60,000 nucleotides of DNA from Botryllus schlosseri (taxonomy: Eukaryota): the NCBI GenBank assembly GCA_051294905.1, contig CM119371.1:25918001-25978000 (forward strand). The letters run 5' to 3'. A program made the position numbers and the translations under genes. Positions 1 through 60,000 of the stretch are shown here, piece after piece. The notes under the pieces were generated by a model, which did not search any database, was not told the DNA's origin, and saw only the letters and a list, made by a program, of their open reading frames with translations. Numbering within the stretch: position 1 is the first letter of the stretch; each line of letters starts with the position of its first letter.

Positions 1-322
1 TACTAACGTAGTAGAGCATTTATTCGTATACGTGGGCGATACCGCGCCTCCTTGCGTGTATATTTAACTCTATATTCGTTCATCGGTTCAGAATCAATGA
101 CCACTCAATCTGTATTTCAGACATCTAGCAAAATGCAATGACGTAATCATGCCTCATGCTGCGAGAAGGCAAGTGGACTTGAATTTTGACTTGACTCGTG
201 ACTTGACTTGACTCGACTTGACTCGAGTCACCTTCGTAAATCGATTGACTTGACTCGAGTCAAAATGTGCAATGACTCGAAATGACTCGTGACTCGAAGG
301 TAGTGATTTGATCCCAACACTG
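1..322 (-). mobile_element. Partial GACTCGAGTC-rich MITE (CAGTGTTGGGA-terminus family), inverted relative to 17895-18641
   Basis: Reverse complement aligns with 17895-18215; ends in gatcccaacactg. Confidence 0.7.
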
Positions 323-819
323 GTATTGACTCGACTTGTATTCAAGTCACATGACTCGATACTGTGACATCGAATAACAGTAAGCTACCACACTATTGCT
401 ATTTCGTCTATCGGTAGGCTACCTGCATTTGTATAATTCGGGTCAGAAACTGCGTAAAGTGAGGAAACCGACTACGGAATATCATGAATGCGAGGCGTTC
501 AACATCACCCAGACATAGTCATAAAATCCTGAGCTTAGCAAGATTGAACGCGAAAGTGACTTGGTGTCGGACTCGGCTGATTTTTATCGACACCATTTTC
601 CGGATGACTTGAAATTGATTCGTGTATTTTGCTCCGAGTCCCGAGTCAATCCGCATTTTCGATACGCCGAGTCAAGTCAACCTCTTTTCGCGAAGGGACT
701 CGAGTCATCCCAAGCCTGTCTTCTAGCGACCAATTCACTAGTAACCATCACCGTGAGATACTGGAGCTGTAGTGCATTGCCACAATTGCAAACAATTATT
801 GACTCGCGAATAACGGGAC

Positions 820-1437
820 GTGGGTTGTAATCAAGTCACACGGTTCAGAGTCAAAAGTAAATCTCATTTTTATAGGTTTTACGCGAGTCAAGTCGAGTGA
901 TTTTCAATTCACCACCGAGCCAAGTCCGAGTCCAAGTCATTTTGTTCACTGTCCAGTTTTGAGTTCAATCAGGTTAATCCCACTTGTTACAAATCTTCTC
1001 GAGTGACATAGAACGGCTCGCATTCATAATATCGTAATTATCCTCATTCCTCATTTCTGGCCCTATTTTCCTAGTATCAGGAATGAGTATTGCTTTCACA
1101 ATTACGTTCATTGCAGTAAAGAATTTATCAAGTCAAAGACTCTTCGTGTGCCCCTTATCGAGAGTTAACGGCACAATAACAAGCATACAGAACGATATTC
1201 AAACGAAAAACCAAATTGGCAAAGTATTACTCTCGATAAGGGGCACACGAAAAGTCTTTGAGTTAATAAATACTTTACTGCAATGAATGTAGTGGTGAAA
1301 GTGATAGTACCGCCAACCATATTTTCAAGTATCAGATCTGACAGACGAAATCCCAATAACGTGGTTGCTTTACTATTCTTCAAAGTTACAATGAGATATC
1401 GGTCTTGGCCGTCCTAGTCTCGAGTCAATACACAACC
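820..1437 (+). mobile_element. GACTCGAGTC-rich MITE (CAGGGTTGTA family) interrupted by a Penelope-type inverted pLTR pair
   Basis: Start gggttgtaatcaagtcac and body match the full copy at 3094-3580. Confidence 0.7.
1088..1305. mobile_element. Inverted pair of Penelope-like pseudo-LTRs (family 2) with degenerate hammerhead motifs
   Basis: About 80-bp inverted repeats similar to the ends of 23902-26488; actc-TCGATAA-..-CGAAA-agtct-TT-gagt at 1229-1263. Confidence 0.55.
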
Positions 1438-1530
1438 ATGACGAGACGTGAAAGAACGTACCAAAGCGGCATGCTCAAAATTACAAGTATTATTCTGTTA
1501 TCTTCGAATAGTATATTCATGTTGAAATGA

Positions 1531-1564
1531 ACCCGAATATTTTCGGCTGACACTCGTCAGGGGT
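1531..1564 (-). ncRNA. Minimal type I hammerhead ribozyme motif (Penelope pLTR)
   Basis: Reverse complement reads accc-CTGACGA-gtgtcagcc-GAAA-atat-TC-gggt. Confidence 0.7.
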
Positions 1565-2159
1565 ATTCGTCAGCAACTAGCAGACAATCAGAAAGAACAT
1601 TGCTGATATGCTATTCAATTGCATACTGAAATTCTGTGCCTCCAAGAAGCTCTGTTATCTTTACGCATCTAACATACCGGTATCTACATTAGGGGTCTTC
1701 AAAAACAACTTTCTTTCTCAAATTGGTACTGGCCAACGCAACGCATCAAATGATGTTCAAATGATGTACAAACGATGTTCACCAAATTTGATTCAATTTC
1801 AAACAGTGGACGCGGAGTTATTGCCGTCGAAAAATTTGGATTATGAATAAAACAGTATTTACGGTGACCAATACTTTAAATATTTATTACAGTGGTGCCC
1901 ACCGTAAATACTACTTCATTGAAGTCCAAATTTTTCGACGGCAATATCTCCGCGTCCACTGTTTGGAATTGAACCAAATTTGGTGAGCATCGTTTCTATA
2001 GACAACCTGACACTTTCATGGGACGAACAGAAAACTTTCAAACTTTTTGTTATCAAATTTTATATAATAAACAGATTCTTTCTTCTCCTGTAGGAATGCG
2101 GCTGCTGGTTGGAATTGAACCAAATTTGGTGAGCGATTGTCTGCTAGTTGCTGAAGAAT

Positions 2160-2193
2160 ACCCCTGACGAGTGTCAGCCGAAAATATTCGGGT
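2160..2193 (+). ncRNA. Minimal type I hammerhead ribozyme motif (Penelope pLTR)
   Basis: accc-CTGACGA-gtgtcagcc-GAAA-atat-TC-gggt: stem I accc/gggt, palindromic stem III AATATT, predicted cleavage after C2189. Confidence 0.72.
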
Positions 2194-2642
2194 TCATTTC
2201 AATATGAATATATACTATTCAAAGATAACAGAATAATACTTTTAATTTTGAGCCTGCCGCTTTGGTACATTCTTTCATGTGTCGTGATGGTTGTAACTTG
2301 TGATGACTCGAGTCATTTTTTCAAATCCGGTAAATAACTCGACTCGAGCCATTGCGCGTGACTTGAACCAAGTCGTATGACTCGAGACTAGGACGACCAA
2401 GGCCGACATTTCATTGTAACTTTCTAAGAATAGTAAAGTCAACACGTTATTGGGATTCCGTCTTTCATTCCTGATATTTGGAAAACAGGGCCAGAAACTG
2501 TTAGGACTGAGTAAATTACGATAATATGAATGCGACCCATGAATGCGGTGTGTAGGCTTAAATTACGTAACCTAACGATTTTATCAAGTAGCCAGTACGA
2601 TTTGAGAAAAAAGTCATTTTTGTAGAGCATTAACATACATAC

Positions 2643-2999
2643 CTCTTTTCTTTCAGGGCTCTTAGCCAGACTTCGTAATTGACAGTGGAAGTCGCCACAC
2701 AGAACCAATTGCCATAAAACTGCTTATGGCTATCGGCCGTCCTGGCCTTCCCGCATTTACTGCATCGGGACAGCCTTGTTCTTGGTTTGTATTTCGTCCT
2801 GCACGATTGCGTGCTGGAAGGCAGCGATCGTTCAGGAGATTCCGATGCGGACCGTGCTCTAGCTGTGCCGCTCAGCAAAATCTGGACGAACTCCTCGTCC
2901 AATTCAGGTGGCTGCGTTGCCGGGGTGTCTTCGGGGGGCGCCATGGATTCGTTCGGTGTTGACGAGACATCTCTATCGATTCCATTCTGTGTCGTGCAA
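2643..2999 (-). CDS. Unit A zinc-finger exon (357 nt, phase 2-2): Pro/Thr-rich linker plus Cx2Cx8Hx8C finger
   Basis: Acceptor ttttcag at 3002-3000; donor GTATGT at 2642; open frame ...CSKCGKARTADSHKQFYGNWFC...; paralogous to 23521-23883 and 53586-53963. Confidence 0.8.
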
Positions 3000-3093
3000 C
3001 TGAAAATGTGACTAGGATAGAAGTCTTGGAAGAGCGGTTCCTAACCTTTTTTCTTGCGTCGTCCCCTTTCGAAACTTGCCTGGGTCTAGCGCC

Positions 3094-3580
3094 CAGGGTT
3101 GTACCCAAGTCACAAGGCTCCGAGCCACAAGTCAATCTCACTTTTATAGTTTTGACTCGAGTCGAGTCATTTTCAATTCGCCGCCGAGTCAAGTCCGAGT
3201 CCAAGTCAGCAAGCAGAGGGTCGAGTCCCGAGTATTATGACTCAAGTCCGAGTCCAAGTCATTGTGTCGACTGCTCAGTTTCCAGTTAAAGTCTTGTTAA
3301 GCCCACTTTTTATAGCTCTGTTTGGTGATATCGTATGGTTCGCATTTATAATATACTAATTTTCCTCACTTTTACCAGAATTTCTTGTGTCATATTCAAG
3401 GACCAGTACCAATAGACGACATCCCAATAGGGTGGTTACTTATCTACTCATCGAAATTATAATTAAAAGTCGGTCTTTGCCGTCTTAGTCTCGAGTCATA
3501 TGACTTGGTTCGAGTCATGTGCAATGACTCGTGTCCAAGTCGAGTCAATACACAGATTGACTCGAGTCATTACAACCCTG
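3094..3580 (+). mobile_element. hAT-type GACTCGAGTC-rich MITE, complete
   Basis: TIRs cagggttgta / tacaaccctg; 8-bp TSD ctagcgcc / ctagtgcc. Confidence 0.85.
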
Positions 3581-5409
3581 CTAGTGCCCCCCATATATTA
3601 AAGACGGTATCAAAACAAGGGGAAAGAGTTCGAAGTCCGGTCGGTCTTTTCAGGTTGAGACTTCACGATCTGAAATAGCTTGAATCGTGCCCGAGACCGG
3701 CACTCGACTAATAGCACTATGATTATTATATGCGCTGTACTCGGCATCAAATCAAAGTTGTTATAACAACCATCGGGTACGGGCTCCTACCATTTGGTCG
3801 AATAACTCTAACATGAAGGTATTCCAAACAAAGCAGCCCGTATTATATAACGTTCACGTTAGGTTGCGAGTCACAACGCCAAACAGTATTATCTTTTATT
3901 ATGAAGAAATATTCTGAAGATCTAGCTGTCTTATACAAATATATTTAGTTAATAATTTTGACCAAACAGCTTCAGAGCATCTTTAACTCCCACTCTTAAA
4001 AGTGGTGGTGTCTCTTTCTTCGATTCGACGCGCTGTTCGCCGCGGGATAAAATACTTAGTTCGAAACATTCCGTGGAAAATAACCCGAGGTAGCGTGATG
4101 GTTGTGTTTTAAAGAGGAATTGGCGATCTGAAAGTACGCGCAATCCATTCTACATTAATTATAATAAACAACTGCATGCATGGTGACAAGTTGCAAACAT
4201 TGTCCGTAGCGTGACGAAAAATTTCGAGATTTGACAGATTTTGTCGAACGGTAATTGGCAATGAGGACTCAGGGATATAGAGAACTATTATTCTACTACA
4301 TAATCCTATGTCCCCACTGCACCCGCTACTGCAACGCCATTTTTCTTCAGCGCCCCCAATAACGTCCCCTGAGCGTTTCCGCCCCCTTCAAACTCCAAAT
4401 CGCCCCTTGGAAGGCGCTGGAGACAAGGTTAAGGAACACTGTCTCAGAACGTCCAGGGAGATATATTTAATGACCACGGCCAAATAATGCACGTGAAGAC
4501 GACTTATTCTGCATATGACGCGAAAGTTGACTAAAAAAAGGCCAATTCAACGGAATGTAGACAAGACGCGGAAACCTGTTTCCCGAGCACGACCGTATTT
4601 TTTAGGACAATTCACCAGCGATCAGAGTCAGGTTAATAAATTTCCTGTTGATATATCCTCTATTTCGCATCCGTAAATATGGGGGCGGCTAAAAATTGTG
4701 TCGAGATTGATGAGGGGGCGATGAGTCGAAAAAGGTTGGGAGCCGCTGCTCTAGGCTATTCTAGTTGTCTAATTATTCCAATTGGAGCGAAATGCCGGTA
4801 ATGTAATTCTAATCTAATTTGTGAAACATTTCCTAGCTCTCATTTTAATACTTATATTATTTCCGGTTTTCCTGAAAATGCTACAGAACTGTTTAGTACG
4901 AGCGAGCCAAGCATGCTATACATATATTCGCCATTCTGATTTGACACTAGGCGAACTTGATTCAATTTCAAAGTTTTCACAAATCCAGTAACTTATTCCT
5001 ATTGTAATTTTGAAGAAAATGCGCAACTACAATTCTGATGCAAATCTGATTTAAAAAAACTGCAGCTATGATTGTAATCCTATTCAAATTTGGAAAAAAA
5101 AGGCTGAGCCGTAATTGCGAGTCTAGTCTAATTTGGAAAAGCTGGAAATATTGTAGTTCATGTTTTTAGAATACTTCCGCTCCGTCATAAACATACTTTA
5201 GGCAAAACCGCTTGTTACAGTTTTGATTTTGAACCAAACTACTACTTCTACTTTTTGCAGTAATCGATTAGGCTCTGCCTGATCCCACAATTTTCACAAG
5301 CAGCAACGTAGCTCAGAACACCTCCAATTCTACACGGTTCTACACAGTTTTTAGGTTAAAGTACTTGACCGCTTGCAAGGCTTACTCGTGTGATTGCGTT
5401 GCTAGAATC

Positions 5410-5943
5410 ATGGTGTAATGCGTCGAGTCATGACTCAACTAGACTCCAACTCGAGGCGCGAATTTTTGGTGACTTGGCGCGAGTACGGTAATTTTTGTAT
5501 GGACTCGACGTATACCCGAGTCATTGTGCATGGCTCGAACCAAGTCATATGACTCGAGACTAGGATGGCCAAGACAGACATTCCATTGTAATTTCGATGA
5601 ATAGTAAAGTCACCGCATTATTGGTATATCATCTATCAGTCCTGATACTTGGAAAATAGGATCGGAAACTTTTAAGGCTGAGGAAAATTACGATATCACG
5701 AATACGAGGCATTCTGTATCCCTGGAACAGAGTTAAAAAGTGGGCAGAATTGAAAAGTGAACACTAAACATAATAGCTTGGACTCGAGTCAAAACACTAT
5801 GACTCAGACTTGATCCTCCACGACCTGACTTGGACTCAGACCTGACTCGGTGGTGAATTGAAAATGACTCGACTTGACTAGAGTCAAAACTGTAAAAGTG
5901 ATACTGATTGTTACTCGGAACCTTTCGACTTGGTTACAACCCC
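5410..5943 (-). mobile_element. GACTCGAGTC-rich MITE copy
   Basis: Reverse-complement similarity to 3094-3580; ends gacttggttacaaccc. Confidence 0.7.
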
Positions 5944-6453
5944 AATTAGAATACCTCCACTACAACGCGAACAGGTCATAGACCAAAACTACTCAACGAT
6001 TCACAGTTTTTACTTTGAAACAAAGTACTTTTACTTTTTCTGAGCAGTCGGGTAGGTTATACAAAATAACTCTTCAACTTCAGTGGTTATGTTTTATGGT
6101 ACTTTCACTTCTACACGAGCAGTGTTTGTTTAGGCAAAACTATTCACTTTGATTTTGAAATGGCGAAGGTATAGTTTTCTGATGTATGTGTCACTTTGAC
6201 ATATGCAAAATTATAACAGCAAGAAACCCTGTATTAGCCCCAGTATCACGGCAACTGAATATATTTTCAAATATTCTACCTAGTTGTAGCGCGTGTTGTC
6301 CTAGAGATTCTGTGCTTGCCGCAAAGAGAAATCTTCCATCTCCGACTCACTGCTAAATACTCACGAAGATGTGTATACAAAATCATTACAATACGTGGGC
6401 CTATGACCTGCAGAAAAGAATATGCAACTTACTATTTAGTAACCACAGCTTAC

Positions 6454-6584
6454 TTTTGTACCTCTCCTTCACTAAACGATACACTACAATCTCTGAGAGT
6501 GATCAGAGAATCAGCCAACATGGAAGCCTTTACATTTCCAGGAAGGTTATCTGGTCGGACTGAACCTTGAACAGAGTGCCAATA
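6454..6584 (-). CDS. Unit A exon homologous to the last ~40 codons of the big transposase-like exon
   Basis: Translates YWHSVQGSVRPDNLPGNVKASMLADSLITLRDCSVSFSEGEVQ, matching the B and C exon-1 tails; conserved donor AA|GTAAG at 6453; candidate acceptor tttctag at 6587-6585. Confidence 0.6.
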
Positions 6585-6727
6585 CTAGAAACTGAGTGAC
6601 TGAGCGCGCTTCACTGTGCAAAATCTGTCGAATTAGTCCAGATACGCAACAGTAATAGAGCGTATAAGAGCATTGATTCTCGAAACGTTTCATAGCACGA
6701 GTCAAATTATAATTTTGTAGGACTCAC

Positions 6728-6730
6728 CAT
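6728..6730 (-). CDS. Putative ATG-only coding part of a first exon of unit A
   Basis: ATG followed directly by consensus donor GTGAGT (6727-6722); a 143-nt phase-0 intron joins it in frame to 6584. Confidence 0.4.
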
Positions 6731-7745
6731 CACACATCGAAACTCGAACGAAATGCATTTTTAATCATAGTATACTGCGATTTTATGGGTTCGTACGGAA
6801 TAGAGACGGTACAGACTACCATTGGTACGTTACGCAGTCCCATGAAACATTCATTCATTCATTACAAATTAAGAAATCATCAATTCAGTGAGGTTCTCAA
6901 AGTAAGTCACGAATTTCTCATTCATACGACATACAGTGGTCTATTTTCAATGCAGGGATCCCTCCCTCCACCCCGCTACCACTGGCAAACTATAGCCTCT
7001 CATAATCCTTACAGTTATTCTGCTTTGTCTTCACACTTTACTGTCGCATAGTTTATAATCAAAGTACACATGCTCAGCTTTCACTTTTGTTTTCGTAGTA
7101 CTACGAATCAATAATAATAATAATAACAATAGCAGAATGCACCATCGCTGTAGCGAGTCTCATATTATGGCTCATATGAACACATTTTTTTATGAACCGG
7201 ACCCATTTGGATTATGCACTCCAACTAGTCCCATTCGGCTCGGTTCGGTTTATTAGCAATTTTTATCAGTTCAATACACCACAGAATTGCGATACAATCA
7301 AAAGAGATTGAGGTCGAAACGACTTAGGCGGGGGAGATAGTTACGATAAGCGCCCACCAAGCAGACGGACCGAGTTCGATTTCCGTCGGAGGTTTATCTG
7401 GGCTCCTCTTCCCCTGCCGTTGCCGCTCTACGGCAACAAAAAAGACCCGAAAAAGACCCGACGAAGAAAGCATTCACAAGGAATGGAAAGAACTAGTAGA
7501 AAGGGCCGCGGCTTCAAAAAAAAGATCAACATCGAAAAAACCGTGACATCGGGCACTCTAGGCCGAGGTGGATGTTAGAGTAAAGGATCGCTAGTGATGT
7601 GTGTCGTTCGACATCCTCCTCTCTGTTCATGATATCGCATTGTGTCTGATCGCATTGTACATTATGTGTGACTTGTTCAGATGAAAAATATAACCCAACT
7701 ATGTTATGTTATGTTATGAAATCAGATCACTCACCTTGACTAGGC

Positions 7746-9706
7746 CGGTGGTTCTCAACAGGGGGTCCGCGAAGCATTTTCCGGCGGTCCGCGAGACGTC
7801 CAAATTCGGAAATGGTTGATAACGTAATTTGTACTTTTTTAAATTAGAGAAATAACGAGACAGTTTCGCTTCATAACTGCAAAAACTTAATAACTGACAC
7901 AAACAAAATGGCCGTTTGAGAGGAAATATTATACTGTGCAAACTCATTTTAATATCCAAATTACCAAGAGAGAGAGAGAGAGTCTTTATTTTTCATCAAA
8001 CCAGAATACGTAACACTCGGCAGTGGTGGTGGTACAGAAAATATGCATGCACAGTATTCGGTATTAGATAGGAATGATCGATAAGACCGTGAGGGTCATC
8101 TAGTCTGATCACACCAGCATCAAACAGGTACACTTGACTCTAAACAGTCTGGCTGTAAAAAAAGTTACAGTAGTTAAAAAATAAAATAGAAGAAAAATTA
8201 AACGATGGTAGCAAATGATCAATGAAGCAATGTCTGGGCGAGGTAGGGCAACAGTGTTAGTGTAACGATAAGAGGTGATCAAGTAGGGCTTTTTTGAATC
8301 TATCATAAGGCAATTCACGGATATGTGGTGGTAATGCATTCCAAATGATAGGTCCCGAGTAGTCGATAGATCTCTTAGTTAGGTTGCTATTGGGTGGGGG
8401 TAAGTAGATATTTCCCTTTGACGAGGATCTCGTGTAGTGGGAATGGACATTTTTAGCAGGTATGAAAAAGTCATCAAACACAGGAGGCAGACTATTGGAA
8501 AAATATTTGTGAACAACTTTTGATACTTCGAAGCGATATAGCTTATCAACTCGCAAAATTCGATGCTTACGGTAGTAAGGCGATAAATTGGTACGTAAAG
8601 GTACAGATGAGATCAGCCGTATCGCACGGTTTTGCAGGGTTCGAATTCTGCACAGAAATGTTTTGCATGCACTTCCCCATACTACGATTCCATATTGCAG
8701 GTGAGAGTGGAAAAGAGAAAAATATATGGTTCGTAGTATTGATCTGGAAACCAAAGATTGCAGACGGGTCATTATTCCCACACACCGAGCTAGTTTTGAT
8801 ATTGTGCATTCAATATGCTGCTTCCAAGACATTTTAGCATCAATAGTGACACCGAGATATTTTGCTGAGTCACATATGGAGATTTGTTTATGATTGATGT
8901 TCACAGTGAAACTATGATTGGCATTATTTAAAAGGAGCAATAGCCTACAGATACATATAAACAGATTGCTGTTTAGAGAATTTTGTTGGAGTTTTGGGAA
9001 AAATCGTTTGCAGAAATCCATTTTATCTTGTGATATGCATAACCGCTATTTTAGAATATAGCTGCTGGATAGAAATTTAAGGACTGCTGGACGCTTATTT
9101 TCAGTAAAAAATCGGTATCTCAAATTTCCATGTCATGTAACTGGCGATCATACCCAAAGGTGTCGTCGGAAGCGTTGCGCGTTATTTTTACATTCGTCAC
9201 CACCAATTTTTGTGAAAATGGTTTTTCGGCAATCGTTCATAACAAATCGGCGGCGCGGATCTTCAAGACACACCGCGTATTTCAAAAAACCTTAGCTACT
9301 ATATTCGCTTTGAAATAATAAAAGTCTTCCCAATTTATACATAAATAGTAGGATATGATGTTAGTTTTAAGGATGAGCATTCCGTTACTGTTTAGCATAC
9401 TAGCCTATACAATTGATTTTCGCACAATAAGACAGATGACGGTTGTACGATAATAGGGCCAATCAGTCAATCAGGTGTACTAATATTTTAATTGTTTCAA
9501 AACATCACAAGACTGTGATACAATGAAAAGATAGGAAGGTATCGAAACAACTTGGAGTAGCCTTTAAGATCAGACACCCATCTTAGCCTAGGGCCTTGGC
9601 GAAGTAAAGAAGAGGCATGCTAAATTTAAACTAAAACTTTGGGGTCCGTGGGCTTCCGTGACGGTCCAAAAGGGGTCCGCAAAGACAAAAAGGTTGAGAA
9701 CCACTA
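7746..9706 (+). mobile_element. Non-autonomous hAT (Charlie/Buster-like) element containing a LINE insertion
   Basis: Ends cggtggttctcaac / gttgagaaccacta; TSD gactaggc / gcctaggc; remnant YPKVSSEALRVIFTFVTTNFCENGFS (about 9148-9230) resembles the hAT C-terminal dimerisation domain. Confidence 0.7.
7967..8945 (-). mobile_element. 5'-truncated non-LTR retrotransposon (CR1/L2 group), RT C-terminal region and 3' UTR
   Basis: ORF 8257-9021 contains AKYLGVTID..SWKQHI, YFSLFHSHLQYGIVVWG and LQNRAIR; 3' end AATAAA plus (TC)n tail; related 3' end at 39695-39765. Confidence 0.88.
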
Positions 9707-9711
9707 GCCTA

Positions 9712-10080
9712 GGCGATTTCAAGACGGGGAATGCATATTGAATGAAAAGTAAAATATAGATAGTAGGCTATATAAAAGCAAGCGACAGAATGCGGTGACA
9801 TGTCACGGAAGATGAGATCGATAGGTCAGGTCGTGGTCCGGTAATTTTGAGGGAGGACTAGTATTCATTCAGGAGAAATTGCTTGTATCTCGACTTGAAT
9901 GAGCACAATGCACACGTGCTCGTCGACAGTCGGATGACCGGCGGGATACTGTTCCAGACGTCAGGTCCGGCATATTTGATGAAGCGATGACCTTTTCGGT
10001 CGATCATACGATAATTGAACAACGTGGACGCGCGTGTGTCATAGGCCTACTTGTGCGTTTTTGATTCCGAGGTATATCTT
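9712..10080 (-). mobile_element. LINE 3' fragment (same family as 38035-38760)
   Basis: Nucleotide similarity to 38040-38380. Confidence 0.65.
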
Positions 10081-11812
10081 TTCATTTGCTTTACGACTAC
10101 GCCACTTGAATGCGGTCATCATCGATGTCATTGAACGAATATCGCATTTGTCTGTCTGCTCAAGGCACACACTATAAAACGCGATAGAAAGACAAAAACG
10201 ATGTCATCAACATTAAAAATATGTCGAAACGACCAGCAATTACGGTCTCCCTGTCTGGCATCCGCAGCACCCAATCAAACTTTGATCTTGACCTTGATCT
10301 TGTGGGTGTCTTTCCTTAGGCACATTTCTTTGTTCGTTTCGTTCGATTTGTTGTATATGCCCTTTATCGGGTCATTCTCTGGGCTATTCTGACACAATTG
10401 ATAAAAAAACGAGCGACACAGAGGAGCCTACCCTGCGTGAAGGGACAAATGCGCCAAAACAATAATGCATATACTGATAAAATAGCACTTCGGCACTGGA
10501 TAGAGTAGACTTGGAGTGACTGCAGAAACGAGCGCCTGTCGCGACCTTAGCAGAATTACCCTTTCTACCAAATATACCCATAATGGTTTGACATGCGATA
10601 TTCGTGCGCTCGTTATCAGTCCGTCCGTCGTCATCAAGTTTAGTGGAATGTAGACGGTTCCCTTTCAAACTAATCGAATAAACTCAGAGTTATTGCCAAT
10701 AAGAATCTGGAGTTGCATCAATATTGGAGAACTTAATTCAACGCCGTGCACTGTACAATAAGTCAGTAACGAATTAAACTACAAGCTCACTTCAAGTGAT
10801 ATCGTGCGACAATTCAATAGTGCGAATGTATCAAGCATAGACAAGAATGAATATACACAAAATTGATGTTTACAAAATGAAAACCCTGCATGCATTCACT
10901 AATTGCCTTTTATATTCAACACCAGGAGCAGGGGGTTTTGACATCGCATTGACTAGCTCTCGTCGCGATAACTAAATGCGGACTATATTGGCGTTTTGGG
11001 CTGCTTCAACGTTCGGAAATAGTCATCGGAGCGAACAATCATGCGTTGAGATGAACTTCAATTCGTATGCATTGAGTAAACGATAAGACACTTGTCCAAT
11101 TCCACGCAACGATTAAAAATCTATCAACAAGGAACGTGCATTTGCTCATCCAATTCAGAAAGGAGACGATGTTTTCAGCGTGCGGCATGTGCGCCTCCAA
11201 ATCGAGACGTGCAGCAAGGTCATGTTTTTATTCTCTGGCGTCGCTTATATAATCGTCTAATTACTAATTAGTTGAATTGCTCATCTCACATAAGCATCAA
11301 TCCCGTTTTGTGATATGCATGTTGATCATTATTTTACGAACCACACATTTGGACATCGGTGTTGTGCTGATGACGAAATTGCGGGTATGACGAATACCCA
11401 TATAACACAGTAATTATACGGATTAAGCGCGGCATATCCAGCCTATCCAGGCTTAGCGCCTATATGTATCAACTGAACATTGCTACCGGTTAGTTAGAAA
11501 AGGTGGTGCCAACGAGGCAGCAATTCTTAATTTTTTGAGCGATTATCGTACAATTATGTGAATTCAGCCATTAGAATAGTAGTATAGCATCTTATTTAAT
11601 ACATAGCAGCCGGAGCTACCTTTCAAACAACCAGCTCCAACTCCATAGCTCCACTTGTAATATAGGTATAGAGCTCCGGCTCCGCTGAAAACTCACGGGT
11701 TCGGGGCTCCGGCTCCAAAGCCCTAGTTCTTACATCACACTACTACATCGTACATCGTACAATGTACATTGGCTTGTTAAAAATAACTTTCTTTTCCAAA
11801 TTTCACTTTCTA

Positions 11813-13831
11813 GGGCGGAGATAATAGAGTTAGCTGATCCGGGAGAATGCTATAATCGTGTGATTAAAAACTGCTAATCTGAACGCATTTTGGGCGGATA
11901 TAATAAAGTTAGCTGATCCGCAAGAATGCTAATCGTGTGATTAAATACAGGGCCGTAACAGCAGCCGTCAGCCTCCCCCCAAAACGTTGGTCTTCGGCCC
12001 CCCATGGGGTGATAACCCTAACTTCTGGGGAACCCCCTCAGGCTATACGCTGTTTACGGCTACGTGTTATCATCTGCATTCAGTACCCGTTTAGTGAGTC
12101 AGCTTTTCTCGCCTAAACGCGCGAAGCGCGAGAAATTTCAATAATTCATGACTGAATTGGTCAATATGATCGGGAAATGCATTTATATTGCTATAAATTT
12201 TTACCCTCTCTCTGCTCGCGTAATCTGATTTACCGGTACAGCTGAGGGAGATGTGTTTGAAAAGGTAGACCCGCTCCATAATAATTAAACATCTCCGGGT
12301 GTCTACCAGTTGGCAGGAACGAAACAGCACTTCGTCAGGCCCAAAAAACTTGAGAGTCTTGGGCTCCTACAGGGACCCCCCATCATGTTGTTCGCTTTTG
12401 CCACGAAATTATATAGTCGCCCTATGTCCTGTGATCCAGCGCGAAGCGCGAAAATTTTCGATAATTCATGATAAAATCGGTCAATAAGATCGGGGATTGC
12501 ATATATATTGTTATCAGTTTCTTGTCCACTCTGCTCATCACGTAATCAGATTTACCGGTAGAGCTGAGCGAGGTGTCTTTGAAACTGTAGAGCCCCTAAA
12601 TAAAAATTAAACATCTTCGGTCGGGCGGACCCGTTGGTATGACTTCGTTACATAATGTTATTTCGTGAGCTCCTCCTGTCTGCTATTTCAAAAAACAGAA
12701 TCGCCCAAACGTACTAAACTAAAAGATCACACGATTTCATATTGGTATTTCTTCACTCGCATATAATTCTTCCCTGCGGGATGGTATTCGTCTTGTGAGG
12801 TTCAGATTGCCAAGACAGGAACATTCGGCGCCAGTCATTTAGGCGCCTATGGACAATTAAACCTATATGTATTTTGCATATATAACGAAGTTTTCGGTCA
12901 GCATAAGGGCAGTTCTCTTCGGCCAAGGTTAATTCGCTGCCGATCGCTCTGGCACACTTCTTGGAGTCGCATGTTACTTGGCATTAAACTTTATATGTCT
13001 TGGTGCGTCGTGGCGCGGTTATGGCCAACACCGATATGCACATTTCTATAAATCTTGCGTATTATATCTTGGGGGAAGAGTACCCAATATTCAAGATATT
13101 TGGCAACTTGAAATCGCGCATAGCGCTAAAAAATTTTGAAAAAGTTGCATCAATTTTTCAAAAAATAGTCTATAATTTATGCTAATTCACGAAATAATTT
13201 TGGGCCCCCTTCGAGCTCGCCCCCCCCGCAATTGGGGGATTTAGGGTGCGGCAGTTACGTACCTGATTAAATACTGCAAATCGCGACGCATAAAGTTGCA
13301 AAAGGTTATGCGCGATGGTTAGTCAAGATGTCCCGAGTTTTCAATCAAGTCGCATTATATGTTGCATCATAATCCGAAAACGCGTTGCAGGCTGTCAGTT
13401 GTCAATTTGTTGAATGAAAAAGCAGGCTGCTGATAACGACACTGCCACTTTCATATGTAGAATTATCATCATCGCGAAATAAAAGTCGTGTCCAATTAGT
13501 ACGGTACAAATAAGAAACGGATTATATATTATTGATAGCGCTCTGCAATGGTGCATGGGTACAAACTTCGTTGATTGTTTAGTGAAGCCATTACCTAGGA
13601 GACAATCGGCACGGACATTATCGGAAATATTTGTGCGCAGGAATTGTACGCATTGTACGCAGTTTTGTAGCTAACTTAGTTGTCTATAGTTGGTTCCGCG
13701 GCTTGTTAAATCATGAGATTAACACGAACTTTATACGCGGCGATCAACCGGTTTCCTTAATCCTGTGTTGATAAATCCTGACGAACGCGATAATCGACTT
13801 TATTGCTAATCCAACTTTATTATCTCCGCCC
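11813..13831. mobile_element. PIF/Harbinger-like MITE hosting a nested hAT MITE
   Basis: TIRs gggcggagataat / attatctccgccc flanked by cta / tta. Confidence 0.55.
11948..13265. mobile_element. hAT-like non-autonomous element with an internal ~320-bp direct duplication
   Basis: Ends cagggccgtaac / gttacgtacctg; 8-bp TSD attaaata; 12118-12300 resembles 12439-12620. Confidence 0.75.
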
Positions 13832-13974
13832 TTAATGATAAAATTGTCAGGTTGCCTAAAAAACGCTACACGCCAAATTTGGTTCAATTCCGACCAGTAA
13901 ATGCCGTGCAATCTTAAATTGAAATTTCCACCATTTTCTGAAATATTAGTATTTATGGTGACAAATTTCGACAG

Positions 13975-15085
13975 TTCGGTTGACCAGACATAGTGTTCCA
14001 GGCATGTTTGAAGGGAAAGTGATGCTTATTCGAAGGGTTTCCATCGTGATAAAGGCCTGTGATAGAGCTTAAAGATCATGAAATTACTAGTAAAATGCAC
14101 GTATACGCCATTTTGAACCAACGTTTACTCACCCTTGGCTCAGTTTGGATTGATTCTAATTGTGTACTGATTCCGAATCAGTATTTCCCAAAAGTTCCAA
14201 AAGCATTAGCATCGGTCAGCGGCCCAAAAAAATGCTGCTGATTGCAATTGGGAATAATCCCCAAGCACGCCAATTATATTGACATGTCAGGTACTTCAGA
14301 TCTGATTTTTTGTTCGCTTGGAAACTCACAAGGAAACCAAATACTAACTTACCAAGTTTATGAGCCAATGAGTCATGTGGGTTGTTCAACTATCAGCAAA
14401 AATCTCTTTTTGTAAAAGAGCAGTAAAACGCATTGTCGTGCAAATAGGCTAAGTGAAGACAGGTAAGACATCAAATCTCGAGAATGACATGGAATGGTTC
14501 GGAAGATTTATTGATATGGCGAAAATATGTCATCATTATTATTAACCAAATGGTCACATGACATCCTGTTGTTGGTTTACCTGAATTCGCCGGATATAAA
14601 TTCCATATGATATAGGATAATGCGGATCCACCAAAATTTGAAAAGAATGCCTCATAATTCGTAATTCGCCTTGTAGAGGTATAGGGGAGTCGTGAGAAGC
14701 AAATATCATAACGCATTGTGAAGAAAACTGCCACAACGACGTGATATTGATTTTGTGAATTCTACATTAGCACGACAAAAGATTCTTTCGGGTTTCGATA
14801 ATAATCTGCGAAATTTATTTTGCAATATTTTACCTATGTGTCAGTTCATTTTTTCTTCATGATGCACGAGTTCTGCCAGTCTTATTTTTGCTGATTATAT
14901 CACCATCGTTTTCACGAGGCTATGTCAATCAATGTGTTCGACTCATTTCCAGGAAATCAGTGTCAAATTAATTTATCATTTAATTATTAGCAATTTCACT
15001 GGGCTTTATCAAGATGTAAACCCGTGAAATAAGCATCACTTTCCCTTCAAACATGCCTGGAACACGATATTTGGTCATACCGAAC
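13975..15085. mobile_element. Element with ~85-bp terminal inverted repeats and a decayed interior
   Basis: gtgttccaggcatgtttgaagggaaagtgatgcttatt is inverted at 15028-15065. Confidence 0.6.
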
Positions 15086-15213
15086 AAAGTCGAAATACAA
15101 GCAATTTCTACTAATTAAATACTAGTCCGCCCTCAAGATTACCGGACCACGACCATCGCGCCTTCCGTGACATGCCAGCCCGTCTTTTGTTGCCTGCTGT
15201 TGTCTATCGATAC

Positions 15214-15528
15214 CAGTGGTTCTCAAACGGGGGGGGGGGGGGGGGGGTGGGGGGGCGTGAAAGCATCTATGAACGGGGGCGCGAAAAAAATTTTCGTGCT
15301 AGGGCAATTCACCTCCAATTCACGCATGTTTCTCTCTATATAGACCGAATTTCATATTTCTGAATTCTCTTATCAACCGTCATAACCTTCCATGCCATCA
15401 GACGATATGTTGAGACCGCTATCAGCCCGTTTGGATTTTTGATATGACGATAAGGGGGGGGGGGGGGGGGGCGCGAGATTTTCACTATCAAAAAGGGGGG
15501 CGTGTCTAAAAAAGGTTGAGAACCCCTG
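15214..15528 (+). mobile_element. hAT MITE with poly-G tracts, inserted in a LINE 3' fragment
   Basis: TIR cagtggttctcaa / ttgagaacccctg; TSD atcgatac / atctatac; relatives near 22898-23221 and 31788-32099. Confidence 0.8.
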
Positions 15529-17894
15529 ATCTATACTATCTTCTTTTACTTTTCATTCAGTGTGCTTGCCTCCTCTTTACATCGCCTAGGCCAGGGTTGG
15601 CCAACCTGCGGTCGTACAAGGGAATTTGTGCGGCCGTGGATACATCCAAATTGAATTTACGAATTGACTCCTGAATTTTTGAGAGATTTTAAATATTCTT
15701 GACATTTTCTTTGCGCTGTGCGCGATTCAACGTAACTTCATTTTTCTATTTCAATTTGCTAGCACTTTTGCAATCTCAGCCCCACAGTTCAGATGTGAAG
15801 AGCAGAGTAAAATAATCCGCCCCATACTAAAAATACCAATTTGGAAATCGTGTTTTACTTGCGAAAGAAATTTGTTTCTGGTACGTTTGAGCGATTCCAA
15901 TATATTTCCACTATATACTGACAATATTGATGGGAGGTCAAGAAATAAATAACAGCATGGAGCTAATAAGTGACTAACAACAATTGTCACACCCGAAAAT
16001 CCATTATCATTTATAACTTGCCCTAGATTTTCGAAAACACCTCCTCCACCAGCTCTACCGGTGAGCTGATCACATGGGCCGAGAAAGGATAATACTAATA
16101 TTAATGACGGAATTCATTCGTGAAACTGAAAATCTTTCGCGCTTCGCGCGACCACGGTGGGTCACAGCAATTATTCATAACATAATCACTTACGCTATCG
16201 GCGGGTATGGTAAGCCTATCTGAATAAATAAGTCAGGCCGGAGCTCTCCAGAAATGGACATTTTAACATGGATATTTGGCGTCCATTTAGTATCAGTGCA
16301 TTACGACTATATGCCCCGGAATGCGGTCGTAGGCTACACGATTAATCGAAATGCGTCCGTGAATAGCAAAACGGTTAGCCACTCCTGGCCTAGGCCAAGG
16401 TGGGCGTCTGATTCCAAAGGCTACTCCAAGTCGTTTCGACACCTTCCCATCTTTTCATTGTATCGCAATTTTGTGGTGCATAGATCTGATAAAAATTGCT
16501 AATAAACGGAACTGAAATTTGCCACCGTAAATACAATTATTTCAAATAATGGTCGAAATTTCAATTGCACCTGCACGGCTTTTACTGGTAGGAGTTGACC
16601 CAAATTTGGCGCATAGCGTTTTTAGGCAACCTGACCATTTTATCACTGAAAGCAAGTGAAATTTGGGAAAAAACGGTATTTCAGAACAACCCTAATATAC
16701 ATCGAATATACTGCTCGTGGTTAATTCGTTACGCAATTAGGAGCAGAGTTAATAATCTTGACGTAATATTGAGCAGTCGCGTGTGAAAACCCTACGTTTC
16801 TACGATCAATAACCTGATAAAATAAAGCACTCTTTCTTGTTCACGATTATTCAGTTGTCATTGTAGTCCTCGTACGAGTAAAAAGTAATCGCTCTTTCAC
16901 AAAGAAATCGATTAGACATGCGAAATGATAGATTGCGATAACTTCCGACAATTTTCGAATGAAATCGATAGCTTGAAAACACTTCTATTACTTTTGCATG
17001 TAGTTCAGTGTGCATACCTCTCAGGACATGGTGGATTACTCCCAGTCGATTTGACTCCTTCCTGTCTTGTTTAATCTCGCGGTGCAATGAAGTGATGGAA
17101 TTACAAGTAAATTGATAGGCTGTATACCAGACGTGGCCAGTGAACTGAACATGCAATTTTTATTTCTCTGCGTGCTGAAGCAGTTTTCACATATTTGCAT
17201 TACTTCAAACAGGTATAGGATTTTAGTCTACCCTGTCAGTTTTTAGGCTAAACTCACAATTAAACTTACTTGTAAATCGTTACTTATACTTGCACTTAAT
17301 CAGAAATTTATATGGTCACTCCTACTCATATAAAATACCAACCACTTTGCCCACTTCAACGACAGACCTCCACCGTCCTACATGCTGTAGTCCTTCGTCT
17401 ACCAACACAAAGAAATGCGTAATTTGATAGCAAAATGATATCGATATTTTTTCCACGAATAAAGCATAGTTTTGAAACGAATGCCGCAATTCGCACGCGG
17501 TACTAGCAAGGGAAGCAGCAGCAGACACAAGACTTGTCGAGAAACGCACTTTTGAATAAGGAAATGGATTAAAATATCCTTACAACCTCAGATGCAGAAG
17601 ATTACATTCAATAAAGTGTTAATATGAAGGACGATATGAGCCACAGTACTCTGGGAGAATACAGGTCAGCCAAAAATATGCGACAAACTAAACAGTTATC
17701 ATCATACGAAGAACACAGTAAGGAATGCAAGCAAGCAAATGATGTACAGAAATACCTTACAACAATGTAAAGTGTGTAATCCTATACTAGTCGAGCACCA
17801 CTACGGGAGTGCAGTGATTCCCAAACTGCGTGCATCCACAGACTCTCAGGTGTGCCGCGAATCTTTTTCTACTGCTGGAAAGAGCTTCATGCAT

Positions 17895-18641
17895 CAGTGT
17901 TGGGATCAAGTCACTACCTTCGAGTCACGAGTCATTGCACATTTTGACTCGAGTCAATCGATTTCCGAAGGTGACTCGAGTCAAGTCAAGTCACTCGAAT
18001 TTTGGAGGTGACTCGAGTCAAGTCACAATTCAAGTCAAGTTGCCTTTTCGAGGTATGACGCATGATTAGGACATTGCATTTTGCTAGCTGTCTGAGATAC
18101 AGATTGAGTGGTTATTGATTCTGGGCCTATGAACGAATACAGAGTTGAATATAAACGCAAGAAGGCGCTTTACTGCTCACATATACGTAAAAATGCTAAA
18201 CTACGTAAGTAATTGCATCACCTCGGATTATAGTTAGGCCTACCAGCCAAAATAGAGAAACGAATTGATAAGATGCAATACATTACCCATTTACAAATTG
18301 ATATAATACAATTCCAGCCTGCGCCTGTGGTTGAGGACTATATAACCTTCGTTTACGATCAATTTATTTGTGAGAGAACAATGGAGGCCCAGGAAAACGT
18401 ACGATCATTGAATGATTGGTCGCTCTCATGGGTTACACCACCGTTTCGCGTACAATCCGAACATATGCAAGGTACAATAATTTTTATCGATTTCTTGATG
18501 ACTCGAAATTGACTCGTGAATTTTGCTCCGAGTCACGAGTCAATCCACATTTTTGAGACGCCGAGTCAAGTCATTTTAGCAAAGTGACTCGAGTCAAGTC
18601 AAGTCTTACGAAAAAGGTGACTCGAGTCATCCCAACACTGT
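17895..18641 (+). mobile_element. hAT-type GACTCGAGTC-rich MITE, complete (CAGTGTTGGGA family)
   Basis: TIR cagtgttggga / tcccaacactg; perfect 8-bp TSD tcatgcat; related partial copy at 54980-55730. Confidence 0.88.
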
Positions 18642-19255
18642 CATGCATATTCGACTCAAGGCACCCGGGAAATCGTATGCTTCACAGCGGATAAATCAGA
18701 ACATGTATTCATTACGATGGAATCAATCCCAGCATTGCCTATTAGCAGAGTGATTGTCAACTCATAATTGGGCTGCTATGTGTCGAAGGTTCGTTACGTT
18801 CTTCTTGTGAAGCAACTCGTAAACAAAAATCACTCCACAAAACCTTAGCAATGACTGGATTTCAACTTGCATTACAATATTACTTCACAGCATCTGCTGT
18901 CAGCAACTTTAGGTTGGTAGTTTATCCATTTGGAAGCAATGACTCAAGCATTTTTTTTGCATAAAAACATCTCATTGATGTATACGAAACGACCTGTTTT
19001 ATAAAACGCTACTTCAAAAAAAAATGGATTTGTTACGACTGTCATATTTCAAGTCCTAAATCATGACACGTGCAAAAGTGATCAGAATTTTATTGTCACT
19101 TGCGTCTTCGTGACTGGGTCAACATAGCTTCTCAACTTTGACTGAAATGGAATGATGTGCTCGAGAGAGACGGCTTAGAATGGGCGAAATCTTGGGATGT
19201 CGTACACAATGCAAAATAACCTTGATTCAGACGCATATACATGTTCGTATAAATT

Positions 19256-20024
19256 AGGGCTGCTATGACTAGAGTCAATTTTTGTAATGACTCGACTTGC
19301 AGCCAAGTTATTGTGGACGACTCGAGACTAGGACGGCCGAGACAGACATTTAATTGTAAATTCGAAGAATAGGAAAGTTATCACATTATTGGTATATCAT
19401 AGGCTTACCATATTTTGGAAATCTGAAAAGAGGACACTTTTTCAGAAATTTGAGACTTGCAAAACCGGAGAAGAATTCTCAAAAACCGGTGAATTTTTCC
19501 CCGTTTTAATCGGTTGACTAAAAAAAAAAAAAAGTCATTTTTCGCCCGGAGCTAAAATAACCGTTTTCCACTCCGAAATACCCGCCGGTGCGACAGTTCT
19601 GTGCTAATTTACGGCATATCACTCGCAATTTGTTCTAAATGTGACCTAAATTTTCGAAAAAGAGGACAAAGGGGCGTCCTCCGAGGACACTTTCAAAAAA
19701 GTCAAAAAAGAGGACAAATCCTCTTAAAAGAGGACGTATGGTAACCCTAGTATATCATCTATCAGGCCTGATACTTGAAAGAGGACCAGGAACTTTCAAG
19801 ACTGAGGAAAATTACCATATATTAAGAATGCGAACCATCCTATATCACTCGGGCGGAGTTGAAAAAGTGGTTTCAACTGATCAGTGACCATAATGACTTG
19901 GACTCGACCCTCTACTAGCTGACATGGACTCGGAGTTGACTCGGTGGTGAATTGAAAATGACTCGACTTGACTTGAGTCAAAACTATAAAGCGGGATTGA
20001 CTTGTGACTTGGTTACAACCCTGG
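19256..20024 (-). mobile_element. GACTCGAGTC-rich MITE with a nested insertion
   Basis: Ends gacttggttacaaccctg; body matches the 3094-3580 family. Confidence 0.7.
19400..19749. mobile_element. hAT (Tip100-like) MITE with AAAGAGGAC subterminal repeats
   Basis: Ends taggcttaccata / tatggtaacccta; perfect 8-bp TSD gtatatca. Confidence 0.82.
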
Positions 20025-20365
20025 TATAAATAAGGATAGCCATCGTATCACCACATTATTTTTTAATAAAATCAGCTTTTTCGTAAGTGTGCCGCGAGCA
20101 TTTTATTATTACTCTAGTGTGCTACGAGCCAAATAAGTTCGGGAACCACTGGTAGAAGGGTACTGAAAACATTTGAAGTGTTGAGCATAGAGGCTGGAAG
20201 ACAATATGCAAGCATATCATTATGCTAATGTACAGTGTGTTGTGTGTACTCATCAGTACCCACACCAATGTCGAGGAGTATTGCAGAAACCTTCAACAAT
20301 TGCCTCACAAATAGCAGAGTATTCACCCAGGAAATTACCAAATCAGAATGCTATTGAAGTATTTA

Positions 20366-20529
20366 TTATGATTTCTTCCCTTGTTTGCCATACCCCTTCT
20401 CTATCAGTACTTTCAGCCAGACTTTATAACCGACGTTAGACGTAGCCACAGAGTACACATTACCATAATACTGCTTGTGGGTGTCATTAGTGATGGGTTT
20501 ATCGCATGTGAAAGCCCATTTCTGGGTTA
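20366..20529 (-). pseudogene. Decayed second zinc finger of gene B, now in the 3' UTR
   Basis: Lies behind TAG TAA stops; frameshifting deletion; CDKPITNDTHKQYYGNVYS versus CSQCDKPRTADTHKQYYGNQYC in gene C. Confidence 0.8.
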
Positions 20530-20767
20530 CTATTTCTTGCGATGGGCTAGGCCGGACGTAGCAGGTAGTGGTAAAATTTGTGTTTCGTTGGTACACGATG
20601 TATCAAGCGGTAAAACGAAAAGAAACTGCTGCTGCGTCGCAGGAGCCGACGGCTTTGCAGACTGTCGTTGGAACGACTGTGAGGTTTCCGTTGTCGTCGG
20701 TGAAGACGGCATCGCAACACGTGGTTTCAGAACGCCTGTTTCGCTTCGAGACTTTCGTTTCGCGGAC
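20530..20767 (-). CDS. Gene B exon 3, truncated by a premature stop
   Basis: Acceptor gttgtcag at 20770-20768; in frame with exon 2; homologous to 51151-51604. Confidence 0.75.
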
Positions 20768-20989
20768 CTGACAACGGGAAAAAGTTGAAAATGCCCCTCC
20801 TCGCCACCTGATCCGCGTTGGCGGTGCCTTAAAAAAGCCTAGAAGTGGGGCATGCTACATGTCGGTAAATGGCAGAATCAAAATGAAGAACATAGGCCTG
20901 GAGAAAAATGACTTGGGCTGAGCACAATGATTGGAGTGTAGGCTACTTGATTCTGAATCGAGTATTAATTCTAATGATGGCTCGATCAT

Positions 20990-22110
20990 GACTCGACTCG
21001 AGTCAATTTTGTGTTGAGTCGTACGACTCGAACCAAGTCGTACGACTCGAGAGACAGACATTTCATAACCTCAAAGAATAGCAAAGTAACCACATTATTG
21101 GTATTTCGTGTATCGGCGCCGATACTTGGAAAATAGGGCCAGAAACTGTTGAGACTGGAGAAGATTACTATATTATAAATGCGACCCATTTTATAGCATT
21201 CCAGCAGATTGGAGAAAAGTGAGTTGAACCAGGTTGAACTGAAAACTGAAGATGACTCGGACTCGAGTCGAAACACTACGACTCGGACTAGACCCTCTAC
21301 TAGTTGACTTGGACTCGGACTTGTCTCGATGGCGAATTGAAAATGACTCGACTTGACTCGAGTCGAAACTTTAAAAGAGAGATTGACTTGTGACTCGGAG
21401 CCTTGCGACTTGGTTACAACTCCGAGAGTTATTATTGGATTCAAATCCGAGACCTCAATCCACTGGTAGCCTAACCATCACATACCAAAGTCGAAGTGCG
21501 GGGCAAAACTTTTGAACAACAACAGACTCGCTAATAGCCACAGGTTTGTAACCAAGTCACAAGGCTCCGGGTCACGAGTCAATCTCACTTTTATGGTTTT
21601 GACTAGAGTCAAGTCGAGACCTTTTCAATTCACCACCGAGTAGAGTCCGAGTCCAAGTCAGCGAGCAGAGGGTCGAGTCCCCGGGTCATGGTATTATGAC
21701 TCAAGTCCGAGTTCAAGTCATTGTGTTGACTGCTCAGTTTCCAGTTAAAGTCTTGTTAAACCCACTTTTTATAACTCTGTTTGGTGATATCGAATGGTTC
21801 GCATTTATAATATACTAAATTTCCTCACTTTTAGCAGTTTCTGGTCGTATTTTCAAGGACCAGTATCGATGGACTAAATGCCAATAGTGTGGTTACTTTA
21901 CTATTCTTCGAAACTACAATGAAATGTCGGCCTTGGCCGTCTGAGTCTCGAGTCACATGACTTGGTTCGAGTCATGCGCAATGCCCGGATTGACTCGATC
22001 CGAGTCGAGTCATTTCCGTATTTTGTGTAAATAGGAATTATAAAAATAAGAAAATAATAATTCTCAAGTCGAGTCATCATAAAATCGTGACTCGATTCAT
22101 TACAACCCTG
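20990..22110. mobile_element. Two oppositely oriented GACTCGAGTC-rich MITEs in intron 2 of gene B
   Basis: 20990-21420 (-) and 21541-22110 (+, flanked by ctaatagc repeats). Confidence 0.75.
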
Positions 22111-23520
22111 CTAATAGCGGTACATTCGCTGCAAAATGCAAATAAGGCCCCATGCCCTTCAAAATATTATTCTTTCGTCGATACGTGTCGAACAGACCTG
22201 GGCAAAGTGCGACCCGTGGGCCAAATGCGGCCCGCGAAAGGTTGCTTGGAATTGAAAACATGAAACCTGCTTTTTGAATAACTAAAACCACAGGCTGCAT
22301 CGACTGAACTGGAAATTCATTTAATTTGAAGCCTGTTCATTAACATGTCACGACTATGGTGCCTACATACCTCACATGCTTAATCCTAATTCCAAATAAA
22401 AGCAATGTGGCAAAGTATGAGTAGCAATTAAAGTCTTTCCATATAGTTTAGTTGAAACCTTCTTTGTCGCCATTGTCACATTACGCATTATACGGTATGT
22501 GTTTCAAATTGTTACGTGATACATTTCCCAATCCCTAATTCGTAAAACAAGTCAATCAGTGCTCGCGATAGCTATAGGACTCATCATATCAATCACCCAA
22601 AAAGGATTTATGGGCATGCCGAAAATCGAAAACTGAAATTCACAGAAGGTTTCGACTTTAAAGCACTAAATATTTGTATATAGCAGTCGGGGTAAACCGG
22701 TCCTCTCAGTCTTAATTAGGGGTTTTAATTAATGTTAGTCTTATGACAAAAACATGAAGCAGTCGGTCAAGGGAGGGCCAAGTTCAGAAAAACTGCAGGC
22801 TTCGTTCAACATCAAGCTATTTAAGCTGCACAGTGCACACGGCTCGGAAGGCGGCGACCAAGAAAATAAGCTTTGTACGATTGCATATACATTTCAGTGC
22901 AGTGGTTATCGTTCTGGGGGTGGGGGGAGGGGGCCTGAAAGCATCAGAAGGGGGCGCGAAGCCGAAGTCTAATGAAAAAAAATTTCACGCCTTGCGCGAT
23001 TACCCCCCACCTTACAGTTATTGTTCCATGCATTGTCCGACTTTGATATTTCAAAATGCACTCATCAACAGGCATAAGCTTCCATGCCATCAAACTACTC
23101 GTCGGGATTGCTAGCATTGTGGCTGCGCATTTTAACGTTTGTGATATCATGACAACGGAGAAATTTGAAATTTTTCACTATCATAAAGGGAGGCGTGGCT
23201 AAGAATTTTTGAGAACAACTGTTTTTGAGTCTTAATAGAAAGAATAACGTGGATAGCGGTTTAAAGAGAGTTAAAAATGAATCATGTTCAACACTGTTTC
23301 GAATCCATGACGGCAAATAGATATTTTTTCAATTAACCGTTACTGTCTCATTACCTGAGACGAACACATTCACTGAGCAGCATTTATTTACAATGCAATT
23401 TAGAAATGAGATTAAAATACGCTGGAAAATATAGCTTAACTCTCGGCCAGCCAACGTATTTTCTACTTCTCATTTGGCCCGCGGACGAAAATAATTGCCC
23501 ACCCCTGGTGTGGAACATAC

Positions 23521-23883
23521 CTCTTTTCTTTCAGCAGTTTCAGCCAGACTTCTTGACTGACAGCGGACGTGGCGGCACAGAACCAATGGCCGTAAAACTG
23601 CTTGTGGGTGCCCAACGTCCTGGCCTTGCCGCATTTGCCGCATCGTCTGGTTCTCGGTTTGTGTCCCTCCCGATACCATCGTTTGCGAGAGGGTGGCGTT
23701 GGATCCGGAGATTCCGCCCGTGTTCCATCTGTAGTACTCAGCAGGATCTGCACAAACTCGTCTTTCGGCGCCGGTGGTTGCGTCGCGGGCGTCTGTTCGG
23801 GCGGCGCCATGGTTTCGTCTGGTGTCGGCGGAGGTTGCCTCTCATTCTGGACATCTCTCTCCGTCACAATCTGTTTCTCGCGA
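23521..23883 (-). CDS. Gene B exon 2 (363 nt, phase 2-2), Cx2Cx8Hx8C zinc finger
   Basis: Acceptor ctatttccag at 23886-23884; donor GTATGT at 23520; CGKCGKARTLGTHKQFYGHWFC; frame-compatible with exon 1. Confidence 0.85.
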
Positions 23884-23940
23884 CTGGAAATAGAAATACG
23901 GTAGCTTTCAATACAACATCCACTGTAACAGAATATTTAA

Positions 23941-24874
23941 CCCTTACGAGGTGGGGCCATATTTCGCAGAATTGACCTTCACTTTTCAAATTCTCACCGT
24001 GACCCCACCAGGTCTTGAATCTAGGCCTTTCCAGTTTACAAGTGGGCGGAGTATAGCCCTCTACCGATTCCACCCTTGATCGACACCCCATGACATGTCT
24101 GAGGTTTTTTAACAAGTTTAAATAAACAAGCCTTTCCCCAAAAAAACTCTCTCTCTCTCTCAATTTTCAAGGCTGACCCTCAGGATGGCGTCAGAGAGAA
24201 GAATGTGATGCTTCAGTGCGTAGCCACTGTTGCCTGGTTTCAAACAAGCCGTCAACCATGGTTGTAAACCGCGCGGTTCGTCAGATATCGAAAAATGGAA
24301 AATACATACAAAATTTACAAATGGGCGTGGTCAGTGAGTGGTCATCAAGGTCAAGTTCATGATCAAGACTCAATCGGCCCCTGCAGTCCGGTTTATGGCA
24401 TAAAACAACGCGATATGCTTTCTTTTGTCATATCCAACCATTTGCAGGCATAGTAAACCTGTTTATGACTCTGAATTTGCACTTGAACTTGACCTAGATC
24501 TTGAAAATCATTGAAACGTGACCAAAATTTACAAATCCCCCTCAGAAAACTCTCCAGAAAACGTTTTGATGTTTGAAACGGTGAAAATTTACATAGAAAA
24601 CCGTACATGTCGACTTCTGATGTTCTGGCAGATTTTCAGACAATATTTCCCACTCGGAAAATATCCGGAAGTTTTAGGTGATAACCGTATTTTATTTTAT
24701 TTTTTATTTTTTGTTTATTTTTACAAACCAAAATTTTTGAGTAAAGTACTTAATACATCGGAAAAGTCTCAACTTTTCAAAAAACGTAGTACCCGATGTT
24801 AAGGGCGTGTCAACATGGAGAAATCGGTGTCGGAGACATGCCATATCAAATATGATACGCCCACCTCGTAAGGG
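23941..24874. mobile_element. piggyBac-type MITE
   Basis: TTAA target duplication; TIR cccttacgaggtggg / cccacctcgtaaggg. Confidence 0.88.
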
Positions 24875-25266
24875 TTAATAAACCCAAAGACTTTTCGGGT
24901 GCCTCTTTTCAAGAGTAAACGGCACACTAAAGCAAATGATCGCACGAAGCTCACACGTCAGTGCAAATCGGCTTCCAAAACAGACTGCTCTGACGATTAC
25001 CAGCAATTGGTCAGCATTTGAGTGAAAACCTCGCCAGCGCACAGCACTATGATGACAATATGTTCAGTGTTCACTGTCATTGCGCGTAGTAGGTCTTTGT
25101 TTCATCTAAAAGTGCTGGAGTCTATTATTATTCAGTTGAACAAGCCTACCGGTATTTTACGTAGACAAAAAGATTTCCTCTATAACCTACAAATTTCTCA
25201 TTAGTGCGTGTTGTTTCGTGTGTGTAACTGTTTATTTACGAATTTCGTTGTTACTATAGCACAGTA

Positions 25267-26265
25267 GGTTGCCAGTAAACTCGGCCCAAGGTAAATTCGG
25301 CCCGTCGAATTCGGCCCTCGGTCACTTCGGCCGTCGGTGAATTCGGCCCTCGGTGAATTCGGCCCTCGGTAAATTCGGCCAGGGCCAGAGTAACAACAAC
25401 AGTTACAATACCATTATCTAACCTGAACCCGAACCCTAATCCTAACCTAACCTAACCCTAATCCTAACCTAACCCTAACCCTAACCTAACCCTAACCCTA
25501 ATCCTAACCTAACCTAACCTAACCCTAATCCTAACCCTAACCTAACCCTAATCCTAACCCCAACCCTAAACCTAACCCCTAACCTCCAAATCACTTGATA
25601 ATTGGAGGTTAGGGGTTAGGTTTAGGGTTAGGATTAGCGTTAGGTTTAGGGTTAGGGTTAGGTTAGGGTTAGGATTAGGGTTAGGTTAGGTTAGGATTAG
25701 GTTAGGGTTAGGGTTAGGTTAGGATTAGGTTAGGTTTACAGTGCTGTCTTTTATAGGTTTACAGTGCTGTAAACGACTATGGTAATACAATTTCACACAA
25801 TGTTCTCCGAGGGCCGAATATACCGATTGAATTCGGCTGTCGATAAATTCGGCCCCATAAACATCGGCATATATATATACATATATATATTTATACGCAT
25901 ACCCTGTTCTCCAAATCACTTGATAATATTATAATTATGAAATTAATTCACATTAATAGTTGGTAATACATTTTTAGAAAAAATTATCCGAGGGCAGAAT
26001 TGACCAAGTAACCAGTGAATTGACCGGTGAATTCGGCCGTCGGTAAATTCGGTCCCCGTGAATATCCGCGCTATCTCCCGTGATTACGCGATCTACGCAT
26101 ACCCTGACATCCAAATCACTTAATCATAGTATAATTATGTAATTAATTCATGTTAACGGTTGGTAATACATTTTAATACAATATTCTCGGTGGGCCGAAT
26201 TTACTGATGTAATGGCCGAATTTACCTGGGCCGAATTTACTTTGGGGCGAGTTTACTGGCAACCG
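25267..26265. mobile_element. MITE with AATTCGGCCC subterminal repeats and internal telomere-like arrays
   Basis: TIR ggttgccagtaaactcg / cgagtttactggcaacc. Confidence 0.8.
25418..25738. repeat. Inverted telomere-like array: (CCCTAA/CCTAA)n, spacer, (TTAGGG/TTAGG)n
   Basis: Directly visible; symmetry centre at about 25596. Confidence 0.95.
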
Positions 26266-26410
26266 TACAGTATGTCCGTATACCTGATAGTTTGTTATTG
26301 TTGCCATCAGTACAATGCGAATTCCATGGTCTGTGATTTTGATTGTTGCGTCATACCTTGCCTTTTTGGTTTTGCTTTTAAATCTGCGTGAATCCCTTAA
26401 GTGTGCCGAT

Positions 26411-26447
26411 AACTCTTGAAAAGAGGCACCCGAAAAGTCTTCGAGTT
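26411..26447 (+). ncRNA. Variant minimal hammerhead-like motif in a Penelope pLTR
   Basis: aactc-TTGAAAA-gaggcaccc-GAAA-agtct-TC-gagtt; inverted copy at 24881-24916. Confidence 0.5.
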
Positions 26448-26642
26448 TAATAAATATTCAGTTACAATGGATGTTGTATTGAAAGCTATATTCAAGTTCT
26501 GTACCACGAACCAGCTATTTAAATAGAGATAGACTTAACCAGATTAATGTATCAGAATTTAGAACGTTGTACGTTTTCACAATAAGACCTACCTAAGACC
26601 TGCAGAAAATATACAATTTACCATTGAGTAACCTAAACTTAC

Positions 26643-28939
26643 TTTTGCACCTCCCCTTCAGTCAAAGATACACTGGAATCTCTGAAAGTGAGTGGAGAGT
26701 CGAAAGAGGCCGTGTAATTTCCAGGAATGTCATCCGGCCCGACTGAACCTTCGGCAGACTTTATCTCGTTATCACCAGGTTCATCATTGCTGACCACTTG
26801 GTTTGAGGATGAACTTGTGCTTCTATCTTCCAACGGGACAAAAAAGGCATCACTTATCAGAATCTCTCCGCACTCTGTCAGGCCAATGCCTTCGTCTTCC
26901 ATTTCCCGGCTTTCATCCTGATGGGACAGAATCGCTTGGCCATTTTCATTCAATAATGGAAACAAAGGATTTCCGGTTTGGCTATACAGGTACTCCACAC
27001 CGATGAGCTCACCAGTGTATTGTCCGATCACGGCAGGACCAGGACATAATTCCATACCGAAAGTTTCCATACCAAGCGAGCGAACAGCGTTCGACAAGAG
27101 CCCGCTATAACTACGTAGCCTACTTTTGGATTTGCCTTTAATCGCATTGGCTGCACGGTCTTTGTTCCACCTGAACAGACCTTCTAAAAGATAAGCCTGA
27201 AAAGGTTCTGCGTTGGCACACTCAACGGGAATAGATCCGTTCAGATGAGCGTGAAAAGAATCCAAAGAAGCGGATCTAACGCAGTGGTACACCGGCAATC
27301 CAACACCGCTCTTCCTGACTGTGCCAGTCCGCGTATACAATGGTATGTCCGTGGGATCAATAACGCATTGAATATGTTTTTGTTCCGTATCCCAAATCTT
27401 CCAAATTCGGGAGGAATCAAATAAGGGAACTCCACGCGTGTCATTACCCTTCGGGCTCGCGAAAATTTTGATCAAATCGTAAACAAGCGACTTTATAATT
27501 TCAGGTCGTCTGGTTATTCGACGACAATGCAGATCTTTCTCTTTCTTCGTAATGCGTCGAATTATGTCTTTCTCCGACGGGTTCTGAATGAACTCAGCTA
27601 ACATCTCACATCTTTTCGCCTCTTTCAAACGACTCCAATCTTCTTTGGATAACTGAAAGAAGCAATCGGAGAGTCTATCAATAAATTTGTCGTACAGAGG
27701 GTGCGATTTTGTAGTGCATCCACATGTAAACCGAGTTATAAAATGAGAAATCTCCAGACGTACAATCAGATTCGGCCAATTCTGGAAAAGCTTACGAAGA
27801 TGCTGGTGTTCACTGCCGCAACATCCTCGTTTGACATAAAGGACTTTAGGCGGGCTAACGCGAGCATCAGAATAACGTCTCATCAACCCCGCTGCCATCT
27901 CTACAAGACCGTCCCCTTCAGCACACGTTAAAACACACATTAAAACCTGTCCGTGTTCGTTACCGACACTTACGGCGCATTCAGCAGTATCTCGCGACTC
28001 ACCTCCTAGATTTTTAGTTACTTTGGTGGTGGAATCCATTCTGATGATGGAGCCAAACGTTGACGTAATCGATGACTTTATCTCATCAAGTCTGGAAAAA
28101 ACATCTTTGAGATAAGCAGTCTGAAGCCATTGCGCTGTTTGAACGGGCTTGAAATCAGGGGGCTGCATGAACTCGGGGCAAGATCCTAATGTCCCATTAT
28201 CATACGCTTCTTCGTAATTTCTGCAGTCAGTCAGATAACGCAACACTTTTTGATAGTATTTCTCGGTGTGTTGCTCGGAAAGGGTTTTATACAGCAGAGT
28301 GGGGCTAATACCCGAGGTTCTTTCGCGCAAAGGTCTTATGACTCTCACGTCGCACGCGTGTTTGTATGTAAGCAACGCAGGGAACTGTAATCTACGGGCA
28401 ATGTCAAGCTGAGATATGATTGCACTATCCCAGGCAGCGACTCTTGTTCCGCAACTGATACATTCAAGACATTCGGTAGCCAAGTTGTAATAGCTGTCAA
28501 CGTCTAGCACTTGTCGTACTGTTTTGTACAAGCCGGCGCTTGTGAGCTCTTTTGTACAATTTTTCCGGCTACAAATCAACTTGCATCCCCAAAGTTTTCG
28601 TGGCATCCATAAAAAAAGCGACTGCGCAAAGTACAGTGTTGGCCGAGGCACTTCACTGCAGATCAACGGTACTTGAGGCGGATGCCACCAAAGTTTGTCG
28701 ACACGCAAAAAGTTCATTTCAGGTTTGCCTGTCTTATCGTTGGTCTTGAATAGCGCGTCAGATACCCAGGCGTGGTCTGCGATTGGTAAAGACTTTCGCC
28801 ATCCCTTGATCAGAGCGCAGTTCGATATCGGAGAAGAACAGCAGCATATAGGTTGAGTCTCTTGGTTGGGACTTTTAGAGTGCACTTGTTCAATGTCGGG
28901 AGGTAATTTGCAAACGACCGTGTTATCCTGAGATTGCAT
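26643..28939 (-). CDS. Gene B exon 1: DUF6729-type transposase-like protein (predicted spliced product 965 aa)
   Basis: Intact 2.3-kb ORF; motifs FLWMPRKLW, RQVLD, QFPALLT, MDST, VGNEHGQVL, LYVKRGCC, SLDSFH; ATG (MQSQDNT) shared with C; donor AA|GTAAG at 26642; conserved upstream acceptor at 29020-29018. Confidence 0.85.
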
Positions 28940-29245
28940 GTTATCGTGGACATCGGGCAGATGACGAGCTCGCAAGCAAAAAATCAACTATTTGTAAAGT
29001 ATTTTACTGATAATCGCCTGTACAACGAGGGCAGAGACAATGAGCATTGTTGAGAAAAATATGTATCCGAGTTGAGAATCAAGATTCGAGTTCTGACGCA
29101 TATGCGTGTGATGGCATACAACGATACAAATAAATATTACAACAGGAGAGTTCAAAAGTGTACCCTTCAGGTTCAGGCGCAGACAAGGAAAATAATGTAC
29201 AGGACGGGAATGATTTTGCGTTTCTTGACCATTACTGTGTCACAG

Positions 29246-29849
29246 CAGGGTTGTTCAGATTTGAAAAATAGTCAGGAAACTTCGATGCTTGTGATCCAAA
29301 TGATGGTTCAGTACATAAAAACACTTTTATGAGCAATTTTGGTCATATTAATCGTGATCTTCTATCCCCGAAAAGCCCAATTCTCCTTGATCTGTAGTGT
29401 TGACCATGTCACCGGTTTATAGCTTTTGTGACCGCGCTTCTTCAATGTACCATCCAAAACAAGCCAACATCAACCGTGCAACCAATACATTATTTCCATG
29501 AACATGATAGACACTAGATAGGCTGTGCAGAGCAAAACGGAGATGCATGCGACCTTTACAGGACTGCATTCAAGTACAATTTTGAAAACAAATCTATTTT
29601 ATTGCATCAACTCTAGACGGCCGTTTTCAACTGATAACGTCACAAAAGCTATAAACCGGTGACATGGTCAACACTACATATCCAGTAGTAAGGAGAACTG
29701 CCCCGTGGATCTTTGGGAGCTTTTCGGGGATGGAAGATCACGATGAAGACGACCAAAATTTCTCATAAAAGTGTTTTTACGAACTAAACCATCATTGGGA
29801 TCACAAGCATCGAAGTTTCCTGACAATTTTTCAAATTTGAACAACCCTA
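29246..29849. mobile_element. Fold-back MITE with ~190-bp TIRs and a 9-bp TSD (Mutator-like architecture)
   Basis: 29246-29432 is inverted at 29639-29849; gtgtcacag on both sides. Confidence 0.75.
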
Positions 29850-29935
29850 GTGTCACAGCTTGAAAGTGACAACTCCATTGGTGAACCAGTGAAGCACAGA
29901 AATGTAGCTTTTACACAACTGCGTATCTTGTAGAG

Positions 29936-30990
29936 CAGGGGTCACCAACCCGGTGCCCGCGGGCACCAGGTAGCCCGCGTGGCCTAGATGAGTAGCCCGC
30001 GAGCCCATTCTAAAAATATGTGGAATAGCAGCATTTACCAATATTCGTCAAATTATTACCAGGGAGCTTTTAAATATATAGATTGATTCATTCAGCTATT
30101 CTTGTTTAAAACACACTAACATGTAACTTACATATATAAACACTTGAAAATATCTTCAATTACAATTAGTAATATATAGATGTTTGTGATAGAATCACCA
30201 GAAATTCAAGATACGGCGCATTGCCTATAAAGGCGACATGACGGAATGCCGTTCACGGTCTTCTCGAAATGGTGGGGGAGTTCCGTTCGGATAGCTCGAC
30301 GACCAGGACAATGCCAAAGTAGTAAAAAATATTACTATTCGGAGTCAGATAGCCGTGAAATACTAGCAGATTTTCAATATCTGTATACCTATTTGCATGT
30401 TTTAGCACAGCTTGTTTCTGGTACACTCAACGCAGTTTAATACACCATGTTTCTAACTTTCTGTAATCGTTGCCGGTGTCCTGTATAATGAAATCTTGTC
30501 ATTTCAGGATGCTTAACAGTTGGAGATTAAAATTGTAACACTGCAAAATGACCCCCACCTCAGTCTGCAGCAAACGTTTGGTGCGTTGTTGATACGGAAA
30601 AGTACAGTGGTGCAGCAGTGGTGCAGCAGCTATGAAGGTTGCAAGAGTCTAAGGTTCAACTTATCGTTGTGAATTAGCCTTTTCGGAGATGAACTTCATC
30701 AAAAACAAACGCAAAACACGCTCAATTAATGCACATCTGGAACACTTACTAAGAATTGCAGTGTCAAGTTGAATACCAGAGTACAGAGCACTAGTTGATA
30801 TCATACAATGCCAGGCTTCCCACTGACTGCTATAGAAACATACAACATGATGTACAGTCCTGCCCAGTGCTACGAATATCAAAGCGGAAATTCAGTGTGA
30901 CACGGGTAAACGGCGGGAGTGAATAGTAGCCCGCCGCTTCAATCATTACGCAAATGTAGCCCTCGGTTGCAAAAAGGTTGGTGACCCCTG
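29936..30990. mobile_element. hAT non-autonomous element, absent at the paralogous site of unit C
   Basis: TIR caggggtcaccaacc / ggttggtgacccctg; TSD ttgtagag / tcgtagag; empty site at about 58390. Confidence 0.88.
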
Positions 30991-31614
30991 TCGTAGAGCA
31001 TGCCCAGTTACAGTTACAGGAGAGCGAAATTGTGACTTTCCGAATTTTGGAAAAAATTATAGAAACTACATTTTTTGTTAAAACATAACTTGATTTCGAA
31101 GGGTATATGATTTTGTCACTAGAAAACATCTGGTCTCACTATTCGACTGGAATCATCACATTTAATACTCAACTCATCTCAGAGTACTCGAATCATTGTT
31201 CCCACCCCTGATTGGCCAATATGGAATCAGCGTCTCGTGCACACCAAATATTCTACCGACTACACACCAAATATATTAGACTGAGCGTACGGGTACCGGG
31301 ATACAATGATTGGCCAGAGTGGAATCGGTGGTAACGTCACGCGCAACTTTCCGTTCAATTCCTTCATTAGCCCCCCTATACTATGTAAGAAACCCTTCTG
31401 TCACGCGCAACTCATTGCCGAAAGCAACCCCTGTTTCCAATCTGGGCGATTTGTATAATGACTTGGTGCAAGTAAATTAGTGTAATCAGATGCATCGATC
31501 TTGACATTAAGTCCTTAGCCCGAAAGTTTCATAAGTTCGCACAATAGTAGGCTGCCTATGTCAAATAACTTTGGTCAGCCAGATAAAGATGCAATAGTGT
31601 GGTATAGCTTAGCA

Positions 31615-32783
31615 CAGGGGTGGGCAAACTACGGCCCGCGGGCCGCATGCGGACCGCCATACCGTTCTGTGCGGCCCTCGAGAGTCTAAAGAAACTTTTT
31701 TAAAATATTGATGAAATGCATACTAAAAATCGAATTAATGCAGGGACTTGATTAAACTTTTTAGTATATTTCACCATATTTTTAAGGAAGTGGTTCTCAA
31801 ACTGGTGGGCGCGTCCGCCTTGAGCGGGTGAAAGCATTTTAAGAATGGCGCGAAGCTGAGATCAACTGAAAAATTTTTTCGCGCTCCACGCGATTTACAT
31901 CCAATTCACATTGGTTGTTCTGTATTTAGTCTCAATTTCATATTTAAAAATCTCTCACCCACAGTCGTAGCGTTCCCTGCCATCAAACTAGAAACTACCC
32001 GTTAGGTTTGCTAGCATCCTGGTTGCGTTTTGTGATATGACGATAAAGGGGACACGTAATCTTTCACCATCGTAAGGGGGCAAAGTTTGAAAACCACTGT
32101 TCTAAGGTAAATAATTCCTAGATTATTTTTTATGTTTAATGTCTGGCGCGACAGCCCGATAATAAAGCTCACGCAGTTTGAAAGGTTCAAACTGCTAAAA
32201 ATCACAGAAATCCTAAATGAGATTGACGTAATTCGGGTCACGAGTGTGATTTCAGATTGGCCACTCCAGTTTCAATTTTTTCAGTGAGGTTCTTATAAAA
32301 AACGATTCGCGCTTGTATATAGGTAGATTGGTTCTCTGTATGCGTAGAATTAGGGTATTTATATTTTATCCACACACTGTACAAGCGTGTTTGAAGCTAA
32401 CATGGTTATGATGCTGTCAGCATTGTGTATCCAGGAACTGAACCAAAAGTGGAATTAACAAATCTATGAACCGGTCGCTGCTGACAGATTTAAATTTAAA
32501 TCCTATTTTAAGAATCGGTACCACCGACTTTCATCCGTATAGTTTTGACAAATTGGTTGTTGAGGTCGACCAGCCTATGAAATCTCGCCACTGTTTCTGG
32601 CGCATGTACGATATCATCAACGAAATGCTTGGTTTGTTTTAAATAAGCATCTACATGTCCTCACTATATAGTCAAATACCAATATTGCGTTTCGGTTTAT
32701 AATCCCAATTTTATATAGTGCGGCCCGCGAATGGATTCAGATGTTGAATGCGGCCCGGGAGCTCAAAAGTTTGCCCACCCCTG
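31615..32783. mobile_element. hAT/Charlie-like MITE with a nested MITE (31788-32099)
   Basis: TIR caggggtgggcaaact / agtttgcccacccctg; perfect TSD gcttagca. Confidence 0.88.
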
Positions 32784-33663
32784 GCTTAGCAGGTATGAAT
32801 GAATCTTAACTGACACAAGAGACACACAATATGTCCATACATTGTAGGTCTGATACAAGCAAAGTTTCCTAATACGCTGCAGTTGACTGTGTCACCTTAA
32901 ATTGGACTTGGGATCATTGTCCCGCTATATAACTCGACACGTGCCGGTGCCATATTATTGCCCAGCTATCGTTACGCAATGTATGCCACGACGTCGTTCT
33001 ATCGTTTGTCGAGTACTTAACGCGAGAACTGTGAAATACTCGCAGACTCATTTATAACAGCTACATCCTATTCTCTCGAAATATACTTTGTGTTTGAGTA
33101 AACATCTGTGGATTGAAGAACTCGCAAACCTCCGTACAGGACTTCCAGTATGTAGCCAGCAAAGCTAACCTAATATATAGGCTATCGGTCAGCTACTCCG
33201 TTTTTTACAGGAATGCCGCTAAGTCCCTCTACTGTTGCAACACGAATACGCTATAGGTGAGTTGCGATGCGAATAAACTTGAATATTGTTCTCCGAATTA
33301 TGTGCATAATCTAAAATCATTGCAGTGTAATTTATTTAATTCTAATTTTAATTTACCAGGGATAAATTTATTCAACTAGAAGGATACTGCAATAGGAGTA
33401 GTCATGAAAGCAAAGGACTATATTATAGTCTAGTGATGTTGTGTATTTTCAGCCGGGTCACAGACCAAGATTCATAAGAGATTACTAAAGGTGTCCGACA
33501 GTGCTGCTCAGCTATACGTTTTATCTGGCCAAGTTCAAAACCCAACCAGATAATGCTTGTTTTCCGTTGTCTGGTGCTGGTCAATGGTGTTTGTGGTCAC
33601 TCACATCACATAAGAGAAATTATTATAATCTGGCTAATATGAAACATGATTCATTACAAATTA

Positions 33664-34512
33664 CCGTAATTTTCCGAACATAGTGCGCCCCCATGTATAA
33701 TACGCACCCTTAAAATGACGGGTAGATTCTGGGAAAAAGCCTGTACCCATGTGTAGTACGCACCCTGCATTCGCAGTACATGAATGGTTGCGTTTTAGTA
33801 CACGATGTTGTTCTGTTTTGCGATGTCACTGTCGTACAATCATGACATAACCATCGCTAATCATAATACAATAAGTACATTGTCTCTAAACGAGAGTAGA
33901 TAGTAGCCAAAGCCTGTGAGGTCGGCGACGCGATAGTTCAGGCTAGCGACACACGACATCTTGCGCACGAAGCCTATTACAATTACAGATGCGATTGCTG
34001 GGGCCAACGGTTATGTCGGTCGCGCCATCAGTATTGTTGGAGATGCGACTGATTATGCAAGCGATTATATCCTGCGCACATGGCCTCTTGTGTATGCGAT
34101 TGTTTAAGGCCTGTTGTTGAAGCGAGAATCAAAAGGGTTGCCGTGCACGCTTGTAGCAATCAGCGACCTGATTTCGCTCGGGCACAAACTGCAAACCAAC
34201 TCAGCAAGAGATTGCGCGCTTTACAGACAATTCTCGTTAATTAGAAACACGCTTTTCGTTAATTGGCAACACGCTTCTCTATTTGGCCGCGCGTTACACT
34301 CTATAATACGAATTACGGGTCCAATGGCTAGAGCCTCTAGCTCTAGCCTAGAGGTGATGCGCGATTTAAACAAACATGAAGAAAGGTGTGATTTCAAGTT
34401 TTTGATCGAGGGATTTTTTTTCAAGGCTTGCTGTGCACATGTATAATACGCACCCCGCTATTTAGGGCAAGAAATCGGTGAAATTTTTCGCACTATACAT
34501 GCAAAATTACGG
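33664..34512. mobile_element. pogo/Tigger-like (Tc1-mariner) non-autonomous element
   Basis: TA TSD; ends ccgtaatttt / aaaattacgg; empty site at about 6870 in unit A. Confidence 0.78.
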
Positions 34513-35303
34513 TAAGAAATCATCAACTCAGTAAGGTTGAAGTTTTTCATGGATTTCTCATACATCAGTAGTCTATTTTCAATTCAGGACTCCCCTCTTC
34601 TATCCTGCTGTCACTCACACACTGTAATCCATCAGAATCATTCGTTATTCTGCCGTGTCTTACACTTTACTGCTGCATACTGCTTAGTTTGTAGTCAAAG
34701 TACACAAGCAGCCAAGCTCAACTTTCACTTTTGTAGTCTACTACGAAACAAGGATAATAATAATAATAACTATCATTCATGCAGCATGTGCCATCGCTGT
34801 AGCGAGTTTCTTACTATGGCTCGTATAACTACATTTTAATCAACAGGATAAATATGCATTATGCGCTCCATCGTATCTCATTCAAACACAGTTGATTCGC
34901 ACTTTCAATACATCTTTTATCAACTGTGGTCTACTGTGGTGGACGATTTTTCCATTATTCGAGGAAGTACGTTTTTGATACATAACATAGGAAACAGTCT
35001 GTGATAATTAAATATCCATGGAAACAGTCTGAAGCACGAATGCAAAATTTGCTGTACAGTGAGGCCTTTTTCTTGATTTTCCGTTTTTTTTTTGTAATCC
35101 TGCATCCATCATTAGCTTGAATAAAATGAGACACACGACGTGCAATGTGAGTGAGGGACAACCACAATTTGATGTGGAACAGTATCCCGCCGGCCATCCG
35201 ACAGTCGACGAGCCTGTCCAGAGGACAGTGTCCACATTCAAGTCAATATACAAGCAATACTAGTCCACCCTCAAGATTACACGACCACGACCTGACCTAT
35301 CGA

Positions 35304-36259
35304 CAGGGTTGCCATCGACATTTTCCTAAAAATAAGGACAGACGAGAAATTAGATCAGCATGAAAAAGCGTTTTTGTACATACTTTGTATTTATACGAGC
35401 CGTGGCATATCACATTCCATATTTTTCGCCAGAAACAATCTGCTCCAGCAACTTCTTGTTATTAGAAAGTGCTTCATGGGTCTCACGACAGCTCAGGCCT
35501 AGGTTCCCCTTTACTCGGGGCCGAAACAGCACTTTGTCAGATCCCCCCTTGTGTTTTGGGGTATAAATGTGAGTTGAAATAGCGGTCTTTCCTATGGCCT
35601 TCAGGCTAATGGCACAATTGCAGATATTGCTATGCGCGAAACACTCGTCCTTCAAGCTTCGTTAGATACCTTTGATTTCTCTCTGGTAATAATCGTCACG
35701 AAAAAACGTTTTTACGCCTGCTCATTTTAACTAATCAGATTTAGCCTTATTAGTAGCTAAAACATAATTTAGATCAATTTATCAACGAATTATAGCTTTA
35801 CTACTTTATAAACCAATGTGTCGACCGCCTTTTTTTACTACGCGATAAATGCTGCCTTCCCAACAGCTTGAGCTTATTCAGCAGGAACCTCTGCTATTGC
35901 TGTTTACTGCTCAAATGAAGTCCGCTGCGGTAGCTTGGTACAGACGAAACTGCTATACTACCACTACCACTTACTATCTCATTACTTAGAAGACAAATCT
36001 TGTGGTGTGTACGTCACGAGAGTTCCTTTCATTAATGATGTCATAAAATCTCAACGCAAAAGCATAATTTGAGAATATTATGCAACACTGATACCAGAGG
36101 AAGACGATCAAAGTTTTGTAGTGGTTGAAAATAAGACAAAATAAGGACGCAAGTCGAAAATAAGGACATTTCTTAGAAATAAGGACAGTTGAGTTTTCTA
36201 AGACGCGGCCCTTCAAAATAAGGACAAATCTTAGAAATAAGGACGGTATGGCAACCTTG
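35304..36259. mobile_element. hAT (Tip100-like) element with AATAAGGAC subterminal repeats, inserted in a LINE 3' fragment
   Basis: Ends cagggttgccat / atggcaaccttg; perfect TSD cctatcga. Confidence 0.85.
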
Positions 36260-36946
36260 CCTATCGATCTCACCTTCCATGACATGCCACTCCATTTTTA
36301 TCGCTTGCTTTTTCTATTTCTTTCTTCTTTTACTTTTCATTCAGTGTGTATGCCTCCTCTTTAAATCGCGTAGGCCAAGGCGGGTGTCTGATTCCATCAT
36401 CATCATCATCATCATCATCATTGGTTTATTAGCAATTTTATCAGTTCAATACACCACAAAAATGCGATACCATGAAAAGACAGGAAGATGTCGAAGCCAC
36501 TAGGAGTAGTCTATGGAATCAGACACCCACCTTGGCCTAGGCCAGTAGTCCCCAACCTTCTTCATTTCGTGCCTTCCTTGGCCGAAATTTAAGCCACAAT
36601 TCCCCCTTTAGGATAAATCTGACCGACGATTAAAAAAGGTCATTTTTACAGCGCAAACACCTGTTGACTGAGAGAATAAGACGGGCGGTGTACCGAGTGT
36701 TTGTTTCTAGCAGTGCTGTAATAACACTTGTAGACCTCCAAAAACAATGGTCTTGCTCGCAATCAAACAAATTTTGGAGCGCTTGACTCAACAGACCCCC
36801 ACACTTCCATTTGTGTTTTCGGCTTACCATGCACCAATCGCTAATATAATTGTTGTGAAAAATCAGTATGCATAGATTTGCTGGTCTCGCGATTTTTTTT
36901 CAAGTTTGCGTATGCATTTGACCAATAATATTGGTACTTTCGTATA

Positions 36947-37481
36947 TAGGGTTGACCAGACTCGAGTCTGACTCGACTCTCCATTTTATGACGACTCGAC
37001 TTGACTCGAGTCGTTTTCTCAAAATACGGAAATGACTCGACTTGACTTAGGTATTGAGTCGACTTGGACTCGCGTCATTGAGCATGACTCGAACCAAGCC
37101 ATATGACTCGAGGCTATAAGACGGCCAAGACCGACATTTCATTGCAATTTCGAAGAACAGTACAGCGACCACCCTATTGGAGTTTCGTCTATTGATCCTG
37201 GTACTTTACAATGCGACAAGAACCTGCTCAAAGTGAGGGAAATTAGTAGGCCTATATCATAAATCCAAATCATTCAATATCATCAAACAGTGTTGTCTGG
37301 GGTGTGACTTGGACTCGGACTCGAGTCATAATACCATGACTCGGACTCGACCCTCTGCTCTGTGACTTGGACTCAGACTTCACTCAATGGTGAATTGAAA
37401 ATGACACGACTTGACTCGAGACAAAACTATGAAAGTGAGATTGACTTGTGACTCGAAGCCTCGTGATTTTGTTACAGCTCT
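36947..37481 (-). mobile_element. GACTCGAGTC-rich MITE copy
   Basis: Full-length similarity to the 3094-3580 family. Confidence 0.75.
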
Positions 37482-38034
37482 GATATATAACATACACGTG
37501 ATCAGATTCCCTGCTGGAGCTCATTGAAATATAGGACACCCATTACGTTTCGGCAACATTGCACCAAGTTTAATATGTCTTTTTTTTCGATCGGGTAGCT
37601 GTTCTTTGACTTGAATCGATGACGTTGGAATATTTTGTCACTGTCTGAAAATGTTTACTTGAAAATATAAGGTAAATACTTTCACTAGAGGCCTTGTTAT
37701 GATAGATTCGGCACAACATTGGCTCGCTTAGGATATAGTTTATTGAGAGGCCGTCGCTGGCCTACAAAATTGTCTTGCGAACTGTAGCACATCTGAACTA
37801 GTTTGAAAAAAAGGGAATTTGTATGTGAAAAAGAGATTTCAAATAGCATTTGAACATACTTTCAGCAAATAAAAACAGCCATGAGGAGCATACGCTCGGA
37901 TATAACTGGTTGACTACATGAAAGTTCGGACATGGACAATTTGGAAAATCATCTACAATTCTAAAGTGGAATTCCTCCCTAAAATTGCAAAATTCCCCCA
38001 AGGGGGAATTCGTCCCCGGTTGGGAACCACTGGC

Positions 38035-38760
38035 CCAAGCGATGTAAAAAGGAGGCATGCACACTGAATGAAAGTAAAGAAGATAGTATAGAAGAAGAAA
38101 GCGACAAGGAACAGGGCGGCATGTCATGGGAAGCGAGATCGATAGCTCAGTCGTGGTCCGGTAATTTTGAGGATGGACTGTATTTATTTAGTAGTAATTG
38201 CTTGTATTTCGACTTGAATGAGGACATGCTCGTCGACTGCCGGACGGCCGACTGGATACTGTTCCACACATCAGGTCCGGCATATTTGATGGAGCGATGA
38301 TCTTTTCGGTCGATCATATAATATTTTGACGACGTGAACGCGCGTGTGTTGTACTTGTGCACGTTTGATTCCGAGGTAAAGAAGTCATTGAAATATCCGA
38401 GGCAACGACCGCAGTGAAACTGATAACTTGGTGATTTCTAGTTTCCGCATATGTTCTATATTTAGGGCGCCGAATATCTTCAGCAGCGACTTGTTGGATT
38501 GCCAGCTAGGCCCCTTCGGGGCCCGAGCTATGATTCGAGGTACTTTATGCTGTAGTTTTTGCAGTGGCTTGAGTGCAGTTTTACTGGCAGCCCCCCCAAC
38601 AAAGGATGCCATAATGTAACTTCGATTGGATTAGGGATTTAAAGAGTATAAGAACAACCCATGCTGGCATGAAGCGCCTAAGGCTGTAGAACAGGCCGCA
38701 TTCTAGTGATAATTTAGTTTCTGGGGACTGAATATAACTCTCCCAGGACATGTTCCAAAG
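38035..38760 (-). mobile_element. Decayed CR1/L2-group LINE 3' portion
   Basis: Frameshifted RT C-terminal peptides LKPLQKLQHKVPRII, HKYNTR and SIKYAGPDVWNSI..SSFKSKYK. Confidence 0.75.
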
Positions 38761-41300
38761 ACTACTCCAAGTCGTTTCGACACCTTCCTATCTTTTTATT
38801 GTATCACAATTTTTGTGGTGTATTGAACTGATAAAAATTGCTAATAATCCGAACTGAACTGAATAAAGAAGTAGGAGTAGCCTTTACGTCGTGGGCATAA
38901 TATCTTTTCATCTGCTTTACACGACCACGCGTCTCGGATGTGGTCATTTAGATGTCATTGTCTGTTTGAGTGAGTCTATCTGTTCAAGGCACACAGTGCA
39001 AAATGCGATAGCAATTCACGAGCGATGTAGTCAACAGTATTCAACAATAGGGGTAGCCTATGTCGAATCGACCAATTACGGTCTCTCTATCTGACATCCA
39101 TATCGGCTGAGTAGGCTTGCCCCATGTAACTTGATTTTGACCTTGTCATTCTTTAGGCGGATTTCCTTTGCTATTTTCGTTCGATTCACTGTATTTGCCC
39201 TTCATCGGCCATTCTATGCGCTATGGTGACACAGTGGGCTAGCAAACGAGCGACACAGGTGAGGGTTTAGGACATAAGCACTTAGAACAGTGGTTCCCAA
39301 TCGATGTGGGAATTCAATGGTTTCTGGTGGGGAATAGACGCATTTGCTGAACATTGTATACAGGACAGTCTAATATATTTACGGAGACACATGCGCATTG
39401 CGCAATTACCGTTACCAGTTAACTGCTCTCTCTCAGGAATGTATGTATCAATAATTATAAAACGCATTTTTAATTCTCGATAACCAATGATGGCGTCACA
39501 AACGCATCCATCACGACCAGAATGACGTAAAATAACTCGTTCGTTAAATTTTGAGGGTTACCGGTATCGGTTCTTAATACGTTTTATGTTGCAGTTACAG
39601 GTGATTGTCTTGCGTACTGGTGTGGTTGCGTGTCTTGTGTACTCAAACAAGCAAATAGCTGCTCCGTAATGACAAAAGTTTTGGGTATGGAGATAGAGAG
39701 AGAGAGAGTTTTTATTTTCATCCAACCAAAATACATAACACAGGGCAGTGATGATGGTACAGTGGTAGGCCTATAGTGGGGAATGAAGACTCAGAATAAA
39801 TGTGAAGTGGGTTAATGGAGACAAACAGGTTGGGAACCACTGCCTTCGAAACTCACCGGTTTCTTACCAGGGCCATAAGTTGCGGTGGAGTAACCAACTA
39901 CGCCTATCTCCCGTACCCTCCGTAGAGGGATAAATGTGTCAATATTGATAAAATAGCACTTTCGGCACTGAATAAAGTAGAATTCGGCTACTATACTCAA
40001 TTCCAACTATTGCAATTAATACTGGCCTTGGATTCGAGGACTCAAATCGTTGAGCCGAGCCTAGAAACAATTGCATACCTGGACTTAGGAATACACATGC
40101 ACAAGCACACTTCTACTGACTAGTAGAAGCGGAACTATTTAAGTTTTTCGTTGATAATCCCCGGATCAAGGATAATCCGAGAATTATCAACGAATAACTC
40201 CGCTTCTACTAATCCGAATTGACTCAAATTTGTTTTGCATCGTCTTTGAAGACAGCTCAACAATTTCATGGGGTTGACAGAAAAATTTGAGAATTTTTAT
40301 TTTTTTATTTTTAATAATAATTTAAAAATTTCAATTCAAGATTGCACGGCCTTTACTGGTTGGAATTGAGTCAAATTTAGTGTGCATCGTTTTCTTGGAC
40401 AACCTGACGCTTTAGTCATTAGACGAGTGCGATTTGGAAAAAAAGTTTTTTTTGAACAACCCTACTGCACATGCACAAACCAGTGGCGGCTCGTGACAAT
40501 ATCGGGTGGTGGGGCAAGGGCTGCAAGCGACTTTTTATCACGATGACGTCACAATGACGTTTTCCAACATAAACAAGTAACTTGTTGGTACGGTAACATG
40601 AATTTCCCGACAACAGTGATTTTAACGTATGTGCCACGAGAGGTCTGCCGGTGAGCTGTGCCTTCAAGTGTGGTAACTGCGTAAACGGCGTACGGAACAA
40701 AGATTCAACACGGTTCATGTTCGCACTTGACCTCACTAATTATCTGCAGAAATGGAAATGACTATAACTCAAAAGATTTGTAAGCCTAAATGGAAAGGTC
40801 AACGAGTTCGGACACGTACGCAATTTTTATCTCGTAGATTCGGCCTGTCATATTGAATCAAAAACATCATTCTGAAGAACTCGGAAATTCGGTCTCGGTA
40901 CAGCATAGGAGATGTTGGCCTTGAAACTGGAGACTGTAACACGACACATACGGCTTACTGTATATATGTCTGCTGCGAAATCGCCTATGCAAAATATATT
41001 ACCGAATAAATACGTGGATGAAAGCCGTAATCTTAGTACACTGTTACATGACATCATCGAGAAGTAGCCTCATGACACTTTTTGGTATGATGCACTGTCA
41101 AAATTAATACGGACAGACCAACACCGAATTTTGCGTAAAATTTACTGAGGAATAGGCTGATCAAGGGATCAGCTGTTAGTCGCCAGCTATCGCGCTTGAC
41201 AGGGGTGAAATTGACATTGCAGAATATAAAGTAAAAGTAAATATTTGAATGCAAACCGAGAATGTTAGTAAACTGTTTCATGATATCATCATCTCATCAC

Positions 41301-42465
41301 TAGGGCGATTTTTTTTTGACCTAAAAAATGAAAGATTTTGACCTAAAAAATCTAAATTTTGACATTTTTTGACCTTAAAAAACTAAATTTTGACCAAATT
41401 TTGACCTAACGTATGCAAATTAGGTGTTTTCCCAAAAAAGGTTAGAATTTTACTACTTATCCTCATTTCTGGTTTGAATTGTCTGTCCTTACGAAGTAGT
41501 TTTCCCTGAAAAACTTGTTTGACTCAAAAACTGACAAATTTTTACATGACGAAATATTATTTTAAAAAAATTTGGCCCTATGATGAATTCCAGCACATGA
41601 TGTACTATGGTGAAAATAATTAAAATATGTTGTAGTACAACGAAAGATACTTTCCTGCATTCTCGGCAGGGATATCTAGATATCCCTGATTCTCGGGTAA
41701 AAAGTGTCTGTCTTTACTAAGTAGCTTGCCAAGGATGAAAATGTGGCGAGATAGCGTAGTGGGATAATCCACAGCTACAACACCAATGGGTTTTAGGTTC
41801 TAGTCCGACCGAGGTCAAGTATTGAAGGTTTATCTAGGTTTCTCCTCGCCATCTCATCCGCGTAAGCGGTGTCTTACAAAAAGCATAGAAGTGGGCCGTG
41901 CTACAAGTCGGCACATACTCGGCGGATACGGAATCGAAAATAAGGAATATCGGCCTGGTGTAAATGACCATTGTAGTCGACAAACACCATGAATATTAAA
42001 ACAACAACAGCAAGAAGAATGGAGAAAGAACGTTCAACTGTAGCAGCTATTGGCTGGCAACACTGAAGTTGTGCATTCGTACACTGCAGGTGACACACCG
42101 TGTTGCTTCATTCTGACAATGGTGTACATCTCAATTTTTGTATGAACCATGCAATGCCTACGCAGTCTTGCTTCACTTAGAATATTGCGGTACGTTGAGC
42201 ATAACACCGTGTCAACCTATTTGTTTCATTTGACTGTTTATGATTCACAATGAGCAGACAATGCGCCGTCTGCCACGGTAGGCCTATAAAGTAGGCTACA
42301 AACTGTAAAATGTCAAACGATAAGTTCACCGATTGCGCAAAATCTACGATACAAGTAAAATGCAGGTTGCAAAAAATGTTGTCAATTTTGACATTTTTTG
42401 ACCTAACGCTAAAATTTTGACCTTATTTTGACTTTTTTTGACATGTCAAAAAAAAAATCGCCCTA
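41301..42465. mobile_element. hAT-like element with TTTTGACC subterminal repeats
   Basis: TIR tagggcgatttttt / aaaaaatcgcccta; perfect TSD ctcatcac. Confidence 0.85.
41742..42015 (+). mobile_element. tRNA-derived SINE
   Basis: A box TAGCGTAGTGG, B box GGTTCTAGTCC, (CAA)n-like tail; second head at 44795-46290 (-, interrupted); tail fragments near 43805, 44185 and 59100. Confidence 0.7.
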
Positions 42466-42499
42466 CTCATCACCTATCTCAGTATGGAACACAGTTAAC

Positions 42500-43130
42500 G
42501 TTAGCACAGATACACCAGCTTTTGCGTGAAATCCGCAATGCGTTAGGTAGGCTAAAGTGTTAGATCAGCGCACATCTCTACCATACTCGACCTTGATAAC
42601 AAAATTACTGCCATAATCATTGAGTGTCAACCCTGAGACTTGGCACAGCGTTCGATACTAAAATCAAGACATACCGTGCAAAAGCTCATGACGGATCTAG
42701 GTAAGGAGCATCGTTAAAATCAATAGAGACCAATACCGGGTTTGCGTAAGATCTGTTTGCGATAAATGACGAGTCAGTTCTCACTCGACTTAGGAAAAGA
42801 AATTACCACCAACATAGTTCAGTGACAAACTTGAAACTTGGTACAGCGTTCGATACTAACATTAAGATTTACCGTGCCAAATGTCATGACCGATCTCGGT
42901 ATGGAACATCGTCAAAATCAATGGATACCAATACCGGCTTTTGAGTAAAATCTGTTTGCGATACATGACGGATCAGCACACACTCAACTTCGGAGACGGA
43001 ATTACTACCCTAAACTTTAAGTAGAAACCCTGAAATTTGGGGCAGTGTTAACTATCACCATCACGACACGACATACCAAGTTTCAAGAATTATCATGGTG
43101 TGAAACACCATCAAAATCGACCTATACCAG
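42500..43130. repeat. Tandem repeat of about 198 bp, roughly 3 diverged units
   Basis: acttgg(c/t)acagcgttcgatactaa at about 42638 and 42836; diverged third unit at about 43034. Confidence 0.75.
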
Positions 43131-44896
43131 CAAAGGTCGACTAAACGCATATGACGGTAAAACCGAGTTCAGACATAGATACGATTGTTACATCACACCT
43201 TAAGGGCAACAGAGCTATGTTGCCCCAGTTGCTCGGCAATTTTATGAATAGGAGAGAGTAAATCACCGTTTCTTTATTGTGCGCGGCTTTGAGAGAATAG
43301 ACAGTGAAAGCTTGTCATGAGCGCTACCGGGGCATGCCCCGGCTATACATTCGCAAAGCAAAAACACAGAAGAGAAGTCGATTTTCTCAGAGACTTCGCT
43401 ATATATGGGCATTTACAAGCGAACTAATAAGAAGAATGCGATTTTCGCTGTGATTTCAGTATATATCGATTGCTGGGCATCTTAAATGGTAAAGAATTGT
43501 TATTGGACAGAATTTTAGGTGGGGCAATGCCCCAGTTGCCCTATAGGACGAGCCGCCACTGGCACATACCGTCTTTTCTCGCTCATGAAATCTTTATGCG
43601 CTGCGCAAATATACCTGCCCTGAGCCATAATGACGTGTCATCCTGCTCAAAAGTGTGTTTTGAAATCGAGGAATTTTGGTATTCTGGAATGATGTTGGCC
43701 TTGCATTAGCGGAAGCAGTTGAATTTACTCGTACATACACAAAAAACATACATTCACTGCAACACACGCGTCGAATCTACAATGTCTCTCGCTGCACAGT
43801 ATAGTTGTTGTTATTTGTGGTATTCATGGTGTTTTTCGACTACTATAGTCATTTACACCAGGTCAATTGTCTTCATTTTTATTCCGTAACTGCCGGCTTG
43901 TACCACGGCGCACTTCTAGTCTTTTATAAAACACCGCTTACATCAGGGGCGGGCAACATACGGCCCGCGGACAGTTTTCCGTCTTATATGATAATGTAGC
44001 CCGGGGCTACAGTCTGCCGAGATTCCCCGCTACTTGCTTACTACGTAAAATTTTAGTGACTGTATGTTATTCCATACATGTATGCGCACTGAGCAGCGTG
44101 CGAGAGTGAAGCTTACGCGTAAGTCCGTCGAAGCGGGAAGACTGGTATTATCGGCATTTACGATGTACTCAACCCTAATATCGTTTGTGGTAATCATGGT
44201 GTTTGTCGACTACAATGGTCATTCACACCTGGATGATATTTCTTATTTTTGATTCCGTGGCCGCCGACTGGTAGCACGGCACACTTATAGGCTTTTGTAA
44301 GACAATAAGCCAGGGATCGGCAACTCAAAATGGTTCGCGGGCCACTTTTCAAAAGTCGTAGAAGCCGCGGTCCGCATGAATTCAATATCGAGATAAAATA
44401 GGCCACACAGTGGAACAACGACCCTATCTCATCACCCACTCAGCCCAAATGAATTGATATCTTGGTAAATTTGGGTTACCGGGCTCATCGAACGCCTTCA
44501 AATCTTAATTAGTGAATAAACCGTGTGTCGATTGATCAGTGAGAAGCAGACAGGGCGGCGCCTGTATGACAATGCTGTTCTCAAATCCACATTGTCTTCG
44601 TCATTATCGGCGAGAAATGGCTTTAAAGTGACATTGCTGTCGTTAAAATATATTCATTAAATACGATTTACACCTTGCATATGGGTATAAATGGGGAAAT
44701 AATGTATCGATCCAGCAATCCGGCCCGCCAAGTACTTAATTTTCCCTTATCCGGCCCGCCGACTGGAGAATTTGCCGCCCCTACCTTAATGCACGAAATA
44801 GCGAGGAGGAGCCTAGATAAACCTCCAATACTCAGGTAGGCACCTCGGTCGGACTCGTACCCGCAGCCCATTGGTGTTGCAGCTGTGGGTTATACC

Positions 44897-46264
44897 CAGG
44901 CCGTGATACTTTTGGCATATGCCAAAACTGCCAAAAATAACTTATTTTTGGCATTTTCCGATTTTTATTTTTGGCAGTTTTGGCATCGTCCTCTAAATTG
45001 ATAGTTTCAGACTCGAATTAGTCACAAAAACGCTTCATTTCGGCCAGTTTGTCAAAAGACACCACAAAATGTGCAGCATCCACGTATAATCAGTGCCAAC
45101 AAACAATAATAAGAAGAAAAAACCTAACGATTTTATAGGTTAATAATATCAAACGAAACCACAAAATGTGCAGTATCAATGTGCAGTATCCATTGGAATC
45201 GGTGCCATTAAGCAAAAAAAGAAAGAAAAGCCTAACAAACACTCTCAACACCTGATGTTACAGCTGTTGAATAGACTTAAATCGTTTGCACTATAACAGT
45301 GCTTCCAAACTCAGGTCAGCCAAGTTTCTCCTAAATTCATTTCTCGCGCAGCGAATCTGGGAAATATCGGCTTCAACAGTAGCCGTTGAGGGAAAGAATG
45401 TTGCCAGTCATTCACAAAAGGTTTTCAGAGCTTCAAAATCTTTGGAGGGCCGAACCGGCTTCCATGCATCACGAAAGGAGATCACTTCGCCAGTGCCATC
45501 GATCTCATCGCGGAAAGAATTTTCTTCCCGATACTTTTCCAGGAGTTTCCTGTGTATTGTCTCTCAACACATTCTATTTAGTAGCCCGACTATCCCATTT
45601 CCTTCAGTCTACCGAGATATTTTCGGAGGACTTTTGTCACTTCAGGTGGCTTTAATATTACCAACTCGCATGGAAGAGTCCTGGGAAGGTTAGCTTCTGA
45701 ACATTGACACAACAAGACTGTCTGGCAAAACGAGACTATGCAGCTCGGAAATAGTCAAACAGTTTGTTGCGTCACAATGTTAAACTAGATCACAATGCAA
45801 AAATCGTGGTTGATTATGGGGGTTCCAATTCCATGAGCAGAATATAATTTATATTTTAATAATCAGTACAGCGGCAGCTTCTCATTGATACCCGTTTTAT
45901 CAAATTTAGCGCTCGCCAAGCCGGACAAAAATGGTCGTAAAATCGCCTTTGGACAAATGGAAAGTATGACGTAAACCAAATGCAGTCAGCCGTTCAATCT
46001 CGCCGTGCCCACACCATTTAGGACACCATGCTTTCACCCCTAATGGGTGGGCTGGACCCAGATTAAGAAACCTGCCTTTCACACACGCTCTTCTCGCTTG
46101 TAACGCGGTCCTGTTAACACAACACCATGAACGAAATACACTATTTGGCAGGCCGTGTGTATTTTTGGCTTATGCCAAAAATTGCTTATTTTTGGCATTT
46201 TCAAATTTTTATTTTTGGCAGTTTTGGCATCTGGCTCCTGAAATGCCAAAAATAACACGGCCTG
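44897..46264 (-). mobile_element. hAT-like deletion derivative with a decayed transposase C-terminus, inserted in a SINE head
   Basis: Ends caggccgtg / cacggcctg; perfect TSD gttatacc; minus-strand SFRDAW..FCE*LATFFPSTATVEADISQI..RRNLADLSLEALL*CK at about 45258-45490. Confidence 0.8.
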
Positions 46265-47891
46265 GTTATACCACTACGCTATCTTGCCACGTACAGTATG
46301 ATAAATAAAGGATAATAGCCAACCTCTTCTGATAGTTCGGTGGATCAACGACTGCGTGGTGCCTTCACGCGACGAGCCCGTCCCGCCATACATTTTTAAT
46401 ATAAGAATAATAACACAACTACACGTAATTTTTAACAATATCCAGCAGACACAGCAGAATTCCAAACATTGCTATTAAAATTGGTCTTCTCCGGACTTAT
46501 CACATCCAGTTTAATTCAGTGATTTCAAAATGCTTTGTAATTTTGAGATGTCACAATTCATGAGATGGCGATTGTAGCAATACACATGGTATAAGAAACC
46601 ATCACAACACGCCGTGTTGTTGTAGACCAATGATACACACTGAAAATACATTTAATTGTTCAAATTCGATTCAATTTGGCCGTAACAAATCTATTGTTGT
46701 CAATAAAATAGAACTGTAGCGATGCTTCAAAACACAAATATATGAATAAATAAATATTCACCATTTTCAAGTGGAGTGAATGCGTTTTGATGCCTTGAGT
46801 GTAACGACACTTCACAAAATCGACATGATTTAATTGCAGTAGCCACAGAGCTAACTTTTGCACGGGGAAATGGCCGATATTTAAAAATTGCCACTCAAAT
46901 TCAGTTCTAGAAAAGTATAACCCCAAAACGTGATATCGTCGTGCGGTATACTGTAACGGAAATCGTGTATTTCGCCCATTCTCACCATGGCCTGCGATGT
47001 AAATCAGGTGAACGGAAGTTCCTGGTACAATATGCGACTTCCACGCAATTTCCAATGGCTAAAAACGAGTCAGTTAGGCTGCACCAATTTTTATCTGGGT
47101 GTGTTGGTTCCGTTTTCATATCACCCTTAAAAGGTGCTAAGAGCGGTTCACCTGAATGGAACCCGCCGCTACACCCCGGGATAAATCGCTATACGGATCG
47201 GTATAGATTAGTGACGGGATTGGATAGTCCATGGACTGGATATCCACAAGATTTATATTTAATTTTGGCCGCATCCGAATCAGAGTTGGATTCATGCTTT
47301 GCTTATACGACCGGAGTACCGCGGCGTTCAGGATTTTGTAGGATTTTCAGGATTTTGCCAGTTTCAGGGGGATGTTTGTAGGATTTTTTAAATTTTTGGC
47401 AGAAGTCATACTTTTTCTGATACGGCCGGAGTGTGAGCCGGATTCCATTTTGAAGAAACATGATCGAAATCGGCCTAGAGACTTCGTCAATCCGCGCCTC
47501 ACTTGTGCATTGTATATGCATCGTTTCCAAACGTTATAATGGCTGTGAATGCAAAATTGTTACTGCAAGGTACCGATGACCTGATTTGCGTCCGACGCTA
47601 CGATGAAAGTCTGACATAATAGAACAATTCTCAACCAATTTATTTACTGTGTACCGACAACCTGATATATATGCCACGCTATGGTGGAAATCTGGCATAC
47701 CCGTGATTTTGTTTAAAGTGCCCGGAAGGCGTTCTCTCGTAGCTCCAGAGGCAAATATCAAATCTTTCAAATTTTAATTTTCAGTTTAAGTGATGATCAA
47801 GTCTTGTACGTGTTGTATGGCTCAATGCTGTTTATTTCGGTGACAGCTGTCCGGTGTGAGGAGTCGATGCGTGTCGCATCAGTTTGAGGTA

Positions 47892-48197
47892 CTATAATAA
47901 AAGAATTTCCCGCTTGGCGAGGGGATTGAGTAGCATATCCGTTTCGTCGGTATACCCTGACAGATGAGGCTCTCGTGAATTCTTCGATGACGAATGCATA
48001 TTTGCCTGGTAGAATATAGAGGCGAGGATCGTCACTAATATCACGAGGCTGATGATGAATCCGATTACCAGAAAAACTGGTGCGCCCAGATTAGTGTCAT
48101 TGCCATTAGGTGATGCTAAAGTTGCAATTTTTGTCGATAGGGTGGACGGATATTGGGTGGCGGAATGCAGAACTTGTTCAGCGGCGCAATAGTTCAA
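47892..48197 (-). CDS. Possible exon or fragment of a single-pass membrane protein
   Basis: S/T/P-rich stalk, NDT sequon, hydrophobic run VFLVIGFIISLVILVTILASIF; no ATG start or strong acceptor seen. Confidence 0.3.
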   Translation of the reverse strand: MNYCAAEQVLHSATQYPSTLSTKIATLASPNGNDTNLGAPVFLVIGFIISLVILVTILASIFYQANMHSSSKNSREPHLSGYTDETDMLLNPLAKREILLL

Positions 48198-51150
48198 GGC
48201 GCTAGTCCGGCATCGCTTGGATCATAGTGTCCTATATGGTGTCGACACAAGCAAATCTCACGCCTCAGTGAAATTGTATCACGTCACAATTTCCATTTGG
48301 CTACAGGTAATTTGACGATAATTTTTGACCGGCTTGCCGAGCAATAAATTTGGTAAAACGGGTATCAATCGAAAGCTGACTTTGTACTGATTACGAAAAT
48401 ATAAATTTTATTCCGATCGTGGCCCTGGAACTCCCACAATCAGCCTCAAATTTTTCATTGGTATGGAGATTGGCATTGGGTTCTACTTCACAGTTTTCAA
48501 GAATAACTAAGCCGACGACAGGCTAATTACTTACTTGGAAATCGCTACTTAACACTTGCACTTGAGAAATTTACGTCATTCCTCCTATTTCCACTAAGTA
48601 CCAAGGATACTATGCCCATAGCTTCCATATAAAAGTCCTACATCCAGTACTCCGTCGATCAACCCATAGGAATGCGCAATTTAATAGCAAAAAATAAGAT
48701 CGACCTTTTCCCACAGATACAGCACGCTGTTGAAACGACTAATGCAATTTCCATGCAGTACTGGCAAGAGAAACAGCAATGGAGACAAAACTTAAAGAGC
48801 AATGCAGTTTTGAAAAAGAAAATGGATTAAACTAACCTTGCAGCCTCACATGAAGAAGGCCGAAGATTACTTCAAATAAAGTATTAATATGAAGGAGTAG
48901 GACGATTTGCGCCCCATTACTGCAGGAGTATAGTGGCCAGTAGAAAGTGCGCAACAAACAAACAGTTAGCATGAAACGTAAAACACAGAATGCGCAAGCA
49001 AGAAAATTATGTAGGGTTACCATATTTTGGAATCAGGAAAGGAAGAAACTTTTACCAAATCAGAAAAGTTGGTTGACTTCGACTGAAATCAGCCGTTTTT
49101 TTTTCGTGTAAAATTATGTCAGTTTTCAAGTGAAGAATGTTTTTCCGGGTAAAACTACTTCGCAAGGACAGACAGTCTAAACCAGATATGAAGATAAGTA
49201 GTGCAATTTTAACATTACGTGCGACAACACCTAATTAACATACATGAGGTCAAAATTGAGTTTTTTAAGGTAAAAAAATGTCAAAATTTTGATGCATGTG
49301 ATGTGATACGTGATGTAACTACTGGTCTTCTTCAAAGGTCCAAATTTCGTCAAAATGCAGTTATTTCATGTAAAAATTTGTCAGTTTTCAAGTTGAAAAA
49401 CATTTTTCAGGCCAAATTACTTAGTAAGGCCATACTAGTGCCAGCACTGCCAACCAGTAATAAACATAATGTAGGAAAACCCATAATTTACACACATCAG
49501 ATCAAAATTTGGTCTAAATCAAGTTTTTCAAGGTGAAAAAATGTCAAAATATTGATTTTTCAGGTCAAAACCTGTTTTTAGTTTTAAAAAAATCGTCCTA
49601 CTAATCAGCATCATGTATAGCAGTGGTCGGGAACCTTCATGGTCAAAAGATCCACATTGGCCCTATATTCACAATTGTAACTTCCAAAGAGCCATACAAC
49701 AATGTCAACTGTTACATCACAATGAATATGATGACGTCATTGTGTCACGAAATCGAAGTTCACCATACATCAGAATCGCCATGTTATTTTCTACAACCGC
49801 ACTAATCAAGTCGGTTGGTTGCCCGTCATTTAAGCATGAGACTCAATAAAAAACGCACAGTTGAGCAACGGGAGCAATGAGCATTGAGCAAGTAACACGT
49901 TGGTCGCGAACCTGTTGCAGCACCAGCTACCTATTATAAATTCTGATTCCCTGAGAGCTGAACGATATTTTTCGAAATTTAAGGCACTTGGCATGTATAT
50001 TTTGAAGGAAAATCAACACCTTCAGACAAGAATTACAGTGTGAATCTACTGTCTATTCTTCAGTAGCACGTTATTACAATAAAGCCACTTAGTAAAGAAG
50101 TATATCTACTTTTTAAAGTACTTGAAGTAGAGTTTGCCCACTCACACTACTTTTCAAGTAGTTATGATTTTAGACTACTTCTACTCGACAGTTTTCAGTT
50201 TGGTAGGCAAAAATAGGCGCAGAACACCTACTTACTTACTAGTGAACCACCACTCCTACTTCTACTTGAGTAGAAATTCCGACGTTACTTCTACTTGAGT
50301 AGCGACGGTGACTACTTTGACCATCTCTGCGCACGATTCAATCAGTTCCGCTAATGCAGGATAATAATAATCGTTAACTGATATCGTTTGGTAAACTTTA
50401 TTGCCCAGAAACTTTGTTTCCGACATTACAGAAACTTTGCATGGAACTGGACGTATCATATGTGTCCGATGTATACTCCTAAATAACTTGAAATTGCCGT
50501 GTTTGCGCTATTATTTAGAAAACAATATTATACTGGACTGATAAATAAGTATTACGAATAGTGAGCAATTATCTGCAGGCACTATTTTAGGATTTGGAAA
50601 GGGATGTTTTGACCTCGCATAGACTTCTCTCAGCTACCACAGGAATTAATGATTATGGCCGTTACGAAAATTTACATCGAAGTTACAGCAATATTGATAA
50701 ATAAAGATGCATATTAATTGCCAAATTGAAAATTAATCAGAGAGCCACATCATATCACTAAAAGAGCCATAGGTTCCCGACCACTGATGTATAGGGCTGG
50801 GCAGGATTGAGTACCAGAGTGTTTCGTGTCACTTGTACAACATGCAAGGGTGATTTGTAGCTTAAAACGCGTGTTTCATAGGCTGTGATTCAACCGATCG
50901 ACGTTTTGAGTCTTCCACAATGGAAAATACTATCGAAACCATGATTTTCGGTGACAAATTCACTCATAGTGGCGTAAAGCATACGATTTCAGCACTAGAA
51001 AAAATCACATCACACAACCCAACTCCAATCATTCTACCCAGACCTAATCATGTACCAATGTTGACAGTCATCGAAAAAACTGCAACACAACTGGCTCACA
51101 AATATCGGAACATTCACCGCGGAAACTACCAAAGCATCGCGCTCTCGAAA

Positions 51151-51604
51151 TTATGCTTTTAATTTCTTCACACGTTTGCCACACACCTTGTCCTTCAGTC
51201 CTTGCAGCCAGACTTCGTGGCTAACGGTAGACGAGGCCGCACAGTACTGATTGCCGTAATACTGCTTGTGCGTGTCCGCAGTCCTTGGCTTATCACACTG
51301 GCTGCATATTGAAAGCCCAGTTCTGGGTTTGTATTTTTTGGGGCGGGCAAGCCCGGCCGCTTCTTCGCCAGCCCGTTTTCCCCTGCACGAATGTGTGGTG
51401 GGCGGCAGGGGTTCAATTTGTGGTTTGGCGGGTGGCGTGCCACGCGGCAAAATAAACACCAACTGCTGTTTCTCTCCGGTAGTCGGAAGCGTTGCGGGAT
51501 TCTTTTCGCTAGACCGCGATGTTTCCGCGGTTGTCGATGAAGGTTGAATCGGAACAACCTCTTTCGGAACGTCCGTTTCACTTCGAGACCTCCGTTTCGT
51601 GTTC
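51151..51604 (-). CDS. Gene C exon 3: linker plus second Cx2Cx8Hx8C zinc finger and stop
   Basis: Acceptor ctgttgtcag at 51607-51605; open frame to TAA at 51153-51151; CSQCDKPRTADTHKQYYGNQYC. Confidence 0.82.
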
Positions 51605-51747
51605 CTGACAACAGAAAAACTTCTAAAAAGCCACTTTCGTCACGTGATTCGCAGTTAGAATTACACCCAGACATGTTCGCCAAATTAGATTAGAATTACT
51701 GAATTCGTGAAAACTAGGAAACTGAATGAAGGTCAGTTCATATCAAA

Positions 51748-52734
51748 AGGCTGTAATGACTTGAGTCGCGATTTTTTGGTGACTCAACTCGACTCTGGAC
51801 TCAAATAGAGTCAATTTTTGTATCGACTCGACATTGCGCACGACTGGAGCATAGGATGGTCAAGACCAGGGTTGTAACCAAGTCACAATGCTCCGAGTCA
51901 CGAGTCAATCTCACTTTTATAGTTTTGACTCGAGTCAAGTCGAGTAATTTTCAATTCACCACCGAGTCAAGTCCGAGTCCAAGTCAGTGAGCGAAGGGTT
52001 GAGTCCCAGTCATGGTATTATGACTCGAGTCGAGTCCAAGTCATTGTGTTAACTGACCAGTTTCCAGTTAAAATCTTGCTAAATCCACTTTTTATAACTA
52101 TGTTTGGTGATATCGTATGGTTCGAATTTATAATACACTAATTTACTCATTTTTAGCAGTTTCTGGTCGCATTTTCAAATACCAGTGCCAATAGACAAAA
52201 TCCCAATAGTGTGGTTGCTTTACAATTCTCCGAAATTACAATGATATGTCGGTCTTGGCCGTCTGAGTCTCGAGTCATGCGCAATGACTCGAGTCCAAGT
52301 CGAGTCAATATACAGATTGACTCGAGTCGAGTCATTTCCGTGTTTTGAGAAAATGACTCGAGTCGAGTCATGACTCGAGTCATTACAACCCTGGTCAAGA
52401 CAGACATTTCATTGTAACTTCGGAGAATAGTCAAGTCACCACGTTATTGGTATCTAGCCTACAAGTCCTGATGCTTAGAAAATAGGGCCGGAAACTGTTA
52501 GGACTGAGGAAAATCACGATATCATGAATGCGAACCATGCTATATCACTCGAGCATGGTTGAAAAAGTGGGTTGAACTGAAAACTGTGAGCATAACGACT
52601 TGGACTCGGACTTGACTCGGTGGTGAATTGAAAATGACTCGACTTGACTCGAGTGAAAACTATAGAAATGAGATTGACTTGTGACTCGAAAGCTTGTGAC
52701 TTGGTTACAACCCTGTATCAAATCATTGAGTTCA
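51748..52734. mobile_element. GACTCGAGTC-rich MITE (-) with a second copy of the same family (51867-52393, +) inserted in it
   Basis: Inner copy has cagggttgta / tacaaccctg ends and perfect TSD gtcaagac. Confidence 0.85.
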
Positions 52735-53019
52735 TACTCAAATAAGCATGAGGATGGCAAATGTCTGTACAGCACAATACAGTTGCCTCTTGCATTTTCG
52801 GGAAAACTAGAAATTAGATTAAAACTCACATGATATCATAGAAACATTTCACAAATTAGATTAGAATTAGGTCGGAGAAACATTTACCGAATTAGATTAC
52901 AGGCATTTCGCTCTAATTAGTGTAATTAGACAACTACAATTACTTAGTTCTCCAAGAATGCTTCTAGCGACGAATCCACTAGTAACCATTGCAACAATTG
53001 TAGCCTAAATAGCGTGACA

Positions 53020-53497
53020 AAGGGTTGTAACCAAGTCACAAGCTTCCGAGTCACAAGTCAATCTCACTTTTATAGTTATGATTCGAGTCAAGTCGAGACA
53101 TTTTCAATTCACCGCAGAGTGACGTCCGAGTCCAAGTCAGCGAGTAGCGGGTCGAGTCCGAGTCATAGTTTTGTGACTCGAGTCCGAGTCCAAGTCATTT
53201 TGTTCACTATTCAGTTTTGAATTCAATCCGGTTCAACCAACTTTTTCAAATCTGCTCGAGTGATATAGAATGGCTCGCATTCACAATATCGTAATTTTCC
53301 TCAGTCCCAACAGTTTCTGGCCCCATTTTCCAAGTATCAGGACTGATAGACGAAATACGAATCATGCGGTGACCTCACTATCCTTCGATGTTACAATGAA
53401 ATGTCGGTCTTGGAGGCCTGGTCTCGAGTCATACACAATGACACAAGTACAAGTCGAGTTAATACAAAAATTGACTCCAGTCGAGTCATTACAACCA
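53020..53497 (+). mobile_element. GACTCGAGTC-rich MITE at the position paralogous to 820-1437
   Basis: Shared flanks ttctagcgac..cactagtaaccat and caaccat.acgagac. Confidence 0.75.
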
Positions 53498-53585
53498 TCA
53501 CGAGACATGAAAGAATGTACCAAAGCAGCATGCTCAAAATTGTAAGTATTATTCTGTTATCTATACGTATCTAACATATACACAC

Positions 53586-53963
53586 CTCTTTTCTTTCAGT
53601 GCTGCCAGCCAGACTTCGTAACTGACAGTGGCCGTGGCCACACAGAACCAACTGCCATAAAACTGCTTATGGCTATCGGCCGTCCTGGCCCCTCCGCATT
53701 TACTGCATACAGAGAGCCTTGTTCGCGGTTTGTATCTCGGTCGACACGTGAGGCCGGCCTCTTCTTTAGCGGCACGTTTCTTCCAGTATGATAGTGTGGA
53801 GCGTGATTTGGCGCCACTCAGCAGAATCTGCACGAACTCTTCTTCTAATGCGGGCGGCTGCGTCGGCGGTGTGTGTTGGGGCGGAGCCGTGGTATCGTTT
53901 GGTGTGGACGAAGGTTGCTTCTGTTTCGGGACATCTTTCTCTGTTCCAGTCTGTTTCATGTAC
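53586..53963 (-). CDS. Gene C exon 2 (378 nt, phase 2-2), Cx2Cx8Hx8C zinc finger
   Basis: Acceptor attttcag at 53966-53964; donor GTGTGT at 53585; CSKCGGARTADSHKQFYGSWFC. Confidence 0.82.
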
Positions 53964-54074
53964 CTGAAAATATAGCTAGGTTAGAACGTGTTAGCTAGCC
54001 ACTTTTTAAATTTTGTGGTGGCCGCATAAATTCAATATCGATATTAAGTAGGCAGCCACGTTTTCAAACTCTAC

Positions 54075-54630
54075 GTGCTTCCCGCACGTCAACAAAGCAA
54101 AGTAGTTTACAAATTAAGAGTCACTGTGATTGCGGCTACGTGGGAAGAACGTCAAAGAGGTTGCAGGAGCGTATAAATCCACATACCCCTAGCTAGATTC
54201 AACAGAACACGCTCGGCGAAAAGCTCACCCTCAACTCATCCGCTCAAGATTGACGCGGAACAATCAAGGGCCATAAATTCTGCAATTGGCAAGCACTTGT
54301 TGGATAATCCCGCCTGTGCGAAAAATTATCGAGACGACAGATTTCGCATACTCGGAAAGGGTCGCTCACACTTTCGTTTGTGTGCCTTGGAGTCGACTTT
54401 TATCAAAGTACACCAGCCAATGCTTTGTCAACATAAAAGAGTTTGTGTATCATCTAAAAATAGAGCGCTCTCGCTCGTATTCGAAATTTCATGCTGGTGA
54501 CGTCATATTCTGTGCCACGATTGTTGATATACGATGTATTTTTGAATTCTCTACTAGTTGCTGACGATTACCCCTGACGAGTGTCAGCCGAAAATATTCG
54601 GGTTCATTTCAATATGAATATACTATTCAA
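54075..54630 (+). mobile_element. 5'-truncated Penelope-like element: frameshifted GIY-YIG endonuclease plus pLTR
   Basis: SKVVYK..HCDCGYVGRTSKRLQERI..SAIGKHLLDNPACAKNY..FRIL..LESTFIK..P.LCQHK, followed by a pLTR matching 2140-2220. Confidence 0.85.
54570..54603 (+). ncRNA. Minimal type I hammerhead ribozyme motif
   Basis: Identical to 2160-2193; lies just downstream of the GIY-YIG remnant. Confidence 0.72.
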
Positions 54631-55752
54631 CTCTACGTCAGTACAATGCTGTGCTACCTGGCGATGGATATAGTGACCACAAAAGATGTAATATTTTAAT
54701 GAAGGAACAAAAATACCACAAAGGATCAGGGTCAGGGCGATCAATTTCATTTGGTTTAAACTCTGAGCTGTACACAATACCTGGAAACGCTTTTGGGGGC
54801 TAGCAAGCAGAAAGACGATCTCCGCGTAAAGCTTGATTTTCTGGAGAAGCCCTAAGCCAGCGGTTCTCAAACCTTTTTAGACATGACCCTTTATGACACT
54901 CAAGAATTTCGAGCCCTCCTTATCGTCATATCACAAAATGCATCTGTAATGCTAGCAATCCCAACCGATAGTTTGATGGTCAAGTCAAGTCAAGTCACGA
55001 GTCAAGTCAAATTGAATTTTTGAAGTACGAGTGATGATTCAAAGTCATTACATTTTGCTATCTGTGTGAAAGACTAATCATTATCTTAATCAAATAATGA
55101 ATATCTAGTTAAATATGCATGCAAAAAGACGGTATATCCCTCACGCACACGTAGAACTGCTAATAAAGTACGTGAGTAACTGCAGTCTACAGCTACATAC
55201 TACAGTCAGTTCTTATCAGCCAAAATATAGGACCTAATACGAAGCTTCGAAAATTTGAAACAAATTGATACCGTACAATAGCGAAGACTACTCATCTACA
55301 CTTCGATCAGAATATAAACGCACCCAATATATTCGTTCGATTTAAATCATACAAGAGGATTGGTAAATGTGAGCACTGGGCAACGTAAGCATTGAGCCGT
55401 CTAAGAAAGAGAGACATATTGCTACTTAGATTAATTTTCTACATTGCGATCAATGTATTTGTGATCGAACAATGGAGGAACCTTGTAACGTACAATCAGT
55501 GAATGACTGGTTGTTCTCACAAGTTACACCGGCGTATCTTGAACAATCCGAACATACACAAGACACAGTGATTTATTCGACACCGCTTACTTAACGACTT
55601 GAAAATGACTCGTAAATTTTGCTCCGAGTCACGAGTCAATGCACATTTTCGAAGCTCCGAGTCAAGTCAAGTCAAGTCATTTTTCCAAAGTGACTCGAGT
55701 CAACTCATGACTCGAATCATCCCAACATTGCTATCGAGTAACCACAACTTAC

Positions 55753-58076
55753 TTTCGCACATCCCCTTCACTCAAAGATACACTGCAATCTCTTAAATGG
55801 GGCAGAGAGTCGGCTGACGTGGAAGCTTTTTCATTTCCTGGAATGTCATCGGACCTGACTGAACCTTCAGCGGAGGTTATCTCGTTATCGACAGGTTCGT
55901 CATTGCTGACCACTTGGTCCGAGGATGAACTTGTGCTTATATCTTCAAGCGGGACCAAAACGGTATCATTTGTCAGCATATCTCCATCGCTAACAGTCAC
56001 ACACTCTGTCAGGCCAATGCCTTCGTCTTCCATTTCCTGGCTTTTATCCCGATTGGACAGAATCGCTTGCCCATTTTCATCCAATAACGGAAACAAAGGA
56101 TTTCCAGATTGGTTGTATAGGTACTCCACACCGATGAGCTCACCAGTGTATTGCCCAATCACGGCAGGAGCAGGACATAATTCCATTCCGAAAGTTTCCA
56201 TACCAATTGAGTGAACAGCGTATGACAAGAGCCCGCTATAACTACGAAGCCTACTCTTGGAATTGCCTGTAACCGCATTGGCAGCACGGTCTTTGTTCCA
56301 TCTGAACATTCCCTCCAAAAGATAAGCCTGAAAATGTTCTGGGTTAGCACACCGTCCGGGTATAAATCCGTTGAGTTGAGCGTGAAAAGAATCCAAAGAA
56401 GCGGTTCTGACGCAGAGGTACATCGGCAATGCAACACCGCCCTTTTTGAGTGTGCCAGTCCGTGTATACAGCGGCACGTCCTTGGGATCAATAACACATT
56501 GAAAATGCTTTTGTTCTACATCCCAAATCTTCCAAATTCGCGAGAAATCAAATAAGGGAACTCCATGCGTGTCATTACCTTTAGGGCTCGCAAACATTTT
56601 GATCAAATCGTAAACGAGCGACTCGATAATTTCAGGTCGTCTAGTTATTCGACGACAATGCAGATCTTTCTCTTTCTTCGTAATGCGTTGAATCACGTCT
56701 TTCTCCGACGGGTTCGGAATGAGCTCAGCTAACATCTCACATCTTTTTGCCTCTTTCAAAAGACTCCAATCTTCTTTCGATAACTGAAAGAAGCAATCGG
56801 TGAGCCTATCCATAAATTCGGTGTACAGTGGGTGCGATTTTGTAGTGCATCCGTTTGTAAACCGAGTCATAAAATGTAAAATGTCCAGACGTACTATCAG
56901 ATTCGGCCAATTTTCGAAAAGCTTACAGAGATGCTGGTGTTCACTGCCGCAACATCCTCGTTTGACATAAAGGACTTTCGGCGGGCTAACGTGAGCATCT
57001 GAATATCGCTTCATTAACCCTGCTGCCATGTCAACGAGACCGTCCCCTTCAGCACACGTTAAAACACACATTAAAACCTGCCCGTTTTCGTTACCGACAC
57101 TCACGGCGCATTCAGCAGTATCTCTCGCCTCACCTCCTAGCTTTTTAGTTACTTTTATGGTGGAATCCATTCTGATGATGGACCCAAACGTTGACGTAAT
57201 CGATGACTTTATCTCGTCAAGTCTGGAAAAAACATCTTCGAGATATGCGGTCTGAAGCCACTGCGCTGTATGAACAGGTTTGAAATCAGGTGGCTGCATA
57301 AACTCGGGGCAAAATCCTTGCGTCCCATTATCATACGCTTTTTTGTAATTTCTACAGTCAGTCAGATAACGCAACAGTTTTTGATAGTATTTCTCCGTGT
57401 GTTGCTCGGAAAGCGTTTTATACAGCAGAGTGGGACTATTACCCGAGGTCCTTTCACGCCAAGGTCTTATGACTCTCACGTCGCACGCGTGTTTGTATGT
57501 CACCAACGCAGGGAACTGTAATCTACGGTCAATCTTGAGCTGAGAAAGGATTGCACTATCCCAGGCAGCGACTTTTGTTTTACAGTTGATGCATTCAAGA
57601 TATTCGGTAGCCAAGTTGTAATAGCTGTCGACGTCTAGCACTTGTCGTACTGTTTTGTAGACGCCGGCGCTTGTGAGATCTTTTCCACAATTTGCCCGGG
57701 TACAAATCAACTTGCATCTCCAAAGTTTTCGCGGCATCCATAAAAAAAGCGACTGCGCAAAGTACAGTGTTGGTCGAGGCACTTCACTACAAATTAACGG
57801 TACTTGAGGTGGATGCCAACAAAGTTTGTCGACACGCGAGAAGTCCATTTCAGGTTTGCCCGTCTTGGCGTTGGTCTTGAACAGCGCGCCGGACACCCAA
57901 GCGTGGTCTGCGATTGGTAAAGACTTTCGCCATCCCTTAGGCAGAGCGCAGTTTGATATCGAAGAAGAGCAGTCGCACATAGGTTGACTTTCTTGGCTCG
58001 GAGAGCCACTCTTAGTGTGCACTGCTTCGATGTCGTGAGATAGTTCGCACGCGGCCGTGTTATCCTGAGATTGCAT
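55753..58076 (-). CDS. Gene C exon 1: DUF6729-type transposase-like protein (predicted spliced product 1051 aa; alternative ATG at 58112)
   Basis: Intact ORF colinear with gene B; donor AA|GTAAG at 55752; conserved upstream acceptor at 58163-58161. Confidence 0.85.
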
Positions 58077-59705
58077 CTTATCGTGGACAACGGGCAGATG
58101 ACGAGATAGCATGCGAAAAATCAGCAATTTGTAAAGTATGTTACTGGTACTGATAAATGCCTGTACATGTACAATGAGGGAAGAGACAATGTGCATTGTT
58201 GCGTAAAATATGTTTCCGAGTCGAGGATCAAGATTCGAGTTCAGTCGCGTAGCCGTGTGATGTCATACAACGATACCAGTAAATGTTACAACAGGAAATT
58301 TGAACAACCCTAGAGTCACAGCTTGAAAGTGACAATGCCATTGGTGAATCAGTGAAGCACAGAAATGTAGCTTCTACACAACTGCGCAGCTTGTAGAACA
58401 TGCCCAGTTACAGTTACAAGAGAGCGAGATTGTGAGCTTCCGAAAGTGGGAAAAAAATTATCGAAACTATATTTTTGGTTAAAAAATAACTGTAGCTCGA
58501 AGGGGGTATGATTTTGTTACTCGGAAACATCTAGTCTCACTATTCGACTTAAATCATCACAATTAATTTTCGACTCATCGGAGAGTACTCGAATCACACC
58601 TCTGACTGGCCAATATGGAATTGTTGTCTCGTGCGCACCAAAGATTCTACCGACTACACACAGGTGTGACGGTAAAAACCATTGCGGCACACCAAATCAG
58701 GGTTGTAACCAAGTCACATGGTTCCGAGTCACGAGTCAATCTTACTTTTGTGGTTTTGACTCGAGTCAAGTCGAGTCATTTTCAATTCATCACCGACTCG
58801 AGTCCGAGTCCAAGTCACCGTTTAAAGGAGGGGGGGGCAACATACGGCCCGCGGGCCGGATCCGGCCCGCGAAGGGATTTTGTCCGGCCCGCGGACAGTT
58901 TTTCGTCTTACATGATAATGTGGCCCGCCGGCCCCAGTCTTCCGAGATTCCCCACTACTTGCTCACATACATTTTAGTGATTGTATGTTTTTATACATAT
59001 GTATGTACAGCAAGCGAGGGTGGAGCTTACGCGTAAGTTCGTCGAAGCGAGAAGACTTGCATTATCGGCATTTATGATGTACTGAACCCTAATGTCATTT
59101 GTGGTAATAATGGTGTTTGTCGACGACAATGGTCATTTACACCAGACCGATATTTCTTATTTTTGATTCCGTAACCGCCGACTTGTAGCACGGCGCACAC
59201 TTCTAGGCTTTTGTAAGACACCAATTATGCCAGGTGTCGCCAACTGAAAACGGGTCGCTGGCCAATTTCAAATTTCGAGGCCGCGACAGGCACGAATTCA
59301 ATATCGAGATAGACAGGCCGCACAGTTTAACAACCACGCTATGTCGTCACCTACGTAACCCTAATGCAGTGTTTCTCAACCCCGAGTCCGCGGACTCATT
59401 TGAGTCCGCGGAAGGTCCTTGGTGAGTCCGCGAGCACAGGAATTTTTGGTAACTTAATCGGCACACACAGTTGACAGATTGTGGACCTAGTATTTCCTCG
59501 TGTTTTTCAATGGGAAGACGCCAGTCTCATAGCGAATTCAATAGTTTAGGTATCGATAAAACCTTAAGAAACGATCGTGGATCCTCATTTAGGGGTCTAC
59601 TTACTTGATTTCAGATTGAGAAGTCTAAAATCCACGGAAATATCAAAATTTTTATTCTTTTCTTCAACTTCCGATATGATTTCGGAACGTGTAATTGACA
59701 GACCT

Positions 59706-59789
59706 ACGGGGCTCGTTCACTTTCGGACCAAAGTCATTGCAGCCTTACGGAGAAAATAGCTTTTTGGTCCGAAAGTGAACGAGCCCCGT
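59706..59789. repeat. Perfect 27-bp inverted repeat with a 30-nt spacer
   Basis: acggggctcgttcactttcggaccaaa / tttggtccgaaagtgaacgagccccgt. Confidence 0.9.
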
Positions 59790-60000
59790 CCTGGTCCGGT
59801 TTCGTCAAATTCCGATTTTAGATTAGGCTGCATGATTCGCAAAATACCTATTTTGAAATGTTTGTAACCTTAATAGCTGTCATAAAAAATGCATAGATAT
59901 GCATTATATATGTGACTGGCGGCACTCAACTGGAATAGTGCTTTCAGAACTACATTCATTGCAGTAGAATTTATTACCTCGGTGGCTTTCCGGGTTTTCC

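Follow-up and report, generated by a model that had tools for sequence, protein, structure and literature searches.

Three related units, here designated A, B and C, lie on the minus strand of the stretch of Botryllus schlosseri DNA analysed in this work (60,000 nucleotides of contig CM119371.1, positions 25,918,001 to 25,978,000; hereafter, the window). Unit C spans 58076-51151 and unit B 28939-20372, and each is composed of a big exon of ~770 codons together with two finger exons. The part of unit A that falls within the window consists of a short big-exon tail and one finger exon, after which the window ends. The features considered below are as follows, in window coordinates.

2643..2999, minus strand: finger exon of unit A, a Pro/Thr-rich linker and a Dada C-terminal CCHC finger; open frame, both ends in phase 2; present in contigs of sets X3 and X5
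2699..2764, minus strand: zinc ligands C-x2-C-x8-H-x8-C of unit A, 4 of 4 intact
3000..6279, minus strand: GT..AG intron spliced out in the single linking contig (X3 record 4, 0 gaps)
6280..6453, minus strand: ancestral intron start of unit A, kept in the linking contig, with a cryptic donor after 6280
6454..6576, minus strand: big-exon tail remnant of unit A, 41 codons, with a donor-like GTAAGC at 6453
6577..6841, minus strand: 265-nt filler of unit A, lacking a counterpart in either B or C; acceptor 6585, ATG directly followed by GTGAGT (6730/6727), ATG 6737; no RNA depth
6842..7278, minus strand: upstream block of unit A, homologue of B 33634-34912, ~80% of aligned columns
10074..10426, minus strand: second upstream block of unit A, single-copy, homologous to B 38900-39263
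20372..20767, minus strand: second finger exon of unit B, broken by two stops and a frameshift
23521..23883, minus strand: first finger exon of unit B, intact
26643..28939, minus strand: big exon of unit B, Dada/DUF6729 body, 766 codons; K in place of the second D, D in place of E, ExxH in place of DxxH
51151..51604, minus strand: second (terminal) finger exon of unit C
53586..53963, minus strand: first finger exon of unit C, intact
55753..58076, minus strand: big exon of unit C, 775 codons; K in place of the second D, D in place of E
3094-3570, 5497-5942, 20988-21420, 21541-22032, 36998-37482, 51867-52336, 53021-53490 and others: repeats of ~480 bp

Organization of the cluster

The three exons of unit C join into an open frame of ~1050 codons that carries two fingers. 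In unit B the last exon (20372-20767) is broken, and the spliced frame comes to 965 residues and a single finger. A single-copy block of 500 bp lies downstream of both B (17264-17746) and C (48529-49013), alike at 76% of aligned columns, and marks the end of the unit.

The original prediction for this locus held that unit A had kept only the last ~40 codons of the big exon with their donor, that homology in the upstream spacer restarted at about 6840, and that the transposase body was missing, and each of these points is confirmed in the present assembly. The remnant amounts to 41 codons, the big exon breaks off at 6576/6577, and the homology with B resumes at 6842 (6842-6871 with B 33634-33663, followed by 6870-7278 with B 34513-34912), such that ~6.9 kb is absent from unit A relative to B. 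The tail (6575-6453) aligns to the ends of the big exons of B (74%, 176 columns) and C (77%, 153 columns), and its 41 codons match B and C in tblastn searches at E values of 4e-8 and 9e-11. Its donor, GTAAGC, differs at +6 from the GTAAGT found in B and C. The acceptor of the finger exon opens at 2999 and its donor lies just after 2643; a homologue of the third exon was sought in positions 1-2630, to the left of this finger, and none was found there. The upstream block at 6842..7278 is possibly a promoter or first exon, and the bin that covers it (6801-7200) has zero RNA depth.

The filler that now separates the tail from the upstream block (6577-6841) matches no other part of the window. Three candidate origins were considered and rejected: a decayed big exon, as equally good scores came from 591 and 815 of 1000 random stretches; the region 5' of the big exon of B or C, which it does not match; and an element with clear inverted ends.

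Several further observations pertain to the surrounding sequence. A dense family of ~480-bp repeats with GACTCGAGTC-rich ends populates the introns of all three units, and self-inverted fold-back elements of 200-300 bp, with arms 74-87% identical, occur at 1093-1301, 1767-1998 and 25449-25736. An insertion of ~2.2 kb (7281-9517) splits a short repeat, with joints from 7281-7287 to 9517; it holds a 262-codon ORF (8257-9045) that has no Pfam hit and that resembles the terminal portion of a LINE reverse transcriptase, and the repeat at 7201-8000 has an RNA depth in the thousands. The 46 nt that follow the tail donor (6408-6453; B 26600-26642, minus strand) end in a good acceptor and are well conserved, A and B agreeing in 48 of the 56 columns there, and splicing of this mini-intron would give a stop two codons later. 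The protein P0001 (68% to B) carries a tail module of ~62 residues twice in tandem, the boundary falling exactly at the position of the big-exon donor, and it ends at that same position without a finger. P0001 was rejected as a full-length allele of A, given 27 of 41 identical residues in the tail.

Relation to Dada transposases

The big exons correspond to Pfam DUF6729, a domain that all 120 of the listed homologues carry (112 of which were aligned, 8 short or partial matches being left out). Five of the six dDada accessions of Table S3 in PMC8869645 sit in two protein clusters, P0110 and P0106, which match unit B at 1e-127 and 2e-131, and the finger of unit A is identical to the C-terminus of P0110 at 15 of 39 positions. 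The structural model of unit B (pLDDT 82) has the IS256-family transposase ISCth4 as its best match (E 2e-6). Taken together, the dDada accessions in the matching clusters, the spacing of the motifs and the structural match to ISCth4 argue that these are Dada transposases by descent, and by sequence and modelled fold we consider that the DUF6729 family is the Dada transposase superfamily. No paper that treats DUF6729 by name was found in the literature searched.

The published accounts, in the sections available to us, permit a closer comparison. Dada-U6_DR has the triad D567/D635/E811 and a C-x2-C-x9-H-x8-C finger (PMC3706591); unit B shares with it the 68-residue spacing of the first two triad positions, and the finger of unit A is the Dada C-terminal CCHC finger, with a spacing of x8 in place of x9. 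Relative to the Dada superfamily as described (Kojima & Jurka 2013), B and C have substitutions at the second D and the E, little is left of the helical region that precedes the finger, and the finger exon is doubled. In unit B the triad positions read D302/K370/D560, with an ExxH motif in which H399 is kept; in unit C they read D, K and D, with DxxH kept. An intact DDE triad with DxxH is accordingly absent in both B and C, and unit A is without a catalytic domain. An N-terminal CCCC finger is present in B (C123, C128, C160, C163) and in C and is deleted in A, and the C-terminal CCHC finger is present in A and in the first finger exons of B and C.

Active Dada elements insert in small RNA genes and generate target site duplications (TSD) of 6-7 bp (PMC3706591). 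Searches for such hallmarks covered the window, and the left end of unit A lies outside it. Within the window there were 0 tRNA genes, 0 Rfam hits at gathering score and no snRNA at E<=1; no TSD or subterminal repeat was found; and the 9-bp subterminal inverted repeat of Dada-U6 gave 0 exact occurrences and 12 with one mismatch, where 13.2 were expected. It had been supposed that a product of unit A could compete with or regulate B and C, and B and C are probably not active transposases.

A domesticated Dada-U6, dDada, has been described in Cyprinoidei (Kojima 2022, PMC8869645) as one orthologous fish locus between skp2 and lmbrd2b, with a DxxQ motif. As in dDada, which is transcribed, the catalytic residues of B and C are mutated and the frame is kept. 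Unlike the dDada DxxQ, the H is kept in B and C; they are no more than 38-43% identical to P0110 and P0106, and the cluster consists of three copies in tandem, of which one is truncated. Neither skp2 nor lmbrd2b was noticed among the 23 long ORFs of the window. Units B and C thus appear to be catalytically weakened, tamed Dada genes that resemble fish dDada at another locus, and the cluster looks like a second Dada domestication, independent of dDada. The literature examined, which excludes subscription papers and Repbase, contained no report of a Dada transposon in ascidians, of finger-only transposase-derived paralogs, or of such clusters.

Selection and mosaic history

The finger exon of unit A is intact and transcribed and carries a signal of purifying selection. 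Pairwise omega is 0.36-0.41 in the finger exon and 0.27-0.38 in the tail, and the big exons of B and C, which are still under purifying selection, give 0.33 over 766 codons. On the branch leading to A, the finger exon has accumulated 13 synonymous and 10 non-synonymous changes, for an omega of 0.24 (p=0.0008) that is lower than that of B (0.51) or C (0.72); the estimate is 0.28-0.30 with transition weighting and 0.25 on transversions (p=0.017), and it rises to 0.42 without CpG sites, which is not significant (p=0.145). The tail has 5 synonymous and 8 non-synonymous changes on the same branch and displays no significant constraint (p=0.15). These selection figures for unit A give no date for the deletion. 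In rough simulations, a neutral finger frame is still open in 30% of cases at 2% divergence and in 5.7% at 5%, which leaves two options, a recent deletion or a finger that remains in use.

The history of the units is not uniform along their length. Between B and C, dS is 0.26 in the big exon (26643-28939/55753-58076; flanks 14% different) and 0.65 in the finger exon (23521-23883/53586-53963), and the finger cores of A and C are alike at 136 of 155 positions. This pattern suggests a B/C mosaic that would have arisen from conversion or recombination between units, and as such gene conversion may add to the selection signal of A.

Transcripts of unit A

Part of the unit A finger exon is contained in 19 of 24 sequencing runs, at 0.08-0.79 of its words. 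Four runs were mapped to positions 1-12000 of the window at 88% likeness: two raw RNA runs and the contig sets X3 and X5, the latter being taken as RNA on the basis of a GT..AG joint and of matches that end at 2642. The contigs described here are 16 of 11,508 pieces and the joints 15 of 315, and our conclusions rest on the depth table; it should also be borne in mind that contigs drop rare RNA forms. The raw RNA (1934 and 1105 million letters from one study, ~6% of each run) has zero depth in the bins 6401-7200 and cannot test the junctions. Contig depths over the finger are 4.6-9.3, and across 6550-7200 there is no coverage in any of the 4 mapped runs.

Among the contigs listed, a single one, X3 record 4 (496 nt, depth 7.74), runs from tail to finger. 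It matches 6549-6280 without gaps and continues at 2999-2774, remaining unspliced through the 6454 donor and removing a GT..AG intron from a previously unproposed donor (joint 6280^2999). This contig fully explains the X3 depth in the bin 6401-6800 (7.74 x 149/400 = 2.88), and hence no other X3 contig covers the tail or the micro-exon discussed below. With 21 of its 496 letters unlike those of the window, the linking contig may represent another allele or copy, in which the 6453 donor or the stop may differ; it ends at 6549, inside the tail and short of the 6576/6577 breakpoint. Three listed contigs end their match at 2642, two of which are A-like. X3 record 1 and X5 record 9 both stop there, and the latter has 38 further letters. 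This implies a next exon outside the mapped stretch, in keeping with the further exon that had been predicted beyond the finger, and the next exons of B and C begin with G, as expected beyond these contig ends. X3 record 3 (to 3016) and X5 record 9 (to 3043), which are near-identical, extend past the 2999 acceptor into the intron. X3 record 2, with 18 differences to the A finger, fits unit C (19 differences), and an X3 contig of depth 22 fits the unit C finger core (53585-53739) and extends beyond its donor, which indicates that C or a close copy is transcribed.

The intron start retained in the linking contig (6280..6453, minus strand) contains an in-frame TAA at 6452-6450 and an ATG at 6386 that is open and in frame with the finger. 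On the window sequence, this transcript form would give 45 residues from the micro-exon start and a stop 170 nt before the junction, a likely decay target. Its finger frame can begin only at ATG 6386, 154 codons from the end of the exon, or at ATG 2944 (100 codons), and the upstream ATGs 6535 and 6521 fall inside the span of the linking contig. Protein searches with the unit A finger ORF scored 0 of 372 and 0 of 17 candidates, which is weak evidence; a HMMER scan returned 64 matches and no A-like spliced product (best 52% identity); an atlas search gave no usable match; one metagenome scan gave 0 of 426 stretches, and a second gave 6 weak matches of 49, at 29-30%. There are, then, low-level transcripts of unit A with one cryptic joint, and a matching protein is absent in the above searches.

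Interpretation of unit A

Of the readings of unit A, the one that we favor, at about even confidence, is that it is a paralog that was truncated recently and gives rise to weak cryptic transcripts, probably without a protein that matters. Unit A would be one of three copies of a Dada transposase gene that had been tamed and weakened in its catalysis, and it would have been full-length and working for most of its history; one internal deletion (break 6576/6577) would then have removed the transposase body, leaving a remnant with weak transcription and loose splicing, as seen in the cryptic donor at 6280, the unspliced 2999 acceptors and the normal splicing out at 2643. The deletion would be recent and the selection signal older than the deletion. 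As the introns of A share no single-copy sequence with those of B, the 265 nt of filler may derive from the upstream DNA of A itself, so that no more than a single clean and recent break is needed. In support of the remnant reading, the sole linking contig among those listed ignores the in-frame 6454 donor, and the tail frame stops at 6452-6450. Against it, the low omega of the finger on the A branch leaves little room for a neutral period, the observed splice puts ATG 6386 in frame, and the 6727 donor is a perfect consensus.

That a finger-only protein is made from unit A by some route is possible, if short of probable. One such route, which we consider unlikely, is a working finger-only gene that uses the 6280 donor, a start at ATG 6386 or 2944 and an off-window exon. 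The joint 6280^2999 was seen and is in frame, a start at ATG 6386 would add 35 new codons from old intron, the finger is purified with all ligands intact, and the match of three listed contigs stops at 2642, where splicing to a further exon would end it; yet the joint was seen in one contig of one run, with the upstream ATGs 6535 and 6521 in its span, an in-frame open ATG is frequent by chance (1017 of 4000 trials with random stretches of 174 nt, and 148 of 4000 at >=35 codons, that is, at least 35), and the lack of a matching protein counts weakly against it. The route that was predicted originally, a rescue by a new ATG micro-exon spliced 6728^6584 and 6454^2999, we consider improbable. Every site that it calls for exists, including an acceptor tttctag ending at 6585, an ATG at 6730-6728 followed by GTGAGT, and a stop-free spliced frame of 163 codons through to the finger exon; the out-of-frame ATG that had been pointed out near the start is found at 6737 and would yield 15 residues if spliced, and a purine stands at -3 of the in-frame ATG 6730 and not of the ATG 6737. 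Splice sites were judged by consensus match and the chance criteria were chosen after the site was seen; by those criteria, of 4000 random 266-nt stretches of the window, 1527 accommodate the model if any GT may serve as the donor, 84 if GTRAG is required and 11 if G/GTRAGT is required. The 6727 donor is hence better than chance, yet it may be inherited rather than new, since B has a similar GTGAGT motif at the collinear 33603, a score that 124 of 2000 random stretches reach (p ~0.06). Whether the micro-exon is new is uncertain for that reason, and a variant in which 6727 is the old donor of a B-like first exon, with just the ATG and acceptor being new, is possible. Neither junction was seen in this thin RNA: the tail contig is unspliced at 6454, and no depth covers 6550-7200 in the four runs. 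In addition, three further AGs lie in the 30 nt upstream of the acceptor, and the tail donor of A is off the B/C consensus at +6. The rescue thus finds no support and is weakened without being refuted, as the depth is very low and the linking contig represents a 4% divergent allele or copy.

It is quite unlikely, in our view, that the deletion is confined to this haplotype or assembly with other A alleles being full length, or that B uses the finger exons of A for its 3' end. Polymorphism of the species is high at this locus, as the partial word content of the 19 runs attests, and the allele of origin is not shown by a linking contig that ends inside the tail. For the 3' end of B, the big exon and finger exon of B join in frame to the finger exon of A (1005 codons, 0 stops) and the last exon of B itself is broken, but no contig or loose end among those listed makes this connection, and the intron would be 20.5 kb.

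Internally deleted Dada derivatives exist, such as Dada-U6N1_DR (PMC3706591). The KP protein of Drosophila P elements keeps its N-terminal THAP domain, binds element DNA and inhibits the active transposase (PMC7776569), and unit A, like KP and the 66-kDa repressor, is a deleted derivative that keeps a zinc-binding end of the transposase and is without its catalytic core. Unlike KP as described in that account, unit A keeps the C-terminal CCHC finger, and the window is without an active transposase; the analogy is a loose one. By this analogy, a tamed Dada gene that lost its catalytic body might have gained a new start from non-coding DNA, at the micro-exon ATG or at ATG 6386 in former intron, and been kept as a stand-alone, KP-like CCHC regulator that would modulate its full-length sister genes, an outcome that we regard as unlikely.

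The literature found describes one Dada domestication, in carps and minnows. The cluster described here would add a second, one in which the finger exons are doubled, and it links DUF6729, a Pfam family so far unassigned, to Dada. Should unit A make no protein, it would be an early pseudogene of an ordinary kind, and units B and C would be what makes the cluster interesting. If it does make a protein, the C-terminal finger of Dada would be naturally isolated, such that its function becomes testable, and unit A would represent a gene whose start was rebuilt after a deletion.
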